Shown here: in pieces, positions 1 to 64,000 of the stretch | How positions within the stretch are numbered: the stretch's first letter is position 1 | How the letters are laid out: the number at the start of each line of letters is the position of its first letter | Virus record (IMG/VR): IMGVR_UViG_3300011906_000002 | Span: 1 to 64,000 of that record | Strand: one strand, 5' to 3' | Source of the DNA: an uncultured virus (IMG/VR IMGVR_UViG_3300011906_000002) | Lineage: Duplodnaviria; Heunggongvirae; Uroviricota; Caudoviricetes | Length of the DNA: 64,000 bases | The notes under the pieces: generated by a model | Seen by the model: the letters and a program-made list of their open reading frames with translations, nothing else | Databases searched by the model: none | What the model was told of the DNA's origin: nothing | Program-made: the position numbers and the translations under genes

Positions 1-10
1 AAGAGGTCCA

Positions 11-1129
11 TCAGAAATCCACCTCAAACACAGAGTCTTCGTCATCCCGCTCCATCAGACCGACCTTGTACTGACCGTTGGCTTCTTCTTGCGGAGAAGG
101 TTGGATGTCGGAGATGTTCAGCCAGGTCTTCATGTAGTGGACCGGAATCTTGTTAATCACAGGGTGCTTAACTTCCAGACCCATCGGACGGGCGACTTGT
201 AAACCACACCAGTGGACCCAATCGATGCCTTGTTGTAGCGTCAGTTGATCCAGGTCTTCGCCATCTGCCCAGAGTACGTCGCGCAGCCAAACCACTTCAG
301 CTTCTACCACCGCATCGTAGACCGCTTGCATACGTGGCTTGAGTTGTTGGTAGGCGATCATGCCCCGCTCGGTCTGCAACTCGTTGTTGAGGATCATGCG
401 ATCCAGCTCAACGTGTACTTCGAATTCGTCTTGTGCGATCTTCTGAATGGCTTTACAGATCGGCATGAACTGATCGTTAGCACCCATGGCAAAGGTCACG
501 ACGAACGAGGACATAAACTGTAGACGTTCCAACACGAACATCAAGAAGGTGAACATGAAGATCGCGTTGTAGGTTTCCTGATCATTCGGGACATCGCCCA
601 ACTGATACTGTAGACCACGACGACGAATCCAAGAGAACTCGTTAGCCACCACGGCCAAACGGCTGTGTGCTTCAACGATACCCAGGACTTCTTCCAACAC
701 CTTACGCGGGTCTTTAAAGCTCCCACGAACGATTTCGGAGTAAGTAGCGCCGTGTACTACTTCGTTATCCGAAACACGCTGCCAGGCTGCCCACAGCTCG
801 CTGGCGGGGTCGAACAGAGACACGATGTGACTGATCGAACGCGAAGCCACCGAATCGGCTTCCCATTGCCACGCCAACGAATAGATCATCTTGCGGACAG
901 TGGAGGCTTTAGTGCTTTCAAATTCCGTCATGCAGCTGGTAAACGGAATCTCGGCTTCGTCCCAATCTTGAGACTTCATGGTCTTGTAGTTTTCCCAGAT
1001 CTGCGGATACGTCTTGTTGATCGTATCAAACAAACCCGGTTGCTGACCCAAGAACAAGCTCTTGGTTGCGTAGTCAGTCTTCTTCAGGTTGAAAATGGAG
1101 GGGTCGATTTCGACGGGCTTAAGTTTCAT
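11..1129 (-). CDS. nrdB: Ribonucleotide reductase class Ia small (beta) subunit
   Basis: Di-iron motifs (EADS, NEVVHGATY, LERLQF, DEFEVH); C-terminal PQEE...QY; adjacent to nrdA. ATG at 1129 chosen over the ORF-track start at 1144. Confidence 0.93.
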   Translation of the reverse strand: MKLKPVEIDPSIFNLKKTDYATKSLFLGQQPGLFDTINKTYPQIWENYKTMKSQDWDEAEIPFTSCMTEFESTKASTVRKMIYSLAWQWEADSVASRSISHIVSLFDPASELWAAWQRVSDNEVVHGATYSEIVRGSFKDPRKVLEEVLGIVEAHSRLAVVANEFSWIRRRGLQYQLGDVPNDQETYNAIFMFTFLMFVLERLQFMSSFVVTFAMGANDQFMPICKAIQKIAQDEFEVHVELDRMILNNELQTERGMIAYQQLKPRMQAVYDAVVEAEVVWLRDVLWADGEDLDQLTLQQGIDWVHWCGLQVARPMGLEVKHPVINKIPVHYMKTWLNISDIQPSPQEEANGQYKVGLMERDDEDSVFEVDF

Positions 1130-1142
1130 AACACACTCTGGC

Positions 1143-1171
1143 AAAAAAGAAAGGAGGGCCGAAGCCCTCCT
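1143..1171 (-). terminator. Intrinsic terminator-like hairpin between nrdA and nrdB
   Basis: Minus strand reads AGGAGGGC-TTCG-GCCCTCCT followed by TTCTTTTTT. Confidence 0.75.
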
Positions 1172-1176
1172 GTAAT

Positions 1177-3666
1177 TTACATAGAACAGGCTCCGTCAGC
1201 GCACTCGGCAACCTCAACCGCGTTGTCGGTATTGAGATGCTCCACCATTACGACCGAACCGTCTTCGAGTTGTTTCTCAGAGGAGGTCAGGCTGTTGGTG
1301 TAGTAACGCGACTTCATGCCCATCTTGGTCATGTAGATGATGTCATTTATCATTTCGCTGGTCTTGACGGTCTCGCCTGGTGGCAGGCGCTTCCACGTAT
1401 CAGCCGAGATGCCTTGGTCGGTCCAGTACTGAGCCAACCCGTAGATGTCGATCTGGTCGACACTGTAAAGGTCCCAGCACGACTCATAGTGCAAGACGTC
1501 ACTTTCAGGCGCTGCAAAGCGCGTCACAATACCGTTATCGGTTTTGGTCATCACCGCTTTACGCACGGGATAACGACCGTTGGGTTGACCGGCCCCTTTG
1601 GAGCTGGACTCGCCAGGCATGTGTGCTACAAGGCAGCTGAAACGTCCACCACCGTACGTTACCAGATCCTTACGGACTTGGCCCCAGTCACGCATCATCG
1701 GCTGATCATGGATCTCTAGGACGGCTTTAGCACCATCGTCGAAAATCAGATAACCTTCTGGGTACTTGGTGCGGTGAATCCACGGTGCGTTACCAAACTC
1801 GCGACCCAGGCGAATCGACTGAGTGATTGCATGGTAGTAGTGGGTTTCGTTCAACTCGAACAATTTACCTTTGCCTTCACGGGTGGTGTAGCTGTACCCG
1901 TTCTTGGCCATCCAGTACGCATCCCCGATAATACCCACGCCTGCGTTCATGCGGTTCTTCGAAGTGAAGCCGATGTGTGGCAGTTCGTATTCGGTCATGT
2001 GGATGCAACGATCGATCATCAGCAGCGCGTAGTACATCACGTCTGCGTATTCTTCATCGCTTTCGATCAGTCCTGGACAGATCCCTGCAATGTTACACAT
2101 CGCCACTTCAGGTTCGGCTACCCGCTCCTCCACTTCCAAGACGTCAAAGTGTAGACCGTCTTTCACGAACTGGAATTGCTCCCCTTGGACCAAGTCAATC
2201 GCTGGGATCACTCGACGCGCAGCCCGAAGTGAGTTGACCGGCTCACGTTCCACCTGGACCGGATGCGAGGCCGGGAGTTGGTGACGATTACCGTCTGTGG
2301 TTTTGAACCGGATGTAACCGACGTCTTCGGTCTTGTACAGATCCGCCATGTGTGCATACCCGGAGGTCGGCAACATGATCTCGACACACAGGTTGGTTGC
2401 CCAAATGGTGTCGTAGAACGGCGTCTGCATGTTCATGGTGTCAGCCCATGCCAAGTAGTAACGACCGGTCTCGTAGGCTTCGTTCATCGCATTGAGGATC
2501 AACTCACGTGCATTGAAGTAGGTCTTGACGAACAGGGGGTCGGCTTCGTACTTGTTATACAGGTTCTCGAAATGCTCAACGTCACCGGAGAACAGGGCGT
2601 TGTGCAGATCAGGGGCTGTGTGACTGTTGAAGTAGAACAGCTTCTGCTTGCGAGCAGCGAAGCGTACCATGAACTTGGAGATAGTCATGGTGTAGTCGAT
2701 CCCACGGATCTTCTTGTCTTCCACCGACATCGGGTTCTGCAGCGCTACCAGGGTTTCAGCTTCAGGATCAAAGCCGGACCAGCTAACGTTCAGTGCACCA
2801 CCCCGACCGTTTTGCAGGTTGCACTTAACCATGGCCTTTTCAGCGCGCAGGTAAGGCAGCTTACCTTGGTGCTCGATTGCTCCACCACGGACTTCATCAC
2901 CGATCGAACGGGAGTTGAAGTAGGTACCAGTGCCTGCCGACATGTAGGTCATGGTGTAAGCGATGTGCAGACCTACACCGATCGAACGTGCCGAGTCGTG
3001 GTTGGTGTAGATACAGCAGGAGGTAAAGCCCTTCAGAGGCGTACCCAGGTTCACGTAGTTCGGCGTCGGTGCGTTGAGCTTGCCGCTGCTGAGGTAGTGG
3101 TACCACTTACGGATGTGCTTCATGCGCTGTTCAGTCGGGAAGCTTTCCGACAGGGCCATAGCCATGCGCATATAGACGAACTGCGGGGTTTCGTAACTCT
3201 TACCCGTCACCCGGTTCTGTACCGCGTACTTCTTGTAGATGTACTCGATGCGTGAGTGGATGTAATCTTTGTCCAGGTCATGGTTGATCACCTGTTCTAC
3301 CGCTGCGTATTCCGCATCAGTGTACTTCAGATGGTCCATCAAACCCAGGCCGACCAGCTTGCTGTGCAGTTGCTGAACGGTGGGGACTTCATGACCGTAA
3401 GTCGCTTTGGTGATCATCGGGGCATAAAGGCGACCGGCCATCTGATAATGAGGCCAGTCTTCGCCACGCAGGACGACGTCAATCAGTTTCTTCTGGAAGT
3501 TCTGAGTCGTCATCTTCTCAGGACATTCGTTTACCGCAGTGATCACGATGCTCGGCCAGTCGACCTTGTTACCCAGCTTCTTGGCCGCCCATTCAGCCCA
3601 GCGCGCTACCTTCTTTGCTGTGAATGGTTCTTCAGTACCGTTGAACTTCACCATGGTCTTAAGCAT
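1177..3666 (-). CDS. nrdA: Ribonucleotide reductase class Ia large (alpha) subunit
   Basis: N-terminal ATP-cone-like start (MVKFNGTEEPF), ETPQ, PTP...TSCC, TNLCVEI catalytic loop, MPGESSS, KSRYY and C-terminal CADGACSM. Confidence 0.96.
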   Translation of the reverse strand: MLKTMVKFNGTEEPFTAKKVARWAEWAAKKLGNKVDWPSIVITAVNECPEKMTTQNFQKKLIDVVLRGEDWPHYQMAGRLYAPMITKATYGHEVPTVQQLHSKLVGLGLMDHLKYTDAEYAAVEQVINHDLDKDYIHSRIEYIYKKYAVQNRVTGKSYETPQFVYMRMAMALSESFPTEQRMKHIRKWYHYLSSGKLNAPTPNYVNLGTPLKGFTSCCIYTNHDSARSIGVGLHIAYTMTYMSAGTGTYFNSRSIGDEVRGGAIEHQGKLPYLRAEKAMVKCNLQNGRGGALNVSWSGFDPEAETLVALQNPMSVEDKKIRGIDYTMTISKFMVRFAARKQKLFYFNSHTAPDLHNALFSGDVEHFENLYNKYEADPLFVKTYFNARELILNAMNEAYETGRYYLAWADTMNMQTPFYDTIWATNLCVEIMLPTSGYAHMADLYKTEDVGYIRFKTTDGNRHQLPASHPVQVEREPVNSLRAARRVIPAIDLVQGEQFQFVKDGLHFDVLEVEERVAEPEVAMCNIAGICPGLIESDEEYADVMYYALLMIDRCIHMTEYELPHIGFTSKNRMNAGVGIIGDAYWMAKNGYSYTTREGKGKLFELNETHYYHAITQSIRLGREFGNAPWIHRTKYPEGYLIFDDGAKAVLEIHDQPMMRDWGQVRKDLVTYGGGRFSCLVAHMPGESSSKGAGQPNGRYPVRKAVMTKTDNGIVTRFAAPESDVLHYESCWDLYSVDQIDIYGLAQYWTDQGISADTWKRLPPGETVKTSEMINDIIYMTKMGMKSRYYTNSLTSSEKQLEDGSVVMVEHLNTDNAVEVAECADGACSM

Positions 3667-3836
3667 TGGGAAAACCTTTCTATTTCAAGTCAATCGGGGG
3701 TTAAAAAATTGTGCCAACTATACCATAGGGTCAACGGAGTTTAAACCGGACTACGGACCTTCAGGGACGCCCCGCTCTACCTGAAATCGGACACTTCGCA
3801 TACCCTAGGTTAACCCTGTTATTTCTTATCATCGAT

Positions 3837-3860
3837 AAAATAATTTCAAACCTATATCAT
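3837..3860 (+). promoter_or_regulatory. Candidate early (virion-RNAP) promoter
   Basis: AAAATAATTTCAAACC-TATATCAT; aligns with 15634-15657 and 17585-17602 and resembles the phiKZ early TATATTAC motif. Confidence 0.5.
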
Positions 3861-3915
3861 CCAAGGGCAATACGTTAGCTGTTGCACCCCACATAAACTT
3901 AAATGGAGCACCACC

Positions 3916-4806
3916 ATGAGTAAGAAGACCTTTGATATCAACTCCCTGTTCAACGTCCGTCGCTTTGACAAGTGTCTGGAAGAGGTCCTGGAGACTGTGG
4001 TTAAAGAAGAAGCGCTGGACCAACAGGACGTGATGGACATTGTCGAGCTGTCTGCTAAGCACTACCAAGAGACCGTCAAGTATTTCACTGGTCGTAAGAA
4101 CGGCTCAACCCACGCACACCAGTTCGGTGCACCACGCTTTCCTGGTCAACCCTTCGTCGGTGGCTTTGCTCAACAGATGGGTTACAGCTCCTATGGTCCT
4201 GCTCAATACCAAAGCTATCTGGGTAAAGACCATCCGGAGTTCTTTGCACAGCTATTTACCCTCGCCGCTTTCCAGATCACCTACCACGACACGGTACTGA
4301 GCGATAACTTTAACTTCGTTGGAGTGGACGGTGATTCCCTGACCTACCTCGGTCGGGATAAAGAGCTGGCTAAGGTGGCAGGTAACGTGGTGTTCCACCA
4401 AGGGCGTTTGGAAGTGAATCTGGATTGCTTGCTCCTCAGCGGAATGGTCCGCATTCAACCCACTGCTGATAGCGACCTCCTCTTGCGTGACGCTATGCAA
4501 AACGGCACTCTACCTTTGCCGGGTCTGACTGCTACCAGTCCAGCTACTCGTGAACTGATGGCCCACATCCGTAACCACGGCTGGCGTGATCTGGATGAAG
4601 GGGACCTCGTGGTGCAGGTTGATAACCCTGAGCAGGTTTACCTGATGGGACTGCGTAGCGTAGAGGTCAGTAAGTGCCAGCAGGTGATGGTGATACCGGT
4701 TGAGATCACTGAAAGCCCTGAAGGCTTAGTGGCTACGCCTCAAACTCACTTGGGTATCCAGACGTTGGATCTGATGCTGTTAAAGCGGTATAAGCACCAG
4801 GCTTAA
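3916..4806 (+). CDS. Hypothetical protein (296 aa)
   Basis: Long ORF with a GGAG Shine-Dalgarno; no recognised motif. Confidence 0.8.
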   Translation: MSKKTFDINSLFNVRRFDKCLEEVLETVVKEEALDQQDVMDIVELSAKHYQETVKYFTGRKNGSTHAHQFGAPRFPGQPFVGGFAQQMGYSSYGPAQYQSYLGKDHPEFFAQLFTLAAFQITYHDTVLSDNFNFVGVDGDSLTYLGRDKELAKVAGNVVFHQGRLEVNLDCLLLSGMVRIQPTADSDLLLRDAMQNGTLPLPGLTATSPATRELMAHIRNHGWRDLDEGDLVVQVDNPEQVYLMGLRSVEVSKCQQVMVIPVEITESPEGLVATPQTHLGIQTLDLMLLKRYKHQA

Positions 4807-4932
4807 ACCCTTAGCGGGTTTAATTCTACATCTGTAATCTATAGATTGAGAACTTATTCAGATAGAATAAGGAGTAAGGCAGTTTATTCTGCCTTACGAC
4901 CTCAACTGCTCTTGCTTGATACAACAGGGAAC

Positions 4933-4974
4933 GGATAGGGGCACAAAGACCCTATCCTTCCTTTTTTATTTTTT
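4933..4974 (+). terminator. Intrinsic terminator
   Basis: GGATAGGG...CCCTATCC hairpin followed by a T-rich tail. Confidence 0.65.
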
Positions 4975-4987
4975 ACCCGAGGCAGAG

Positions 4988-5353
4988 ATGCGTAAACACA
5001 AGATCTACTTAGGTAAGAGACACCACCACAAGCTTGTCCCCAGGTTACTTAAGCCTGCAGCCCTACGGGCGTATGCAGGCGAGGTGGAGCACTACATCAA
5101 GTGTTTGAATGACGACCAGGTCTTGCGTGCAGGACGCAGTACCGGTAAGAGTGCAGTGATCACTCACCTGTTCTCCCCAGTTACTTACCTCAACCAACTG
5201 AAAGAAGGCCAAGTGCCTGTCAGGATTGGTTTGCTTGCCGTTAAGCTTCCTACGCCTGCCTGGGGTCAAGCGGTTAAACCGCCCATTGACATGGATGTGT
5301 GCTTGATGTACGCAAACCCCGTCAAACTGCTTAAAATCCAACCTCCCCTTTAA
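4988..5353 (+). CDS. Hypothetical protein
   Basis: ATG at 4988 with GAGG upstream; fits the co-directional gene run. Confidence 0.6.
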   Translation: MRKHKIYLGKRHHHKLVPRLLKPAALRAYAGEVEHYIKCLNDDQVLRAGRSTGKSAVITHLFSPVTYLNQLKEGQVPVRIGLLAVKLPTPAWGQAVKPPIDMDVCLMYANPVKLLKIQPPL

Positions 5354-5371
5354 TACCTAATAGGTTCTAAA

Positions 5372-6343
5372 ATGCCACACGCTATTGTACAAGACTGGAA
5401 ACACTCAGACGCCATTCACCGTATGGTGGGCTTTTACCACAAAGACTGCACCGATGGTTACTTCAGTGGAGCTTTGCTCAAGCGGGTGTTTGAGCACATT
5501 GGCAAACCCTTTGAGCTGTATGCGGTGACTTACAAGGACGAGCTGCTAAGCTTTGTGCTACCAGGCGATCAAGTGGTCTTTGCCGATATGTCAGCGTCCC
5601 CTGACGTGATCTTGGCGATGGCTGAGCGAGCCGTAGGGGTGTCGGTTTACGATCACCATGACACCGCTATCCGCCTGTTTGATAAACTGCCGCAAAACTA
5701 CTTCCAAGACGATAACGTCGTGTTGCTATTTGACCAGAGTCGTTGTGGCACACAGCTGGTGTTTGACGAGTTGGCTTTCCCTATCTTGCGTATTGGTGAC
5801 CTGCGTCACTACGAACGCTTGATCGACCGCGTCCAGACGTGGGACCTCCAGCTACCCAACGCGCAAAAGACTGAGTACCGGGCTTTTGCTGCCTTCTGTA
5901 AAGCACGTCTGAACAGTCTCAAAGAGGTCGATGACTTCTTGGGTCTGTATATGGTCGATGGCTTTGCGGCTGACCAGCGCGTGATGGAGCAAGCTCGCCT
6001 GTTGATGGAGACTGAAGACAATCACGTCCAGTGGGCTATCGAGAACACCTTGCGCGTGGTGAGCTTGGAGGTGCCTAACGGCGACGGTCGCACCACGACG
6101 TACAGAGACGTGGCATTGGTCAACGCACCGAAATACCTCTGTACCCAAATCGGTCGGGCGTTGGAAGACAACTTCTCCATCGTGATGATCTATCATGAAA
6201 CCGCCATGGGACGCGTGTACCGCATCAGTTCGAAGAAAGGTGGGATTGTGGTCAACACCATCGCTGAGAAGTTCTCAGGCGGAGGCCACCCTCACGCAGC
6301 CGGGATTCAAGTGTTGCGCGATAGCTACTTGGGGCGTCTGTAA
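5372..6343 (+). CDS. DHH/DHHA1-family phosphoesterase
   Basis: YHKDCTDG, ADMS, YDHHDT and C-terminal GGGHPHAAG motifs. Confidence 0.88.
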   Translation: MPHAIVQDWKHSDAIHRMVGFYHKDCTDGYFSGALLKRVFEHIGKPFELYAVTYKDELLSFVLPGDQVVFADMSASPDVILAMAERAVGVSVYDHHDTAIRLFDKLPQNYFQDDNVVLLFDQSRCGTQLVFDELAFPILRIGDLRHYERLIDRVQTWDLQLPNAQKTEYRAFAAFCKARLNSLKEVDDFLGLYMVDGFAADQRVMEQARLLMETEDNHVQWAIENTLRVVSLEVPNGDGRTTTYRDVALVNAPKYLCTQIGRALEDNFSIVMIYHETAMGRVYRISSKKGGIVVNTIAEKFSGGGHPHAAGIQVLRDSYLGRL

Positions 6344-6452
6344 CGATAAATAATAACATCTGTGCATTTTTCTATAGGGTCTTAGGCTCACGCCTAAGCC
6401 CTGTAGAGTGTCACCTAAACTATCATTCCTAATCGGAAGAAGGATACGCATT

Positions 6453-7076
6453 ATGTATCATGACTTAGACGCTTTTTTGATTCTGGCGTTGGTTGAACTG
6501 AACCACGGTCAGAAGGCGATGTACAAAAAAGCAGTGGAGATGTTTCGCGGTAAGGTTAAAGTGAAACCTGAGGTCTCTCAAGGCTTTATCCGCAAAGCCA
6601 TCAAATCGCGTGACGTCAGCATCGCTAAGTACAAAATCGATGCCTACATCGAAGACTACCTGTACTACGCCCTGCCTGCTCGTGAAGTAGGTAAGTTAAA
6701 GGCGCAAGGTATGGTGATCTACGAAGGGGTAGTTCATCCCATCACAGTCACCTATGAAACTGAGGCCGATTACTGGTGGGCGATCGCTAATGAAACTGAG
6801 ATCTACACCGCAGTAGCGTTTTGGCTAGTCTGGCACTATCGACTGACTAAAGACTTCTCCGGTGAGTTCTTGATGTTTGGTAATTACGGCTTTAAGGGGA
6901 TTCCTCGTTGGTGGGGAATTAAGAACATTGGCGGACCGGTAGCTTACAAAGATCTGTTGTATTACCCTGGGGAGGGTGAAACGATCGAGGCGACCTACAC
7001 TCACAACGAATTAGCTGAGCAGCAAGCTGTTGCCAAGAGAGCTTTGATTGATGAAAGTCCAGCCGCTCACCCATGA
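6453..7076 (+). CDS. Hypothetical protein
   Basis: ORF with AAGGA SD before ATG 6453. Confidence 0.7.
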   Translation: MYHDLDAFLILALVELNHGQKAMYKKAVEMFRGKVKVKPEVSQGFIRKAIKSRDVSIAKYKIDAYIEDYLYYALPAREVGKLKAQGMVIYEGVVHPITVTYETEADYWWAIANETEIYTAVAFWLVWHYRLTKDFSGEFLMFGNYGFKGIPRWWGIKNIGGPVAYKDLLYYPGEGETIEATYTHNELAEQQAVAKRALIDESPAAHP

Positions 7077-7596
7077 GCAGCTTCTCGTGTTCCTGTCCTA
7101 TTTCCCAACGTTAACCTTGCGCTTTCTGTGTAACAACGGCGTGCGGTACGTGGCGATGGACATTGCGACACCGAAAATGCTGAACCACCTCCAGAGGCTG
7201 AAGGCAAGTATTGCTTTGTTGACCTTGGAGGGGCATAAGGAAATGACTGCCTTACATTCACCGCGCTATGCCCTGGACGTTTCCGGGATTGCGCCTATCG
7301 AGCTTGAGTGGGTTTACGCAGCGCTAGTGCGCCGTAAGCACCACTTAGCTCAGCAACAAACAAAGGATGCATCAGATGACACTCGTCCGCTCGATCATGG
7401 CGATCGCTCGCAATGGAGTTATTGGCAAGGGAAACGCTTTGCCATGGCCACGGTTCAACTGCGACATGCAGTTCTTTCGCAAGACCACCACTGGCAGCCC
7501 AATCATCATGGGCGGCAACACCTGGAAGAGTTTGGGGCGTCCACTACCCAACCGACTCAATATCGTAGTCAGCAAGTCGCAGAACTTGGTCACTGA
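7051..7596 (+). CDS. Hypothetical protein; its C-terminal part overlaps DHFR in another frame
   Basis: The first ~105 codons fill the gap between neighbouring genes; the rest overlaps DHFR. Confidence 0.45.
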   Translation: MKVQPLTHEQLLVFLSYFPTLTLRFLCNNGVRYVAMDIATPKMLNHLQRLKASIALLTLEGHKEMTALHSPRYALDVSGIAPIELEWVYAALVRRKHHLAQQQTKDASDDTRPLDHGDRSQWSYWQGKRFAMATVQLRHAVLSQDHHWQPNHHGRQHLEEFGASTTQPTQYRSQQVAELGH

Positions 7597-7876
7597 TGAC
7601 AACCTAAGGGTCTTTAGCTCGTACCCAGAAGCGCTGGCTTTTGCCAAAAGTGTTTCTGAAACGGGTTACGTGTACGTCATAGGCGGAAAACAACTCTACC
7701 AAACTGCCGACACCTACGGCGTAGACGAATACCTCATCACTTACATCGATGAGGATTACGAAGGCGATACTCACTACATCCCCCCACTCACTGGCTACTT
7801 GGTGTCTACGCAACTGACCGAAGCTGAACACGGGGTTGAAGTCTGTATCACTCATTACAAAAAGCAAGGAGCATAG
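7376..7876 (+). CDS. folA: Dihydrofolate reductase
   Basis: AIARNGVIGKGNALPW, DMQFFRKTT, IIMG..TW.SL.RPLPNRLNIVVS, VIGG..LY, YEGDT; AAGGA SD before ATG 7376. Confidence 0.95.
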   Translation: MTLVRSIMAIARNGVIGKGNALPWPRFNCDMQFFRKTTTGSPIIMGGNTWKSLGRPLPNRLNIVVSKSQNLVTDDNLRVFSSYPEALAFAKSVSETGYVYVIGGKQLYQTADTYGVDEYLITYIDEDYEGDTHYIPPLTGYLVSTQLTEAEHGVEVCITHYKKQGA

Positions 7877-7879
7877 GAC

Positions 7880-8242
7880 ATGGGTAGCTTTATGACTTTG
7901 GGAAAACTGGGTCTGGGAAAGGGGACGCTCGGGGTGGTCGAGGGGGTGGTGTTTGACACCTTCAACCCTAAGCGCACCACGGTAGGGGTGATCAAGGCCT
8001 CAGGAGGCATTGTCTATTTCAATGTCAAAGGAACCCGCGTTAAGGTCGAGACTGCCTCACTCGAGGCGTTGAATCAATACGTGGGGCATCTGGGCCAGAT
8101 CAAGTTGTTGGTCAGTGACGCTGAAGCCTTGTTCGAAGGGGCTGTGTCGGTGCAACAAGTACCGTGGAAAAACATGACCCTTCAAGAGTACCGCCTGACA
8201 AACGGTACCGTGGCCTACTGCGTTGCTGGAGAACCTGCCTGA
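7880..8242 (+). CDS. Hypothetical protein
   Basis: ORF abutting DHFR; its TGA overlaps the next ATG. Confidence 0.7.
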   Translation: MGSFMTLGKLGLGKGTLGVVEGVVFDTFNPKRTTVGVIKASGGIVYFNVKGTRVKVETASLEALNQYVGHLGQIKLLVSDAEALFEGAVSVQQVPWKNMTLQEYRLTNGTVAYCVAGEPA

Positions 8243-8907
8243 TGCTTGATCATCTACCCATTCCCAAAACCGTGTATATCAGCCGCAGCGGCTTTCCTGT
8301 GATGTTTCACGGCATGGCCAAACAAGCCGATGACTGCACGCAGAGTAAGGTGATCTACAGCTTGCTGTCTGAATCCTTCGACTCGTTGCGTGGGGACATG
8401 TTCTATGGCGAGCTTAGCCAGTTCCAGGAACGCTTCACTCCCATTTCGCAACTGGTCAACGACGACAAGCAGTTTAAACGCCGGGTGATGTTGCTGACCT
8501 TAGGTAGTCGCTTCAACACCTTCGGCATGCTCTCAGCCTGCCAAGCTAACCTGGATCTGTTGCTCGAGTTCCGGGAACGGGTGCGTCCTGGTGTCCGCAT
8601 CACCAACATGGTCCGAGACGAAGGCTTCCCTCGTTACTACGAGGACGCTGACTGCACCGAAGCCTGGTTGGAAGACCTCCAGGTCACCTCGTACAACGAC
8701 GGCCAGTACTACGTGTTGTCAGCAGACCTGGTCACTGACAAGCTTGACGACCCCTATGTACAACAGTTCTTCCCCTTGGATGAAGAAGGACGCTTCACCA
8801 TACCGAACCGGTACGTGACCTCGATTCAGGTGGAAACTGAAGAAGATCACCACCACGACGGGCGCCTGTTGCTCAAGAAGCTTCACAACGCCTTTGCGCT
8901 GGTCTAG
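8242..8907 (+). CDS. Hypothetical protein; N-terminus weakly DUF1653-like
   Basis: TGATG coupling at 8240-8244; the pattern YISRSG.PV...GMAK.......VIYSLL is only loosely similar to DUF1653. Confidence 0.6.
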   Translation: MLDHLPIPKTVYISRSGFPVMFHGMAKQADDCTQSKVIYSLLSESFDSLRGDMFYGELSQFQERFTPISQLVNDDKQFKRRVMLLTLGSRFNTFGMLSACQANLDLLLEFRERVRPGVRITNMVRDEGFPRYYEDADCTEAWLEDLQVTSYNDGQYYVLSADLVTDKLDDPYVQQFFPLDEEGRFTIPNRYVTSIQVETEEDHHHDGRLLLKKLHNAFALV

Positions 8908-8929
8908 GCGAAGCGCTAAGGAGTAAGAC

Positions 8930-9067
8930 ATGCACACGTATGATTTTGCCCTGGTCAGTCAACAGCGGCGACGAGAGGCCTTTCTGGCTAATCGTAACTT
9001 CACCGTGATCAACTTGCTGTTCATAGCAGCGAACGTCGGTTACTGGGTAGTTGAATTAGTGCGTTAA
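8930..9067 (+). CDS. Small (45 aa) putative membrane protein, missed by the ORF track
   Basis: TAAGGAG SD; MHTYDFALVSQQRRREAFLANRNFTVINLLFIAANVGYWVVELVR*, with a hydrophobic C-terminal half. Confidence 0.7.
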   Translation: MHTYDFALVSQQRRREAFLANRNFTVINLLFIAANVGYWVVELVR

Positions 9068-9069
9068 CA

Positions 9070-9109
9070 GCATAGTCGGCTAGGCGGGGCTTCGGCCCCG
9101 TCTATGCCG
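9070..9109 (+). terminator. UUCG hairpin with GCATA/TATGC flanks
   Basis: GCATAG...AGGCGGGGC-TTCG-GCCCCGTCT-ATGCCG. Confidence 0.6.
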
Positions 9110-9171
9110 CGTATTTTATGAGAGGCCACCTATCTTTTTTTTTTTTCATCCGTGGTTACAAGGAGCCTTTA

Positions 9172-9693
9172 ATGGGTACTTATATGGGATTCACCAAGCT
9201 AAGTAACCGCACGGCCTTCTCGTATGATGAGAACGCCAGCTATAAGCTGAAAGGGGACTATTGGCGGGTATGTGTTCCCTTCCGTTATTATGTGGGTAAT
9301 GAAGGCAGTAACGAGTGGGTCGACGTCGAACAAGGGTATCTAACAAACGGCGCTGACATCCCACGACTGATCTGGTCCCTGATCCCTCGTCACGGCGAAT
9401 ACGATCAAGCGGTTGCGTTACACGACCGGCTTTGCGAGAAGCCTGAAGTCATGACGCCCACCGGACCTAAAATAATAACCCGTGCAGAAGTTGATGCTAT
9501 TTTCTATGAAGCACTTGCGGTTTTAAAAGTGTCAACATGGAAACTCATTTTAATCAAAGGGGGCGTAGACCTATACCGTACATTAAACGGTGGTAAGTTT
9601 ACCAAACCTAGTCTTGCTAAAGTACACCTTCAAACTGATCCTGTCGTATTGAAACAATTTTTCGACGGGTTTGTCCTTAAGACTGTCCTTTAG
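9172..9693 (+). CDS. DUF1353-like protein
   Basis: GYLTNGADIPRLIWSLIP..GEY..AVALHDRL and ITRAEVDAIFYEAL match the DUF1353 pattern; AAGGAG SD. Confidence 0.75.
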   Translation: MGTYMGFTKLSNRTAFSYDENASYKLKGDYWRVCVPFRYYVGNEGSNEWVDVEQGYLTNGADIPRLIWSLIPRHGEYDQAVALHDRLCEKPEVMTPTGPKIITRAEVDAIFYEALAVLKVSTWKLILIKGGVDLYRTLNGGKFTKPSLAKVHLQTDPVVLKQFFDGFVLKTVL

Positions 9694-9724
9694 CCACAGC
9701 ACCAGTAATCAAGGGGAGAGCAGT

Positions 9725-10111
9725 ATGATTACATTGGACGCTATGGTGGAGAACGGCGACGTCATTCAAGTATTGCCTCACACTGTTTTCGTACCCATCG
9801 CTGAGATCGAGGATGACATCGAGAAGAGCTGCAGTGGTCATGTCACCTATAGGGTGAAGAACGACAGTCAATACTACCGTCAACGCTTTTGTTTGTATGT
9901 GGGAGAACAACTGTTCTCAGAGTTAAAACACCGTGAGGTGGATTTCCTCGTCAGTTTGGGTGAAATGCTCGAACGCCGCTTCAAGGAACAAGGGATGATG
10001 GTTGTAGAAATCTCTCTGCCTAAAAGCCACGGATACAGCGGACGTTCTTTCGGGTACTACAGCACGAAACGCCTGTTCAGTTCGGCAGGCATAAAAGGAT
10101 TTGGCGAATAA
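9725..10111 (+). CDS. Hypothetical protein
   Basis: GGGGAG SD and ATG 9725. Confidence 0.7.
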   Translation: MITLDAMVENGDVIQVLPHTVFVPIAEIEDDIEKSCSGHVTYRVKNDSQYYRQRFCLYVGEQLFSELKHREVDFLVSLGEMLERRFKEQGMMVVEISLPKSHGYSGRSFGYYSTKRLFSSAGIKGFGE

Positions 10112-11058
10112 ACGGCATAACGATCCCTAGGAGGCTCCCTACACGGGAGTCCTCCTTAGGGTGGCCCTGGGTCAAGGGGCGCTATCGTTACCGGTTGGCA
10201 CTCGTTGTGATTACACAAGAGAAACCATTTTCGAACGCTGCGACAATAGGTGTAGAGTGTACACGCAACTTGCGGCCAACGCCCAACAGGGTTTTACTAG
10301 AAGCCTGACTAAAGTTCTGGTTGGAGAGAACCTTAAAGAGAAGCTCCGTCTTTAAGAACGAAGATACCAAACCGCTAAAGAAAGCAGTCTTTCCACACTG
10401 AACGGCCCTACTGAGGTCACCGAGTGTTAGAAGCGACGCGAAACTGAAAACTGTCTCGTGAGAGACCTGCTGGTTTACAGCGCGAATTGTAGTAACGTCT
10501 TTGGTATTGCAAGTTTTGAACGGACTGTTTGACGACTGTACAGAACGACAGCCGCGTCCGTTCAGGACGATGTGATTATTCACAATGGCTAGTCCAAATA
10601 CGCAAGCTCGAAGCTTGTTTAAGATTATGGTACGTTGTCGGTACCTTAAGTGTGTAGCGAGAGCATTACTCTCAAAGTAAAGGTCAAGAAAATAATTAAT
10701 TACTCAAATCTGTAAAAAATTACATTTGTAGGGTTTTTAATGAGTGTTAAAGATGCGCTCCATCACTGACTCATCGTGCAGGTGGTGAGGGTTACGAAAG
10801 CCCTTTCAGCGCCTAAGAGCGCTTAACGTGTGGCCTGGTTTGACAGCCAGGAGACAAACGAGAACGATTATGGACCGTCAATTCATAGTCAGCCGTCAAG
10901 CCTATACCTTGCCTTTGTGCGTGGGTGTTGTTAGGTGACGGGGTTAGACCGACCACTAAGCGCGGAGTGCACCCGTTGGCTTAGTGGTCGGGATGACTTT
11001 TATGCCGTCATAAAGGGCGAGGCCTCCCCGCGCAGGGGAAGCCTCGTCTATGCCGTCC
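10112..11058. ncRNA. Long structured intergenic region: candidate large ncRNA(s) and/or replication origin
   Basis: About 950 nt with no credible CDS, more than 10 stem-loops, nested pairings, and an AT-rich spacer at about 10677-10752. Confidence 0.45.
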
Positions 11059-12588
11059 TTAGTTAGCCCACCAGGTATCTACTTGATCGTCTGAAGAAAC
11101 TGCACTACCACCCACTGCCTTACACGAGAGGTCTGGTCCGTTGATGTCATCCGGTATACCAGCCACAGGTTGGAACTGCAGTACGGTAAAGAGGTCTGCT
11201 GCCGGGGTTATGCCGAGCTTACGATGTTTCCCCCGCTGACAGGTCAGGTAGCTCTTACCGTTGGCTTTCTCAATGTGAATCGAGATCTCCATATCAACTT
11301 CTTGGTCGATGGTCCGGCAGGAGTCATAATAACCTTTGTTAGCAATCTCCTGGACAAAGTTCTCGATGTTGGAACGCACGAGTTCTTTAGCTTGAGTCGA
11401 CAGCTGGTGCGGAGTGATATAGGTGATGCCACGGGGTGCATTGAAGTTACGCATACGGCGGAACAGGTCACGGGTTTCAAAACCGTGGGGGCCTTGTTGA
11501 CAACCCTTCTTATTAATCATGTTCAAGTAGTCGAACACGCAGAAGTGGATCTCGTAGCCTTCGGACTCGTAGCGAGTGATCAAGTCCATGTAGTCACGGT
11601 AGGTAAAGAGGCTGGGGTCTACCCGAAGCATCCGGACAGCGTAGCCAGTCGCTTGTAGCTTTTCCTTGACGTACTTAGAGGCATACTCAATGTCGACCTC
11701 ACGCAACACCACAGGCTCTTTGCTTTCGTTCTCTTTCAACGAGACGTAGAGCTGCATGATGTTATCGTTGAGGTTGTTCTCCGCCGAGATGTGTACACCC
11801 ATAGGCTTCTTAGCAGGGTCACGCATGTACGGTTGGTTATAGATGCAGAAGTGCTTGAAAATGTTCAGGGTAAAGCCAGTCTTAAAGTTGTGCTGCAAGG
11901 CACCCACTAGAATCTGCTCACCTCGACGTGCACCGTCCTGATCCCCGAACATACGGTTGATCGCTTGCCAACCGGTCTTGAGAATGCCTTCACTGGAGAG
12001 TTCATCACGCGACTGTTCCAGTAGTTCCAGAACCTTCTCCATGTCGTCCAGGTCAGCTTCCCCAACAATGGCTGGGTTGACTGAAGCGCCGGTGCCGGCT
12101 TGGTAAGGTTCCAAAGCCCCTAAGATCTCACCCACAAAGTCTTTGGTGATCGCACCTCGGTGGAACGCCAGCTTGTGGTAGTTGTTCTTGAGGATCTCTT
12201 CAACCGCTGCCAGGTTGACGTAGGAGTTAAGTGACATGCGGTATTCAAGCACCGCCTTCTTAACAGCGCCAACGTCAGCGAGGTCTTGCGTGGCCATCTC
12301 CACGGCTTGGTAGAGATACTCGTCATCACCAACGTTTACACGTATCCTTTGAAGCAGCATTCCACGGTCGTAGTCTTGTGTCGGCGGGTTGCCGATCATC
12401 CACAAGGCGGTACTGCGCAGCGAGATCAAGGTATCGCGACTACGATCCATCTCGACAGTGGTATCAGGAAGCTTGATTGTGCCGACCACCGTGTTGGCCA
12501 ACTCAGCCGAGTTGCTCGTGCGGTTGTCCAGTTGACTTTCCCGATACAGTAGGGTGATCACCTGAACTAGCAGAATATTGAAGTCCAT
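11059..12588 (-). CDS. DnaB-like replicative helicase (phiKZ gp118-like)
   Basis: ILKTGWQAINRM, variant Walker A GALQHNFKT, HISAEN, VFDYLN, TPHQLS and RGKHR; located next to the capsid gene. Confidence 0.85.
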   Translation of the reverse strand: MDFNILLVQVITLLYRESQLDNRTSNSAELANTVVGTIKLPDTTVEMDRSRDTLISLRSTALWMIGNPPTQDYDRGMLLQRIRVNVGDDEYLYQAVEMATQDLADVGAVKKAVLEYRMSLNSYVNLAAVEEILKNNYHKLAFHRGAITKDFVGEILGALEPYQAGTGASVNPAIVGEADLDDMEKVLELLEQSRDELSSEGILKTGWQAINRMFGDQDGARRGEQILVGALQHNFKTGFTLNIFKHFCIYNQPYMRDPAKKPMGVHISAENNLNDNIMQLYVSLKENESKEPVVLREVDIEYASKYVKEKLQATGYAVRMLRVDPSLFTYRDYMDLITRYESEGYEIHFCVFDYLNMINKKGCQQGPHGFETRDLFRRMRNFNAPRGITYITPHQLSTQAKELVRSNIENFVQEIANKGYYDSCRTIDQEVDMEISIHIEKANGKSYLTCQRGKHRKLGITPAADLFTVLQFQPVAGIPDDINGPDLSCKAVGGSAVSSDDQVDTWWAN

Positions 12589-12612
12589 TGTCTTTCCTAG
12601 GAGTCTAAAAGC

Positions 12613-13134
12613 ATGAAGTTGATCATCGTACCCCGGTGGCTTGAGCAAACCTTAGCGGCGAATGGGTTGCCGTTGTCTGCTGTCACCGACGTAAAGAAAA
12701 TTCTGTCTATAACATCAGCTGAGGATGTATCAGTTTACGCCAAGGTGAATCTCACCGCTCTTCAGTTGGGTAATGCTACTTATACAGGTTGCTACGACAT
12801 CGTCCAACAAACCCTGAATTTGGAGGATAGTCGCATCAGTTCGTACCTGAGTTACCTCAACATGAAAGAGGCCTCCATCAACCACATGGAGCACCTGATT
12901 GGTCGCAATTTCGTAGAGGGTGCGCCACTATGTTATAGCTGCACTGTGCTGGATGATGAACACATCGTTATCACGCTGGGTCAGCATGCGGTGGGAACAC
13001 CAGTCGACGAAGTGCTGAAAGCCGAGCGCCTGTTTAAGGAGCGGTTGTTTGGTCAACATTTGCTGACGAAAAAGCTACCTGAGTTGTCTCGTGAGCCGGT
13101 GTTCATCAATTACTTGAAAGGTTTGGCCGCCTAA
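12613..13134 (+). CDS. Conserved hypothetical protein upstream of the major capsid gene
   Basis: AGGAG SD; syntenic position between helicase and capsid. Confidence 0.7.
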   Translation: MKLIIVPRWLEQTLAANGLPLSAVTDVKKILSITSAEDVSVYAKVNLTALQLGNATYTGCYDIVQQTLNLEDSRISSYLSYLNMKEASINHMEHLIGRNFVEGAPLCYSCTVLDDEHIVITLGQHAVGTPVDEVLKAERLFKERLFGQHLLTKKLPELSREPVFINYLKGLAA

Positions 13135-13308
13135 CTCTATCCTATGGAGTTTAGCACCAATCCGCCAACTTTCTGCTTTCCGTTTTAGAAAGTGGATTTT
13201 TTTGCAAATGGTATAGCAGCAAATTGTTTCTCTCAGATGTGCTTACACTATGAGGCAACTTCTGCCGTACTCCCCACTTGTATCTTGAAATAAGGTAAGG
13301 ACTCACAC

Positions 13309-15498
13309 ATGTCTCGTATCAATTCGAAAGGTGGACAGGGTTCCGCTCTGGCCATGGCTGTTGGTGCTCTGCGTAGCACTATCGATTCTCAGGGCACTGA
13401 CCTCAGTTCCCGTCAGATCACTCAAAGCGTGATCAGCATGGAATCTCTGGACCATGCAGCACTGGGCGAGCTGACTCGCACTGCTGACATGCTCAAGGGC
13501 GAAATCAAGAACGCTCTGCAGATCTCCCTCGAAAGCGACGAAGAAGGCGGCGAGCAGCTGACCGACGCGCAGCTCGAAGCTGGTGCTATCGCGGCCATGG
13601 CTGCTGGTGCTCCTGCTGAGTACGCTGAAGTGGCTCTGCGTTCTGCTCCTGCTGAAGGCGGCGAGCGTCTGGAAGTTGCAACCTCCGGTTCGGCCGGTGC
13701 TGTTGACACCCGCGAAACTCCGTCCCTCGAATCGTTCGACGAGCGTGAACTGGCCAAGTTCATTCCTTACTCGATCGCGTTCAACGTGAAAGCCTCGCGT
13801 CAGGACAGCTTCAGCGAAATGTTCTACCCGACTACCGTTGTCAGCCCCGACCAGGGCGGTTACGAAGTCAACCTGCGTCGCACCCTCGTGCACAATGCCA
13901 TCCAGCACAGCGGCACTGGCGCTCGTAGCGACTGGCAGCGCAAGAACCTGGTTCACGCCGCAATCGACGCCACCATCCTGGCTGACGAAAGCACTGCGCT
14001 GATCCCGACTGTTCTGGCCAACGGCAGCAACGCCGACAAGTTCGTCCCAGAAGCTCTGGTTGCACCGACCACTCGCCGTATCGGCAACATCGACGTCGTC
14101 ACTGCTCCGCTGCTGCTCGGTCAACAAGTTGACCTGCTGGGTCTGTCGAGCCACCCAGGCCTGCTGGGCGCTGGTTTCATCGACCACACTGATGCCATCG
14201 ACGCTGCTATCAGCCTCGAGAAGCTCTACGTTCAGCTCGACGAAGGCGACGCTGCCAACAGCGTAGCACCGACTGTCGTGCGTTTCAACACTCTGCGTCT
14301 GGCTCGTGCCGGTTTCGTGAAGTCGGTTGAAGGCGACGGCCGTGAAATGGCTCTGGCGTTCCGTACTCAGGATCTGATCCTCGATGCGAGCACCACTGAC
14401 GTTGCTGGCGTTCAGCCTGCAATCCTGCAAGCCGTTCGTGACGCTGGTTACACTGTCCGCCTGTCGGTCAACGTGACTGGTACTGTCAACGTTCAGCTGG
14501 GTAACGCCGAACTCTTCGCTTCGAAGGTCAACGTTGCCTCGATCGTCGACGCTGACGGTAACGAAATCAGCCTGGCTTCCGGCGCTGGTCGCACCATCGC
14601 TCAAGCGCTGACTGCCGAAGCCAAAGCTCTGGCTTACGACGTGAAAGCGGCTCGTACCAACAGCAACCGTCGTACTCGTGGTCTGCTGCTGGATCACAAC
14701 GATCAAGTCTTCCGTTACACCATCCCACTCGGCGCACCGATCTCCGCTCCGAGCCCGGCTGGTTCCAACCGCGATGCTCGCGACCTGGAAAGCCTGATCG
14801 ACGCCGTACGCGTTCGCAACACCAACAACGCGGTTACCCGCATGCTCAACTACATCAGCACTCTGAAAGAGTACGTTGGTGGCGTTCAGCGTAAAGGTTG
14901 CCTGCCGTCGGTTGAAGGCGTGGGCGGATTCCTGGTTCAGCCGTTCTTCGAAGACATCGTCATCGACATGGAAGAGCAGGTTTCCTCGATCCGTGACATC
15001 GACCGTGCTGCTGACGTCAACGCACTGCTGGTTAACGCCATCCGTGACGTAGCCTACCGCATGTACCGCTCTTCTGGCTTCCAGCCTGCGCTGAACGCCT
15101 CGAGCAACGGTTCCAACCAGCCGAAGCTGCTGATCGGTACTGACGTACTGCTGCAGCGTCACCTGATGGTCACTGGCGACAGCCGTACCTTCGGTATCGC
15201 GTTCGCTGACTACCAGATCGAGTCCACCTTCGATTCGCGCATGAACGACACCATCATCATCGCCATGACCCGTCAGGGCCAGTGTGAAGCTGGTGACCCG
15301 CTGCAGTGGGGCGTTCACGCTTGGATTCCTGAGCTGGCTTCCAGCATGATGGTAGCTCGTGACGGCGGTACTTACCCAGAAGCCATGGTTCAGCCGCGTA
15401 ACCTGCACGTGAACAACGTACCGGTCGCAGCTCGCATCAAGGTTGTCAACCTGGACAAGGTACTGACCAACCGTCAGACTGTTGTAGCCGTAGCCTAA
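13309..15498 (+). CDS. Major capsid protein precursor (phiKZ gp120-like)
   Basis: 729 aa with very strong codon bias; S-x-E prohead-protease-type sites in the N-terminal region (SMES, SLES, PSLE141); RQDSFSEMFYPT; followed by double UUCG hairpins. Confidence 0.88.
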   Translation: MSRINSKGGQGSALAMAVGALRSTIDSQGTDLSSRQITQSVISMESLDHAALGELTRTADMLKGEIKNALQISLESDEEGGEQLTDAQLEAGAIAAMAAGAPAEYAEVALRSAPAEGGERLEVATSGSAGAVDTRETPSLESFDERELAKFIPYSIAFNVKASRQDSFSEMFYPTTVVSPDQGGYEVNLRRTLVHNAIQHSGTGARSDWQRKNLVHAAIDATILADESTALIPTVLANGSNADKFVPEALVAPTTRRIGNIDVVTAPLLLGQQVDLLGLSSHPGLLGAGFIDHTDAIDAAISLEKLYVQLDEGDAANSVAPTVVRFNTLRLARAGFVKSVEGDGREMALAFRTQDLILDASTTDVAGVQPAILQAVRDAGYTVRLSVNVTGTVNVQLGNAELFASKVNVASIVDADGNEISLASGAGRTIAQALTAEAKALAYDVKAARTNSNRRTRGLLLDHNDQVFRYTIPLGAPISAPSPAGSNRDARDLESLIDAVRVRNTNNAVTRMLNYISTLKEYVGGVQRKGCLPSVEGVGGFLVQPFFEDIVIDMEEQVSSIRDIDRAADVNALLVNAIRDVAYRMYRSSGFQPALNASSNGSNQPKLLIGTDVLLQRHLMVTGDSRTFGIAFADYQIESTFDSRMNDTIIIAMTRQGQCEAGDPLQWGVHAWIPELASSMMVARDGGTYPEAMVQPRNLHVNNVPVAARIKVVNLDKVLTNRQTVVAVA

Positions 15499-15522
15499 AG
15501 CTGCGTCCACGACAGGTTGACT

Positions 15523-15619
15523 TTACGGACCTTCGGGTCCGTAAGGTTGAGTCCTTAAGTGGGGACACTGGAATCCTTGGGAGACTTCGGTCTCTCAAGG
15601 GCTCCTTTCTTTTATGCCG
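15523..15619 (+). terminator. Tandem UUCG hairpins and T-rich tail after the capsid gene
   Basis: TTACGGACC-TTCG-GGTCCGTAA (15523-15544) and CCTTGGGAGAC-TTCG-GTCTCTCAAGG (15575-15600), then TTTCTTTTATGCCG. Confidence 0.75.
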
Positions 15620-15633
15620 TCTGTTTCCTAAAT

Positions 15634-15657
15634 AAAAATATTTCAGATCTATATTAC
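15634..15657 (+). promoter_or_regulatory. Candidate early promoter
   Basis: Exact TATATTAC at 15650-15657 preceded by AAAAATATTTCAGATC; heads four small ORFs. Confidence 0.6.
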
Positions 15658-15714
15658 TCTTGTGAATAGAATACAAATAACTGTATTCATCCCTAAGTTC
15701 TCAGGAGAACTAAA

Positions 15715-15993
15715 ATGGATCTGACTAAAGCAATGTTCGTGTTTCAACAAGTCGCTCGTGTTGGTGTCAATGATGAGATGCCCAAAGAGCTGTATCTGGC
15801 CCGCGCTGCTACTGGGGTTGACACTTGGATGGTTTGTGGTGTGTTTGAAGTAGATGGTCAGAAGTACTTCGATACTATCGTCCATAGCGGCTTTAGCTGG
15901 AAGCGCAATACCTCGAACATAATGTTCGAAGAAGATACGGTTGAAGAGTTGGTTAAAGAACGTCATTTTGTTCTGGTAGCCAAATCTGTTTGA
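15715..15993 (+). CDS. Hypothetical protein
   Basis: AGGAG SD; 92 aa. Confidence 0.75.
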   Translation: MDLTKAMFVFQQVARVGVNDEMPKELYLARAATGVDTWMVCGVFEVDGQKYFDTIVHSGFSWKRNTSNIMFEEDTVEELVKERHFVLVAKSV

Positions 15994-16021
15994 CCTTTAA
16001 ACTTTTGATGGGGATGGACTC

Positions 16022-16531
16022 ATGTCAGTAGAAACCACCGTAACACAAACGGCCGATAGCTTTGCTCAGATTCAATACGCGTTGGTGTTGGAGTTCAAAG
16101 GGAAGCTCAAAGAACATGCAGAGACTTTCGATGCAAGCAAACTCCCTCAGCTGCATCAGGAATTGCAAACCCTGCAGGCGCAGCTTAATGAAATCGAAAG
16201 TCTGCGTACCAGAACCCTACAACTGGGTAAACAAAAAGAAGAGCGTCGAGCATCCTTTGCAGATGTAGCGTCTATGTTGGGTCCTCACATGAGTCGTGTT
16301 CCTTATATGACCATGGACTCTTTGAGTGAAGCAGTCCTCAATTCCATCGGTGGCGACATCTCCTCTCTGGATACGATGGACACTCAGGCACTTACCTCAG
16401 TGTTTGACTTTGCCATCACTATCGTTCGAAAACACCATCCAAGAATCTATACTGTGGTGCTAACCGAGGGAGTTGATACCCTCGATAAAGTACGCAAATT
16501 CTTAACCGCTGTAATTCAACAACAACTGTAA
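16022..16531 (+). CDS. Hypothetical coiled-coil protein
   Basis: ORF in an operon; heptad-like LHQELQTLQAQLNEIESL. Confidence 0.75.
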   Translation: MSVETTVTQTADSFAQIQYALVLEFKGKLKEHAETFDASKLPQLHQELQTLQAQLNEIESLRTRTLQLGKQKEERRASFADVASMLGPHMSRVPYMTMDSLSEAVLNSIGGDISSLDTMDTQALTSVFDFAITIVRKHHPRIYTVVLTEGVDTLDKVRKFLTAVIQQQL

Positions 16532-16558
16532 CACCCCTCAGTTCTAAGGAGAACACAG

Positions 16559-17134
16559 ATGTCTTTTAACCTTAACGATGTTATAGCTAACTATAAAGAC
16601 GAATCTGATTTTCGTGTAATCGATGGTGTGCCTCGCAATTTCTCAGTTGAAATGGTTTACGAACGTCGTATTAAAGGCAGACACAGTGTAGCGGGGATTT
16701 ATTATGTCCCTGAAAAGGACTATGTCTTCTTCGTCAACAGTGTCGGTGCAGTGGGTATCAATCAGTTTGGGCACCTAGCTACTTGGGATTGTATCCCAGA
16801 GCTGACCACAGGTCTTAAGGTTTCCAATTTCCTACAAGACCCTTTCATGGCGTTGAGGGCATTGACAACACCCGATCCTGTTAGCGTATTGCGTGGCAGT
16901 GACTTGGAACAATCGGTCAGGGCCACTATGGTTGGTATGGCGGCTGTGGAAAAAGCCATGTTGGGCGAATACCGCCAACAGTTAGATCAACTGGGTACAG
17001 ACCTTACTGTTGAACAGTTGTCTGATTTACAGCAGGGGTTGGATAGCCTGCAGAAAAAATTGCGGCGTCTGGAGAGTCTGAAGGAAGAGTTCCAAGAGCT
17101 AAGTCTACCAGACATCTACGTTCGCAATCATTAA
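16559..17134 (+). CDS. Hypothetical protein with C-terminal coiled coil
   Basis: TAAGGAG SD. Confidence 0.75.
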   Translation: MSFNLNDVIANYKDESDFRVIDGVPRNFSVEMVYERRIKGRHSVAGIYYVPEKDYVFFVNSVGAVGINQFGHLATWDCIPELTTGLKVSNFLQDPFMALRALTTPDPVSVLRGSDLEQSVRATMVGMAAVEKAMLGEYRQQLDQLGTDLTVEQLSDLQQGLDSLQKKLRRLESLKEEFQELSLPDIYVRNH

Positions 17135-17170
17135 GTTACACTAACCTTAAACTTTAAGAGAGAACCTCTA

Positions 17171-17527
17171 ATGAAACTGAGTAATAAAGATCTGGGCAAA
17201 CACATCATCGCCCTGCTACAAAACCGTCTGGAACTGAACCTGAAGTTCGGTTGTTTGGATGACGTCGAAGTGCAATTCACTCGCGGTGAGCTGACCGCGA
17301 TCACCAACCGCAGTCGTATCGAAGACTCCACAGTCAGCAGCATGATCACCGAGATTCGTGATGCAGGCTTTCAGGTCTCAGGTGCTGGGCGTTCGGACTT
17401 CTTCCTGATCACCGCTAACGTCCGGCGCCGGATGACTCGCGTGACCTCGCTACAAGCACTCGAAGAGGACAATGAGTTCTTCGAAGAACTTGCGATCCGC
17501 TACGAACCAGTGAACGCTGCTGAATAA
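17171..17527 (+). CDS. Hypothetical protein
   Basis: ORF followed by CGGCATA, a hairpin and a T-run. Confidence 0.7.
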   Translation: MKLSNKDLGKHIIALLQNRLELNLKFGCLDDVEVQFTRGELTAITNRSRIEDSTVSSMITEIRDAGFQVSGAGRSDFFLITANVRRRMTRVTSLQALEEDNEFFEELAIRYEPVNAAE

Positions 17528-17528
17528 G

Positions 17529-17572
17529 CGGCATAAAAAAGAGAGGGGCTTTATGCCCTTCTTTTTTTTTTG
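17529..17572 (+). terminator. Terminator
   Basis: CGGCATA-A-run-GAGGGGC-TTAT-GCCCTTC followed by a long T-run. Confidence 0.7.
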
Positions 17573-17638
17573 TGATTGAAACAGATTACAGGTATATATT
17601 ATCGAAGGGAGTGTGGTCAGTAGATAAGGCTACGAACT

Positions 17639-18817
17639 ATGACGCATCAGTATATCCACCACCCAGAAGCGTTGAATGCGTTAGCCAGTATTCTGGAACA
17701 ACCTTTCAACCCCGCAAACAGTGAAGGCTCTCCATGTCGAATGGAGAAGGAGTTCTTTAACGGGTTATCAGAACCGGTTACGATAGTCGAACGGTCAGGG
17801 CTACCCATCAGCATTATCCCAATGCGCATTGAGTATCCCAATGCATTCTTGGTTCGGTACACCTTCACGTACAACCGAAGTGTAAAAATTGACATCGAGC
17901 GTCTATCTAATGCGAAGTGTGAAACAAGCCGAGCGATGCGGGATGCAATCCGCCATGGCTCAGTCAAAGAGGGTGCTTTCGGTAAGATGGCAGTCTCAAT
18001 AACCTATGCTGTTACCAAAGAACAGTTAACCAAAGGAGGTGGTTCCCTATATCTCACAAACCTTGACATCGTGGTCTCCACGATGCAGGGGCACTATGTC
18101 CCGCGTCATCCCTACAACCTCGATGGCATTCGTAATTACCTGGTAGGTCGGGAAGAAACAATCAACACGATAGGCTCGTTTGGGTATGCGATACAGATCG
18201 TAGACAATGAGGGGATCTACGGTAAACGCTACATCAATATTAATAAGGAAATTTACGAGATCAGTCCTACTGTGGATCGCAGTCGCGTCAGTGGTGTGTA
18301 CCACGCGAAGACTGCACCGATTGGGGAAAATGGTGTTGTGCCACCTCCCATTGCAATGCTCTATTCATTCGAAGAAGCAGAACAGTACTTGGGATTCTTC
18401 AAGACTATTGAGGAAGCTCGAATACTCGGCGACATCAGCGAAGAACAACGGCGAGAGCTTGAAGCGCGTGCGCTGGAGCTTAAGCGGGACATCGCTGAGT
18501 TTAATGCCGCTAAGCTGAATCAGGATCGAGCGTTTGATGAACAAAAGCGAGCCTTCGAACTTAGCCGACTCGAGGAAGAAGAGGCCCGCCGGACGCGCGA
18601 GAACGACTGGAAGCGCCAAGAGACTGAACAATCTATTCGGTTAATGAGATTGAAGGAAGAGATAGCCTCCCTTGAGCATAACCGCTCGATGGATTCGCTG
18701 ACTCGTAAAGACCATTTTGAGGAGCGCAGTTACGTTCGAAAGGACAGCTCTGAATTCTTCAAGTGGGTTCCTGGTTTGATTGGTGCAGGTGCAGCATTGT
18801 TTCTCGCGTTACGATAA
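17639..18817 (+). CDS. Conserved jumbo-phage protein with C-terminal coiled coil and hydrophobic tail
   Basis: Charged E/R-rich helix followed by WVPGLIGAGAALFLALR; directly upstream of the RNAP subunit gene. Confidence 0.7.
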   Translation: MTHQYIHHPEALNALASILEQPFNPANSEGSPCRMEKEFFNGLSEPVTIVERSGLPISIIPMRIEYPNAFLVRYTFTYNRSVKIDIERLSNAKCETSRAMRDAIRHGSVKEGAFGKMAVSITYAVTKEQLTKGGGSLYLTNLDIVVSTMQGHYVPRHPYNLDGIRNYLVGREETINTIGSFGYAIQIVDNEGIYGKRYININKEIYEISPTVDRSRVSGVYHAKTAPIGENGVVPPPIAMLYSFEEAEQYLGFFKTIEEARILGDISEEQRRELEARALELKRDIAEFNAAKLNQDRAFDEQKRAFELSRLEEEEARRTRENDWKRQETEQSIRLMRLKEEIASLEHNRSMDSLTRKDHFEERSYVRKDSSEFFKWVPGLIGAGAALFLALR

Positions 18818-18845
18818 CACGCTAACACAGCAGGGTTAATCTAAC

Positions 18846-20513
18846 GTGGACATGAATCTCTTTAGCTTGGTTGCAGATGCAACGCCCAAGTTCAACCCGA
18901 GCATCATGAATGGGTTGGCAGTTGAACAAATGAAAGGAGTAGAACGCTATGTGGACTCTCTCTTTCGCAGTATTTCGAAAAGCTTCCCAGATAAGCTGAA
19001 GTACGTTGGGTGTTCGCGCTGTACGCCCCAAGAGGAATACCAAGAGATCACCCGCAAACGCAACAACCGGTACACGATCGACATTGCTCGGTCTGACTTC
19101 TTCATGATGAAGTATATGTTCCGTTATGACGGGGAAGACCTGCCAGATCGTTACATCTACTTACCGTATGTCCGCCAAGGGGGATTGATTTCAATCAGGG
19201 GCAGTACGTTCTCGATCAGTCCAGTATTGGCTGACAGGGCGATTAGCTATGGATCAGACAGCATCTTCATTCCGGTACAGGTGGCCAAACTGACGTTTGA
19301 ACGTTTGGACTACAAGTACAACGAAGTTGGGTCAATGGAATCTGAAGCTGTAGATGCATTGTACACCGTGGAAGCAAACGTGGCTTGGTCAACGATCTAC
19401 AACCAAGACAGCGCAAAACGCCAAGGACAGTATTTTGTAAAGGCCAAGCACACGCTGGGTCATTACTTGTTTTGCAAACATGGGGTCACGGGGGCATTTG
19501 AGAAGCTGGTGCCTGGCTGTGACGTTCGGGTGGGATATCCCGAGACAATCAATTACGACCGGATGGAACGCTCGGAGTGGTTGATTTGTGAAAGTACCAA
19601 AGATCTACCCCGCACCCTAAAAGTGGCGCCGGGGGCGAATGGCAAACGGGTGTATTTCCCAAGCAACATTCGATTGGCGGTACGTAAGGATCGGTTGACC
19701 ATTGGACTGCAGGCATTGATTGCCTCCTTCTTTTACGTCGTGGACCACTTCCCGGATCGCATTGAACCTGGTTATGTGGACAACGAACGGGTCTGGCGAG
19801 TACTGATGGGCTACTTGATCTTTGGATCAGGTCAGAGTGAGGCCAAGCTCGCTGACGACGTGGACACCCACATCGAGTCGTTGGATGAGTACATGGATGA
19901 ACGCTCACGGATTGATTTGCAAAGTGTCGGCGTCATTGCGGATGACATTTACATGTTGTTCAACAGTGCCATCGAAATGCTGGCTGAGATGGTGATTCGC
20001 CCTGACAACGTTGAGTCAACGATGTACGACAAAGAACTGATGGTTCTGCGTTACGCACTGTTCGACATCAACAAGGCAATCTCTCACTTCAAGTTCACAC
20101 TACAAAAGATCATCAAGAAAACTAAAGTCAAGGAGGAGATCATCACTGCCCTTAAGACCAAGATCGGTCAAGAGGAAATTGCCAAGATGAACCGTGGTCA
20201 TGGGGAAGTAGCAGGGATCTCAAGTCCTGGCGACAACATGTACTTCAAGATTACCTCGATTCTGGTCCCACAAACCAGTGCCACCGGTGGTGGACGTGGT
20301 AACAAGAAGACTACCCTGACCGATCCTTCGAAATACTTGCATGCCTCGATTGCCGAGGTGGGTAGCTACAACAACTTACCGAAGACCAGTCCTGATGGCC
20401 GTACTCGTACAAACATGTACTTGGAGCTTGAAGAAGGTCGCCGCGTTAAGCGGAACCAGCGGTTTGCGAAGCTGCTCAACAGCGTACAGAAAAAGATTCA
20501 ACACACGCATTAA
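18846..20513 (+). CDS. Non-virion RNA polymerase subunit, beta N-terminal part (phiKZ gp123-like)
   Basis: YIYLPYV...G..F.ISPVL and HAS..EVGS.......PDGR beta-like motifs; syntenic position. Confidence 0.8.
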   Translation: MDMNLFSLVADATPKFNPSIMNGLAVEQMKGVERYVDSLFRSISKSFPDKLKYVGCSRCTPQEEYQEITRKRNNRYTIDIARSDFFMMKYMFRYDGEDLPDRYIYLPYVRQGGLISIRGSTFSISPVLADRAISYGSDSIFIPVQVAKLTFERLDYKYNEVGSMESEAVDALYTVEANVAWSTIYNQDSAKRQGQYFVKAKHTLGHYLFCKHGVTGAFEKLVPGCDVRVGYPETINYDRMERSEWLICESTKDLPRTLKVAPGANGKRVYFPSNIRLAVRKDRLTIGLQALIASFFYVVDHFPDRIEPGYVDNERVWRVLMGYLIFGSGQSEAKLADDVDTHIESLDEYMDERSRIDLQSVGVIADDIYMLFNSAIEMLAEMVIRPDNVESTMYDKELMVLRYALFDINKAISHFKFTLQKIIKKTKVKEEIITALKTKIGQEEIAKMNRGHGEVAGISSPGDNMYFKITSILVPQTSATGGGRGNKKTTLTDPSKYLHASIAEVGSYNNLPKTSPDGRTRTNMYLELEEGRRVKRNQRFAKLLNSVQKKIQHTH

Positions 20514-20578
20514 ACGACACACCCGTGTCGCCCCCTCTCGCACTAAACTGATAAGCCTAGCGCTTAAGGACTACCGCT

Positions 20579-22888
20579 ATGTACCCACAACAACCCATGT
20601 ACGGCGCTGCACTTCCGGTTCCGACTGACCAAGTCAATTCGATGAACTTCATCCAGAGTGCACCGAATCTTCCTGTGCAGTTTAACTTCAACAGTCTGCC
20701 TCAGATGCAACAGCTGAACCAAATGGTGGCAGGCTACTTGATCAAGGTGGTTCAGGATAACGCGGGCCGCAACCCGCTGCGTACGTTTACAGCGAACATG
20801 CTGTCGACTAACCGTTGGGTCAACCCTGAGTTTGAATCGGCGTTCTTGGCAGTCTCGGACTATGCGTTCGTACTCCTGAGTTCCGGGCAGGCGCAGAACA
20901 ACCCTGAACAGGCTGTGATGCAAGCGGCAACCCAAGTGGCCAGTTGTTTGGCTGCGATCTACGCCCAGAAGTTCCCACAGCTGATGCAAGGCATGCCGCC
21001 TCAACAGCAACAGGAACTGGCAGGCCTTCTCGCTACCTATCAGCAGATCGCTCAGCGCATTGCGCAGATGCGTCAGCAGGTACAAGGTGGTTGGGGTGGG
21101 GCGCAACCACAACCGCAAGGCTTCCAAGTCAGTGGTGGGTGGGGTAACCAGTCCTTCCAAGCGCAGGCTCCTCGTGGACAATGGGCGGGTGCCAATGTTC
21201 AACAGCAGAATGGGGGTTGGTCGAATCAGCCGGTTCAACAAAATCCAGGTTGGGGGAACCAGAACCAACAGAACAACGGTTGGGGTAACACGCAAAACAA
21301 CGGTTGGGGTAACACGCAACATCACAACACGGCTGAAGCGGTGGTCAACCGGGACAACGAACGTAATTCGTTTGCTCCGGCTGTGCAGACTCAGCCACAA
21401 ACCCAGCCTCAACAGAGTCAGGTTGAGGTGACCAAGCTCACTGGGACGGATGCAATCATGGAAGAATGGGGTCAGGAAACTACCGCGCGACATGGTCAAG
21501 GCCAAACCGTACCGGCACAAGGGGCGTACACCCCGCCGACTCAGGCACAGGCTCAGCCACAAGTCCAACCAACTCAGACCAAGCCTCGTCGCATGACTGT
21601 GGTGGAAGCACTGGACAAACCAGGCGAGTTCATCCCGCTGGATATGTCGAACATGCAGTTCATCAACAAGATGGGCTTCATCTCGGCTGATCCAAACCGT
21701 CTGTGGGACCAACTGGTGCTCGAGTCAGGTGAAGAGGTACGTCCGGCTCACTGCAGTGGCTGGCGCACCACCTACGACCCGTCAGCTCCTTATGGGGTGT
21801 TCTACAACCCTGAGCAGTACGTGAAGTTCCACATCCGGAAGATCAACGAAGACGGTACGATGTTTGTCCGTGAGAAATTGATCGAAATCGAAGATGACGT
21901 GAGGCCCACCATGCAATACCTCAACCACGAAATCCGCAAGTCCCTAGACTACCGTCTCCCTGACGATGTCAAGGTTGCTGAGGTGCCGTGGTCTACCCTG
22001 ACCAAAGAACCGCTGCCGGTTAACCAACTGGCGAAGCACAACGAGGAGCAGAGCAAACTGGAAGAAGGTCAAGAACCCACTCCGGTGGAAATCCTGACCC
22101 TCGATCTCAAGAAGGCGTGCCATAGCTTCGAAGAGGCAGAGCTGAATTATCACAAGGAACTGATTTGCCACGACGTTCCTGAGATGATGCCGGTTGAGTA
22201 CAGCTTCCGCAAGGTGACTCCGTTGTTCTTGTCCAAGCCACACCTGGCTAAGCTCGCTGAGCTGCGTCAGTGTGAAAGCCTGGTCGAGTTGGCCATTGTG
22301 TTGCGTGAATCCGAAATGGATCACCTGCTCAAGACCAAACTGAACGGTATCCTGACCGAAGCGGTTAACGATGCAGTGGCATACAACCTGGGCTACGGCA
22401 AAGGGTTGAATATCGATGACTTCATTTACGATATTCATGCTCTGTGTGAAACGCTGGTCGAAGACGGTTATCACCAGATGTGCCAGACACTGAACAAGGA
22501 ACGCTACGCAGCGATTGTGTTGCCTGCCTTGGAAGTGTTGACCGGTGAAGAGCAGTCCACCTACCTCAACCAACTGATCGATGGTTCGCCCAAAGAGCAG
22601 CGCAAGCAGTACCAGTCGGTGCTCTCTCTGGTTGAGAACAATGTTGTGGTTCACTTGGACGGTGTCTTTGGTCCGGCGTTTATGTCTGACGAAGCCCTAC
22701 AAGTCACTAAGGAAATGGACGAGCAACTGCTCGGCGCGATCCGGTCATCCTTCGGTCGTCACCACGGTGATAACAAGAAGCGGGTCAAGCACCATTACTT
22801 CGTTGACAACATCGGCACCATTCTGGAAGTCCATCGCGGTTGGTTGGTTCCAGGGTCCATGTTGGTGCGTCGTGTGACTGCGCTCTAA
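20579..22888 (+). CDS. Large hypothetical protein with an internal Q/N/G-rich low-complexity GW-repeat segment
   Basis: TAAGGA SD; 769 aa; seven G-W-type units. Confidence 0.8.
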   Translation: MYPQQPMYGAALPVPTDQVNSMNFIQSAPNLPVQFNFNSLPQMQQLNQMVAGYLIKVVQDNAGRNPLRTFTANMLSTNRWVNPEFESAFLAVSDYAFVLLSSGQAQNNPEQAVMQAATQVASCLAAIYAQKFPQLMQGMPPQQQQELAGLLATYQQIAQRIAQMRQQVQGGWGGAQPQPQGFQVSGGWGNQSFQAQAPRGQWAGANVQQQNGGWSNQPVQQNPGWGNQNQQNNGWGNTQNNGWGNTQHHNTAEAVVNRDNERNSFAPAVQTQPQTQPQQSQVEVTKLTGTDAIMEEWGQETTARHGQGQTVPAQGAYTPPTQAQAQPQVQPTQTKPRRMTVVEALDKPGEFIPLDMSNMQFINKMGFISADPNRLWDQLVLESGEEVRPAHCSGWRTTYDPSAPYGVFYNPEQYVKFHIRKINEDGTMFVREKLIEIEDDVRPTMQYLNHEIRKSLDYRLPDDVKVAEVPWSTLTKEPLPVNQLAKHNEEQSKLEEGQEPTPVEILTLDLKKACHSFEEAELNYHKELICHDVPEMMPVEYSFRKVTPLFLSKPHLAKLAELRQCESLVELAIVLRESEMDHLLKTKLNGILTEAVNDAVAYNLGYGKGLNIDDFIYDIHALCETLVEDGYHQMCQTLNKERYAAIVLPALEVLTGEEQSTYLNQLIDGSPKEQRKQYQSVLSLVENNVVVHLDGVFGPAFMSDEALQVTKEMDEQLLGAIRSSFGRHHGDNKKRVKHHYFVDNIGTILEVHRGWLVPGSMLVRRVTAL
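21272..21319 (+). repeat. Perfect 24-bp tandem duplication (NNGWGNTQ x2)
   Basis: AACAACGGTTGGGGTAACACGCAA occurs at 21272-21295 and 21296-21319. Confidence 0.95.
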
Positions 22889-22895
22889 GTATGGT

Positions 22896-22968
22896 TAGGT
22901 CAGGGGGCTTCGGCCCTCTGGCCAGCTATGCGGCATAAACGGGAGGTTGCCCTCCCGTTTTTTTTTTG
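22896..22968. terminator. Convergent-gene terminators
   Basis: GGTCAGGGGGC-TTCG-GCCCTCTGGCC, then CGGCATA-AACGGGAGG...CCTCCCGTT and a T-run. Confidence 0.7.
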
Positions 22969-22971
22969 CCT

Positions 22972-25812
22972 TTACTCAGGTTGGACGATTACACCGTCAC
23001 CGGCGAGACCACCCGAAGATTCCAGGTCAGCGTCGGATTCCTCCTCCTCTTCCTGCTCTTCTTCCTGTTCCTCCTCCTCAGGTTCGGCTTCTTCCTCACC
23101 ACCCTCATCATCGAGTTCGGCATCCATGTCGTCATCACCACCGAAGTCGTCGTCCCCGAAATCATCATCGGAGCCTTCTTCGTCATCAGTGTCATCAGAG
23201 CCATAATCACTGCCGCTGCTGTCGCCCTTGATCTCAATGTCTTGATCCGCTTCAACCGCGCGGCTCAGTTCATCGCGTTTCTTCTGGGCACCAGCCACCT
23301 TGATCATGTACCCTTGAATGGAGGCACCAATCGCTGTGATGTGGTCGTTGTGCACTTCGAGCAAGTCGAGCATTGGATGCTCTTCTTCCTTAAAGGTCAC
23401 CAGATCCAAGAGTTCAGGTAGGACGTTGTTCTCGTTCAACCACTTACGCTTGAAGTAGGCCAAGATAGCAGCTTTCACCACATCCACTTGATCAGCCTGT
23501 TCACCCAACGCAGTACCGTCTAGGAAGTCACTGTTGATGTAAGCTTCCACCACCTCCTCCAACGCTTCGACGTAAGCTTTGTAGGCTTCCATCTGACGCT
23601 CGATGGTGATGTTGTCAGGACGAGGCAAGGACACGCTCAAGGACATCACGAACTCACGGTACCATTCCTGATACTGTTCATCCTCTTCCTTGTTGTTAGC
23701 ATTCAGCTCAGGCCCTTGTGTGGAGGCTTGGGCTTGTTGCTCAGCCGGACTCTGTTTCTCTTTGAGTTCAGCTTCTTTCTGCTCAGCGGAGTTCTTGGCG
23801 TTGGCGATGCACTTCAACAGTACTTCACGCAACGATCCAGACTGACTGATGTACTTCCGGAAGAAGTCCGAGAGCATTTCAGTGAACATGTCTTGGTACA
23901 GAATCACACGCTTGGTCAGCAACAGGTTAGAGGAGACGATGGAGGTCGCAAACTCGACGTTGTAGCTGTTATCGACAGACTCGGGGGATAACCCCAAGCT
24001 CATCAGGTAACGCTTCTTCAACGACTCTTCCAGCTCGTTGTTCGGCTCCACGATGCTACGGCTACGGTCTTCCACTTCCATCCGGGTTTCTGGATAGGCT
24101 GGGTTCCCACTGACGTGTACGTCGACCCCTGCGTTTTGCAGGAAGTTGATGATGTCCACAGGGCTGGAAGCCCCGAGTGGGTAACTGGCCCGACGAGTGT
24201 TGACGTAGTTGTGTACCAGTTTCTCAACCGTGGTCGACGGATCAGGATCATCCGGGTCCAAGGTGATGTTCAGACCAGTGTGAGCGACCGAGTTATCGAT
24301 TGCCGACATGGTGTTAGCCAGCATCATGCTCACTCGTAACGACGCTAGGATCTTGTTGTTTTCCAACAGAGATTGACCAACGCCATACTGGTTGTAGTCA
24401 AAAGCGATGTAGCTCACCAACTCAACCGGTACGTACAGAAGCTGTGTCGTCATGTTGGCAAAGGTGCGCGCCAGCATGATGCGGTAGACTTCCAGAGGAC
24501 GAGCAATTTCCACCGTGTCGTTGTACAACCCGTTCTTCAAACGCGAGATCAGGTCGTTCTCCACCACAGTTGCATACATGCGTGTAGCTTCATCCACAGT
24601 ACCGTCTACGGTCCCGTCGCGCCATCCTTCTACAGCACGGGTTGACTGAGCAATCAATTGACTGGCCAGTTCACGGTTCTGCTGAAGGTTTTGACCCAAG
24701 TCGTTGTAGTAGTCGGCTTTGTTGGCTTTGTTCAGCGGGTTACCGGTGGCATCCAAGAGCACGAAATACCCGACGTGTTCTTCAGGCGAACCTGGAACGT
24801 GAACCGGAATGATACTTTCAGAAGGTAGACGCATCACCAAGGGATGTCCTACCGTAGCACGCCCGACTTGACCTGCTGTCTTAACCGCCATGACTTCACG
24901 GGCTTGGTATTGACGAGGTTTGTAGAAGCTTGCCTCAATGTCAGAACGCGACATCTCAGCACGCGACTCCATCCCTAGCCCCAAGCGTGCACTGACTGCT
25001 TGACTGCGCACCCGGTTATACAGGAACGGAGCTTTGAGGATGTCGGGGTTATCGCTCACCAGTACCTTGATGTCGATCCGCTGCTTGTCTTTGCCCTTGG
25101 TGTTGACTGAGGGGTTGTACGTCCCTACACGACTGGAGAGGATGTCCCGAGCCGACTCCATCGAGACGTTGGTTTTACGCCGTGGGATGGCTTGACCAAC
25201 ACTGTCAACCGAGTTACCCAAGATCCCAACAGACAGCTTGAAGGGGTCGTTGTTGTTAAGGTCTTCCAAACCCACTTGTCCTGAGGAGTTGATGATTTCG
25301 TCAATCGAACTCTCAGGCAGAATCAGCATCGGATAGCTACCGCGCTTGAACAAAGCGTCCGACAAAATCTTCGGCAACAGCGCTGGTATCTTATAGGTCT
25401 TGGTAAAGAACTCTTCGACGATGGCAAGCATCGGTCCAGAGATCTCCAAGGGAATTTTCGGACTGTTAACGTTGAAGTTTAACTCCACGTTCACCATGTC
25501 CTTAGGTGCCAGAATCGAGCTGACCAGGATCTGTTCGGCCAGTTCGGTGTCTGGTAGCAACTGATACAGGTTGCTTGAGTCGGTAACGTTGGCAGCGGTT
25601 TCCTCAGAAGTACGACGCAGGTACCCCCCAACGTTCAACTGATCCTTAGCCCGCGTGTCGCGGTCATACAGACCTTGGTTTTCCCGAACCAGTTTGTTGA
25701 CCACCGCAGCTGAAGCAGGGTTTTTGCGAAACGCTTTTAGGCGTTCATGGCGCGGTTGTTGGGAAGACAAGCCTAGCTGCGCCAGCTCGTTCGAATCGGG
25801 ACTTCGACTCAT
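22972..25812 (-). CDS. Putative portal protein (phiKZ gp129-like) with a long acidic C-terminal tail
   Basis: 946 aa; S/G-x-E sites (GLED, SMES, GMES); divergent from a large virion gene as in phiKZ-like gene order; D/E-rich tail. Confidence 0.65.
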   Translation of the reverse strand: MSRSPDSNELAQLGLSSQQPRHERLKAFRKNPASAAVVNKLVRENQGLYDRDTRAKDQLNVGGYLRRTSEETAANVTDSSNLYQLLPDTELAEQILVSSILAPKDMVNVELNFNVNSPKIPLEISGPMLAIVEEFFTKTYKIPALLPKILSDALFKRGSYPMLILPESSIDEIINSSGQVGLEDLNNNDPFKLSVGILGNSVDSVGQAIPRRKTNVSMESARDILSSRVGTYNPSVNTKGKDKQRIDIKVLVSDNPDILKAPFLYNRVRSQAVSARLGLGMESRAEMSRSDIEASFYKPRQYQAREVMAVKTAGQVGRATVGHPLVMRLPSESIIPVHVPGSPEEHVGYFVLLDATGNPLNKANKADYYNDLGQNLQQNRELASQLIAQSTRAVEGWRDGTVDGTVDEATRMYATVVENDLISRLKNGLYNDTVEIARPLEVYRIMLARTFANMTTQLLYVPVELVSYIAFDYNQYGVGQSLLENNKILASLRVSMMLANTMSAIDNSVAHTGLNITLDPDDPDPSTTVEKLVHNYVNTRRASYPLGASSPVDIINFLQNAGVDVHVSGNPAYPETRMEVEDRSRSIVEPNNELEESLKKRYLMSLGLSPESVDNSYNVEFATSIVSSNLLLTKRVILYQDMFTEMLSDFFRKYISQSGSLREVLLKCIANAKNSAEQKEAELKEKQSPAEQQAQASTQGPELNANNKEEDEQYQEWYREFVMSLSVSLPRPDNITIERQMEAYKAYVEALEEVVEAYINSDFLDGTALGEQADQVDVVKAAILAYFKRKWLNENNVLPELLDLVTFKEEEHPMLDLLEVHNDHITAIGASIQGYMIKVAGAQKKRDELSRAVEADQDIEIKGDSSGSDYGSDDTDDEEGSDDDFGDDDFGGDDDMDAELDDEGGEEEAEPEEEEQEEEQEEEEESDADLESSGGLAGDGVIVQPE

Positions 25813-25848
25813 GTTAACACTCCTATTTCAATTCCACTATAAGGGGGC

Positions 25849-28029
25849 TTGGACGTGTCCAATGCACGATATAAGCTGTATGTAGACGATGTGCTCTTGC
25901 TTGCACGTTCAATCGTCCTCAAAAGCGAAAGTACGGCGAACTCAATCAACCAATACTTCCGTGACACGGGATTGGCAGAGGTCTTTGAAGAGCAACCAGA
26001 AACGTGGAAATATTACCTGAACTTGGCAGGTGAGTACCACAGTACTGATACCCGGATGTTTGTCACCTCGCTGGACACCCGTGAAATCATTGAGTTCACA
26101 CGGGACAACTTAGTGGAGCATCGCGCCACTAAGCGCGGTTACATCACAGGGACACGTTTCTATAAGGAACTGGTCAGAAAGTACCCCAAACAGGTGGACC
26201 TGATTCAAGGGATCTTGGAACCGATAGACATCCAGCGCGCCATAGCCGCACGTGACGGTACGATTCTAAGTTATGACACCAGCCTTGTTGAGAGCAATGA
26301 AACCAATCTGATTCCAGAGCTGCAACAAAAAATCGATGGGTGGAAGGTGCGGTGGGACGTGGTCGATTACGCTAAAGTCGATGACCTCTATCCAGCAGCG
26401 AACCTAGGTCTGCTGTATATGAACATCCCGCTGTTCATTATGAACATCCGGCAGGCGAACTGCAGAACCGAAAAGGTGCACAGTTTCCATATCAGACAAT
26501 ACCTAGCTTCCAACGGAAAATTGGACAGCTACATCGATAACCTGACGAAAAAGCAAATGTTGTTTTTGTACCGTAACATTAAGTACATAAACCGCAATGC
26601 TGGAACTCAGGATACCTTTGAGTGGTTGGTGGACGCCTTGCTTACAGAGCGCCTACTCCCGCTGGCAAAATACCGCTTGCAACACAATATTTCTGGTATG
26701 CCTAATAAATTACTACCGACAATCAATGCCCAGCGCATTGACCTGACACGCTATGTCAGTGGGACGGTACGTGATACCTATTCTGCAAACGAGTTGATCC
26801 AGAAAGAAGTGCCTGCAACTCGCAACAACCTGCAATACCAAGACGCCGCTTTGGCTGACCTGAACCAGAAGTATCGTCGCCACGTTAATAACGAACTGCC
26901 TACTAAAGTGTTGGAATCTTCAGTGGTGGATCGGTCTGAAGCGTTTGCGGTGAAGTTTGGTGACGTGTTGTTGAACCACTGGATCAGTTGGGCGTGTGAA
27001 GGCAACTACTTGGCAATGGTGAACTTCGACAATCCGGCTAACGGTGAGTCTTTGTGGTTCACAGCCAAAGATGCCTTTATCTTGTTCCTTTACGCCTACA
27101 ACGCCGCTCACGGCTTGCGGTTGGAAACCATCCCAGATGTGGTGGCCACCTTTGTGCGTAAACCTGTGATCCCAAGCTTTGAACAACTGCGAGAGCTGGC
27201 GCAACCGTCGCGTGTACCGGATAACTGGATTCACTACCTTCGGGAAGACCAACCAGTCATTGGTGACGTCATCTCAACTGTTGCGTTCTACGAGAAGTGT
27301 CAAGAGATTCACCAGTCGTGGAAACTACACAGTGACTTCATTGCCTTCCGGGAACACATGACCTGTCGTGGACAAACCGAGAACGTGGCATATCACCTCT
27401 ACCAAGACGTACCTTACGACTTGGCCGGCGGTGTAACCTACGCCGATTGGTTACAGTCTAAGAACTTGGAATTGGATGATCTGTCTAAGGAAGAGTTCGA
27501 TCTCTTGGCCAATAACCTGTTGGCTGTGGCGACTGGGGGTGATCTTAAAGTCAGTGTAGGTTTGAGTGACTTGCAAGAAAGCATGGTGCGTTTGCTGCGT
27601 CAGCTGAGCAGTTACTCCATCCAGCTGGTGACTGAGCTACAAGGCAAGAACATCACGGTGGTGGGTTGTCCTGCACTGCGTTTAGGTGACAGTCAAGGGT
27701 CCGGTCAGGGTGTGACACGTATTCACCAAGCCAACGTTTATGTACAAGATGTCGGCGGATACGGTCGTAACGTACTGGAGGTGGATTTGTCAGAGGCGAC
27801 CTTTAATGCGTCCAGTACGGCAAAAGAGTTCAACACCAGTGCCTACGACCCAACGGTGGATGCCAAGCTTAGCGACATTGCCTATACCAGTCGGATACGC
27901 ATGACCATTCCAAGTGTGTATGCAACTTTGCGTACTCGTAAGCTTGAAGCCATTGAAGACGTCTTCCCAGTGCGCAGTACTGAGGACTACCAGTACCCAG
28001 ACAGTCCGCCTGCGGATCTGGACCTTTAA
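25849..28029 (+). CDS. Virion structural protein (phiKZ gp128-like)
   Basis: WKYYLNLAGEYH, SLDTRE.I.F and LFLYRNIKYI motifs; syntenic position. Confidence 0.7.
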   Translation: MDVSNARYKLYVDDVLLLARSIVLKSESTANSINQYFRDTGLAEVFEEQPETWKYYLNLAGEYHSTDTRMFVTSLDTREIIEFTRDNLVEHRATKRGYITGTRFYKELVRKYPKQVDLIQGILEPIDIQRAIAARDGTILSYDTSLVESNETNLIPELQQKIDGWKVRWDVVDYAKVDDLYPAANLGLLYMNIPLFIMNIRQANCRTEKVHSFHIRQYLASNGKLDSYIDNLTKKQMLFLYRNIKYINRNAGTQDTFEWLVDALLTERLLPLAKYRLQHNISGMPNKLLPTINAQRIDLTRYVSGTVRDTYSANELIQKEVPATRNNLQYQDAALADLNQKYRRHVNNELPTKVLESSVVDRSEAFAVKFGDVLLNHWISWACEGNYLAMVNFDNPANGESLWFTAKDAFILFLYAYNAAHGLRLETIPDVVATFVRKPVIPSFEQLRELAQPSRVPDNWIHYLREDQPVIGDVISTVAFYEKCQEIHQSWKLHSDFIAFREHMTCRGQTENVAYHLYQDVPYDLAGGVTYADWLQSKNLELDDLSKEEFDLLANNLLAVATGGDLKVSVGLSDLQESMVRLLRQLSSYSIQLVTELQGKNITVVGCPALRLGDSQGSGQGVTRIHQANVYVQDVGGYGRNVLEVDLSEATFNASSTAKEFNTSAYDPTVDAKLSDIAYTSRIRMTIPSVYATLRTRKLEAIEDVFPVRSTEDYQYPDSPPADLDL

Positions 28030-28035
28030 TCACAC

Positions 28036-28062
28036 GGGCCTCTTCGGAGGCCTTTTTTTTTT
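28036..28062 (+). terminator. Intrinsic terminator
   Basis: GGGCCTC-TTCG-GAGGCCT followed by a T-run. Confidence 0.8.
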
Positions 28063-28074
28063 CAGGGTGGTTTT

Positions 28075-29301
28075 ATGATTGATGCCCTCGATTTTGTGGG
28101 GTTGTTACAGTTGCCTCCAAGGGATGCCTTGGTCAGAATTGTCACCCAAGCCAACCAAGTGTTTGTGGATTCGGAACACTTGGAGTTCGGTACTCCGGTG
28201 GCCTTAGTGGGGCGTGAAACAGAGGTCGTGGTAACCGGCCGACGCCCTGCTGACACGTTCACAGGACAGCTCTATAAAGGCAGCATTGTCTTTCGTTTTA
28301 AGCGCATTGACTTTGCTGAGTTGTTTGCCAATACCAAACTCTCGGTGCAGATCGACCTGCCGTGCAAAACCTCCGACCTCATTGAAGTCATGGCTAAGCA
28401 CTTTGGTTACGTCTTTGACAGTAGTGATTACGTCAATGAGTTGATCACTGCAGACAACGCCTACGAGTATGTCCTAAAGGCAGCCCCGTATTCGTTGCGG
28501 TGGTGGGGTCAGGTCACTGTTTCGTTGCTCAAGAAGGTGTCGCTTGATGCGGTTACGCCCACACAGGACTTTGGGCGTTTAATTGCACCTGATACCAAGC
28601 GTCACTTGCAACTTGATCAGCACTTCACAGACGGTCGATTCTACGGAACGTACCTTAAGCGGCTACAGTTGGGTGAGATCCCACGCGATGAGATTCTACC
28701 GCAGCTCTTAAGTCGAGTGTTTGATCCGGTAGGGGTTGAACCTATCGATTGGACGTATTCGGATATCCCAACACCTGCTAACCTTAAAGGTGCACGCCTT
28801 AGCTTCAATGGGCGAGCTGTGGATGCTGGCGTGGTTCCGTACTTGTTCACGGTAAGTCGTGTGGCTCAGCTGCAATTAGACGAGTCGTTGAACACCGAGA
28901 TACGCGGTCCTTTGACAGTGAACTACAACTCCCAAGTGGTAGAGCTGGTGCCTGAGTTTCCCGCTCAAGGCTATCGGTTCCCTGCTGAGTTGTGGGCAGG
29001 GGTATTAGACGGTACTGATGAGTTGGGTTACTTTGGTGCTTTGTACGACGGTACGGTACTTAACAACTTGTCCGACACTGCGTTTATGGACCGCATCCTC
29101 GGATTGCCCGAAGGGTCTGTTACCTGTTCTCCCACTCCGTCTCAGGTAAACCTGTACAATGCCACAGTGGAGTACTTGGGTCGTAATGTCAGCTACCCCG
29201 CTTGCTACAATCCGTTCTTGACCCTGATCTGGGTGGTGCGGTTGGACCCTAAGTATTCGACGTACTTAGGCGGTCGTTTGATGATCTACTACACGAGATA
29301 A
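28075..29301 (+). CDS. Putative virion structural (baseplate/tail) protein
   Basis: Y.GS..F.FKRID motif; an internal duplicated 'NL..A...F/Y.GR' module; structural context. Confidence 0.6.
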   Translation: MIDALDFVGLLQLPPRDALVRIVTQANQVFVDSEHLEFGTPVALVGRETEVVVTGRRPADTFTGQLYKGSIVFRFKRIDFAELFANTKLSVQIDLPCKTSDLIEVMAKHFGYVFDSSDYVNELITADNAYEYVLKAAPYSLRWWGQVTVSLLKKVSLDAVTPTQDFGRLIAPDTKRHLQLDQHFTDGRFYGTYLKRLQLGEIPRDEILPQLLSRVFDPVGVEPIDWTYSDIPTPANLKGARLSFNGRAVDAGVVPYLFTVSRVAQLQLDESLNTEIRGPLTVNYNSQVVELVPEFPAQGYRFPAELWAGVLDGTDELGYFGALYDGTVLNNLSDTAFMDRILGLPEGSVTCSPTPSQVNLYNATVEYLGRNVSYPACYNPFLTLIWVVRLDPKYSTYLGGRLMIYYTR

Positions 29302-29305
29302 CCTC

Positions 29306-29893
29306 ATGAGTCTTTTAGCTATCAGTCAACTCTTGGGACTGTCCTCTACTGAGTTGCTGGAACAGTTGTACAGTCTGGTTAACGACCACGACCTTGATAC
29401 CAAACACGTGGCCTTGACCTATCAGGCTGACGGTCCTTATGTGAACGTGACCCTCAAAGCACGGGCGTTGACTGACGAGTTCGTACCAGGGCGTTACACC
29501 AATGAAACGGTGGTGCGTTACTTGCGCGAGGACTTAAAGGTGTTGTTCAACGGGACCCCTACGTTCTATTACACGGGGAATTGGCCGGTAACTTTCGGCG
29601 CGCTCAAAGCTCACATCTTGGGTACTTACGGGGTGTTGTTGGAAAACGCAGACCTGTTAAAACCCGGCAGTGCAGTTGAGACGGTTAGTGACAACTTCTC
29701 ATTTATAGAAGCGAATTACCAAGGCACTGATCATGTAATCGAACTGCGGGTGGCTGAACACTCTCCACGCTTTGTTCCACATGTCAGTGGTGGGGATTCG
29801 ATCTACATCCGCATTCTTGATCCGAATGGTGCAGACCTTGCGTTGATCGGACCAACTCGTCAATTGCCGCCAGTTACCAGTTTGGATGCGTGA
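29306..29893 (+). CDS. Putative virion structural protein
   Basis: Similar Y...T.VRY.R.DL N-terminal module; coupled to the upstream gene. Confidence 0.55.
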   Translation: MSLLAISQLLGLSSTELLEQLYSLVNDHDLDTKHVALTYQADGPYVNVTLKARALTDEFVPGRYTNETVVRYLREDLKVLFNGTPTFYYTGNWPVTFGALKAHILGTYGVLLENADLLKPGSAVETVSDNFSFIEANYQGTDHVIELRVAEHSPRFVPHVSGGDSIYIRILDPNGADLALIGPTRQLPPVTSLDA

Positions 29894-29984
29894 CTAACGT
29901 ATAGCGGGACTTCGGTCCCGTCTATGCCAAATTACATTTTATGTCCTATTATGTGAGTCTCACCTGATAAGGTTTTATCCCCAC

Positions 29985-30857
29985 ATGAAAACGATTACGC
30001 GTACCATTATGGGTTCGGCCCTGCAAAGCGCACTGCTGTTGGGTATTCGCCCGCAAATCCTTCCCCATACCACGCTTAATGAAAAGTTTGGTGTGTTGGC
30101 GAATGCACAACTGAACGAAGGTGAGGTCCCTCATTTGGGTTACTTTGCCATTGGTAACGGTGGCCACCGCAACCGTACCGGTGCTGACGGTGTTCCGTAC
30201 ACCACTCCGCATCATCGGGTTTCGACCCATGCTGCACTGTATCGCCATTTGCCGTTTGTGTTGCGTCCGGTTGACAACGACCTGACTGTAGCTGAGCGTG
30301 CACGCTATGGTCTACGGGTTGTCGAGACCCACAACAACCTGCGTTACTTTGCTTACTACCTCAAGCGTTACAACCTGGCTGACGTCCTGCCGGTGATCGA
30401 ACACACGATCGTCGACGGTGACAACGAGATCTCTTCGCCGTACGAGTTTACGATGGCGAACCTGAATCCTACGCCGCCAGATGTACCTGAAGGTTCGGTG
30501 ATCACCACCTCCGGTAACTACGTGTCGGTCTCCTCGATTCTCAAACTGTTGTTCACAGCAGCTGACGTCCTGGAACTGATCGAAGCGTGCCGGATCAAGT
30601 ACAACAACGAAGCCTACGCGATCATTTCTGAAATCGCCATGGTCTCGGGTGTGGATCGTCTGGCAACAGTGCAAGGCAGTGGCAATCAAACCTTCAACAT
30701 GATGGAAGTGGCGTGTGCACAAGTGTGCAGCTTCATCACCACTGACCACCGTGTGGCCTTCACCAACTCAGGCTTTGAGCAGAGCATCGAACTCGGTGCG
30801 ACTGAACCCATGTTGTCAGCGACTGACGTCGTGACTGCTGGAGTGCTGCCAAGCTAA
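29985..30857 (+). CDS. Virion structural protein (phiKZ gp139-like)
   Basis: TTLNEKF, YFAIGNGGH, LPFVLR...NDL and YFAYYLKR motifs; located next to RuvC. Confidence 0.7.
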   Translation: MKTITRTIMGSALQSALLLGIRPQILPHTTLNEKFGVLANAQLNEGEVPHLGYFAIGNGGHRNRTGADGVPYTTPHHRVSTHAALYRHLPFVLRPVDNDLTVAERARYGLRVVETHNNLRYFAYYLKRYNLADVLPVIEHTIVDGDNEISSPYEFTMANLNPTPPDVPEGSVITTSGNYVSVSSILKLLFTAADVLELIEACRIKYNNEAYAIISEIAMVSGVDRLATVQGSGNQTFNMMEVACAQVCSFITTDHRVAFTNSGFEQSIELGATEPMLSATDVVTAGVLPS

Positions 30858-30869
30858 GTCGAGGTAGTT

Positions 30870-31457
30870 ATGCTTACCGTCCCACACGGGGTGAGTAAGT
30901 ACCGAATCTGTGCCATCGACCCCGGAACTGACACCATGGGGTTGGTGGTATTGGATGTTGACCTGATGACCTCTGAGCTAGACCTAGTGTCCGCTTATAC
31001 GTCCTCGGGGTTACGCATGAGTCGCAAAGCGCCTGATGGTTTCACGGTACATGGTGACCGTTGGGCTAAGCTTTTTATGCATGAACAAAACATCCTCCAT
31101 TGGTTACGGACTTACCAACCCAACTCACTGATATGTGAATCGCCGTTTCTGGGACGTTTCCCACAAGCCTTCGAGTCCCTCGTGGAATGTAAGGCCACGA
31201 TTCGCAGAGCCTTGACGCAATACGATGCCTTTATGCCATTGGAGACTATTGACCCACCCAGTGCAAAATCTGCGGTCGGTGCGTTGGTTAAAAAGGGTAG
31301 TAAAGAGAATGTCAAAGAAAGCATTCTGAAACTTACAGACCTCAACAATAAGACGGGTATCCCACTCCAAACAATGGATGAGCACACTGTCGATGCCATT
31401 GCGGTCGGGTACTACAAATACACCCTCATTCGTAAATGGTTGAAAGGGGAGATCTAA
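30870..31457 (+). CDS. ruvC: RuvC-like Holliday junction resolvase
   Basis: ICAIDPGT, ICESPF, P..AK.AVG....GSKE and DEHTVDAIAVG acidic catalytic residues. Confidence 0.88.
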   Translation: MLTVPHGVSKYRICAIDPGTDTMGLVVLDVDLMTSELDLVSAYTSSGLRMSRKAPDGFTVHGDRWAKLFMHEQNILHWLRTYQPNSLICESPFLGRFPQAFESLVECKATIRRALTQYDAFMPLETIDPPSAKSAVGALVKKGSKENVKESILKLTDLNNKTGIPLQTMDEHTVDAIAVGYYKYTLIRKWLKGEI

Positions 31458-31979
31458 ATGTTTAAATTTGATTTTCGTACCATTGTCTTTGTCTTTATCA
31501 TTGCGGTTGTAGGTTGGACCCAGTGGAAGATCTACAATCAAGAAAAAACCATCTCTGATCTGAGTACTACTCTGACCGAATCTCAGCAACAGGTCTCGAA
31601 CTTGGTGACTGAAGTCGACGAGTTGCGTGCCCAGATACGCATCGATCGCGCTGCTGTTCAGAGCTGGCAACAGACCACATCCGAGTTGCACAGTTTGCAA
31701 CAAGGACACCAGACTGAGGTGAAAAATGCTCTTTCCAATTTCCAATACCAGTTGGCGGTCAACGCCAAGACTGCTAAGCTTGCTCAGTTGGCCGTGGGCC
31801 ATAACGCCCAAGTTACCCAATCCGAAACGCCTTCTTATCGCATTGGCGATAACATTGCTACTACTGCTATTGATGGGATGTGGAACGCGTTTGCCACCAC
31901 CCAACAACTTACCGGAATTGCCGAGCCAAGTACCGGTGGAACTGCAGAAGAGAGCGCCGGTACAACCCCCGCCCGATAA
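31458..31979 (+). CDS. Putative inner-membrane spanin (Rz-like)
   Basis: N-terminal TM (IVFVFIIAVVGW) followed by a coiled coil; overlapped by a lipoprotein ORF. Confidence 0.65.
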   Translation: MFKFDFRTIVFVFIIAVVGWTQWKIYNQEKTISDLSTTLTESQQQVSNLVTEVDELRAQIRIDRAAVQSWQQTTSELHSLQQGHQTEVKNALSNFQYQLAVNAKTAKLAQLAVGHNAQVTQSETPSYRIGDNIATTAIDGMWNAFATTQQLTGIAEPSTGGTAEESAGTTPAR

Positions 31980-32139
31980 GGCGGTATTCTTAGCAGGAAC
32001 AGCAGAAGAAGCCCTGTTGTTGACAGCTTTGGCCTACATGATTCAGACCGAAAATCTGGGCATGTGTTTTGCAACGCAAGCTTCTCTCCAGAAATGGTAT
32101 GAGGAAACAGCCAAGAGGGCTAACTTGCGAGGTAAGTAA
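31726..32139 (+). CDS. Putative outer-membrane spanin lipoprotein (Rz1-like); start uncertain
   Basis: KR-LLIALAITLLLLLLMG-C lipobox followed by a Pro-rich segment, in an alternative frame overlapping the i-spanin. Confidence 0.65.
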   Translation: MLFPISNTSWRSTPRLLSLLSWPWAITPKLPNPKRLLIALAITLLLLLLMGCGTRLPPPNNLPELPSQVPVELQKRAPVQPPPDKAVFLAGTAEEALLLTALAYMIQTENLGMCFATQASLQKWYEETAKRANLRGK

Positions 32140-32140
32140 C

Positions 32141-32548
32141 ATGAACATCGGTGGGGCGTTGGGCACAGCTGGGAAGCGCCCGTTGGGGGAGTTCGAGTGG
32201 GGGGAAACGATCATCGAGATTTGCAACAGCCATTTGTCTGAAAAGGCACAGTTGTTGCTAACCGATTCAGGGAACGACGCATACGCTAAGATCACAGCTT
32301 TGAAGGACGCTGTCCAGATCAAACTGTTGTCCATGGAGGTAGGCGCCATTCTCGAAGGAAGTGCTAAAGCCAAATCGAATTACGTTCGAATTGGTTTGGT
32401 CTTGTTGTCCGTTGTGATGGCAATGATCAGCACCTTCGCCACCTATCACTTCAATCCTGCCGGCGTTGGCGATGAAGAGAAGTCGCAGATGATGCAAGTA
32501 TTGGTCGGTGCACTTCAGATGTTGCTACAAATGGTAACAGGTGTGTAA
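32141..32548 (+). CDS. Membrane protein with two C-terminal hydrophobic segments (holin candidate)
   Basis: IGLVLLSVVMAMISTFATY and MMQVLVGALQMLLQMV; follows the spanins. Confidence 0.5.
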   Translation: MNIGGALGTAGKRPLGEFEWGETIIEICNSHLSEKAQLLLTDSGNDAYAKITALKDAVQIKLLSMEVGAILEGSAKAKSNYVRIGLVLLSVVMAMISTFATYHFNPAGVGDEEKSQMMQVLVGALQMLLQMVTGV

Positions 32549-32594
32549 CGGCATACAGGGAGGCCAAGGCCTCCCTGTAGGCTTTTATGCTGCT

Positions 32595-33092
32595 TCAGAA
32601 CGATACTTCCATGTCCGGCTTTGGGAGAATGTCTTGTTCGGCCGTGTAAAAGATCACTGTGTCGCCACCACTGAGAATGCTGTGGGTGTAGTAGGCAGGG
32701 ATTCCATCGAAGTAAACGACCGGAATATTTCTACTTGTGTGATCACCCACCAGCACTATCTCGGCCGTGCGGTGTTGGTCTACACCATTAAGGTGTCTAA
32801 CAGTCAAAGCGATGACTGTTACGTCAATCCCGTCGATGGTTTGTTGGGTGGTGGACGTACCCAACCCCGAGCCTACATTGATATGGTTGGTAGTAAATGC
32901 ATAAAAGAGTTCCCAATAAGCATTGGAACTTGCTTCCATGTTAACGATGGCGTTGTAGTTAGGAGCTGGGGTAAACATACGAGTCCAAAGACTGTTGATC
33001 TTAACCCAGCGTTCCACTATAGGTTTCCACTGACCACCCACATTAACAATCGGGGTCCCTTTACGCCAAGCTGAACCTAACTTGAATCGCAT
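32595..33092 (-). CDS. Small adhesin-like protein (K..GxW triple-repeat N-terminus), paralogue 1
   Basis: MRFKLGSAW...VGGQWK...VKINSLW. Confidence 0.6.
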   Translation of the reverse strand: MRFKLGSAWRKGTPIVNVGGQWKPIVERWVKINSLWTRMFTPAPNYNAIVNMEASSNAYWELFYAFTTNHINVGSGLGTSTTQQTIDGIDVTVIALTVRHLNGVDQHRTAEIVLVGDHTSRNIPVVYFDGIPAYYTHSILSGGDTVIFYTAEQDILPKPDMEVSF

Positions 33093-33094
33093 GA

Positions 33095-33808
33095 CTACAC
33101 CTTGACTTTAAGGTTACCTGGATGCAGACCCAATACAAACTTCTGCTCAACCTTGATTGCACATTCAGCTTTGGTGATGCGTCCGTCTTTGTTGACGTCC
33201 AAACCTTTGTTCTGAATGTAGGCTTTACCCTTACCTTCGACAAACAGAACGTAGTCTTCCGGCTTACCTACAGCGACAGGGTAGAGTATGCGCATATAGA
33301 CGTCACTAAGCGTCTTGACCTTCCCCGCATAGGGTTTGAAGAACTTGTAGACGTACTCGAGCTGAGCTTCAGCTGAGAGTTTGACCAGCGCCGCGGTGGT
33401 GGTACCCACGTCTTTAGCGGCCGCTGTACCAAACTGGATCAGACCGTAGTAAGGAGCACCCGCACCGTTCTTGATCGAAGGGCTGAAGGTCTCTCCGGTC
33501 TCGAAAGCCATGCACGCCATCAGTTGATCAGGACCTTGCCAACCAAGTTTCAGATCACTCGCCATTTGAGCCACACGAGCGATGAATTGATCCGAGACTT
33601 TATTCGACCACGCTGTTGCCACGCAATACGCAAACAGAATATCCGACATCGCTTCGGGTTTGGATTTCTTGTGTACAACCATCCGCCGAGCGTTAACGAA
33701 TGCGCCGTGAGAGATACTGCCCCACAAACCGTCAATCAAGCCGGTGTACAGACCCAGTACCTTAAGGCCACGCTGGAGTTCTTTCAAGGTTTCTTTAGTT
33801 ACGGACAT
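33095..33808 (-). CDS. Modular endolysin: peptidoglycan-binding domain plus lysozyme-like/lytic transglycosylase domain
   Basis: ELQRGLKVLGLYTGLIDGLWG (PG-binding); MACMAFETG (catalytic Glu); YYGLIQF; EF-hand-like LDVNKDGRITKAE; GAGGA SD before ATG 33808. Confidence 0.85.
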   Translation of the reverse strand: MSVTKETLKELQRGLKVLGLYTGLIDGLWGSISHGAFVNARRMVVHKKSKPEAMSDILFAYCVATAWSNKVSDQFIARVAQMASDLKLGWQGPDQLMACMAFETGETFSPSIKNGAGAPYYGLIQFGTAAAKDVGTTTAALVKLSAEAQLEYVYKFFKPYAGKVKTLSDVYMRILYPVAVGKPEDYVLFVEGKGKAYIQNKGLDVNKDGRITKAECAIKVEQKFVLGLHPGNLKVKV

Positions 33809-33822
33809 GTCATTTTCCTCAT

Positions 33823-33934
33823 TTAAACGATAGACACCCATTGTCCAGAGACGGCTATAGGTGCATCAAAGACCCAGTTAACACTTGATTAACGGGCGTC
33901 CCGTTACCCAGACCCCCGTGCGTTTGATTCTCAT
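33823..33934 (-). pseudogene. Internally deleted remnant of an adhesin-like paralogue
   Basis: MRIKRTGVWVTGRPLIK is joined out of frame to VNWVFDAPIAVSGQWVSIV*, matching the N- and C-termini of the two neighbouring paralogues. Confidence 0.8.
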
Positions 33935-33946
33935 ACCCTCACCCCT

Positions 33947-34429
33947 TTACACAACGATTGTCCAAGAACCCTGGATTGAGATTGGGTATGGAAACACCCA
34001 CCGAAAATAGGTTCGATTTCCATGGCGGTAGTTATTGACATTCTCGCCTTTGATGCCGTTTAAATAAATGGGTCGCAAAGACATGTCACTAACTTTCCCA
34101 ACCACACACAACTCAACCCATTGGTAAGGACCTGTCCCTAAATAAGGGTCTCCGCCGGTGACAAAAGACTCTACGGTATTGCCCACCAACAGCCACGGTT
34201 TGGATGCCGACCCGAAGCTGGTATAAGTGTTGCTATATCCGTAAATGGATTTAAATAGGTCCCCACCTACTACAATCCCACTTTGCCATAACGTGGCTTG
34301 TGTCACCGTCACCAAATCGGCCCAGCGTCCATTTATTTTAATCAACATCCGCGTCACAGGTTTCCATAGACCCCGTACTTTGACGGTGTTGACCCCCAGT
34401 ACCCACCTTCCTCCTTTTCTTACAAACAC
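33947..34429 (-). CDS. Small adhesin-like protein, paralogue 2
   Basis: VRKGGRW...VKVRGLWK...IKINGRW; shares YG.....FG..S.P.L, GTGP..W.E..V.G and NRTY..W.F with paralogue 3. Confidence 0.65.
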   Translation of the reverse strand: MFVRKGGRWVLGVNTVKVRGLWKPVTRMLIKINGRWADLVTVTQATLWQSGIVVGGDLFKSIYGYSNTYTSFGSASKPWLLVGNTVESFVTGGDPYLGTGPYQWVELCVVGKVSDMSLRPIYLNGIKGENVNNYRHGNRTYFRWVFPYPISIQGSWTIVV

Positions 34430-34500
34430 AATATAGTCCCCCGACTATTCACCCCCAATGAAATTCCCCCGTCCCATTTGTTGTGTGTGTGTTTTGCAAT

Positions 34501-35001
34501 TTACGTATTGATTACCCACTGACCTGAGGTAGGAAGTGCGACGTCAAAACTCCAGTTCAGATACGTGCGATTCTGCTCTGCCAAGAAAGCATTACGTACC
34601 AAACGACCAATCTTACCATTGATCGTGATATCGCCTGCGTAGATTCCACTCGCGTTTCCTTCAACGGCCATTTCGATCCACATGTTTGGACCAACCCCTG
34701 TGAAGTCTTTATTACCAGTGATCATGTAATGAACACGGTGACCACTCTTCAGGTAGGGGTGCGATGTGTTCCCATAAGGGTTGGCTACAATAACGTTGAA
34801 ACCATACTGAATGTAACTGCCAGCATTGACACTACCGACTGTAACAGTTGCTGCGTACAGGTTGTTCAAAATACCCCGGTAGACAAATTCAATCCATCGT
34901 CCCGCTTCTTTGATCAGATACCGTACAGGCTTTTTCCACGTACCGGCGTGTTTGATTAGGGGAATCGTGTTAATCCAAACACCTGCTTGTTTAATTCTCA
35001 T
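34501..35001 (-). CDS. Small adhesin-like protein, paralogue 3
   Basis: MRIKQAGVW...IKHAGTWK...IKEAGRW. Confidence 0.65.
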   Translation of the reverse strand: MRIKQAGVWINTIPLIKHAGTWKKPVRYLIKEAGRWIEFVYRGILNNLYAATVTVGSVNAGSYIQYGFNVIVANPYGNTSHPYLKSGHRVHYMITGNKDFTGVGPNMWIEMAVEGNASGIYAGDITINGKIGRLVRNAFLAEQNRTYLNWSFDVALPTSGQWVINT

Positions 35002-35078
35002 ACAAAACCCCGTTAGGTACTCCCTTCTCATAAGATACCGGGCATAAAACCCCAGGGAGGCCGAAGCCTCCCCAGGAC

Positions 35079-35633
35079 TCACAACAGCTCGATGTAGTAG
35101 TCGTTAACCAAGGTTAACCGCATCTCATCTTTGACTGGCGGTACGTAGTGTTGCAAGTAACTTGGCAGGACCACCAAATCCCCAGCCGCCGGACTGTATT
35201 TAAAATCTCCGAAATAACTGTCACGAACAGACCTTGGATATCCACGACATGCATTGCCACGAGGATCGTACAGGACGATTTCTGATTCGTAATCGTCAGG
35301 ATACAAGATGGTGGTGATGGCTGAACTACCGTGTAGGTGTGCACCCAATGATTTACCTTCGGCTAACCACCGCCCGAAGCTTTCCACTTTGACGTTTTGG
35401 TAGTCGTACCCAAACTCTTGTTTGATGAAGTCCACAACAATCGGAGTAATCCAAGTGTCACGCACCCCAATCAGTTCAGGGAACTCTTCCCGAGTCGCCG
35501 GATAGGGTTTGTCATCCCCCTCAGGTGACATGCAGTGCAACGCCAGAATCTCATCACCAATGGCTTGCAAGTCACACTTGTCTGCAAGGTTAGTCACGGC
35601 GATGCGAGTGCGCCAAGGTTCGATTAATTTCAT
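35079..35633 (-). CDS. 2OG-Fe(II) oxygenase-like protein (TIGR02466-type HxH)
   Basis: AHLHGSS..T.ILYP, DPRG, GDLVVLPSYLQHYV and RLTLV. Confidence 0.8.
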   Translation of the reverse strand: MKLIEPWRTRIAVTNLADKCDLQAIGDEILALHCMSPEGDDKPYPATREEFPELIGVRDTWITPIVVDFIKQEFGYDYQNVKVESFGRWLAEGKSLGAHLHGSSAITTILYPDDYESEIVLYDPRGNACRGYPRSVRDSYFGDFKYSPAAGDLVVLPSYLQHYVPPVKDEMRLTLVNDYYIELL

Positions 35634-36184
35634 TTTTCCTCCACCACCAAATCGGTTACCAGTGACAGACGCATTTCGGGTTCATAACCACCCACACAAT
35701 GGGTTAGATACGCGGGAAAGATCAACAGCTCACCTGCTTGGGGTTCGTACCGGAAGTTTGCAAACTGTCGATCACGGATCTCTTTGGGAATGCCTCGTCC
35801 CGCCGAGCCACGCGGGTCCATGATAATCAACGGTGCTTTACTTGCAATGGGGTAGAACACCGAACTCAGCGTTGAGAAGCTGTGTTGATGTGGCTCCATT
35901 CCACGTCCGTCAGTAACCGTCAAACCAAAGTGTTGGAAGTAATGTGGGTGCTCTGAAAGTTTGGCCCCGTATTCAACCAACAGGTAGTTAGCCAAGGCTG
36001 GACGAATGTGCTCTTCTTGTAGCGCTCGCAAGATTTCAAACTCAAGCCGTACCTCAGCACTCAAGTCTTGTCCTGTAGGTGTCATCAGAATCGCTTCAGC
36101 GATGGCTTCAAGATCAACCTTCTCAGAGAGGTTAATTCGCCACACCACAGTGCTCCAGGGGTGTTCTCTCACAATGTCACCCAT
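35630..36184 (-). CDS. 2OG-Fe(II) oxygenase-like protein, tandem paralogue
   Basis: PHQHSFS..SSVFYP, DPRG, GELLIFPAYLTHCV and RLSLV; ATG 36184 overlaps the end of the upstream gene. Confidence 0.8.
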   Translation of the reverse strand: MGDIVREHPWSTVVWRINLSEKVDLEAIAEAILMTPTGQDLSAEVRLEFEILRALQEEHIRPALANYLLVEYGAKLSEHPHYFQHFGLTVTDGRGMEPHQHSFSTLSSVFYPIASKAPLIIMDPRGSAGRGIPKEIRDRQFANFRYEPQAGELLIFPAYLTHCVGGYEPEMRLSLVTDLVVEEK

Positions 36185-36614
36185 TGACACGCTCCAAACC
36201 TTCGGCAGTACACTCCAAACGGAAGTACTCGGCTGACATAGGCGCCCAACCGGATTCAATCCAATTAGGCATCGTGGCAAGTTCTGCCAGAATCGCTTCG
36301 TAGGTATCGGGGTCTTTGCTGTAGATTACAAAGAAGTCGTCGTGACCTAAGAACAGATCCGAGTCATCCAGTGATTCACGTAGCGGAATACCGTATTCCT
36401 GTTCCAACAAGGTGGCATAGATGATCGCCACCGCATAACTCTTGGCCGGGTAGACCAGAGGGAACTCAGCCTTACGGAAGTAGTTCAGTGCATTCTGAAT
36501 CAACTCAGGTTGTCTGATCCACTCCATGTTTTCGAAATCGTCGCTGTGTTCTTGCACTAGCTCGTGATACAAACGCTGGTACAGTTTGTAGTCGTGTTCA
36601 ACGGGTGTGTTCAT
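36177..36614 (-). CDS. Hypothetical protein in the radical-SAM cluster
   Basis: Translationally coupled on both sides; YPAKSYAVAIIYA. Confidence 0.75.
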   Translation of the reverse strand: MNTPVEHDYKLYQRLYHELVQEHSDDFENMEWIRQPELIQNALNYFRKAEFPLVYPAKSYAVAIIYATLLEQEYGIPLRESLDDSDLFLGHDDFFVIYSKDPDTYEAILAELATMPNWIESGWAPMSAEYFRLECTAEGLERVNG

Positions 36615-37696
36615 GCTTCTTGCCTACTGCTTAAAAGCTTATTGAGTTCGGTACCACAGTACTGCAGTTCTTTACCGTACTCACGGGTTAGGTCGTGGCG
36701 GTTCTTGATCCCAAGCGGACAGTGGTCGATCTTGAGGTAGCGCATCGTGGTATGGAGGTCACCGTGTGCACAAACGTTGACGTGACAACAATCACCGCAG
36801 GTTGGATGATCGGTGAACTGACTTAAGTTTTCGAAGTACTGGTTTTGACGGTACTCAATTACCTGATCAGCATCCCAGGGCTTAGGAATCTCGTAGAACG
36901 GATCGAAGATTGGAAACTTTTCCATGATCACGGGGATGTGATACAACACTCCGTCCCGATACCCCAACTCGACACCATCAAAGGGATCGTGTAACAGGTG
37001 ACCTACGAATTTCGAGTCGTGGTTGGCTATCACCTGAGTGAACTTATAGATGTCGTGTTTGAATTCATCATGACGTAACAGGTTTTCAAAACCATTACGA
37101 GAATGTGTGAAGGTGTAGTCTTTGATGGTCCGTACACCTAAATTTAAACTCATGATCTGGTGGTGATATTCAGGCGTGAACGCCGCCATGTTATCCCGGA
37201 ACATATTGATGGTTAGGTAGACGCTTTTCAGATGGGCTTTGCTAAGCCTGCTTGCAAAGAGCTGTACTCGTTCGGTTAACAGCTTCAAGTACTTTTCGTT
37301 GTAGCTGTTCTTAACTGTGATAGGTACGACCAAACGAATACCTTTGCCTGCCATCAGTTCATCAGCCAAATCGGCTAATTCAACAATCCCCTCTTCACGT
37401 AGCAGGGCCAGGGTCAACACGACGCTCTGGAAACGTTCAGCCATACCTTGGACTAATTCACTACTCATCACTGCCAAGCCATTCTTAGCTGACAGTACAT
37501 CAGTAGGGGCGAGGCTGAACTCAAAAGGACGAAAGCCTTTGTTCTGTAAGTCATCGACTAATGCAAACAGACGTTGGGCTTCATCACTTTCTACAGGTTC
37601 GGGTTTGTGATCTTTGTCCACTGTACAACCACCACAGTGGTAATCGCACCCTTCGAGTACTTCAAGAGTCAGGTTAATGTCACACAGTCTGTCCAT
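36611..37696 (-). CDS. Atypical radical SAM protein (CDYHCGGC) with Cys-rich C-terminus
   Basis: CxxxCxxC near the N-terminus; C-terminal CGDCCHVNVC...HC; no GGE motif. Confidence 0.75.
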   Translation of the reverse strand: MDRLCDINLTLEVLEGCDYHCGGCTVDKDHKPEPVESDEAQRLFALVDDLQNKGFRPFEFSLAPTDVLSAKNGLAVMSSELVQGMAERFQSVVLTLALLREEGIVELADLADELMAGKGIRLVVPITVKNSYNEKYLKLLTERVQLFASRLSKAHLKSVYLTINMFRDNMAAFTPEYHHQIMSLNLGVRTIKDYTFTHSRNGFENLLRHDEFKHDIYKFTQVIANHDSKFVGHLLHDPFDGVELGYRDGVLYHIPVIMEKFPIFDPFYEIPKPWDADQVIEYRQNQYFENLSQFTDHPTCGDCCHVNVCAHGDLHTTMRYLKIDHCPLGIKNRHDLTREYGKELQYCGTELNKLLSSRQEA

Positions 37697-38714
37697 CTTC
37701 CACCCCCACCATGCAGTCTTTGATGCTCAGACGTTCCATAAGGCTTGTGATGCCCTTTTCAACACAACTGCTAAGATACACACAGTTCATGCACTGCGTG
37801 CCTTCTAGGTGCTCTAGAGAGCTTTGTTGGGCCTGTGTACGGATTGTCAGCAAGTGCTCCATCGTCCAAGGACGTGGGATTTCAAAAAACGGGTCGATAA
37901 AGGCGCAGTCGTCTTTTAAGAACGGTACCCAATACAACTTACCGTCAGTGTAGAGCAGGTTCATCATAGTCCCGGTGTCGTAACACAGATCCGGATTCTG
38001 ACGCCGCTCGTCCTCACCTTCAAGTTCCTTATAGAAGTCAGAGATCAGGTAAGACATCCGCCGCATGGTTTGTCCAAGCAACAGGTCCTTGACTTCTTTG
38101 CGCCCATACGGAATGTTGAGAATGTCATCTTTGTCCACCGGGAACTCAACATCCAACCCACGGGCCAGGTTTTCTTTGTAGTGCTCGTTCATGGTGTCTG
38201 TGGTGCAGTTAACCACAAAACCTGCTTCGTTCAAGTACGCTGACTTAAACGCCGCTTGCGCATGTCGCATGCGGTGTACTATGCCGTCTGAGAACTTAGT
38301 GTTACGAAAGTAATCAGGAGCCGCTGGAATCAAGAACCGAATGCGTTGTCCTGGTGCTGCAGCATCGACCTCAGCACACATCTCATCGTACAACTCCAAA
38401 CGCTTTTCAAGCATCGCCATCTGGAGAGTGAATTGATGGAACATGTGGATGATGTCACGCACGACAGGGTCACGTAGAACTTGGTAGCCGTTAGTGGCTG
38501 ACATGGTGTCTGTCGCCCCAAGACCTAAGTCAAAGGCTACGTACCCGGCGTCAACCATCTCTTTAAGCAAAGCCAAGATTTCAGGCATGTCGGCCAAGTT
38601 ACCACCGATCTCTCGGTTGACCATACAACCACCGCAGTGGTGATTACATCCCTCGTAAAGATCGAGGGTGATCTCTAAACGTTGGCGATGGGGAACTATC
38701 ATAGCTCGCTCCAT
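37680..38714 (-). CDS. Atypical radical SAM protein (CNHHCGGC) with Cys-rich C-terminus
   Basis: Paralogue of 36611-37696 (shared DPF.EIP.PW); CMNCVYLSSC...DC. Confidence 0.75.
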   Translation of the reverse strand: MERAMIVPHRQRLEITLDLYEGCNHHCGGCMVNREIGGNLADMPEILALLKEMVDAGYVAFDLGLGATDTMSATNGYQVLRDPVVRDIIHMFHQFTLQMAMLEKRLELYDEMCAEVDAAAPGQRIRFLIPAAPDYFRNTKFSDGIVHRMRHAQAAFKSAYLNEAGFVVNCTTDTMNEHYKENLARGLDVEFPVDKDDILNIPYGRKEVKDLLLGQTMRRMSYLISDFYKELEGEDERRQNPDLCYDTGTMMNLLYTDGKLYWVPFLKDDCAFIDPFFEIPRPWTMEHLLTIRTQAQQSSLEHLEGTQCMNCVYLSSCVEKGITSLMERLSIKDCMVGVEDGQTV

Positions 38715-39625
38715 TTAACAATGAGGTTGTGAAACCCGTTACAGGATTCATTCAAATCCACCACAGGACGCAAGTGTTCAGACAAACACCCTCCGAAGTA
38801 ATCACACTTCCCACATACCGGGTTGTGACTCACTCGCCGGCGCTCAGCTTGACACCACTTCTTATAGCCTGTCACACCGAATAGGGGTAAGAAGTACTCA
38901 CGGTCTTGGTCATCAAACTCCAGTACCGCAAACTCACCCTGAGGGGTAATGTACAGGTGGTCATCACTGAATGCGTTGCGGGTCCCTGCTAAGACGTCTT
39001 GCAAAAGAAACTCGTTTTCCACCTCGAAACTGCGTTCAGGGTGGGTCAACACCTTATACACAAAGTCTTCGAACTCGGTGAAACTCACCGCGTCAGCGTT
39101 GGCTTGGTTAGTGCTATAGGGTTTGAATTCCACCCCGTACATCTGACCCAGCAGGTTAAAGGTATAGACACATTCATCGACACTGACTGTATCCAAGAAT
39201 GCGCGTCCCACCAGAGTCAGCACTCGGTACTCACGTGGCAGGGTCAACATGTTCTCTAATACTTTCTGGGATTTTTCCCGTGCACCGAAGTCGTAAGAGA
39301 CCGACAAGGTGATGTCAGGATCAAGAGCTGTGTCATTAACTAGAGACAGGTTGGTGTTGAGGTTGATGTCAGTACAGCCCATTTCACGCACCAGCGCGAG
39401 CAACCCATCCAGATACGCCTTAGGTAACAACAACACCTCACCCCCGTAGATGTCCACGTGTTCGATGGTGTAGTGTTCAGCCACTTCAGCCAAGCGCACT
39501 TTCAAAAGATCCAGTGGCAGTAGGGTTTGGTCACTCAGTTGTTGCTCGGTGAGGTAGCAAAAACCACACCGGAAGTTACAGTAGTAGCTGGGGTTCAAGG
39601 AGATGGTGATAGCGGGCTTGTTCAT
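38699..39625 (-). CDS. Radical SAM protein with SPASM/twitch-like C-terminus
   Basis: CNFRCGFCY, YGGEV, NTNL, SVSYD and CGKCDYFGGC...SC. Confidence 0.88.
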   Translation of the reverse strand: MNKPAITISLNPSYYCNFRCGFCYLTEQQLSDQTLLPLDLLKVRLAEVAEHYTIEHVDIYGGEVLLLPKAYLDGLLALVREMGCTDINLNTNLSLVNDTALDPDITLSVSYDFGAREKSQKVLENMLTLPREYRVLTLVGRAFLDTVSVDECVYTFNLLGQMYGVEFKPYSTNQANADAVSFTEFEDFVYKVLTHPERSFEVENEFLLQDVLAGTRNAFSDDHLYITPQGEFAVLEFDDQDREYFLPLFGVTGYKKWCQAERRRVSHNPVCGKCDYFGGCLSEHLRPVVDLNESCNGFHNLIVKWSEL

Positions 39626-39629
39626 GACA

Positions 39630-40715
39630 CTATCCTTTAAAAATCAACTGCAGACTTTCATCCACATACGGCGTAGGTTCTAAGATCCCCTCCATACCGT
39701 TCATGCGAATGATGGCTGGGGCATTGGCTTTCATAGCGAGGCAGTGTTGTTCCACCAGACCCAGGCGTTTAGTGTCGGCAATGGTTTTCTTACACCCGTT
39801 ACACAATTCAAACATTGGGCAGACATAGCAGGACTCTTTCAGACTGTCCAACTCAAACTGCTGAAGCGGTGTGAAGAACTCCCCTGCCATCTCACGTTTG
39901 AAGTCAATCGGGTTTTCTTGATCATCCCCAAAGTGACCACAACTGTAATAACCACCGCCTGGTTGTAGGGTGCGAATACCTGAGTCGCAATCACGAGAGG
40001 TTGGGCAGGTTGTAGAGTGCCCTTGAAGTTTTTTAGCCACTTGCTTGGTGTTGTACTCCCACTCCATCAAACCGGCTTCAAAGATCTCCACGTAATGGCG
40101 GTACATCTCACCACGGGTATACAACTTACCTTCGTTACCCATCGTGACCCCGCCGACTACTACTTCTTTGCCTGAAGCATTGGCGTAGTTAAGCTTACAC
40201 TCAACCCCTAGGCGCTGAGCCAAGCGCACCGTGTCCAGTACGGTGTGGGCATTGGAGTGATCGATGACTGCAATAAAGTCAGGACGGTAGCCTACGTGTT
40301 CAAGCATGGCGTCACTACAGGCAATAAAATCGGCTTCGGTGAAAACCGAACCGTCACCTTTGCGTCGACCATCGCCATATTGGAAAGAGGTGGTTACACC
40401 CACCCGAGGATGATTGAACAGAGGGGCCCACAGAGCCGGCTTCTTATAGAAAGGCCACAAGTTAGTCGTGAAGCTGATGCTGGCTTCAGAACCTAGTTCA
40501 TCGAGCTTAGCAATCAGATCCCAGTAGTACTGCGGAGAAACCATTAATGGGTCACCACCATTGAGAATGATGGTCTGAGTATCGGGGAACCGTTGGATGA
40601 ATTGAATTACTTCACTCAGCCCGACGCTGTCATTAGAGTCTTCAGACAGATATGTGCTTGAGCAAAAGGTGCATCGGAAATTGCACTTAGCAGTTACTTT
40701 CAATATCAAATCCAA
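39630..40715 (-). CDS. Radical SAM/SPASM protein
   Basis: CNFRCTFC, NGGDP, TTNL, CPTSRDC, SCG and CYVCPMFELCNGC...HC; TTG start after AAGGAAGG. Confidence 0.9.
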   Translation of the reverse strand: MDLILKVTAKCNFRCTFCSSTYLSEDSNDSVGLSEVIQFIQRFPDTQTIILNGGDPLMVSPQYYWDLIAKLDELGSEASISFTTNLWPFYKKPALWAPLFNHPRVGVTTSFQYGDGRRKGDGSVFTEADFIACSDAMLEHVGYRPDFIAVIDHSNAHTVLDTVRLAQRLGVECKLNYANASGKEVVVGGVTMGNEGKLYTRGEMYRHYVEIFEAGLMEWEYNTKQVAKKLQGHSTTCPTSRDCDSGIRTLQPGGGYYSCGHFGDDQENPIDFKREMAGEFFTPLQQFELDSLKESCYVCPMFELCNGCKKTIADTKRLGLVEQHCLAMKANAPAIIRMNGMEGILEPTPYVDESLQLIFKG

Positions 40716-40716
40716 T

Positions 40717-40959
40717 TTAGATTCCTTCCTTATCGAGCGGCAGACTGTTGATCTCATTCTCGCTCACCCAAAAGGACTCAGCGTCAGTTACGTAACGAGT
40801 CACTCGATACGGATACGGGGCACGCGCGCTGACTTGAAGTACTTTGAGAGCATCGCCCTTTTCGGCGTTGACTTTAGTTTTACCTTTTATGCCGCCGACG
40901 TTTTCAGAAACAATGGTACGGTTGGCATAAACAACATCGTTAGGCTGGTAGAGATTCAT
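40717..40959 (-). CDS. Small hypothetical protein (80 aa) inside the radical-SAM operon
   Basis: TAAGGAG SD; upstream ATGGTATAAT and a hairpin. Confidence 0.7.
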   Translation of the reverse strand: MNLYQPNDVVYANRTIVSENVGGIKGKTKVNAEKGDALKVLQVSARAPYPYRVTRYVTDAESFWVSENEINSLPLDKEGI

Positions 40960-41041
40960 GGCAGACTCCTTAGTCTTTATTATACCATCTAGAACAGACG
41001 TAATAATTGACCGCCAGGGAGTTACCCCCGGCGGCCAGTTG

Positions 41042-42040
41042 TTACAAGATTTGATCGAACATCTGTTTTATGCTGCACTCGGTTGTAGTACCCTCAACGA
41101 AGCTGTGGTGCAAGAAACACCGCAACCCGCACCGTTGATAGTACTCACACGACAAACAGCCGTAGTGGTCCAGGAAACGCTCCTCAGCCGCATTCTTAGC
41201 TTGCAGCCCCAGTTTTTCATCCAAGACGGCATCTTTACCAGCTTCTGACCAACAGGTGGTGACCACACCATCCTTGTTGATGATCTTGGTTGACCGACAA
41301 GTGGTGATGTTTTCTTGGTTCTCCTTCCATGCAATCAACGGATGAGAGTTGGGGTGGTGTTCGTTCAGGTACAGGTAGAGCTTCCCGATCAGGTCTTCCG
41401 AGGGTTGCAACCGTTCGTAGTTGGTACTCGGGATGTAGTGGTCGAAGTACACAGAGAAGTTTTTGCACAGGTAGTTAAGATGTTCAGTCTCAACCCCTGA
41501 CATGATGGTCTCGATGTTCTGTTTGGTGATCACCACATTGACCGTGTCGACAAAGTCTTTGACCAAGAACAAGTTGTAAAAGAACCGCTCTCGATCCTCT
41601 GGGTTAAAGCGCCCGGCGGGATCGTAGGAAGTGGCTATCTTGACTTTGCCGTGTGGTTGAAGCAAGGTCATCAAGCCAATAACGCGATCTACATTCTGAT
41701 AGACGAGATTGGTACCGAAGACCACCGTAACGTCCTCGTAGTAGTCAAACAACCGTCTGGCGATGTAGTAGTAGTTCTGGAATAAATGGAGAGGGATCTC
41801 ATCCAAGAACAACTCACCCCCAGTCAGGTTTACTACATAACGGTCTTGTGGACTGCTGTTGGCTAACAAGGCGTCTACCTTAGCCCACATGCCATCGCCT
41901 TCCATCCCCACTTTGGAGTCGTGGTCTTGATGACAGAAGCTACAGCGCAAGTTGCAGTACTCAAACAGAATCAGGTGGGCTTCTTTCAACTCACCTTTTT
42001 TGTCGGCTAACAAGTCAACCAACGGAATCAGTCCAGCCAT
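41042..42040 (-). CDS. Radical SAM/SPASM protein
   Basis: CNLRCSFCH, TGGEL, GTNL, TSYD and CLSCEYYQRCGLRC...EC. Confidence 0.9.
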   Translation of the reverse strand: MAGLIPLVDLLADKKGELKEAHLILFEYCNLRCSFCHQDHDSKVGMEGDGMWAKVDALLANSSPQDRYVVNLTGGELFLDEIPLHLFQNYYYIARRLFDYYEDVTVVFGTNLVYQNVDRVIGLMTLLQPHGKVKIATSYDPAGRFNPEDRERFFYNLFLVKDFVDTVNVVITKQNIETIMSGVETEHLNYLCKNFSVYFDHYIPSTNYERLQPSEDLIGKLYLYLNEHHPNSHPLIAWKENQENITTCRSTKIINKDGVVTTCWSEAGKDAVLDEKLGLQAKNAAEERFLDHYGCLSCEYYQRCGLRCFLHHSFVEGTTTECSIKQMFDQIL

Positions 42041-43098
42041 TTCGCACCCATCCCTGCTCGGGTCAAAGTTCCCAACGGCGCATTGATCATAAAGCGCAGA
42101 AGGTTATCGTCGTACTTACCAATGTCGCGTTGGGAGACTCGAACCATCTTAGGTCCGTGGTCAAAGAAGCGATGCAACAACCCAAACAACGTTTCAGTGT
42201 CCTCGATCACAAAGCCACTGAGGTAGACTTCGTGGATGCTTTCCATGTAGGCCACGATGCTAAAGTCGTTGTTGTGTCGTAACAAGAACAACATCTCATC
42301 GATCATTTCAGCCAACCAATCGACCGGGTAACGATCATTGATATTGGACAACATCACAAAGTCTGGGTTGTTCAGATACTTGAAGTTATAACACCCCTCA
42401 AACACCGTTTCCTCATTAAGTAGGCTGTCAAGGTCTGCGCCGATCAATTCCCACTTTGCAGGATTACCCATGAAGGTTGAGAGATAACCCATGGTGTCAG
42501 GTACGTTGGTCAACAACACCCGATCGATCAAACGACGCAAACGCTGACCTACTGTACCCAAAGGCATGCCTAACCGAATACCCAGTACGTCCCACTCAAA
42601 CGAACGCACGATGTCAGCCTTAGACACCCAACGAGACAACACCTGTGTTAGCCAATCGTTGTGAGCGTTATCAAACGCTTCACGCACTTTAGGCTCAGTG
42701 ATATTCACAGGGTTAATGTGGCTGGTACGCTCACGCATGGTGGTCGTGGTACGACAGTTGAGGATACTTTTCTTACACAGACACAGGTAACGAAAGGTCT
42801 CGTAATCAACACAAGGCATATAAGCGAAGACTAAAGCGGCCCACATTCGAATGTAGGTCGCCTCGTCTGCGTACAAATACGCCTCATCCTTCCACGCCAA
42901 CTGCTCGAGCATTTCTTCAAAGGTCTGTTCACCAGCCTCATCCAAAGTCTCAGCAACGTGTATAGGTTCGATTGCGTTCTCGTTCCCGTCCAGCATTAGG
43001 AAAGGCAGCCCCATCTGTTTAGAGATCACCGCACGGTTTTTCTCGTCGTCAACCTCACGATCAACTTCTACGTACAGACTGTTAAACAGATGGAACAT
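42028..43098 (-). CDS. Hypothetical protein in the radical-SAM cluster
   Basis: 356-aa ORF, coupled to its neighbours. Confidence 0.75.
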   Translation of the reverse strand: MFHLFNSLYVEVDREVDDEKNRAVISKQMGLPFLMLDGNENAIEPIHVAETLDEAGEQTFEEMLEQLAWKDEAYLYADEATYIRMWAALVFAYMPCVDYETFRYLCLCKKSILNCRTTTTMRERTSHINPVNITEPKVREAFDNAHNDWLTQVLSRWVSKADIVRSFEWDVLGIRLGMPLGTVGQRLRRLIDRVLLTNVPDTMGYLSTFMGNPAKWELIGADLDSLLNEETVFEGCYNFKYLNNPDFVMLSNINDRYPVDWLAEMIDEMLFLLRHNNDFSIVAYMESIHEVYLSGFVIEDTETLFGLLHRFFDHGPKMVRVSQRDIGKYDDNLLRFMINAPLGTLTRAGMGAKWLD

Positions 43099-43100
43099 AC

Positions 43101-43808
43101 TTAAGCCTCTAACAATTCAGGAAGCAACTGATCGTGGGTCTTCATGAGACCGACAAAGCCTTCGTGAAGCTCATCCTCGTGAAGCGCGCCGATGATGGTG
43201 AACAGTACGTTGTCACGTGATTCGAAATGGTGATACAGGTTCTTACCTGCGAACACACGTCCTTCAAACCAATGCTTGCTGTAACGCACCGGACGACCTT
43301 GGGCAAAGTACAAAGCCATCCCCGGATGGTTCAAACAATGCACCCAATTCAAACCACTGGCAGTTTCATCGACGCCTGGCCACAGCGCAGGGTCACCAAT
43401 GACTTCTTCACCAATGAGGACACGGGTTGCATACAGCGGACACATGTCCAAGCGCTCAGCCCAGATGTCCAAAGCGGCTCCGTGTGCTTCAAAGAATGCT
43501 TGAGGATCGAAAGGCACCGAACCTGGGAGACCCTCGCGAATCAACAACAAGTTCACCACGATGCCCACCAAAGCCTCTTGGTAGAACATCACAGGGACTT
43601 CAAGATACGCAGCAGTCAGCTCCATCAGGTCGGCTTCACCGTCGACCAGCAAATCTACTTCGACCTTGAGGTTGCTCAGGTAGGTCAGAAACGACTTACC
43701 CTTGAACTTACTTTTGCTGTACTCGATCTCAAAGTGCAGGTCCTCACTGAACTTGCGCTTGAGGGTTAAGATTGGGATCGGCGCTGGGGTCGTGATCACT
43801 TCTTGCAT
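43101..43808 (-). CDS. Hypothetical protein in the radical-SAM cluster
   Basis: AGGAG SD; SKFKGKSFLTYLSNL. Confidence 0.75.
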   Translation of the reverse strand: MQEVITTPAPIPILTLKRKFSEDLHFEIEYSKSKFKGKSFLTYLSNLKVEVDLLVDGEADLMELTAAYLEVPVMFYQEALVGIVVNLLLIREGLPGSVPFDPQAFFEAHGAALDIWAERLDMCPLYATRVLIGEEVIGDPALWPGVDETASGLNWVHCLNHPGMALYFAQGRPVRYSKHWFEGRVFAGKNLYHHFESRDNVLFTIIGALHEDELHEGFVGLMKTHDQLLPELLEA

Positions 43809-43823
43809 AAGGGGAAACTCCTA

Positions 43824-44435
43824 TTAACGACGGCCGCGGTTGGAGTGGCAGTCGGAGTGGCAATTGCTGTGGCAAAAGGTTTTGGTGATCCGCAGGGTTT
43901 GGTTGCTGAGGTTCACGATGTGGGCGTAGACGCGCTCACAATAGTTGATCACTTCTGCACGACTGGCGTTCTGTCCAGCCGACATAGGGCTGGCTGCATA
44001 GTTGTCGATACCGTGTAGGTACGGGTCTACGTAGTCACTAGCAGACCAAGCACCGCCACCGTTACTGTTGGCCGGACGAGCCTGTGTACGGGTTAGGGCC
44101 ACACTACTGGACAGTCGCGTTATCCCGGTGACGTTCTGTCGTACCGACAACGAACCTTGGCTGTTGTAATACGAGAGAAATTGCATCGAGCGTACACGTG
44201 CCCAGTTACGGCTGTAGGCTGAGATGTTTGCTACCACCGCATCTGCCTTCACCGGACCCACCGGCAACCACGAAGAGGAGAACTCGCCTGTTACGATGCC
44301 TGTATTACCTCCGTAGTTCGGATCGCCAAAGTCGCTGGGGTAGCTGTTGCTACCATACGAAACACGGCTATCCAAGCGGTTACGCAGATAACTGTTGATG
44401 ATGTTGGCTACATCCTGCCGAGTGATTTCTGCCAT
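43824..44435 (-). CDS. Candidate modification-target protein with C-terminal Cys-x-x-x repeat (CHSN-CHSD-CHSN-RGRR)
   Basis: S/N/G-rich 203-aa protein; three of its four Cys lie in the terminal CHSx repeat; located among six radical SAM genes. Confidence 0.75.
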   Translation of the reverse strand: MAEITRQDVANIINSYLRNRLDSRVSYGSNSYPSDFGDPNYGGNTGIVTGEFSSSWLPVGPVKADAVVANISAYSRNWARVRSMQFLSYYNSQGSLSVRQNVTGITRLSSSVALTRTQARPANSNGGGAWSASDYVDPYLHGIDNYAASPMSAGQNASRAEVINYCERVYAHIVNLSNQTLRITKTFCHSNCHSDCHSNRGRR

Positions 44436-44440
44436 TTCTT

Positions 44441-45484
44441 TTACGCCTTGAAAATGAGGTTGGGGTCATACGGATTAGGACGACCGCTTAAATAACGTAG
44501 GGTGTTCTTCAGACCCGCACAACGATAGCCTTGCCATGACAAGCGATGACAGTCACCACCACAGAGGTCAAACACGTCACACTGGATACACACCTCAGAG
44601 AAGTCCAACTCCCGGACAATCTCATCAACTCGCCCTTCAGAGGCTAAGTATTCCTGGGGCGATTGGTGTATGCTGCCATGGTTGTGCTCACTGGCTGCAT
44701 TCGGACACCCACCTAAGGTACCGTTAGAGTTGATTGTGGTGAGGTTCTGTTCACAGTTGCGACAGTTGGTATCCACAGCCACCATGTTGTACTTGATCTT
44801 TTCGATCAGGATATCCAGGGTTTTGATACGCACAGGATACTGACCGGTTTGATAGTGCTTCAGCAACTCCAAGTACCAGTTGTCTTGAGCCTCGTTGTCT
44901 GGAAACACGTGTTCATTTCGTAACGCATTGCCGCCTACTGTCAAACGTTCAAGCGACACATCACGAACGAGCAACTCTGACATTTGGGTAAGGAACCAGA
45001 CTGGCGATTGTTCAACCAACTGACGAGACACCGATACCTTAAGTCCTAACTCTACACCCGCTTGCGACAATAGCGAAACGTTGTGGTGCCACAACAATTT
45101 CTGGTTATCGGTTTCCCACCGAATCCACGGGTCCCAACTGGTACCAATAGAACCCCCTAGACTCTTTTGGATGAAATCCACAAGCCGAGGTTTTAGAGTG
45201 AAGGTGAGGTTGCTGTTGGCAGACATCGACACAGCGTCATCGCCTTCGAAGTGTGCCGCAAAGCGCTCTAGCAGCTCGATGGGGACGAGAAAGGGTTCAC
45301 CGCCATGCAACTCTAGGTGTGTGTGCGTACCGGGCTCAAACGTCTCCCTGAGGCCTTTGATCCAATTGGCTGTCGCATCCGGGTCGAACCGTGTAGCGTC
45401 TCCAGTACGTCCGCTGGTAAAACAGTGACTACAATTGAGGTTGCAGGTCCCAGTGGTTTTGACATAGATCGTTTTGACCGTCAT
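44441..45484 (-). CDS. Radical SAM/SPASM protein
   Basis: KTTGTCNLNCSHCF, HGGEPF, NSNL, TSWD, CRNC, GCP and CIQCDVFDLCGGDC...RC. Confidence 0.92.
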   Translation of the reverse strand: MTVKTIYVKTTGTCNLNCSHCFTSGRTGDATRFDPDATANWIKGLRETFEPGTHTHLELHGGEPFLVPIELLERFAAHFEGDDAVSMSANSNLTFTLKPRLVDFIQKSLGGSIGTSWDPWIRWETDNQKLLWHHNVSLLSQAGVELGLKVSVSRQLVEQSPVWFLTQMSELLVRDVSLERLTVGGNALRNEHVFPDNEAQDNWYLELLKHYQTGQYPVRIKTLDILIEKIKYNMVAVDTNCRNCEQNLTTINSNGTLGGCPNAASEHNHGSIHQSPQEYLASEGRVDEIVRELDFSEVCIQCDVFDLCGGDCHRLSWQGYRCAGLKNTLRYLSGRPNPYDPNLIFKA

Positions 45485-45975
45485 AGCTTTTCAACCATCC
45501 ACTTCTCAAAGCCCAAACTGATAATGATCGACGCCTGTTCATTTACGGCATAGTGTTTCACGTCTGCTGGGATGTACAGGGTATCGCCGGCTTTTAGATG
45601 ATGAGGTACACCCTCGACCACCATGGTTTTCTCTCCCTCGACAACACAGATCAACACATGATCAGGATCGGTGTGTTCGTGGAAGCTGTAACCTCCTGCT
45701 GGTGCTATAAAGATGTGGGCAGTCACTGGACCTCGATGCTTGTAGGAATTGGCCTTGTGTTTGCACCAGTCCCACACACCCTGATCGAAACTTTCAAAGT
45801 GTTCGAGTTTGATGCTGGATCGAAAGTCCATCAGCGACGCTGAGTTCTTGAACGGAACAATCACATTGGGTTCAGTGATCACGTGAAGAACTTGTTGCTC
45901 ACGGGCGTAGTCAGAACTGATGCACAGATCAAAGTACTGATTAGCTTTAGCACGAATCTCATTTTGACTCAGCAT
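45481..45975 (-). CDS. Cupin/JmjC-like Fe(II)/2OG hydroxylase
   Basis: SFHEHTD (HxD), VVEGEK and LKAGDTLYIP..KH (distal His). Confidence 0.8.
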   Translation of the reverse strand: MLSQNEIRAKANQYFDLCISSDYAREQQVLHVITEPNVIVPFKNSASLMDFRSSIKLEHFESFDQGVWDWCKHKANSYKHRGPVTAHIFIAPAGGYSFHEHTDPDHVLICVVEGEKTMVVEGVPHHLKAGDTLYIPADVKHYAVNEQASIIISLGFEKWMVEKL

Positions 45976-45989
45976 GGAGGTTACTCACT

Positions 45990-46799
45990 TCATGGGTTAA
46001 GGGCTTCGATCTCCGACTTGAGTTCGTCGATCTCTGCACGCATCTCGGCAAACAGTTGTTCGGCTTGGCTAAGCTTCATCACCGAATCACGCCGAATGGG
46101 TACGAGTGTCCCTTCTGGCTTTTCTTCTTGAGGGCGTTCACGAACGCCAAAGGTGCAACCCCGCAGGCCGCCGAGCAACACAATCTGGAAGTCGTTACGG
46201 GCTGCATCACCGCACCAGATTTCAGTTTGTTCTACACCGTGATCGTCTTTAACCTTGCGGTAGAAGAAGTCAACTGTGTAACGACCGCTCAGGGTGTTAA
46301 CGATCGGTGGACGACCTTCACGGCCAATACGCAGATACGCCACCGGACGTTCAGCCAAGAACCCGTATGGACCACCCCCAATCAACAGGAACAACAGATC
46401 CTCGTTGAAGGTCTTGTTGCCACCGTATTCGCTTGAGTAGTTCGCAGGAATGGTGACCAGACGTGACCAACCCCCTTTACTGAGTGGGATGACCATATAC
46501 GGATGGCTGGCTTCACGGATGCGTGTCTTAACTTCCAACAACACGTCATCGAGTGTCCGCCCAGCAAGGCGATCAGCATCCAACACACGTCCAGCAGGGT
46601 CACGGACGATGGCCAGGACTTCTTCTGCACTCAGACCACCCAGACACAAGGCATTACGAGCAGTTGCGCTCTCGGCGATGTATTGAAGCACTTCCTCAAA
46701 GGTGCGTCCTTCAAGTCGCTTGGAGTTTTGGGCCGTATCCAACAGACCCAACTTCTCAGACAAGGCTTGTTTAAGCTCATCGCTAATCATTACATTCAC
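45990..46799 (-). CDS. Tail-fibre-associated protein
   Basis: Three A-x-N/D-x-x-x-L-x-G-x-T/S repeats shared with the fibre genes; C-terminal coiled coil. Confidence 0.6.
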   Translation of the reverse strand: MNVMISDELKQALSEKLGLLDTAQNSKRLEGRTFEEVLQYIAESATARNALCLGGLSAEEVLAIVRDPAGRVLDADRLAGRTLDDVLLEVKTRIREASHPYMVIPLSKGGWSRLVTIPANYSSEYGGNKTFNEDLLFLLIGGGPYGFLAERPVAYLRIGREGRPPIVNTLSGRYTVDFFYRKVKDDHGVEQTEIWCGDAARNDFQIVLLGGLRGCTFGVRERPQEEKPEGTLVPIRRDSVMKLSQAEQLFAEMRAEIDELKSEIEALNP

Positions 46800-46800
46800 C

Positions 46801-47580
46801 TTAACGGTTATTTTTCAAATTTGTGAACTTTGTTTTGAGACCGGTCAACTCTTGACATAGGGGTTCTGCCATGGCGTCAAATTCAGACTGGAACAAAGCG
46901 GTTTCATAAGAAAGGCGGCTTAACCCCTCTTTTGACAAATCCACAGGTTCTTGTTCGGACAAACCGTAGGAGTGGTCACGAGTGGAGTTTGCGCAAGCCA
47001 TCGTCAGGGGTGCACGGCTATCGGCACCGTACCAGAGTTCTGTGTAGATCACCCCGTCGCCAGGTACCGTACGCGTCACGAACTCCCCGCAGTACTTACC
47101 ACTCAGAACCAAAACTTCAGAACCACGGCCTTCTACGCCTAAGCGCAACATCGCTACAGGGCTGTCACTTTCCGCGTAATTCAAACCACCCCCAAACAGA
47201 CCGAAGTAAAAGTCTTCACGGTTAGGTGTAGATTCAACTGTCACCAGGTGGGTCCAGTAATGACTGCAGGCCTTAAACCGAACGCCTTGGAAGGTGCGGG
47301 TATCGACTAACCCCATCAATAGAGATAGAAGTCCCTCTTCCTTCAGTCCACCAAAACTAGCAGCCACTGGGGCATGAACTTGAGGTTGTTGACGAATGTC
47401 GATCAGTTCTTCAAGGCGGTAGCCAGACAAGGCTTCAGTATTATTCACCACCCCACTTTCTTCAAGGTAGGTTTGTAGCTCACCTAGGGTGATGCCGTCT
47501 ATTAGGTAGCTGTCGTTAACGATACCGGTTTTACGGTCTACCAACATCGCCAATTGTTCAGGGGTAAGTTGTTCGGTCAT
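46801..47580 (-). CDS. Tail-fibre-associated protein, paralogue of 45990-46799
   Basis: Same repeat module; shared W..LVT, GGG......PVA.LR.G.EGR, LSG.Y and TE.W.G...R motifs. Confidence 0.6.
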   Translation of the reverse strand: MTEQLTPEQLAMLVDRKTGIVNDSYLIDGITLGELQTYLEESGVVNNTEALSGYRLEELIDIRQQPQVHAPVAASFGGLKEEGLLSLLMGLVDTRTFQGVRFKACSHYWTHLVTVESTPNREDFYFGLFGGGLNYAESDSPVAMLRLGVEGRGSEVLVLSGKYCGEFVTRTVPGDGVIYTELWYGADSRAPLTMACANSTRDHSYGLSEQEPVDLSKEGLSRLSYETALFQSEFDAMAEPLCQELTGLKTKFTNLKNNR

Positions 47581-47664
47581 AGAAGCGATACTCAGGTTAC
47601 AGACAAATAAAAAAAGAAGCAAGTATGGGCTGTTAACCCATACCTGTTTCTCTGAAAAGTAAAA

Positions 47665-49305
47665 CTATACCCACTGAGCGGGCCACACTTGCCGCCAAGT
47701 CCCACCACCCCAGATGTAAACACCCGAGCCGTTCCAATGGACACTGCAATCAACGCCTGCAGTATTCTTCGGTGCGTAGCGGGCATCGTGGTCGCCAGAG
47801 TTGACGTGTCCATACATACCAGCTGCTGTTAACAACGAGCCGTTAGTGTTAGACCCACGGTCAGCAGTGATCGAGTTTGGTAGGTTACCCAACCCGACTT
47901 GTGTCTTGGTCACACCGTGTGGATTATCAGTCCGACTGATGTGGCTGTTCAGAGGTTCGACAGCGAACTTGTTGACCAGCTCCATGGTGCGCAGTGGCGT
48001 CATGAACTTGTTCGAAGCCGTACCGGCCAACGCATCCACTTGGGTAGCCGTGTCGTGGTTATCGACGAGACTGAGACCCACTTGGGCTTTGGTGACTGTG
48101 TGCGGATTGTCCTTTCGGTCAATGTGTGCATTCAGTGGCACCAGGGCTTGCGTTGCAATCGCTTGTGCAGTACGCAGTGGCGTCATGTACAAGGTGTTGC
48201 TTGTGCCTGCCCGTGCATCCAGTTCTGCGGCTACACCGTAGTTCTGTACACTACCCAGTCCCACTTGCGCCTTATTGACGTTGTGTGGGTTATCGGTGCG
48301 TGCAATGAACGTATTGAACGGGGTGATGATGTGGAAGTCCAATGCTTGCTTAACAAGCAGTGGTGTGGTGTACAGAGTAGGGCTGGTACCTGTCTCCATA
48401 TCCACTTTACTGGCCACATTGTAGTTGGCTACGTTCCCCAGTCCCACTTGCCCTTTCGTCACCCCATGCGGGTTATCGTTACGTGCAATGTGGGCGTTCA
48501 ATGGCTTGAGTGCGTGTTCGTTGATCGCGTCGCGAACCCGAAGCGGTGTGGTGTAGAGCGTGTTGCTGCTCGCAGCCACCATGTCTTCGGTAGACGCAAT
48601 GCCGTAGTTCTCAACCGAACCGAGTCCTACCTGAGCCTTAGTGGTCTGGTGCGGATTGGTCGCGTCTTGAATGTGAGCATTCAGCGTCGCTTGGTTTTCA
48701 TCGATGCGTGCACGTAGCAGACTGTCTTCGTAGCGAACCCACGAACGAATTTCTTCGTGTGTGGCTTCGTCACCAATCAAGATCGCTGAACGCAAAGCTT
48801 CCAGTGCTTCCACCACGTACTCGAAACCATAAAGGTCACCGATGTCGTGTAGGTGTGGTGCTGGTGGGAAAGCGCTCGGACGAGCAATGACGTCGCCCCA
48901 GCTGACAGACCGCTCATCGAGGTCTTCGTCTTCAATGGCTTGGCGCAAAGCGTCAACCGATACACTGAAATCGCCACCCACGGTTTGGTATTGCAGACTT
49001 ACCTTACCGACGATGTTTTGATCAATGATCACAACCGCCATGCAGACTTCACGGTTCAACGCCGCTGTAGCATCGGCATGAAGCTGTACTGCGAGGTAGT
49101 GTTGAAACGGCACTAGCGGATCAACACGATCGGCTACTGTCACCACCAACGACTCACTGTAGTAAGCGCTGTACTCTGGGACAATCGCGCGGTTGAGGCC
49201 GCTCCCTAGGTCGTGTTCCTCACCGGTGATCAGGTTGTTAGGATTAACGCCCGTCGGGTCAATGGGATACTTAAGGATAAGTCCCCGTGTCAGGGTTGAG
49301 GACAT
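47665..49305 (-). CDS. Tail fibre protein (phiKZ gp145/146-like)
   Basis: YPIDPTG..P.N.I..E.H; five HI....NPH..TK.QVGL repeats; C-terminal H..SGDHDARY and GGGTWRQVW. Confidence 0.8.
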   Translation of the reverse strand: MSSTLTRGLILKYPIDPTGVNPNNLITGEEHDLGSGLNRAIVPEYSAYYSESLVVTVADRVDPLVPFQHYLAVQLHADATAALNREVCMAVVIIDQNIVGKVSLQYQTVGGDFSVSVDALRQAIEDEDLDERSVSWGDVIARPSAFPPAPHLHDIGDLYGFEYVVEALEALRSAILIGDEATHEEIRSWVRYEDSLLRARIDENQATLNAHIQDATNPHQTTKAQVGLGSVENYGIASTEDMVAASSNTLYTTPLRVRDAINEHALKPLNAHIARNDNPHGVTKGQVGLGNVANYNVASKVDMETGTSPTLYTTPLLVKQALDFHIITPFNTFIARTDNPHNVNKAQVGLGSVQNYGVAAELDARAGTSNTLYMTPLRTAQAIATQALVPLNAHIDRKDNPHTVTKAQVGLSLVDNHDTATQVDALAGTASNKFMTPLRTMELVNKFAVEPLNSHISRTDNPHGVTKTQVGLGNLPNSITADRGSNTNGSLLTAAGMYGHVNSGDHDARYAPKNTAGVDCSVHWNGSGVYIWGGGTWRQVWPAQWV

Positions 49306-49364
49306 ACAAGTTACTCCGAATAGGGGTATGGGAGGTCAGTCACCACACCCTTTGGAAAAGATGA

Positions 49365-51674
49365 TCAGTTAGCGGTATTCGCTATTGCCTCGTTGCGCAT
49401 TTCTACGGCAAAGGCATCCAGACGTTGTTCTAACATGACGTTGTCAATGAGGTAGACCTTGGTAGGCGTCAACACAGGCTCAAGAGCCGTATCAAAATCC
49501 AACGCCGCCCAATCAGGTTCACCTGCAAAGACTTCACCTGAGAAGATGATGTCGGAGTTACCCACAGCATTTACCACCTGACAATGAATCTGACCCCGCG
49601 ATTGTGCACCGCTCTCAACCCAGAGTTCCTTACGGTCACCCACCGCTTTGATCCGGAAGGTATGGCCGACGTCCTCACCACAAATGATGACATGGTCAGC
49701 ATCTTGGTAAGCACCGTTGGAACCGTCCGCATCAACCAGCTTCACCAGCGAAGTGCTGCTGCGCGCATCGTCTTGCTCATGAAGTGTGACGATGGCTTCG
49801 AAGCGAGACTCTGCAGTGGTGAACAGTCGTGTCCACGCACGCCCTTCAATCAACTCAGACTCATGACCTACAAACATTGCTGTTTGAGGAGCTTTAACAT
49901 CCGCCACAATTTCGTTGTGGATGGTAGTCAAGTCTTTGCCTTCAAGGTGGGTGGCCTTGGGTGCAATTTGAGAGGTGAAGTACGTTTCCAGTTCCGGAAC
50001 CGTGTAACCACCAAAGCGCAGGGTGTTCTCAGCTTCAGTGACCTGGAGTGAGTCAATCAACTGCTCGTAAGTGTAGCCCGCCAACTTTTCCGAGTTCGCA
50101 GCAGTACTGCCCGTGGTCATATATCCCAACAGCTTAGTGTCTAATTGTGCTGGGACCAACGCACCGATTTGTTCAGCGGTAACCTGGTGAGGGTTGTCTG
50201 TACGACCGGCGTGAGTGGAGACTTCGTCGCCAACCACAGTGGCTAACATAGTTGCTGTAGTAGCCGGTGTCATGAACCGGTTGGTGGCAGTGCCGGTGAC
50301 GGCTTCCTCGTTAGTTGCAGTGGGGAAGTTGTCAACATTACCAAGCCCTACCTGAGTCTTATTGACTTGGTGCGGATTGTTGCCATCGTTGGTGTGTGTC
50401 CGATACGTTGCCAGCGCCACCTGATCAATGGCTGCACGCACCCCAACGGGTGTCACGTACAGGTTGTCGGCGGTACCTATCACCGTTTCAGCTGTGGTTG
50501 CGATGGTGTAGTTCTGAACGTTCCCCAACCCGACTTGTGTTTTGGATACACGGTGTGGGTTATTGAGGTCACTGATGTGATTGTTCATCCCTTCACCCAC
50601 GTACTGACTCACCATCTGGTAAGTGGTCAATGGGGTCATATAGCGGTCATTACGACTGCCGGCAACAGCTTCTATTTCGGTGGCAAGTGGAAGGTTCTGT
50701 ACAAGACCCAACCCAACCTGAGTTTTATTAACGCCGTGCGGGTTATCAATCCGATCGGTGTGTGCTTTGATCAACGGATACACGTTGGCATCGAGCGTGG
50801 CTTTAAGTACGACCGGTGTCAGGTAAACCGTGTTGGAGGCACCCGAGATCCCTTGCTCGTTGGTTGCAATGCCGAAGTTCTGCACATTGCCCAAACCTAC
50901 CTGTCCTTTCGTCACCCCATGCGGGTTGTCGTTACGCAGGGTGTGGCCTTCAAGTAACGGGGTGACGTAAGCTTCAACGAAGTTACGAACCCGAATAGGC
51001 GTCATGTACAGCTCACTGCTGGCGCCCGCAACGGCCTCAGCGATGTTCGCCAGCGGATAGTTCTCCACCAGGTTCAAGCCAATTTGGGCTTTGGTCACAC
51101 GGTGTGGGTTGTTGTAGTCCCCGACGTGCGATGTCCCGTTAGCATCGTTGGCTGCATTGATCGCTGCGGTGATCTCGTGGAGCTTGACAACGATTTCTTT
51201 GGCACCTGTCAAGTCGTCCAAGTCCCACTCGTGGTCAATGACCGGGAACTGGAACGGCAAGTCGACCACCTGTTCCCACGTGGTGATGCGTGGGTTCATC
51301 AGACGGTTGGCCATAAGCTCGAGAACTGTGTTCTCGTCATACACCCAGTCGCCACCGATGGTTTGGTAACGTAGCTCAACCACACCGGTAAGGCTGCGGT
51401 CTAGGAAAGTGATGGAACCGTACACCGGACGGCCAACACCATGAGATGCTGCATGGAACCAATGCGTGAGGTGGTAATCCACCCCTTCGACCAAATCGCG
51501 ACCCAAACCGAGATGGCGAATACGCAGGTTGTTACGGAAGAATGGTGCAAAGGTTGGGACTATGAAATTGAATTCACGGTCAGTCACCCCAGACAGCACA
51601 TGCCGTTCATTAGGGATCACGTTGGAAGTCAACGAGCCCGTCGGGTCGAATGGATAAACGTAGGTCTGCGACAT
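49365..51674 (-). CDS. Tail fibre protein (phiKZ gp145/146-like)
   Basis: YPFDPTG....N.I..E.H, YQTIGG and six H....NPH.V...Q.G repeats. Confidence 0.8.
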   Translation of the reverse strand: MSQTYVYPFDPTGSLTSNVIPNERHVLSGVTDREFNFIVPTFAPFFRNNLRIRHLGLGRDLVEGVDYHLTHWFHAASHGVGRPVYGSITFLDRSLTGVVELRYQTIGGDWVYDENTVLELMANRLMNPRITTWEQVVDLPFQFPVIDHEWDLDDLTGAKEIVVKLHEITAAINAANDANGTSHVGDYNNPHRVTKAQIGLNLVENYPLANIAEAVAGASSELYMTPIRVRNFVEAYVTPLLEGHTLRNDNPHGVTKGQVGLGNVQNFGIATNEQGISGASNTVYLTPVVLKATLDANVYPLIKAHTDRIDNPHGVNKTQVGLGLVQNLPLATEIEAVAGSRNDRYMTPLTTYQMVSQYVGEGMNNHISDLNNPHRVSKTQVGLGNVQNYTIATTAETVIGTADNLYVTPVGVRAAIDQVALATYRTHTNDGNNPHQVNKTQVGLGNVDNFPTATNEEAVTGTATNRFMTPATTATMLATVVGDEVSTHAGRTDNPHQVTAEQIGALVPAQLDTKLLGYMTTGSTAANSEKLAGYTYEQLIDSLQVTEAENTLRFGGYTVPELETYFTSQIAPKATHLEGKDLTTIHNEIVADVKAPQTAMFVGHESELIEGRAWTRLFTTAESRFEAIVTLHEQDDARSSTSLVKLVDADGSNGAYQDADHVIICGEDVGHTFRIKAVGDRKELWVESGAQSRGQIHCQVVNAVGNSDIIFSGEVFAGEPDWAALDFDTALEPVLTPTKVYLIDNVMLEQRLDAFAVEMRNEAIANTAN

Positions 51675-51779
51675 TCCGCGCTCTCCAGAATTTAAACGAA
51701 TGGTATAGTTGCTCCCTAAACAGAGAGTAAATTATTACACACCATATCATTGGCAGTCCCCCTCATGAGAGGAACCACT

Positions 51780-53039
51780 ATGTACACCTTTGTAAAAATG
51801 ATCGCCAAAACGCGTGGGCGTACGGGGACTTGGTTTGAATCAACCGATGCTTCGATCCCAGTCCGCCAGATCGGCAGCCTGTACACCAAATGTTACTTGG
51901 TGTTGACTAACCCGTTCTACACAGGACATTTGGTATTGGACTGTGATGACGTGGCGAATCAATTTGCATTGCTAAGCAACACCTTGACCATTGAACAGTG
52001 GTTACTGAGTGTCGGGGAGCAATCGTTGCCAGTGACCGAGAAGTCTTTGAACCTCAAAGTCGATTACGTCAAATACAAAGACGCACTACAAGCAGGTTGG
52101 AAGCTGGATCTGTGTCACCGTACTGCACACCCGACTATCCCCATGCCAAAGTCTGAACTGCGTGACGTACGGATGTACAAAGAAGGCGTCACCTCGCGGC
52201 GGTTCTTGGACTACTGTCTGGTCAGCGTTAATAACTTGGTTCATCTGGCTATTCAAGGGGTGAGTGAGGAAGTTCAAATTATCGAAGCGGGTGTCAGTAA
52301 CCAACTGTATAACGACAACCACGTGGGTATCTTGAGCTTTGAAAAGATCGGTAAGCTCACCACCATCCCTGTGACTGATGAGATGATCGCAGGTTTGAAT
52401 GACGGGGCTGGTTTGGCAGACCTGTGTGTGATCAAAGTGCCTGAACAGTACAACGTTGAGAACGTGTTTCCGATGATCTCAATCGGAGGGTTCCTGCACA
52501 GTCTGGGTTCGGTGTTCAGTTATTTGGGTAACAACACCTTCAAAGTGGACCTTGGTAACTTCGGCTGGGAGTCGCGCTACTTTGAATTGTTGAAACGCAT
52601 GGACTTGAGCACCCTGCACAAGCACATGACAGAAAAGAACGGTACGTACATCCAAGTGGCCAACGAAGAGCTGTTCAGTGATGCGGTGTTACGTGCGTTG
52701 TTGACCCTAACCAACTCCTTCATTGTGTTGGTGGATAACCCCAACGTTGTGGTCAGTCAGCGTCCTGTAGAACGGACTCGGACGCCTGGGGTGTACTTGG
52801 CACAAAGTCCTAGTAACCTTCCGGTTTTGTACAACAAGGGTATGTTGTACGACACTTGGGAAATCAACGAGACGGGGATCGCGGTACTCAAGGGTAAGGA
52901 GAATTTCCGACCGACTTACAACCACGAAACCACAGCGCTGTTTGAGGAACATTCTTTTGATAACCTCCAGTCCAGTGCTGAGCCTGATCGTTACTCCATG
53001 GCGTTCCAATGGTTGATTGGTGCAGCTTCGTTTGAATGA
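51780..53039 (+). CDS. Virion structural protein (phiKZ-like)
   Basis: CLVSVN..VH, GILSF..IG.L, ISIGGFLH and LT..NSFIV motifs; GAGG SD; position near the spike genes. Confidence 0.6.
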   Translation: MYTFVKMIAKTRGRTGTWFESTDASIPVRQIGSLYTKCYLVLTNPFYTGHLVLDCDDVANQFALLSNTLTIEQWLLSVGEQSLPVTEKSLNLKVDYVKYKDALQAGWKLDLCHRTAHPTIPMPKSELRDVRMYKEGVTSRRFLDYCLVSVNNLVHLAIQGVSEEVQIIEAGVSNQLYNDNHVGILSFEKIGKLTTIPVTDEMIAGLNDGAGLADLCVIKVPEQYNVENVFPMISIGGFLHSLGSVFSYLGNNTFKVDLGNFGWESRYFELLKRMDLSTLHKHMTEKNGTYIQVANEELFSDAVLRALLTLTNSFIVLVDNPNVVVSQRPVERTRTPGVYLAQSPSNLPVLYNKGMLYDTWEINETGIAVLKGKENFRPTYNHETTALFEEHSFDNLQSSAEPDRYSMAFQWLIGAASFE

Positions 53040-53081
53040 CGGCATACAGGACAGGGTAGACCCCTGTCCTGTTTATGCGCT

Positions 53082-53774
53082 CTACGGATTAAAAGAAGGT
53101 AGAACCGTCTTATTAAGGTAGGTGTAGTTCCGCAGATCCCCAGGTGAGTACCAAGGTCTTTGCTGAGGAACGTGTAGTGTGTTGGTGAAGATATCGACTA
53201 CCTTGTTGCCCGCAGCATTGCGGACAGTTACCTTACGGTAGTAGGCTGTTTTGATACCGCCTGCATTGTCTTCAAAGATAGCCATAGCCGCTTCTACGAC
53301 GGTCCCGACAATGGGCTGGAGTCCGATTTTACGGGTGTGCCAAACATCAGACGGAAAGTTGTGGGATGCCCCAGCAAAAGCGACCAATCCGTTCTGATCG
53401 ACAGGTACTGTTTGTCCCATCATCGAAAGGCTATAGAAAGCCAATTTAGTTGAAGGTGCTACTGAGTGACCCGTAAAGACCAACTCAATTCCTGGATTGG
53501 TGACTCCCGAAAGGATCAACATCTCGTACTCAAGGTAGTCACCGGGCTGTACTACATACCAACCTTCCCAGATTCCATCGTAGATACAAGGGTTTTGTTC
53601 TGCGATACCGCCGGAATCGGCTTGGAAGATGTACACAGGACTGAAGTCCAACACTTTATGCCAACTGCCGTCCGGATTCTTTTGGTGAACTTCTTGGGCC
53701 GACTTCCAACCAGATTGGTCTTTGACCCCAAAACCCATAGGTTTGGTCCAAATCCCGTTGTGTTTAATCTTCAT
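53082..53774 (-). CDS. Adhesin-like protein, paralogue 4 (beta-sandwich/carbohydrate-binding-like body)
   Basis: MKIKHNGIW...VKDQSGWK...KNPDGSW; GDYLEYE, DQNG and WHTR shared with paralogue 5. Confidence 0.6.
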   Translation of the reverse strand: MKIKHNGIWTKPMGFGVKDQSGWKSAQEVHQKNPDGSWHKVLDFSPVYIFQADSGGIAEQNPCIYDGIWEGWYVVQPGDYLEYEMLILSGVTNPGIELVFTGHSVAPSTKLAFYSLSMMGQTVPVDQNGLVAFAGASHNFPSDVWHTRKIGLQPIVGTVVEAAMAIFEDNAGGIKTAYYRKVTVRNAAGNKVVDIFTNTLHVPQQRPWYSPGDLRNYTYLNKTVLPSFNP

Positions 53775-53784
53775 GTCGATTTAC

Positions 53785-54435
53785 TCATTCGAGATTAAGA
53801 GGTCCGATGTAACCTTTCCAAACGAATTCGTAGAGGCTGTAACCTGCACCTACCCAAGCTTCGTGTGATGGCCATTGCAGACCGTCATTGGTTAACGACA
53901 GTTTAATGGTGCCGTCCGCTCTGCGAATGAACGCATTACGAATGTAGATACGTCGAAGCCCTGGTTGGTCGGTTTCAATACAGCACGCAGCTGAGCTAGT
54001 ACGCATTCCTGCTACAACGTTGAGTGAGAATACGCGTCGATGCCAACGTAGGGTCTGTTCATTGATAAATTGTGCAGGGTGGATGGCGATCCCGTTTTGA
54101 TCCTTTACGTCGAAGTGACGCAGTTTCTCAGTGGGGAAGAGGAAGTCAAGACCTGCGTGACCTTCGCCAGTGTTACTGTAGAGTTCGTACTCCAGAGTAT
54201 CCCCTGACTCAATTAATAAATCGCCCTTCCAGATTGTCTCATAGGCAAAGGCATTGATGGTTGCATCGGTACTGATACAACGGGCTTCAAAGGCCATTAC
54301 GTTGTGATAGTCGGCCGTTCTGACCCACCGTCCACTAACCTTTGAATAGACTTGTTTGGCCCTCAACCATTGAGTGCCCTGTTTCATGGTAAATAGGCTA
54401 GGAATCTTCCAGCCCTGCAGAGTTCTGAATTTCAT
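53785..54435 (-). CDS. Adhesin-like protein, paralogue 5
   Basis: MKFRTLQGW...MKQGTQW...SKVSGRW; GDTLEYE, DQNG and WHRR. Confidence 0.6.
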   Translation of the reverse strand: MKFRTLQGWKIPSLFTMKQGTQWLRAKQVYSKVSGRWVRTADYHNVMAFEARCISTDATINAFAYETIWKGDLLIESGDTLEYELYSNTGEGHAGLDFLFPTEKLRHFDVKDQNGIAIHPAQFINEQTLRWHRRVFSLNVVAGMRTSSAACCIETDQPGLRRIYIRNAFIRRADGTIKLSLTNDGLQWPSHEAWVGAGYSLYEFVWKGYIGPLNLE

Positions 54436-54597
54436 TGATATGCCTTTAAATAAAGGTGTGGGCTCTCATACCATTTCTGGCGGCATACAGCGGGGTTGTC
54501 CCCGCTGCAGATTAAATGGTTTCTTTCCAGTTCGGATTGATGATGTCGGCAATGGTTTCTATTAAAACCCATTTGGGAGATAGCTTAAAGTAATTCA

Positions 54598-54861
54598 TCA
54601 TTCGATTTCCCAGTTACTTTGTCCGGTGGCTGCGTGACCGCAGGATGCTTTGTGTCCCGCTCGTACTACCGGGATTCCATTCCAAGTCATCCAACTGGAA
54701 CCTTCAGCCATCACGGGTGAACTGTGGGGGGAGTTACCATGACCGGCCACAGGATCGCCTAGAACCACCACAGGCTGTCCGTTTACAGTGAACTCACCCT
54801 GACCCCCGGCTAACTGCGTACCCCCTGCGCTATCGGCTCCTTTGATGGTGATGCCCGGCAT
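54598..54861 (-). CDS. PAAR-repeat spike-tip protein
   Basis: VNGQPVVVLGD..AGH....H, EGSS..TWNGIPVVRAGH..SCGH. Confidence 0.88.
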   Translation of the reverse strand: MPGITIKGADSAGGTQLAGGQGEFTVNGQPVVVLGDPVAGHGNSPHSSPVMAEGSSWMTWNGIPVVRAGHKASCGHAATGQSNWEIE

Positions 54862-55625
54862 TAGGCACCTCCTTTGAACTTAGGAGTTTTCAAGGTAGTT
54901 ACGTCAGGCTTCCAAACTTGGCGGGTACCTCCTACCGTAAGGGAAACTTCCTCGTTGGCCACGATAGCAATCTTACCGGCTTTAAGTTCCACTTTCGAAT
55001 CGTCACCGTTCTCAAGACAGATACGGTTTTCAGTACTGTCCAGTTCGATGGAGTTGCCGATGTCGTCTTCAATCAAGAAAGCCCCTTCAGCGGCATTGAT
55101 CTGTGCGGTGTACCGGAAGGGTTCGCCATTGCTTGCTGAGGTTTGTACCGTGATGCTTTTGTTGTGGGTGGAGACTTCGAAGTAATAACAGTTGTTCAGA
55201 TCTAGCTCGGTCTGGGATTCGTCGGCTGTGGCACTGAAGGCAAAGATTACAGTCTCCAGTTTCCGCAGGTGGTCATCCAAGCCCATCGTGGACCAGTAGT
55301 ACTTGTCTGCATCGCCGCTGCGCCACAACTGTACTCGCTCTCCACGGCGTACGTCGGGCGGTGTGAGGCGGTTGCTAAGAAAGGGCACCCACGTTGCCTC
55401 AATGACCTGATCAACCGCTACGGCGCTGGTATAGGCCTTCCCGGAGGTGTCTGTGCCTGAAGCCGTGAGTTGTTCTGGCTTAGAACGGATTTCCCCGTTG
55501 ATCATGCTCAGGGATTCGATGTCTGTGACTAGAATGGTTCGGTTAAATTTACCTGAAGCATCCTTCATCGCTTTATTCTCGGCCACTATACCGAGTGCAA
55601 CATTTTTAAAACACGAGGCTTGCAT
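54861..55625 (-). CDS. Baseplate central spike protein (phiKZ gp164-like)
   Basis: GIVAENK, A.W.P..SNRLTPPDVRRGERV (OB-like) and beta-helix-like C-terminus; coupled to the PAAR gene. Confidence 0.75.
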   Translation of the reverse strand: MQASCFKNVALGIVAENKAMKDASGKFNRTILVTDIESLSMINGEIRSKPEQLTASGTDTSGKAYTSAVAVDQVIEATWVPFLSNRLTPPDVRRGERVQLWRSGDADKYYWSTMGLDDHLRKLETVIFAFSATADESQTELDLNNCYYFEVSTHNKSITVQTSASNGEPFRYTAQINAAEGAFLIEDDIGNSIELDSTENRICLENGDDSKVELKAGKIAIVANEEVSLTVGGTRQVWKPDVTTLKTPKFKGGA

Positions 55626-55686
55626 AGGGCACCTATAAAAATCTATCTAGCGTCATAAACTATGTAAGGAACCATGGAAGCTTGTT

Positions 55687-58155
55687 ATGAAACTCTTAGA
55701 ATTGCACTTAGACGGTTATAAGCGTCTGATGCTCAACAACATTAAGCAGTTCCGTTATACCCCAACCGATGTGTACCAGATTATCTTGGGGACCAACGGG
55801 AGCGGTAAGAGTTCAGTTGTTTACGAAGCTTCTCCCCTGCCTGCGAATCCAGCCGATTTCGTTAAAGGGGGTCGCAAGTACAGCAAGTGGCTCCACAACG
55901 GACGGATCTATGAACTGACGTCTAACTTTGCAGGAGGCAGTGCTCGACACTCCTTCCTTATTGATGGAGAAGAGGAGTTCAATCGGGGTGGTACGATCAC
56001 CATTCAAAAAGAGTTGGTTGAGTCCCACTTCAATTACACCCCAGACATTCACGAGTTGTTGATTGGGGTTGAAAAGTTTACGACGATGAGTTTCACCAAA
56101 CGTCGGGACTGGTTAACCAAGCTTTGTGATACCGACTTCAGTTATGCCTTGGCCATGCACAAGAAGCTTGCCAGTGCATCTCGCGACCACCAAGGGGCTG
56201 TGAAACACATCGCCAATCGCTTGACCGATGAAACCATGAAGCTTAAAAGTCTCGGGGTGACAGAGGACGACGAAGACGAACTGGCTCTGCTCAACGAAGA
56301 ACTGAACCTGCTGTATATGGCGCGCGATGCCAGACCTCCTTCGGGTTCATACCAGCGTCTTAAAGAGTTGGAACAAGAAGAAGAGCAACTGGCGCAACGA
56401 GTCTTGGGGCTGCGTCACAGCGACAGCGTGATCAAACGTTTCAACTCTTTGGAAGCTTTAGCTGAGGCCGTTGAAACCGCACGTTATAAAGCCGAAGCAT
56501 TGCAGCTGTCGATCAACCACAGTGGTCACTCGCTAGACGACTTGTTGAAACTGCAACACACGGTTCAGCAGTCTGGGGTCAGTGACGCCGATGCGGCGCG
56601 TCAGGAAATTCATCACCTACAAGACCAGAACCTTGGGTTGCGTCAACAGATCCGTCAACATCAGTGGGACGGTGTAGCCGATGCCTTTGGTACTCTGACT
56701 GCACTGGATCAAGCCCGCGAAGAGTTCATGTCAATCGTTCAGGAGATTCCTGACAACGTGGGTATGCGCTACAACCGGGAGACGGTCACACAAGTTCGGG
56801 AAGCGACACGTGAACTCAAAGAGAACATCGCTAACCTTAATAACCGCATCAGTCGTGAAGAGATCAAGCTTGAGCATCTGAATGGGGTGTGTCAACAAGA
56901 GTGTCCAAGTTGTAAGCATCGTTGGTATCCGAATAATGCCGATGACCGCAAGGGCATGATTGAAGACTTCATCACTAAAGCACGGATAAAGGTAGAGGGC
57001 TTTCAGAAAGAGTTGGAGGTCAACGAAGCCTACCTGGAGCAAGCCGAGACCTTCAGTGGGTACCTTACCCGATTTAAAGGGTTGGTTAACAGCTTCCGTA
57101 GCCTTAAGCCATTGTGGGATCGGATGGTTGAAGCTAACGCAATCCATGACAACCCCAAACGTTGGATCAGAGACTTCGGGCTGTTCAATGAAGACGTTAA
57201 GGTCTGGGTACAGCTGGAGGATGTGGATAAGCGCTTGAAGAAGCTTGAGATGGCACTTCAAGCGATGGAGTCTGCGACTGGGTTTGAAAGCCTCTCTACT
57301 CACATTGCAGAGACTGAAGCGAAGATTGAAACCCTGACCACTGAGCTGGTGGCTGCTAAGGAACATCACCAAAAGCTTGTACGGGCCTTGCGTGACGCTC
57401 AAGTGATCACAGAAGCGGGGCAGCGGTTCCAACAGCTCCATGAGCAGAAGCGTGGGACGTATGAGCAACTGATCGTCGAATTCCGTAACCGGGGTATTGA
57501 TAAGGTCATTGGGGCTCACCAAACGCGTCTGGGGACCTTGAAATCAAAGATCATGGAAAAGCATGCAGTCGAGGGATTGATCAACGACTTGATGCTCGAT
57601 CACGAACTAACGAACAAGAAGTGGGAAACCTACAAGCTCTTGGCTAAGATCTTGTCACCGGTGGATGGTTTGATTGCTGAGCAATTGATCGGCTTTATCA
57701 AAGCGTTCACTGACCACATGAACACACTGATTGGGAACGTGTGGGAATACGACCTCAGTATTGTGCCGTGTGGATTGGAGTCTGGGGAACTGGACTACAA
57801 GTTTCCTATTCAAGTGAAGACTGAAAGCAATCGGGTACCGGATGTGGCTAAGGGGTCTACGGGCCAATGCGAGATCATCGATTTTGCCTTTAAGCTGATC
57901 GTGATGTTCTATTTGCGCTTGACCGATTACCCGTTGTACTTGGACGAACTCGGACATTCCTTTGATGAACAACATCGGATCAATGTCATGAACTTCGTTA
58001 AAGACCTGGTGGAAACAAAAGGTTTTAGCCAAGTATTTATGATTAGTCACTATGCCTCATCACATGGCTCGTTTACGAACGCCGAGGTGTTGGTTATGGA
58101 TGCTGCCAATATCACCGTACCCATGAGACATAATCAACACGTGACCATGGCCTGA
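55687..58155 (+). CDS. sbcC: SbcC/Rad50-like SMC ATPase
   Basis: Walker A GTNGSGKS, long coiled coils, CPSC zinc hook, signature GSTGQ, Walker B LYLDE and ISH. Confidence 0.9.
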   Translation: MKLLELHLDGYKRLMLNNIKQFRYTPTDVYQIILGTNGSGKSSVVYEASPLPANPADFVKGGRKYSKWLHNGRIYELTSNFAGGSARHSFLIDGEEEFNRGGTITIQKELVESHFNYTPDIHELLIGVEKFTTMSFTKRRDWLTKLCDTDFSYALAMHKKLASASRDHQGAVKHIANRLTDETMKLKSLGVTEDDEDELALLNEELNLLYMARDARPPSGSYQRLKELEQEEEQLAQRVLGLRHSDSVIKRFNSLEALAEAVETARYKAEALQLSINHSGHSLDDLLKLQHTVQQSGVSDADAARQEIHHLQDQNLGLRQQIRQHQWDGVADAFGTLTALDQAREEFMSIVQEIPDNVGMRYNRETVTQVREATRELKENIANLNNRISREEIKLEHLNGVCQQECPSCKHRWYPNNADDRKGMIEDFITKARIKVEGFQKELEVNEAYLEQAETFSGYLTRFKGLVNSFRSLKPLWDRMVEANAIHDNPKRWIRDFGLFNEDVKVWVQLEDVDKRLKKLEMALQAMESATGFESLSTHIAETEAKIETLTTELVAAKEHHQKLVRALRDAQVITEAGQRFQQLHEQKRGTYEQLIVEFRNRGIDKVIGAHQTRLGTLKSKIMEKHAVEGLINDLMLDHELTNKKWETYKLLAKILSPVDGLIAEQLIGFIKAFTDHMNTLIGNVWEYDLSIVPCGLESGELDYKFPIQVKTESNRVPDVAKGSTGQCEIIDFAFKLIVMFYLRLTDYPLYLDELGHSFDEQHRINVMNFVKDLVETKGFSQVFMISHYASSHGSFTNAEVLVMDAANITVPMRHNQHVTMA

Positions 58156-58206
58156 TGTTATGACATGGTCTTGTGTCCCTTTTCCTTTAATCGAAGGTGT
58201 TAACTC

Positions 58207-58767
58207 ATGAACCTCATTGAGAACTTGGTACAAACCGCTGCTGAAGAAGCAGCTGAACTGGCTGTGGCCTTTTCCAAGGGTAACCGTTTCACCCTCCAAT
58301 CGATCGACCCGAAGACGCAGAAGCCTTCACACGAAACCATCGTGGCCAAGATGAACGACATCCTGGCTGTGATCGAACTATTGCGTGACCGTGGCGTGAT
58401 CCTGGCTGGCATCGGCGACCCGACTTCGGTGGGTGAGTCCAAGAAGAAGTTCGTCGAACACTTGGAAATCTCCCAAAAGGCGGGTGCGTTGGTTCTGTCT
58501 GAAAACGACAACAACCCCAAGCCTGGCGTTGTGATCGGTGGTGCTAACGAAGCCGATACCGGGCTGCCGAACGAAGGCGGTGAGAACGACGAAGGTACTG
58601 ATCCTGCCGATCTGACCAACACTGACGCTGACGCAGGTGGTGATCCAACCGGCGGTGCAGAAAACGGTGAGGAAGAAGAGCAGGAAGAGCAGGAAGAAGA
58701 ACAGGAGCAGGAAGAGGAAGAAGAATCCGAATCCGGCGACGAAGAGCAGGAAGAAGAAAACCAGTAA
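58207..58767 (+). CDS. MazG-like (NTP pyrophosphatase fold) N-domain plus acidic disordered tail
   Basis: EEAAEL....SK..RF and NDILAVIELL; E/D/G-rich C-terminal half. Confidence 0.5.
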   Translation: MNLIENLVQTAAEEAAELAVAFSKGNRFTLQSIDPKTQKPSHETIVAKMNDILAVIELLRDRGVILAGIGDPTSVGESKKKFVEHLEISQKAGALVLSENDNNPKPGVVIGGANEADTGLPNEGGENDEGTDPADLTNTDADAGGDPTGGAENGEEEEQEEQEEEQEQEEEEESESGDEEQEEENQ

Positions 58768-58782
58768 TGTGCGAGGTGGCTT

Positions 58783-59121
58783 GTGGTAGTGGTCAAAGAG
58801 TTTGTTAACTTTGCGTTAACGAGCCGTGATTTGCTTGGTGGTGAAACACTGTTCTACCTACCTGTGGATATCCATGGTCAGGTGGTTGGTGCACCTCAAG
58901 CCCATTTACTACACGCCTACCTGTTCAACTGGGTGAAGAATGAAGGTCCGATTCTTCCGTGTGGTTACGACGCTTGGGATGCCTTTGCGTTGTGTCTGTA
59001 CCAGGAACGCCTAGGGCATGCTTATCATGCCTTAGGTAAACCTGCCCGTGAGTTTGATGCAGGGGGTTGGGGTAGTTTTCAACGATATGAACCAGCTGAC
59101 CTTAAATGGGAGTTGTCATGA
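58783..59121 (+). CDS. Hypothetical protein
   Basis: GAGGT SD with GTG start; ATGA overlap with the next gene. Confidence 0.6.
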   Translation: MVVVKEFVNFALTSRDLLGGETLFYLPVDIHGQVVGAPQAHLLHAYLFNWVKNEGPILPCGYDAWDAFALCLYQERLGHAYHALGKPAREFDAGGWGSFQRYEPADLKWELS

Positions 59122-59600
59122 AATTCACACGGCGTACGCTTACCCAAGCCGAAGCCCAATCAACGCAAGCTAATCGAGTACTGACTCTGAACCCTACGCT
59201 TAAGGCAGCGGCGAGTACTGAGTACACCAAAGATCGATTGCGTTTGTTGGTCTTGGTACTCGGTGAAGAGTTTGCTCTTTACACCGTTGCGGCATGTGCT
59301 AACAAAGATCACCTCTATCAAGTTCTTGAACGCGCTGGGGTGGTGGTTGAACTGTTTATGCAGGAGTTTGAAGAAGACCCTGTAACAGACCTGCAGCTCT
59401 CGATGGCTGTAGTGGTTTTGAAATCTCTATTCCCGTTTAACGTCAAACAGATGCAAACTCGGGTGATCAATATCCGCCGGTTTTTGCGAGACTTCGAAGG
59501 TTGGCCGTTGGACTTCAAGAAATACATGGAAGAGTTGTTGATCATAGATCGTCACATCGACAACCGCGCTACGATTCATTTGTTTGGATTGGTGCCATAA
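59118..59600 (+). CDS. Hypothetical protein
   Basis: GGAG SD; ATGA coupling. Confidence 0.65.
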   Translation: MKFTRRTLTQAEAQSTQANRVLTLNPTLKAAASTEYTKDRLRLLVLVLGEEFALYTVAACANKDHLYQVLERAGVVVELFMQEFEEDPVTDLQLSMAVVVLKSLFPFNVKQMQTRVINIRRFLRDFEGWPLDFKKYMEELLIIDRHIDNRATIHLFGLVP

Positions 59601-59634
59601 GCCTACAGGGAGGCCGAAGCCTCCCTGTATGCCG
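59594..59634. terminator. Bidirectional hairpin between convergent genes
   Basis: TACAGGGAGGC-CGAA-GCCTCCCTGTA with a flanking TATGCCG. Confidence 0.7.
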
Positions 59635-59636
59635 CC

Positions 59637-60254
59637 TTAGCGTGGAATGATACCGTTTTCTTGTAACAGTTCTACGAGGATCTTGTTCTGCTCTTCCAAG
59701 CGAGTGCACTTGGTTTGTAGCTCCAGCGCTTTAGCCCGATCGGTGGTACGTAGCTTGATTGCAGCTTGACGCCCTACCTCCAAAGCTTCGTGTTGCTCTG
59801 GTGTGACAATGCCACTGGAGATAGCACGTGCCAGTTGGACAGCAGGTTCTACGCCTATGACATCCGAGACCAATGACGCCATCTGTGCTTTAAGGAAATC
59901 AAAGTTCAGAAAGTCAGGCACAGCGCCCAGTGTAACGGCCAACACGATGTGGTTGTAGGTTACGTCACTGAGATTGGGATACGATTCAATGTAGGTGTCT
60001 GGTACGAAGATCGGTGGCTCGGTTTCAGACATCAGGGTAACTAACAAAGCCCCTGCTGCTAAGTCACGGTTGTATTCAACCTGAGACAATCCAATCTTGA
60101 CATACACCTCATTCAAGACATCCTCACCGGCTACCTCACACTCTGCAAAGGTGCGCAGGGCGGTACAGGTATAGAGTACAGTGTCCTCGGTCACAAAAGG
60201 ACTAACGAGGGTATACCGTCCTTTGGTTAACAATGGGGGGGTCATGCGGGTCAT
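59637..60254 (-). CDS. Conserved jumbo-phage protein, probably virion-associated
   Basis: TPP....G...L..PF, Y...Y...GL...Y..D and VP..YI.SYP; C-terminal coiled coil. Confidence 0.6.
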   Translation of the reverse strand: MTRMTPPLLTKGRYTLVSPFVTEDTVLYTCTALRTFAECEVAGEDVLNEVYVKIGLSQVEYNRDLAAGALLVTLMSETEPPIFVPDTYIESYPNLSDVTYNHIVLAVTLGAVPDFLNFDFLKAQMASLVSDVIGVEPAVQLARAISSGIVTPEQHEALEVGRQAAIKLRTTDRAKALELQTKCTRLEEQNKILVELLQENGIIPR

Positions 60255-60332
60255 GTGAGAACCTTTAGAGTAAGCGAAGTCATTAAATAGGCGTCATACA
60301 GCGAGGGTCGCCCCCCGCTGCACGAGTATTAC

Positions 60333-63149
60333 TTAGACCGGAGCCGGAGCTACGTAATCTGGGTTGGTGAAGAATGCTTCATCCAGATCACCTGCCACAG
60401 CAACAGCCGTGTTGGTGTAACGTACGGCACGCACCACACCGTTGACCTTGGTCATGGTGTACTGTTCCATACGCGGTACCGACACCACGTTACCGCCACC
60501 GAAGGTTACTGCTACGCCGGTGTTGTTCACGAAACGCATTTCCATTTCGTACGGCAGGTCTGTTTCCACGTTGAACGTGATCAGTACCGGCTCAGCCGAT
60601 TGGATGCGGATCTCGGAACGGTGGTAACGAGCGCTATCGATCACCAGTTCAGTACCGGTGAAGGTCGCGATCTCCCACTCCTTGTCAGCCATCATGGTCC
60701 AGTCGTAGTACACGTTGTCCGACAGGGCTTCGAAGCCGTTGTAGAACAGAGTCTGACCAGGCACGACGCGCAGGCTGTTGTTACCAACAATCTGGCAATG
60801 CTTGGACAGGCGGGCTACACAACCGAGCATTGGCTCGTTCATGACAGTCCACTCAGTGTCTTCGATACCCGCACGCATGATAACGTACTGAGGACCTTCC
60901 TGAGCTGCAGAGACCGCACCACGCAGAGTCATGCCATCCTGGTTGGTGTAGTTCAGCAGGTTGCCTGGCAGCAGACGCTTAACGCCAATGGCGTAGATAG
61001 TGTCGACCTGTTCCATGACGGAGTTGGTCTTCACATCTGCCCACACGTCAGCCGGCGAAGGCATTACGTAGGCTTCGTCATCCAGGCTGCCATTGACATG
61101 GACAACCGGGTAGAACAGACGACCAGGCTGGACAGCCGCGTCGATGACTTCCATGAGGCTCTTGCCTTGCAGCTTAGCCGAGTCAACGGCTTGAGCAGTG
61201 GCATCCAGCTTGGAAGCTTGCAGAGCAACAACCTGTGCGTACAGGCTAGCCAGTGTAGTACCGGCAACCATATCCACACCGGAGATCTGCTGAATGGCAG
61301 CCAGAACTTCTTGGTCGGTGTACTGCTTGGCAACAGTTTCTACAGCAGCCAGAGCATCGGTGTTGTTCAGAAGCGCAGCCGCGATCTCTTCGATCGTGTC
61401 GAGCGTCTCAGGAGCCGCACCTACTTTCTCAGCCCAGCGAGCATCGAAAGCCTGCTTGGCAGTGACGGGGGTCATGAACTTGTCAGTGACCAGACCGGCA
61501 GTCGCTTCGGTACCGCTAGCAGTCAAGTCAGCAATCGACTTGCCTTCCAACTTAGCCGAGTCTACAGCTTGCGCAGTAGCGTCGAGCTTGCCGGATTCCA
61601 GCGCGGTTGCCCGAGCTTCAACGGCATCCATTTCACCCGACAGGCGAGTGTCCAGTGCTTCACGGGCCGCAACTTCGGTGGCCAGATCAACAGCAGTGGC
61701 TTTCTCACCCAGCGTCACTTCGAACGCGTCGAGGATCTGCTTGAAGGTACGAACCGTCTCGCCTTCTACGTCACTGGCCAGGGCCAGGGAGTATTGACCC
61801 ATGTCGTCGGTCTTGAAGACCAGGTTCGACATATCCACGCCAGCTTGTGCATCAGCAATGACCTGTTCCAGCGTCTTGCCACCGAGCATGGCCGAGTCAA
61901 CGGCTTGTGCATCAACGTCCAGCTTGCCGGACAGGTCCAGTGCATCCAGGGCTGCTTTAAGAGCCAGCGCAGTGATGTACTTGGCATCGTCGGTACCAGC
62001 GATAGCTTCTTCGCCAGTGGCCTTGGCTGCGATGAACGCATCCAGAGCAGCTTGCAGGTCAGCCAGACCTTCAGTCGATGCAGCACCACCAGCGGCGATT
62101 GCAGCATTGATGTCAGCGATGATCTGCGACAGAGCAACTTCAGCAGCGCCTTCGCCTTCACCAACCAGAAGGGTGTTAGTGGCGATGTTGCTACCCACTT
62201 CAACCTTGGTCGACAGCGCAGTGTTGATGCCGTCAACGGCTGCGTCTACGTCAGCTTGATTGGCCTTGAGGGCCAGGGCTTCGGCTGTACCAGTGGCGTT
62301 CTGTTCAACCTTGGCGTCAAGCGCTTCAGTTGCAGCAACTTGTGCCTGGTCAGCAGCTTCCAGACCGTTAAGGACTTGCTTGATCGACTGAGCTTCAGCA
62401 CCTTCGGCCAGAGTGACCATGTACTGACTGAAGTCATCAGTCTTGAGCACGACGTTGGACATGTCCACGCCGTCGCGTGCCAGAGCCAGGACTTCGTCCA
62501 GAGTCTTGCCAGCGAACAGGTTAGCGTTGTTGGCATTGCCGTCAACGTCAAAGTAGCTCATCACCTTGGCTTCAAAGGCTGCAGTGGCAGTCTCCAGAGC
62601 TTCGATGGCAGTGGCGTTAACGCCAATGCTGGACATCAGGTTGTTGATGACGTCCGGGTCGTTGTTCAGTGCAGCGGAGATTTCCTGAATGGTATTCAGG
62701 GTTTCCGGCGAGGAACCAACCAGTTCATCGATCTTGGTCTGAGCGATCTTAACCGCCAGCATGGCAGTGACGTACTTGTCAGCAGCGCCAGCCAGGGCTT
62801 CGGCTTCGGTCGCAACACCGTAGTTAACGACGTTACCCAGACCGATGGATTCAGCAGTGACGTTGCTGATGTCGCCTTCCAGTTCGAGGCGCAGGGCGTC
62901 GATGGCAGCAACCAGCTGAGCATTACGCTCGCTTTCCAGCGTGGTGAGGTCCTTGCCACCTACAGCCAGTGCGTTGTCGGCAGTGCCGGCAGTGGCGGCT
63001 TTACCAGCGAGGATCAGGCTGGTGATTTCAGCCAGAGACTTGCCTTCGAGCAACAGAGAGTCCGGCGCAACTTTGTTGGCCAGAGCGGTAACCAAGCGTT
63101 GAAGAGCCGATTTCAGGGCAACTTCGAGTTCCGCGTTAGACATTGCCAT
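60333..63149 (-). CDS. Long Ala-rich fibre/structural protein with internal repeats
   Basis: Repeats AT..EA.AG...K..T, GSSPETLNTIQEI.AAL and KLD..AQAVDSA.L.GK; strong codon bias. Confidence 0.75.
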   Translation of the reverse strand: MAMSNAELEVALKSALQRLVTALANKVAPDSLLLEGKSLAEITSLILAGKAATAGTADNALAVGGKDLTTLESERNAQLVAAIDALRLELEGDISNVTAESIGLGNVVNYGVATEAEALAGAADKYVTAMLAVKIAQTKIDELVGSSPETLNTIQEISAALNNDPDVINNLMSSIGVNATAIEALETATAAFEAKVMSYFDVDGNANNANLFAGKTLDEVLALARDGVDMSNVVLKTDDFSQYMVTLAEGAEAQSIKQVLNGLEAADQAQVAATEALDAKVEQNATGTAEALALKANQADVDAAVDGINTALSTKVEVGSNIATNTLLVGEGEGAAEVALSQIIADINAAIAAGGAASTEGLADLQAALDAFIAAKATGEEAIAGTDDAKYITALALKAALDALDLSGKLDVDAQAVDSAMLGGKTLEQVIADAQAGVDMSNLVFKTDDMGQYSLALASDVEGETVRTFKQILDAFEVTLGEKATAVDLATEVAAREALDTRLSGEMDAVEARATALESGKLDATAQAVDSAKLEGKSIADLTASGTEATAGLVTDKFMTPVTAKQAFDARWAEKVGAAPETLDTIEEIAAALLNNTDALAAVETVAKQYTDQEVLAAIQQISGVDMVAGTTLASLYAQVVALQASKLDATAQAVDSAKLQGKSLMEVIDAAVQPGRLFYPVVHVNGSLDDEAYVMPSPADVWADVKTNSVMEQVDTIYAIGVKRLLPGNLLNYTNQDGMTLRGAVSAAQEGPQYVIMRAGIEDTEWTVMNEPMLGCVARLSKHCQIVGNNSLRVVPGQTLFYNGFEALSDNVYYDWTMMADKEWEIATFTGTELVIDSARYHRSEIRIQSAEPVLITFNVETDLPYEMEMRFVNNTGVAVTFGGGNVVSVPRMEQYTMTKVNGVVRAVRYTNTAVAVAGDLDEAFFTNPDYVAPAPV

Positions 63150-63234
63150 TGTATTTCATCCCCATGGACTGAATATAAACAAACCGTCCCAATTGTCAAG
63201 AACGGTCTTAAGAGTACTTACTTAAATACAAGTG

Positions 63235-64000
63235 TTACTGTACCGGTACTTCTTCTACAGGCCCTTCGATCTCAGCAGCCAGGCGGTTGAGTTCGTCGAT
63301 CAGAGCTTGGGTGGAAGCGTCACTGTACAGCTGAGCGGATTCAACGCTGGAAGCTGCAGTGGTATCGGCGTAAGCTTTGGCATCAACCAGGGCGGCATCA
63401 GCTTTGGCTTGTGCACCGGCAGGCGTTTCCTTGGTAGCGATCTGGTCAACCAGACCTTGGATCACATCCGGGTTGTTCTGCAGCGCAGTGGCCAACTCTT
63501 GAATGGTGTTCAGTGCTTCAGGAGCGGAACCGACCAGGTCGTTGACGGCTTGATCAATAGCACCTTTAACTGCCATGGCAGTGGTGTACTTGGCATCATC
63601 CAGACCGGCAATGACTTCAGCGGTAGTGGCTTTAGCAGCAACAAACGCATTGAAGGCAGCCTGTAGCGCTTCGAGGTCACTGGCATCGCCTGCTTCAGAA
63701 ATACCCGCCTGAAGCTGAGCAATCAGAACGCTCAGGGCAACCTGTTGAGCCGCTTCACCTTCACCTTGAGTGACAGTGTTGGTGGAGATGTCGCCACCTA
63801 CGTCAACTTTACCAGCCGACAGACGGGTGTCAACTTCAACGATTTTGTCGTCAAGTGCTTGGTCTGCAGTGGTACGCGCCAGAACTTCAGCGTCAACACG
63901 GTCGTTAACGGCCTGTACACCAGCTGTAAAGTCTGCCTGTGTTTGGGTGACTTCAGCATCGAGATCACTTACACGAGTGTCCAGCGCAGCAATTGCAGCG
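63235..64000 (-). CDS. Partial (5' end beyond the window) paralogue of the 60333-63149 fibre protein
   Basis: The frame stays open to the window edge; KVDVGGDISTNT..QGEGEAA and GSAPEALNTIQELA.AL match segments of 60333-63149. Confidence 0.8.
   Translation of the reverse strand, partial: AAIAALDTRVSDLDAEVTQTQADFTAGVQAVNDRVDAEVLARTTADQALDDKIVEVDTRLSAGKVDVGGDISTNTVTQGEGEAAQQVALSVLIAQLQAGISEAGDASDLEALQAAFNAFVAAKATTAEVIAGLDDAKYTTAMAVKGAIDQAVNDLVGSAPEALNTIQELATALQNNPDVIQGLVDQIATKETPAGAQAKADAALVDAKAYADTTAASSVESAQLYSDASTQALIDELNRLAAEIEGPVEEVPVQ

Follow-up and report, generated by a model that had tools for sequence, protein, structure and literature searches.

In the QhpC/QhpD system (TIGR03906), the gamma subunit of quinohemoprotein amine dehydrogenase is cross-linked by one radical SAM (rSAM)/SPASM enzyme, and anaerobic sulfatase maturases (anSME) make formylglycine in sulfatases, at a sequence motif different from the protein tail described below. 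QhpC/QhpD would resemble the locus reported here in that rSAM cross-linking involves Cys in a subunit destined for assembly into a larger complex, with no peptide being exported; it differs in its single enzyme, its Cys-to-Asp/Glu thioethers and its role in a periplasmic redox enzyme. The substrate of an anSME is a whole protein, in which a Cys or Ser is modified. In the triceptides (HaaB, HtkB, YhhB), SPASM-type maturases cross-link repeated aromatic-X-X3 motifs to the C-beta of X3, His being allowed as the aromatic residue, and links from His-C2 to C-beta made by rSAM/SPASM enzymes are documented on HAA, HNR and HTK motifs (Phan & Morinaka 2024, PMC11499958). In the HXS antiphage system, HxsB/HxsC, both rSAM enzymes, act with HxsD to mature HxsA (Li et al., Nat Commun 2026, PMC13128918); that is, two or more dedicated rSAM enzymes and a small helper act on a full-size protein, not a short peptide, with short His-x-Ser repeats rich in basic residues, and a covalent change was located at a single S-H-R-S-S motif.

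The cassette described here recalls both of the latter systems and departs from each. HXS is bacterial and comprises four genes, and its periplasmic peptidoglycan-binding effector blocks phage DNA entry, whereas the carrier of the cassette is a phage or a predatory bacterium, four to nine rSAM genes are joined by a cupin and 2OG oxygenases, a Cys precedes each His, the motif lies at the extreme C-terminus together with RGRR, and a homologue of the tail-bearing protein is a virion component. Triceptides are short bacterial leader-core peptides, usually with one maturase; in the cassette, the ‘leader’ would be a folded virion protein, and at least four different rSAM enzymes are present. The cassette occupies positions 35079–45975 of the window, that is the whole stretch of 64,000 nucleotides of jumbo phage DNA that was analysed, and consists of one cupin, six CxxxCxxC rSAM proteins, a pair of PF13759 oxygenases, four unknowns and one protein of 203 aa with a Cys/His-rich tail (CH-tail). 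In gene order, with the fibre-side context first, the features are:

47665–51674, minus strand: two tail-fibre genes (context), upstream of the cassette; phrog_2163, phrog_13857 and many tail-fibre PHROGs
45990–47622, minus strand: two paralogous unknown genes of 269 and 273 aa (context), between fibres and cupin; 27% identical, no family found
45481–45975, minus strand: metal-binding cupin with JmjC_2-like C-terminus, first cassette gene; PF07883 44.9 bits (cut-off 27.2)
44441–45484, minus strand: rSAM1, radical SAM/SPASM, directly upstream of the CH-tail gene; CNLNCSHC at residue 14
43824–44435, minus strand: CH-tail protein of 203 aa, proposed as substrate and as virion component
43827–43874, minus strand: core tail CHSN-CHSD-CHSN-RGRR, the last 16 codons of the CH-tail gene
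43101–43808, minus strand: unkA235, universal partner, always immediately after the tail gene by synteny; phrog_20767
42028–43098, minus strand: unkB356, absent from part of the cassettes; orthologues in window-like loci and in some further ones
41042–42040, minus strand: rSAM2, radical SAM; CNLRCSFC and a 7-Cys SPASM-type C-terminus
40717–40959, minus strand: unk80, small ORF, uncertain gene
39630–40757, minus strand: rSAM3, anSME-like architecture, most conserved enzyme of the set; eight conserved C-terminal Cys
38699–39625, minus strand: rSAM4, radical SAM; shorter Cys-rich C-terminus, PF04055 32.4 bits
37680–38714, minus strand: rSAM5, divergent radical SAM-like paralogue; CNHHCGGC, PF04055 only 18.8 bits, phrog_31457
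36611–37696, minus strand: rSAM6, divergent radical SAM-like paralogue; CDYHCGGC, phrog_31457, no Pfam match
36177–36614, minus strand: unk145, universal small protein; phrog_20737 (2.4e-38)
35630–36280 (probable start 36184), minus strand: 2OGa, PF13759 oxygenase; 34.1 bits versus 27, phrog_81
35079–35633, minus strand: 2OGb, PF13759 oxygenase; 34.4 bits, phrog_81

The first-pass annotation had described 14 co-oriented, mostly translationally coupled genes, and the ORF coordinates agree: given an ATG at 36184 as the start of 2OGa, nine junctions overlap by 4–41 nt, and the gaps comprise four of 2–15 nt and one of 82 nt. Its two 2OG-Fe(II) oxygenase paralogues both pass PF13759 (35% identity to each other), and its four unknowns, like the CH-tail protein, have no Pfam or NCBIfam family; unkB356 and unk80 also lack a PHROG family, and unk80, whose BLAST relatives are confined to two close loci (L178 and L180), is the gene of which we are least sure. 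For unkA235, no meaningful Pfam match was obtained in any of 41 members, and its AF2 model (pLDDT 89, pTM 0.87) has no PDB match, its fold not being recognised. unk145 follows rSAM4-type genes in most loci. The cupin, whose orthologue stands ahead of rSAM1 in most related loci, passes Cupin_2 and also JmjC_2 over its last 38 residues (PF08007 39.1 bits; phrog_8014); the proposed JmjC likeness is thus retained, while its status as a 2OG enzyme cannot be called from these data.

Each of the six rSAM proteins has CxxxCxxC close to its N-terminus and 5–8 more Cys C-terminally, as had been noted before, with SPASM-type Cys sets in rSAM1 (eight C-terminal Cys, including CX2CX5CX3C), rSAM2 (C248, C263, CX2CX5CX3C, C322) and rSAM3. 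The family models named in the first-pass annotation gave a divided answer: the PF04055 cut-off is passed by rSAM3 and rSAM4 only, rSAM1 being 0.1 bit below and rSAM2 and rSAM5 weak, and the TIGR04085 (SPASM) cut-off by rSAM1 only (29.5 versus 27). The PHROG ‘radical SAM’ family phrog_1802 is matched by rSAM1–4 with E values of 1e-32 to 1e-55 (rSAM1 1.2e-54, rSAM2 2.3e-39). The four enzymes are only 21–27% identical to one another, and the orthologues of each are 40–66% identical across phiKZ-like, T4/Rak2-like and uncultured phages (rSAM3 50–66% across loci, rSAM4 40–63%), which points to four separate conserved jobs; rSAM5 and rSAM6 share 24% identity. Cyclophane maturases (YhhB, AmcB, FxsB, GrrM/OscB) are among the best NCBIfam matches of rSAM1 and rSAM4, YhhB ranking first for rSAM1 (E 1.1e-11, 44 bits, cut-off 445), and rSAM2 weakly matches PapB and QhpD (17.8 bits, cut-off 453), as do rSAM1 and rSAM3 the anSME model (39 and 34 bits, cut-off 349); all matches to characterised maturases lie far under the cut-offs and are for the most part confined to the generic rSAM core at the N-terminus. 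By sequence, the closest solved structure for the rSAM3 family is the anSME 4K36, which has the same eight-Cys SPASM layout and to which the family profile aligns nearly full length (E 2.3e-5). No cassette protein reaches the NCBIfam models for HxsA/B/C/D, only rSAM3 scoring at all (HxsC, 34 bits versus 268), and the parallel to CXXX-repeat systems drawn earlier found no counterpart among the NCBIfam matches listed.

The CH-tail protein terminates in CHSNCHSDCHSNRGRR, and its C-terminus reads FCHSNCHSDCHSNRGRR-stop; the tail DNA pattern occurs once in the window, as compared to 0 matches in 100 shuffles. A profile built from 88 relatives recovered 903 clusters at E<=1e-3, in which a body of 110–290 aa is conserved. 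Tail logos were built from 125 relatives, 58 relatives and 150 representatives. They show Cys and His as the invariant residues and conserve RGRR at the very end, to be read with the fact that tail-pattern searches fix C, H and R by construction and that the tail was sampled without the pattern only in body-similarity relatives, rSAM3-seeded loci and the 150 profile representatives, whose profile still contains tail columns. At X3, the 125 relatives have only S, N, A, Q, D, K or R, with Thr, Gly, Val, Ile and Pro at 0 of 375 positions (likewise 0/375 for Gly, Thr or any beta-branched residue), whereas X2 in the same tails is Thr 57 times and Gly 65 times; the pattern recurs in 58 tails taken from enzyme-seeded loci. 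Variants include CHSN-CY(K/T)A-PHxN, with His to Tyr and Cys to Pro, in 4 of 11 relatives found by body similarity, CHSN-H(A/S)NT-CHxS, which loses one Cys and keeps three His triads, in 2 of 150 representatives, and His to Phe at L250 and L255. These residue statistics and the His-to-Tyr/Phe variants fit triceptide motif logic, and across relatives the aromatic His-x-X3 triads stand out no less than the Cys repeat that had been emphasized. We propose that H-x-S, here H-S-N/D, may represent the aromatic-X-X3 motif for His-to-C-beta cyclophane links; the third-repeat His to Asn exchange at L213 counts against it.

A homologue of the CH-tail protein is present in virions. Agrobacterium phage Atu_ph07 gp170, with a calculated mass of 31.89 kDa that equals the value in the proteome table, was detected with 8 unique peptides and 35% coverage (Attai 2018, PMC6102473, Suppl. 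Table S5). Since the table, as far as its entries are available, runs gp143, gp170, gp176, the neighbouring enzymes gp164–169 and gp171–175 are unlisted there. The protein peaks in gel band 1, with proteins of 75–139 kDa, other proteins of ~30 kDa being in bands 7–8; as the loading buffer is listed without reductant, this high position could reflect plain disulfides.

The nearest ORF upstream of the cupin has a ‘tail’-category PHROG match in 30 of 40 loci, and in 6 more it matches only PHROGs of unknown function (e.g. phrog_22593, phrog_6427) over the last ~130 residues, a region in which tail-fibre phrog_19602 is matched by most of the 30 as well; the remainder are one HNH gene and three ORFs without any match. 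The gene just upstream of the cassette thus looks like a tail-fibre gene in 30–36 of 40 loci. In Bdellovibrionota, a Peptidase_S74 fibre-chaperone gene lies beside the cassette in 2 of 3 loci examined, and in the window a transglycosylase/endolysin-like gene (33095–33841) follows downstream. Since neither the CH-tail body (AF2 pLDDT 70, no fold match) nor unkA235 has a recognisable fold, a fibre-tip location is read from gene order only, and we regard association with the fibre as an even bet.

Cys and His are classic metal ligands. The tail could accordingly be a metal or Fe-S binding site that is itself not covalently modified, either as a structural fibre part or as an Fe-S donor or scaffold for the rSAM enzymes. 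Their invariance, the i, i+4 spacing of these residues, three of each and possibly lined up on a trimer axis like that of fibre proteins, the helix drawn for the tail in the AF2 model at low confidence and the many Fe-S clusters needed by the cassette would suit this explanation, as would the Fe-S assembly genes described in marine phages with many rSAM genes (PMC5332604). We nevertheless consider it unlikely: natural variants have Tyr or Phe in place of His and Pro in place of Cys with the rest retained, metal binding does not account for the lack of Thr and Gly at X3, four deeply diverged conserved rSAM enzymes that always travel with the CH-tail protein need a substrate, and the presence of a homologue in a virion proteome from which the enzymes are missing argues against a pure enzyme helper.

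In PqqA and MftA, the core lies at the extreme C-terminus. By analogy, the CH-tail protein might be a scaffold precursor whose modified end is cut off as a small cofactor or peptide, like PQQ or mycofactocin, for use during infection; several SPASM enzymes with oxygenases resemble cofactor pathways, and mycofactocin- and PQQ-type maturases are among the weak NCBIfam matches. This is more improbable still, since Pfam and NCBIfam identified a peptidase in 0 of 14 genes (nor, as the first-pass annotation had it, any ABC transporter or immunity family), the body is conserved in about 900 clusters and present in virions, and a conserved terminal RGRR would be odd for a discarded or excised piece.

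The cassette was found in 12 large phages that have been cultured, on Bdellovibrionota chromosomes, in at least 340 stretches of IMG/VR and in about 900 protein clusters. rSAM genes adjoin the tail gene in all 83 loci >5 kb examined (80 from IMG/VR, retrieved with the tail pattern, and the cultured-phage loci L001–L003). The reverse search, seeded on rSAM3 and covering the best 80 of 340 viral stretches, returned the exact tail in 63 loci and, in 4, a syntenic gene with a variant Cys/His tail; 12 end at a contig edge before the expected place, and one complete locus (L223) has no tail gene. The Cys/His-tail gene is therefore not routinely absent, being kept in 67 of 68 evaluable loci. That the enzymes' target is instead DNA, nucleotides or some other small molecule, e.g. 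hypermodified bases, with the CH-tail gene as an unrelated structural passenger, is very improbable given this constancy of position, the same pairing in Bdellovibrionota chromosomes and the NCBIfam family names, by which SPASM enzymes are typically peptide or protein maturases, even though phage rSAM enzymes participate in thymidine hypermodification (PMC8989533) and the RSL2/SURPRISE13 version of the cluster has dihydrofolate reductase genes scattered through it.

As a whole, the data are best explained by a late, fibre-linked maturation cassette of 14 genes that modifies the CH-tail virion protein, to which we assign a probability of about 0.7. The CH-tail protein, which has no signal peptide, would be made in the cytoplasm, and its last 16 residues, (C-H-x-x)3-R-G-R-R, are the probable substrate of the dedicated rSAM/SPASM enzymes, with rSAM1–4 as the universal core, rSAM5/6 as accessory enzymes and unkA235 and unk145 as obligatory helpers; the cupin and the 2OG oxygenases may tailor the product further. 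More tentatively, each His-x-X3 triad (here H-S-N, H-S-D and H-S-N; usually H-x-S) could be closed into a three-residue cyclophane by a bond from a His ring carbon to the C-beta of X3, in the manner of triceptide synthases, and the neighbouring Cys might either end up in thioethers or anchor the tail to an auxiliary Fe-S cluster. The first-pass annotation is partly supported: three of its details are not supported, and its core idea, that the target of modification is a protein of the phage itself, probably from the virion or an appendage, passed all available tests through co-occurrence, the Atu_ph07 homologue and the upstream fibre genes. The cassette is a widespread, uncharacterised module, whose product would be a rigid, polycyclic, cationic C-terminal tip on a protein that enters the virion, most likely at or near the tail fibre. 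Every available test supports the view that the phage thereby would modify an appendage of its own virion and not export a peptide.

The cassette under study comprises 14 co-oriented ORFs, one of which encodes a protein with a cysteine- and histidine-rich end, referred to as the CH-tail protein:

35079–45975, minus strand: cassette, read from 45975 to 35079 as cupin, rSAM1, CH-tail protein, unkA235, unkB356, rSAM2, unk80, rSAM3, rSAM4, rSAM5, rSAM6, unk145, 2OGa and 2OGb
43824–44435, minus strand: CH-tail gene, encoding 203 aa with the C-terminus FCHSNCHSDCHSNRGRR

Here, rSAM1–rSAM6 denote radical SAM proteins, 2OGa and 2OGb oxygenases, and the names in unk proteins of unknown function. Junctions within the cassette are mostly overlaps of 4–41 nt or gaps of 2–15 nt, with a single gap of 82 nt. 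A partial TIM barrel with a CxxxCxxC cluster motif close to its N-terminus is the hallmark of radical SAM proteins (PF04055). The motif is present inside the first 36 residues of all six rSAM proteins, which carry extra cysteines C-terminally, and the proteins can accordingly be placed in the superfamily. The PF04055 cut-off was passed by rSAM3 and rSAM4 only; rSAM1 fell short by 0.1 bit, rSAM2 and rSAM5 matched weakly and rSAM6 gave no match. SPASM proteins are defined by a C-terminal motif of seven or eight cysteines including CX2CX5CX3C, which holds two auxiliary clusters. The corresponding model TIGR04085 was passed solely by rSAM1 (29.5 bits vs a cut-off of 27), and the canonical CX2CX5CX3C with flanking cysteines occurs in rSAM1 and rSAM2. 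rSAM3 has CX2CX5CX2C with flanking cysteines and eight C-terminal cysteines in all, so that rSAM1–3 qualify as candidate SPASM-type maturases; rSAM4–6 possess smaller C-terminal Cys sets than this type. In the PHROG scan, rSAM1–4 matched phrog_1802. Both 2OG oxygenases passed PF13759 (34.1 and 34.4 bits, cut-off 27) and scored 24 and 17 bits against TIGR02466, whose cut-off is 62.5. The cupin matched Cupin_2 (PF07883; 44.9 bits vs 27.2) as well as JmjC_2, and displays H-E-H...D/E plus a distal His, a pattern of the metal-motif type. No family in Pfam or NCBIfam was found for the CH-tail protein and the four unknowns. Hence, the block of radical SAM, oxygenase and Cys-tail genes described in the first-pass annotation is borne out by ORFs, motifs and family scans. 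Of the profile searches it proposed, those with JmjC (as JmjC_2), SPASM (rSAM1) and PF04055 (rSAM3 and rSAM4) gave matches, with PF13759 describing the oxygenases; TIGR02466, and PF04055 for rSAM1, rSAM2, rSAM5 and rSAM6, did not reach the cut-off.

The claim that peptidase, ABC exporter and immunity genes are absent also stands, as none of the 14 proteins matched peptidase, transporter or immunity families in the Pfam and NCBIfam scans. A secreted RiPP of the bacteriocin type was rejected, since the cassette has no short leader-type precursor, peptidase or transporter. The DNA pattern of the tail has a single match in the window and none in 100 shuffles, and the 223,076-bp record, which has terminal repeats, contains a single tail gene in the whole virus genome. 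The genes around the cassette, among them ribonucleotide reductase, a DnaB-like helicase, a polymerase, phiKZ-type structural PHROGs, a baseplate protein and SbcC, identify the source as a jumbo phage.

With the entire block as query, megablast matched none of 50,697 phage records. At the protein level, tblastn with rSAM1 and with rSAM3 retrieved from these records the identical 15, representing 12 distinct phages. Carriers include Pseudomonas phage pPa_SNUABM_DT01 (DT01), the Ralstonia/Burkholderia group RSL2, RSF1, FLC4, FLC6, FLC8, SURPRISE13 and RsoM3USA, and the T4/Rak2-like giants Agrobacterium phage Atu_ph07 and Sinorhizobium phage Phosso. The annotated regions of the cultured carriers are syntenic with the cassette, and rSAM1 is followed in DT01, RSL2 and Atu_ph07 by a gene whose product ends in CHxxCHxxCHxxRxRR, the protein bodies being only ~20% identical. 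In RSL2, RSF1 and SURPRISE13 (loci L002, L127 and L128; L numbers denote loci compared), genes for dihydrofolate reductase and for homing endonucleases (GIY-YIG, HNH) lie in or beside the cassette. The DNA pattern (CHxx)3-RxRR-stop was found in at least 123 IMG/VR stretches. Comparison of 83 loci longer than 5 kb (80 IMG/VR loci with flanks and the cultured-phage loci L001–L003) revealed rSAM genes adjoining the tail ORF in every case. The usual order is cupin, rSAM1, tail, unkA235, rSAM2, rSAM3, rSAM4, unk145 and then oxygenases. In an alternative architecture, two tandem tail proteins of 125–140 aa are followed by about five rSAM5/6-like genes (L004, L029, L037, L038, L042, L058, L070, L078, L081, L083 and others); such loci sometimes carry the cupin-rSAM1-rSAM3-rSAM4 set further on. 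A profile built from 88 tail proteins collected 903 clusters (50% identity) at E<=1e-3 among 1.84 billion representatives. The cassette is thus conserved and widespread.

Following the co-occurrence check proposed in the first-pass annotation, the reverse test started from the enzymes. A search for related loci with the single unkA235 protein returned no relative, and an alignment of rSAM3, the most conserved enzyme (50–66% identity), was used as seed instead. The best 80 of at least 340 viral stretches gave the following outcome:

Tail gene in the 80 rSAM3-seeded loci
Exact tail: 63 of 80
Variant tail on the syntenic gene: 4 of 80 (L213, CHTSCHSNCNCNRGRR; L240, four CHxS units and then a Gly-rich end; L250 and L255, CHYSCFTSSCHFSRGRR)
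Contig end before the expected position of the tail gene: 12 of 80
Full neighbourhood without tail gene: 1 of 80 (L223)

A Cys/His-tail protein is kept in 67 of the 68 evaluable loci; routine absence of it from such rSAM clusters, named in the first-pass annotation as a refuting outcome, was thus not seen. L223, a 21-kb locus on an IMG/VR contig in which unkA235 directly follows rSAM1, is the sole complete locus without the gene.

The composition of the tail is strongly restricted. When the repeat is written C-H-X2-X3, X3 is Ser in 106, 97 and 110 of 125 pattern-selected tails at the first, second and third repeat, respectively. The other X3 residues in this set are Asn, Ala, Gln, Asp, Lys or Arg, and none of its 375 positions holds Thr, Gly, Val, Ile or Pro; at X2, 57 Thr and 65 Gly were counted. 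The 58 tails of the enzyme-seeded loci follow the same residue pattern. In the window, X3 is Asn, Asp and Asn, indicating that a Ser hydroxyl is not required. Relatives collected by body similarity, that is independently of the pattern, keep three aromatic-x-X3 triads while Cys is lost: CHSN-CY(K/T)A-PHxN-RGRR is present in 4 of 11 close relatives and CHSN-H(A/S)NT-CHxS in 2 of 150 representatives. In L250 and L255, Phe replaces the second His. The exact tail is present in 134 of these 150 representatives, and four carry one Gly inserted before RxRR; the remaining tails are truncated, extended or variant. With its three H-x-X3 triads, the tail has the aromatic-X-X3 motifs of a triceptide substrate. 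Triceptides carry bonds between an aromatic ring (His C2 included) and C-beta of residue three of the motif, which rSAM/SPASM enzymes form on motifs such as HAA, HNR and HTK (PMC11499958). The motif logic of the tail is the same, and we propose formation of aromatic-x-X3 cyclophanes.

The best NCBIfam matches of rSAM1 and rSAM4, albeit weak, are cyclophane maturases, and the YhhB, FxsB, GrrM/OscB and AmcB models gave at best 44, 29, 22 and 32 bits vs cut-offs of 445, 370, 310 and 425, so that no cassette rSAM reaches the model of a characterised cyclophane-synthase family. The rSAM3 family shows a full-length alignment to the anaerobic sulfatase maturase 4K36, and phmmer found no match for rSAM1 among PDB sequences at E<=0.01. 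As all maturase similarities lie far below the family cut-offs, none of the cassette enzymes belongs to a characterised family.

Secreted peptides, a few enzyme subunits and, since 2026, one antiphage effector are known to undergo radical SAM/SPASM maturation. Triceptide RiPPs, QhpD/QhpC and anSME provide reference points for the cassette; of the systems described, the bacterial HXS defence comes nearest. There, two rSAM enzymes and a helper mature a full-size effector with His-x-Ser repeats (PMC13128918). Members of this system reach the NCBIfam models HxsA/B/C/D (TIGR03976–03979) and have the four-gene order D-B-C-A, from which the order of the phage cassette differs. Among the matches listed, the only one to an HXS model was that of rSAM3 to HxsC (34.1 bits vs 267.9, residues 13–100), with none to HxsA, HxsB or HxsD. 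Judged by these models and gene order, the phage cassette is not an HXS member; by analogy, it may share a similar working principle. No model named for CXXX-repeat maturation appeared among the matches listed (for rSAM1 and rSAM3, the best 25 of 37 and 38 families); the tail carries three repeats only, and targets of that system have many CXXX repeats. A literature search found no description of the cassette; genome papers merely list rSAM, cupin and 2OG genes as accessory or count rSAM proteins among Fe-S proteins.

Structure prediction gave an AF2 model of the CH-tail protein (pLDDT 70, pTM 0.67) with an alpha/beta body and a low-confidence helical tail, for which Foldseek returned no PDB match at E<=0.001 (best VIA Z 4.1). 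The model of unkA235 is confident (pLDDT 89, pTM 0.87) and had no Foldseek match either, the best VIA Z being 4.2 on a 52-residue beta-alpha-beta unit. Its profile found no PDB sequence at E<=1, Pfam scans of 41 members produced only scattered chance-level matches, and its nearest neighbours in the ESM Atlas are viral clusters without family. Weak leads there to Asp/Arg hydroxylase and 2OG clusters (scores of 0.91) were not confirmed. The ESM Atlas held nothing for unk145. Complex prediction for unkA235 with the CH-tail protein, run without controls, yielded no verdict (score 0.00). Signal peptides are absent from the tail proteins of phages and Bdellovibrionota alike.

The cassette is directly preceded by two tail-fibre genes and followed by a transglycosylase-type lysin gene. 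When the nearest ORF upstream of the cupin was matched to PHROGs in 40 loci, 30 belonged to the category 'tail', six matched PHROGs of unknown function only (chiefly phrog_22593 and phrog_6427, in the last ~130 residues), one was a homing endonuclease and three had no match. A phrog_22593-type C-terminal domain is common to 29 of the 40 ORFs regardless of fibre length, which ranges from 299 to 2020 aa; seven window-like loci have a phiKZ-type fibre (phrog_2163) upstream instead. Further features of the window are:

45990–46799, minus strand: 269-aa protein without family, between fibres and cupin
46801–47622, minus strand: its 273-aa paralogue (27% identical), likewise without family
47646–47620: strong terminator-like hairpin preceding this pair
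32595–33092, minus strand: 165-aa protein with N-terminal G-x-W repeats
33947–34429, minus strand: 160-aa paralogue of the latter
34501–35082, minus strand: 193-aa paralogue (the three are 21–31% identical, all have the G-x-W repeats, and they flank the lysin gene, which follows shortly after the cassette)
13303–15510 and 60333–63290: long ORFs of 730–940 aa on both strands of the same stretch

The lysin-flanking paralogues have weak PHROG matches only (phrog_21772; one minor-tail, E 3e-4), and loose PHROG scans of these, the upstream 270-aa pair, unkB356 and unk80 yielded nothing informative. The minus-strand ORF 13303–15510 has no PHROG match, and the minus-strand ORF 60333–63149 matches tail fibres weakly. 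Between 32000 and 51900, four sigma-70-like promoter matches were counted, fewer than the shuffle mean of 16.5, a result of little weight in a phage that may use its own polymerase.

A published virion proteome links a homologue of the tail protein to the particle. The calculated mass of the Atu_ph07 homologue, 31.89 kDa, equals exactly that given for gp170 in Supplementary Table S5 of Attai et al. 2018 (PMC6102473), and the homologue is therefore taken to be gp170. In the virion table, gp170 is represented by eight unique peptides (35.16% coverage) in bands 1–9, peaking in band 1, and within gp57–gp707 the rows jump from gp143 to gp170 and gp176 (PMC6102473). Thus, the cassette genes flanking gp170 are absent from these rows; gp176, the fibre-like protein encoded upstream, is present with 14 peptides (PMC6102473). 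Otherwise, band 1 is where 75–139 kDa proteins peak, bands 7–8 being the peak for the majority of ~30 kDa proteins (PMC6102473), meaning that, by this table, gp170 at ~32 kDa migrates much higher than its size predicts. No reductant is named in the composition given for the loading buffer (PMC6102473), and the high position could reflect either disulfides through the tail cysteines or a covalent link. Other cultured carriers annotate the tail gene as hypothetical. Presence in the virion, as tabulated for gp170, may extend to the protein encoded in the window. Taken together, co-occurrence, the one virion proteome and gene context support the central idea of the first-pass annotation, namely that the phage modifies a protein of its own, perhaps a virion appendage, rather than secreting a peptide.

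The tail pattern also occurs in 47 stretches of one-per-species genomes. Cassette genes adjoin a real tail ORF in 37 of these, 26 of which are titled Bdellovibrionota; one further locus (L173) has cassette genes and a tail ORF cut by the locus end, and nine have neither. That all bacterial matches are binned phages was rejected for Bdellovibrionota, where cassette-bearing contigs of 1.3–2.8 Mb with housekeeping flanks speak against it. Three loci examined there lie on long contigs (178 kb, 1.3 Mb and 2.4 Mb), and the housekeeping genes at their flanks include LolA, signal peptidase II, a RecN-like and a ParA/NUBPL-like gene. A gene with a Peptidase_S74 fibre-chaperone domain adjoins the cassette in two of the three. 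Several other bacterial carriers, on MAG contigs of 220–250 kb, may be binned phages. Contigs of 223–249 kb, binned as Bacilli, Flavobacteriaceae and an unclassified bacterium (L164, L169 and L172), are of jumbo-phage size and may represent phage genomes. A 45-kb cassette-bearing contig is binned as an archaeon (L177).

From these observations we infer a covalent modification of the tail, its chemistry and its role. In the most far-reaching interpretation, to which we assign a probability of roughly 0.3, a 'claw' made after translation would be common to large phages and predatory Bdellovibrionota: at least four radical SAM enzymes would convert the last 16 residues of a fibre-associated protein into a rigid, polycyclic structure with an arginine tip. 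The claw would engage the host or prey envelope or aid in crossing it, possibly by countering HXS-type periplasmic barriers to DNA entry, which follow the same His-x-Ser logic. If true, this would be the first enzyme-cross-linked device for virion adhesion or penetration and the first case of RiPP-type chemistry building a virus particle. Hundreds of large phages of soil, freshwater and marine origin appear to couple such machinery, in an unusually heavy version of 4–9 enzymes, to a virion protein, and the cassette resides in chromosomes of predatory bacteria as well. Should the tail be modified as proposed, it would represent a new class of virus-particle chemistry, supply enzymologists with a defined substrate that is short and highly conserved, and perhaps account in part for the way Gram-negative cells are gripped or entered by jumbo phages and Bdellovibrio-like predators.

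Follow-up and report, generated by a model that had tools for sequence, protein, structure and literature searches.

Our analysis indicates that a 203-aa protein encoded in the window (the whole stretch of 64,000 nucleotides that was analyzed) is the best candidate substrate of the radical SAM (rSAM) enzymes and oxygenases encoded next to it, an assignment that is well supported by comparative genomics. We estimate, with a probability of about 0.6, that this protein (in the following referred to as the target) is a virion protein whose C-terminal tail is cross-linked and hydroxylated by this enzyme cassette. That the tail would be the site of modification we infer from the gene neighborhood alone; it is taken as the rSAM substrate because it is the sole invariant part of a fast-diverging protein, protrudes from a folded domain, and always lies beside SPASM-type rSAMs.

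The first-pass annotation of this DNA had read the last 16 residues of the target as C-H-S-N/C-H-S-D/C-H-S-N/R-G-R-R, and this ending was confirmed (Table 1). The tail codons (TGC CAC AGC AAT / TGC CAC TCC GAC / TGC CAC TCC AAC / CGC GGC CGT CGT TAA, with the stop codon at 43824-43826) do differ between the repeats in the window DNA, as had been noted. When the 16 tail codons were compared with those of three relatives (L002, L003, and L004), we counted 6, 5, and 8 synonymous changes and 2, 0, and 4 non-synonymous changes, respectively, the latter affecting x positions only and leaving the C, H, and R residues untouched. The degenerate pattern (TGYCAY N6)x3 occurred once in the window and in none of 100 dinucleotide-preserving shuffles. 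Because synonymous changes dominate, C, H, and R are fixed, and the shuffles are empty, the codon data indicate that the tail is real and that purifying selection acts on its protein sequence. The earlier suggestion of selection on the protein rather than slippage is thereby borne out by the codon comparison and the shuffles: a chance repeat was ruled out by the absence of the pattern from all shuffles, and recent slippage by the synonymous divergence across the three relatives. The remark that the preceding part is far longer than a usual RiPP leader also holds, with 187 residues before the tail, and the described S/N/G/A-rich composition fits the printed sequence by eye.

The target had no match in Pfam or NCBIfam (0 NCBIfam families even at E up to 10), and in the PHROGs a single weak match was obtained (phrog_35144, 1.8e-5, function not annotated). 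A word-indexed search returned 11 close homologues with 58-98% identity. A family profile search of 1.84 billion cluster representatives (E ≤ 1e-3) retrieved 91 proteins, a sample that leans to tail-bearing proteins because the profile included the tail. Conservation of the motif in homologues, on which the first-pass annotation had made its proposal depend, was evident in this set, as the exact (C-H-x-x)3-R-x-R-R ending was found in 65 of the 91 representatives and close variants of it in another 24, with two proteins being tail-less. The rest of the protein diverges to ~20-30% identity, whereas the tail is nearly invariant. In the 65 tails of the strict form, S or N occupies position 4 of units 1, 2, and 3 in 62, 60, and 59 cases, respectively, position 3 is free, and G separates the first two Arg in 55; across the family, the R-x-R-R end hardly varies.

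The variant tails are informative with respect to the possible chemistry. Five representatives have Tyr instead of His, units that lack Cys retain the aromatic residue, and one tail is entirely without Cys yet has three aromatic-x-polar triads, whereas no unit that keeps the leading Cys but lacks the aromatic residue was seen by eye on the listed tails. Tails of two, four, or six units also occur. This pattern slightly favors the aromatic residue as the indispensable partner of a putative cross-link, and the variation (S/N at position 4, Tyr for His, Cys-less triads) is compatible with the earlier idea of cyclophanes formed within the His-x-Asn/Asp triplets. Since Cys is retained in almost all members, both this chemistry and thioether formation may occur. 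A reading of the tail as a heme-binding CX3CH motif was dropped, given the Tyr for His in some tails and the absence of an export signal.

An AF2 model of the target, computed from an alignment of 75 family members, reached a pLDDT of 88 and a pTM of 0.81. The last 15 residues have a pLDDT of ~50 and project from the last strand, which ends at the first Cys. With this model, Foldseek found no PDB match at E ≤ 1e-3, the exhaustive aligner (VIA wide) gave a best Z of 5.0 with no known fold assignable, and a BFVD search returned uncharacterised relatives only, including a 296-aa protein of Agrobacterium phage Atu_ph07. The target is thus predicted to consist of a confident domain without a solved-fold match, followed by a disordered tail.

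In the window, the target is the seventh gene of a same-strand run that opens with two long fiber proteins and two short fiber-like proteins (Table 1), and the same order of the fiber module upstream of the cassette is also present in relatives. Homologues of the 356-aa protein were detected in 14 viral loci and homologues of hyp145 in 51 (among the loci listed). The AF2 model of hyp235 has a pLDDT of 92; Foldseek against the PDB was empty, and the best VIA Z of 4.2 was confined to residues 1-55. The weak fold matches of hyp235 include a few rSAM enzymes, at scores too weak to use. No usable match was found for hyp145 in the ESM Atlas, and a megablast search of positions 39000-52000 against phage records gave no match. 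Among public sequencing runs, no RNA data set was listed for positions 39600-49400.

Table 1 Fiber module, target, and enzyme cassette in the window
Feature	Position	Strand	Basis or remark
Fiber module upstream	45990..51674	(-)	PHROG tail/virion structural protein matches down to 1e-157
Long fiber proteins	49365-51674 and 47665-49305	(-)	PHROG
Short fiber-like proteins	46801-47622 and 45990-46799	(-)	PHROG
Cupin/JmjC-like oxygenase	45481..45975	(-)	Pfam Cupin_2 9.6e-12, JmjC_2 6.5e-10
rS6, radical SAM/SPASM, directly upstream of target	44441..45484	(-)	TIGR04085 29.5 bits, cut-off 27
Target ORF, 203 aa	43824..44435	(-)	ATG start; ends ...KTF-CHSN-CHSD-CHSN-RGRR
Target parts: alpha/beta domain (residues 1-188) and flexible 15-residue end			AF2 model
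C-terminal tail (C-H-x-[S/N])3-R-G-R-R, proposed modification site	43827..43874	(-)	
235-aa protein (hyp235), usual downstream partner of target	43101..43808	(-)	phrog_20767
356-aa protein, in part of family only	42028..43098	(-)	No family match
rS5, radical SAM with SPASM-like Cys motif	41042..42040	(-)	
80-aa ORF, close relatives only (2 loci)	40717..40959	(-)	
rS4, radical SAM with SPASM-like Cys motif	39630..40757	(-)	PF04055 31.9 bits, cut-off 29.5
rS3, radical SAM, CX3CX2C present	38699..39625	(-)	PF04055 32.4 bits
rS2, radical SAM-like	37680..38714	(-)	CX3CX2C at residue 23; weak PF04055 match
rS1, radical SAM-like	36611..37696	(-)	CX3CX2C at residue 17; no library match
145-aa protein (hyp145), conserved cassette member	36177..36614	(-)	No family match
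2OG-Fe(II) oxygenase-like	35630..36280	(-)	PF13759 3.7e-8
2OG-Fe(II) oxygenase-like	35079..35633	(-)	PF13759 2.9e-8

All six cassette rSAMs carry CX3CX2C near the N-terminus. The SPASM-type auxiliary motif CX2CX5CX3C is present in rS4, rS5, and rS6, and rS1-rS3 have shorter C-terminal Cys clusters. The PF04055 cut-off was passed by rS3 and rS4, while rS6 scored 29.4 bits vs. 29.5. In 48 homologues of rS6 the rSAM and SPASM cysteines are invariant and, judged by its motifs, rS6 is a bona fide SPASM enzyme. SPASM-type rSAMs as a class usually modify peptide side chains. None of the curated rSAM families reached its cut-off for the phage rSAMs, and hence no reaction can be named from homology. 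A complex prediction of rS6 and the target with three 4Fe-4S clusters and SAM (score 0.01, mark 0.32) gave no verdict on binding.

A link between the tail and these enzymes comes from a scan of two sequence collections with a DNA pattern that represented the tail and stop codon only, without using the enzymes as bait. Among viral contigs, at least 123 stretches were found, and an ORF ending in the motif was present in 115 of the 123 loci listed. Some viral loci are overlapping pairs from one contig, and ORF lengths are upper bounds, as the first start codon was taken. All 62 viral loci with ≥3 kb on both sides had an rSAM homologue within 3 kb, and the number of rSAMs per viral locus was 2-8 with a median of 4 (both among the matches listed). 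Among genome contigs, 47 stretches were obtained, of which 37 contained a motif ORF, nine were chance matches, and one was cut by the locus edge; rSAM neighbors occurred in 27 of 27 genome loci with enough flank. The nine chance matches lay inside other genes with no cassette gene nearby, and serve as an internal control. The tail-only scan thus landed beside the rSAM/cupin/2OG cassette in all loci that could be judged, which supports the view of the first-pass annotation that the target is a candidate substrate of the neighboring enzymes.

The main gene order in these loci was cupin, rS6, target, hyp235, rS5, rS4, rS3, hyp145, and oxygenase, with hyp235 next to the target in most loci; in a second layout, two tandem small targets (~127 aa) are followed by five rSAMs. 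Besides the at least 123 viral stretches, cassette and tail are found in the cultured jumbo phages pPa_SNUABM_DT01 (Pseudomonas), Atu_ph07 (Agrobacterium), RSL2, RSF1, RsoM3USA and the FLC4 group (Ralstonia), and FLC6, FLC8 and SURPRISE13 (Burkholderia), with the main gene order also seen in pPa_SNUABM_DT01 and RSL2. The cassette is common. For the 127-aa and 257-aa size classes of the family, tblastn against phage records gave no match.

These data bear on the alternative that the tail is an unmodified metal site (Zn, Fe, Cu or Fe-S, formed by three Cys and three His, perhaps between subunits) and that the enzymes serve another substrate. Cys and His are classic metal ligands and are the invariant positions of the tail, the gene lies within a fiber operon, where such a site would presumably resemble the metal sites in T4 fiber tips, and the number of rSAMs (2-8 per locus) does not track the number of tail repeats. 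Given this mismatch, some of the cassette rSAMs may indeed act on something else. However, the replacement of His by Tyr and the Cys-less tails with aromatic-x-polar triads suit cross-linking better, a metal site does not require the conservation of S/N at position 4, the co-occurrence with rSAMs is complete in the judgeable loci, and searches of the cassette with Pfam and NCBIfam revealed neither sugar or nucleotide enzymes nor a further obvious substrate. We therefore regard a purely metal-binding tail as unlikely.

Evidence on the guess of the first-pass annotation that the target is a virion structural protein comes from Atu_ph07. The homologue of the target in this phage (AUZ94952.1; 296 aa, same tail, at 121118-122008) has a calculated mass of 31.89 kDa, and the products of the genes six and seven positions further on have calculated masses of 66.07 and 21.66 kDa. 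In Attai et al. 2018 (PMC6102473, Supplementary Table S5), gp170, gp176, and gp177 are listed with 31.89, 66.07, and 21.66 kDa, and because coordinates and calculated masses agree with this table, AUZ94952.1 is gp170. According to the same source, gp170 was identified by ESI-MS/MS in purified Atu_ph07 virions with 8 unique peptides and 35.16% coverage, and the flanking cassette genes gp165-169 and gp171-172 do not appear in its list of 131 virion proteins (PMC6102473). For one phage and in one study, this shows that a member of the family is a particle protein and that its cassette enzymes are not. The guess is thus backed by published proteomics of a distant homologue, and a structural role is supported by one proteome. 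In the virion list of phiRP31 (32 proteins), none of the products of ORF68-76, the rSAM region, was present, the 125-aa ORF70 being a putative family member.

The distribution of gp170 in the gel also deserves attention. It occurs across gel fragments 1-9 with a maximum in fragment 1. According to the same table, fragment 1 is the peak fragment for proteins of 75-139 kDa, and the maximum of the other 29-32 kDa proteins lies in fragments 7-8 (PMC6102473). The maximum of gp170 in fragment 1 hints at a heat- and SDS-resistant form of high mass, which could equally well be an SDS-resistant oligomer as a covalently linked species.

The presence of gp170 in virions also has consequences for a reading in which the target is a long-leader precursor whose modified tail is released as a peptide or cofactor (an antibiotic, signal, or redox compound), the N-terminal domain being a recognition handle only. 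The layout with a C-terminal core beside SPASM rSAMs is RiPP-like. Long leaders are known from nitrile-hydratase-like leader peptides, and mycofactocin and PQQ derive from C-terminal residues of their precursors. However, the Atu_ph07 homologue was recovered from virions with 35% coverage, the cassette lies inside a structural operon, the N-terminal domain is conserved and, in the model, confidently folded, and no protease or exporter/transporter was recognised among the cassette proteins, three of which have no assignable fold or family. Release of the tail from such a precursor thus appears quite improbable, and a protein that is kept in the particle with its modified tail remains the preferred reading.

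Of the known systems, HXS and the triceptides come closest to the phage system, which belongs to neither of them. In the HXS antiphage system, as described by Li et al. (Nat Commun 2026, PMC13128918), HxsA is encoded with the rSAMs HxsB/HxsC and with HxsD; HxsA has ~214 aa and His-x-Ser repeats, is matured by two rSAMs, and shows +8 Da on S-H-R-S-S (PMC13128918). Both systems have a whole protein of ~200 aa with short His-centered repeats adjacent to more than one rSAM, with maturation shown for HxsA and proposed here. The outline of S-H-R-S-S (small nucleophile, His, x, Ser) corresponds to C-H-x-S of the phage tail with Cys in place of the first Ser, and basic residues accompany the repeats in both. 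In contrast to HXS, the phage repeats have a period of 4 with a Cys before each His rather than a period of 3. The phage tail furthermore sits at the extreme C-terminus with its R-G-R-R end, no signal peptide is visible in the N-termini, each locus has 2-8 rSAMs, three oxygenases are present, and the system is phage- and predator-encoded and not a defense system. The NCBIfam model of the HXS His-Xaa-Ser repeat gave no match for the target at E up to 10, the HxsC model matched rS4 in its N-terminal core only (34.1 bits, cut-off 267.9), and no Hxs models were listed for the other cassette proteins (for rS4 and rS6 among the best 25 matches). The likeness to HXS is hence a resemblance and not membership.

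The same comparison is relevant for the idea that the tail is a basic targeting or assembly tag for incorporation into the particle or attachment to DNA, with the Cys-His repeat being incidental to the enzymes. The almost invariant R-x-R-R end would fit such a tag, as would the proposal for HXS that its basic HxS repeats are DNA binders (PMC13128918). However, a tag leaves the invariant Cys-His pairs, the synonymous-only change at the Cys and His codons, and the complete linkage to rSAMs unexplained, and we consider it highly improbable.

Triceptides resemble the preferred reading, a cross-linked tail, in another respect. The rSAM/SPASM enzymes HaaB, YhhB, and HtkB form three-residue cyclophanes in the motifs HAA, HNR, and HTK by connecting C2 of His with the beta-carbon of residue 3 (Phan and Morinaka 2024, PMC11499958). 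The phage H-x-[S/N/A/D] units fit the aromatic-x-x pattern (with H-S-N, H-S-D, and H-S-N in the window and H/Y-x-[S/N/A] across the family), Tyr can replace His, and the enzymes are of the SPASM type. Unlike in the triceptides, the phage units contain an invariant Cys each, the substrate is a folded protein, and many enzymes are present instead of one. None of the phage rSAMs reached the cut-off of the cyclophane-maturase models YhhB, FxsB, GrrM/OscB, and AmcB, the best scores being 44.3 bits vs. 445 for YhhB, 29.4 vs. 370 for FxsB, and 22 vs. 310 for GrrM.

Sactipeptides and ranthipeptides (PapB/freyrasin, SCIFF) are thioether RiPPs, and QhpC is a protein subunit that receives cross-links from an rSAM and remains part of the final assembly. 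Like thioether RiPPs, the phage tail has regularly spaced Cys beside SPASM rSAMs, but the invariant His after each Cys is not known to have a counterpart in these RiPPs or in QhpC. The PapB model gave 39.8 bits vs. 340 with rS6 and 30.1 bits with rS5, and the scores were 17.8 vs. 453 for QhpD and 20.7 vs. 625 for StsB. The CXXX-repeat peptide modification system (NCBIfam/TIGRFAMs) has Cys at every fourth residue beside an rSAM maturase. In contrast to this system, the target has no NCBIfam match at E up to 10, and the model of the CXXX-repeat maturase was not among the best 25 matches listed for any phage rSAM.

Taken together, the following scheme is proposed for the target as the protein substrate of a conserved, proposed maturation cassette at the end of the tail-fiber operon of a phiKZ-like jumbo phage (223 kb). 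The target would be synthesized in the host cytoplasm and consist of a folded domain followed by a flexible C-terminal tail. Hydrogen atom abstraction from this tail would most likely be the task of the six rSAMs, of which three have the complete SPASM cysteine motif. The resulting cross-links may connect the ring of His or Tyr with the beta-carbon of the S/N two residues on, in a triceptide-like manner, or may be carbon-sulfur bonds, i.e., Cys thioethers, and both options are possible together. The JmjC-like cupin and the two 2OG oxygenases would probably hydroxylate His, Asn/Asp, or Arg. We take the JmjC-like cupin to resemble ribosomal oxygenases that hydroxylate His or Arg, and by this analogy such an activity would suit the His/Arg tail. 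The matured protein would then become part of the virion, with the fiber/baseplate apparatus or its vicinity as the probable site, and the enzymes would be left behind.

The cassette is not confined to viruses, but also sits in the chromosomes of predatory Bdellovibrionota. By record title, these account for 26 of the 37 true genome matches, some of them on contigs of 1.3-2.8 Mb. The flanks were annotated with Pfam in four predator loci: two have cellular flanks (signal peptidase II, LolA, matrixin-like peptidases, and a helicase, with a transposase in one of them), in the third, the neighbors are an AMP-binding enzyme fragment and a DUF4097 protein, and in the fourth, a fiber-like protein carrying an endosialidase-chaperone domain. 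In an even sample of Bdellovibrionota, a match was obtained in 10 of 301 genomes, and hence the cassette is patchy in this group. N-terminal signal peptides were not seen by eye in the predator proteins. In a quick maximum-likelihood tree of 97 rS6 homologues (E up to 1e-20, lengths of 300-420 aa; GenBank loci and three duplicate loci left out), the predator copies cluster, with 6 label changes vs. a mean of 20.8 after shuffling and none of 500 shuffles as low, and are for the most part separate from the main viral group. The remaining genome bins are placed among the viral contigs, one being identical to a viral contig, and are probably binned phage DNA. As the tree is unrooted with respect to the donor question, it does not identify a donor.

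Jumbo phages and predatory Bdellovibrionota both invade Gram-negative cells. It is conceivable, if doubtful, that through the action of the cassette the tail becomes a covalent staple or a reactive tip that chelates metal. Such a structure would anchor the protein to fiber or baseplate proteins or act on the prey envelope. If this were true, jumbo phages and Bdellovibrionota would share an attack apparatus with a chemical component produced by enzymes, and the behavior of gp170 at the top of the gel would be the signature of an intermolecular cross-link. For the earlier idea that the modified tail is a siderophore-mimicking receptor ligand, we found nothing in support.

In previous work, six phage rSAM genes were noted and DNA repair or metabolism was suggested for them (PMC8541153), and cupin, rSAM, and 2OG genes were listed as accessory in two further studies (PMC11898562, PMC8066314). 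Our full-text literature search, which covered mainly open-access journals, found no study in which these enzymes are connected with virion maturation or with a protein bearing a Cys-His tail. As far as this search reaches, the system is a new form of rSAM-dependent protein maturation that has not been described before. To our knowledge, maturation by rSAMs has been described for small peptides, for a few enzyme subunits, and, from 2026 on, for one bacterial defense effector, but not for a component of a virus particle. Enzymes of this type are oxygen-sensitive, and in the phage system up to eight of them would be devoted to a tail of 12-16 residues. The occurrence in cultured phages together with the short, fixed motif makes the proposal directly testable. 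If confirmed, it would explain a gene block so far listed only as radical SAM genes with perhaps a function in DNA repair (PMC8541153), would make available a defined substrate together with its enzymes, with which new rSAM reactions on His and Cys could be found, and would add a new post-translational chemistry to virion assembly.

The regions of the window flanking the cassette (positions 1-31500 and 51700-64000) encode ribonucleotide reductase subunits, a DnaB-like helicase, a polymerase and large virion structural proteins, together with RuvC, a baseplate assembly protein and SbcC. This remaining part of the window resembles a phiKZ-like jumbo phage. The full record has a length of 223,076 bp and carries direct terminal repeats.

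The N-termini of three small paralogous proteins encoded immediately downstream of the cassette contain about three copies of a G-x-W-K/R-P-type motif, and a weak match of one of them to a PHROG of unknown function was the sole family match obtained for the three. In both proteins that separate the long fibres from the cupin, L-x-G-x-T/S-x-E/D-E/D-V/L-L stretches are repeated near the N-terminus. The family search returned no match for either of these proteins, and among the viral loci compared their conservation was limited to the closest relatives.

Proteins encoded next to or near the target and the cassette
Feature	Coordinates	Strand	Location
Small paralogous protein, 165 aa	32595-33092	-	just downstream of cassette
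Small paralogous protein, 160 aa	33947-34429	-	just downstream of cassette
Small paralogous protein, 193 aa	34501-35082	-	just downstream of cassette
Partner protein, 235 aa	43101-43808	-	
Protein, ~270 aa	45990-46799	-	between long fibres and cupin
Protein, ~270 aa	46801-47622	-	between long fibres and cupin

Beta-alpha-beta units form the start of the 235-aa partner protein. In a wide structural search, residues 1-55 of this protein aligned weakly (Z 2.8-3.9) with a small number of radical SAM enzyme cores, and these alignments were found among many unrelated folds. The partner may contain a degenerate radical SAM-like domain, or the resemblance may have arisen by chance.

A second layout of the system consists of a tandem pair of small tail-bearing proteins (~125-140 aa) followed by five radical SAM genes on the same strand, with three to four further cassette genes on the opposite strand. 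Among the loci recovered by the DNA scan for the tail motif, it was found in the viral loci L006, L031, L039, L040, L044, L072, L080, L083, L085 and others. A tblastn search of cultured phage records with the small tail-bearing protein gave no match. In the ORF70-76 region of Ralstonia phage phiRP31, as listed in the supplement of the respective paper, ORFs of 125 and 295 aa stand behind two fibre-like 'YomR' genes and just upstream of four radical SAM-like genes. This arrangement could represent the small-target layout; none of the ORF70-76 products is represented in the 32-protein virion list of this phage.

The cassette was also detected on contigs from genome collections. Predatory Bdellovibrionota carry it on their chromosomes (10 of 301 sampled genomes of this phylum; genome loci within L135-L176, e.g. 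L174, L153, L151 and L143), and in one of these loci it adjoins the gene of a fibre-like protein that carries an endosialidase-chaperone domain. Phage-type cassettes occurred on contigs assigned to bins of Marinovum, Rickettsiales, Rhodobacteraceae and a Methanobacteriota archaeon (genome loci L139, L140, L148, L158, L175 and L177). One of these contigs encodes an rS6, the radical SAM/SPASM enzyme adjoining the target, that is identical to the rS6 of a viral contig. These contigs look like phage DNA that was assigned to MAG bins.
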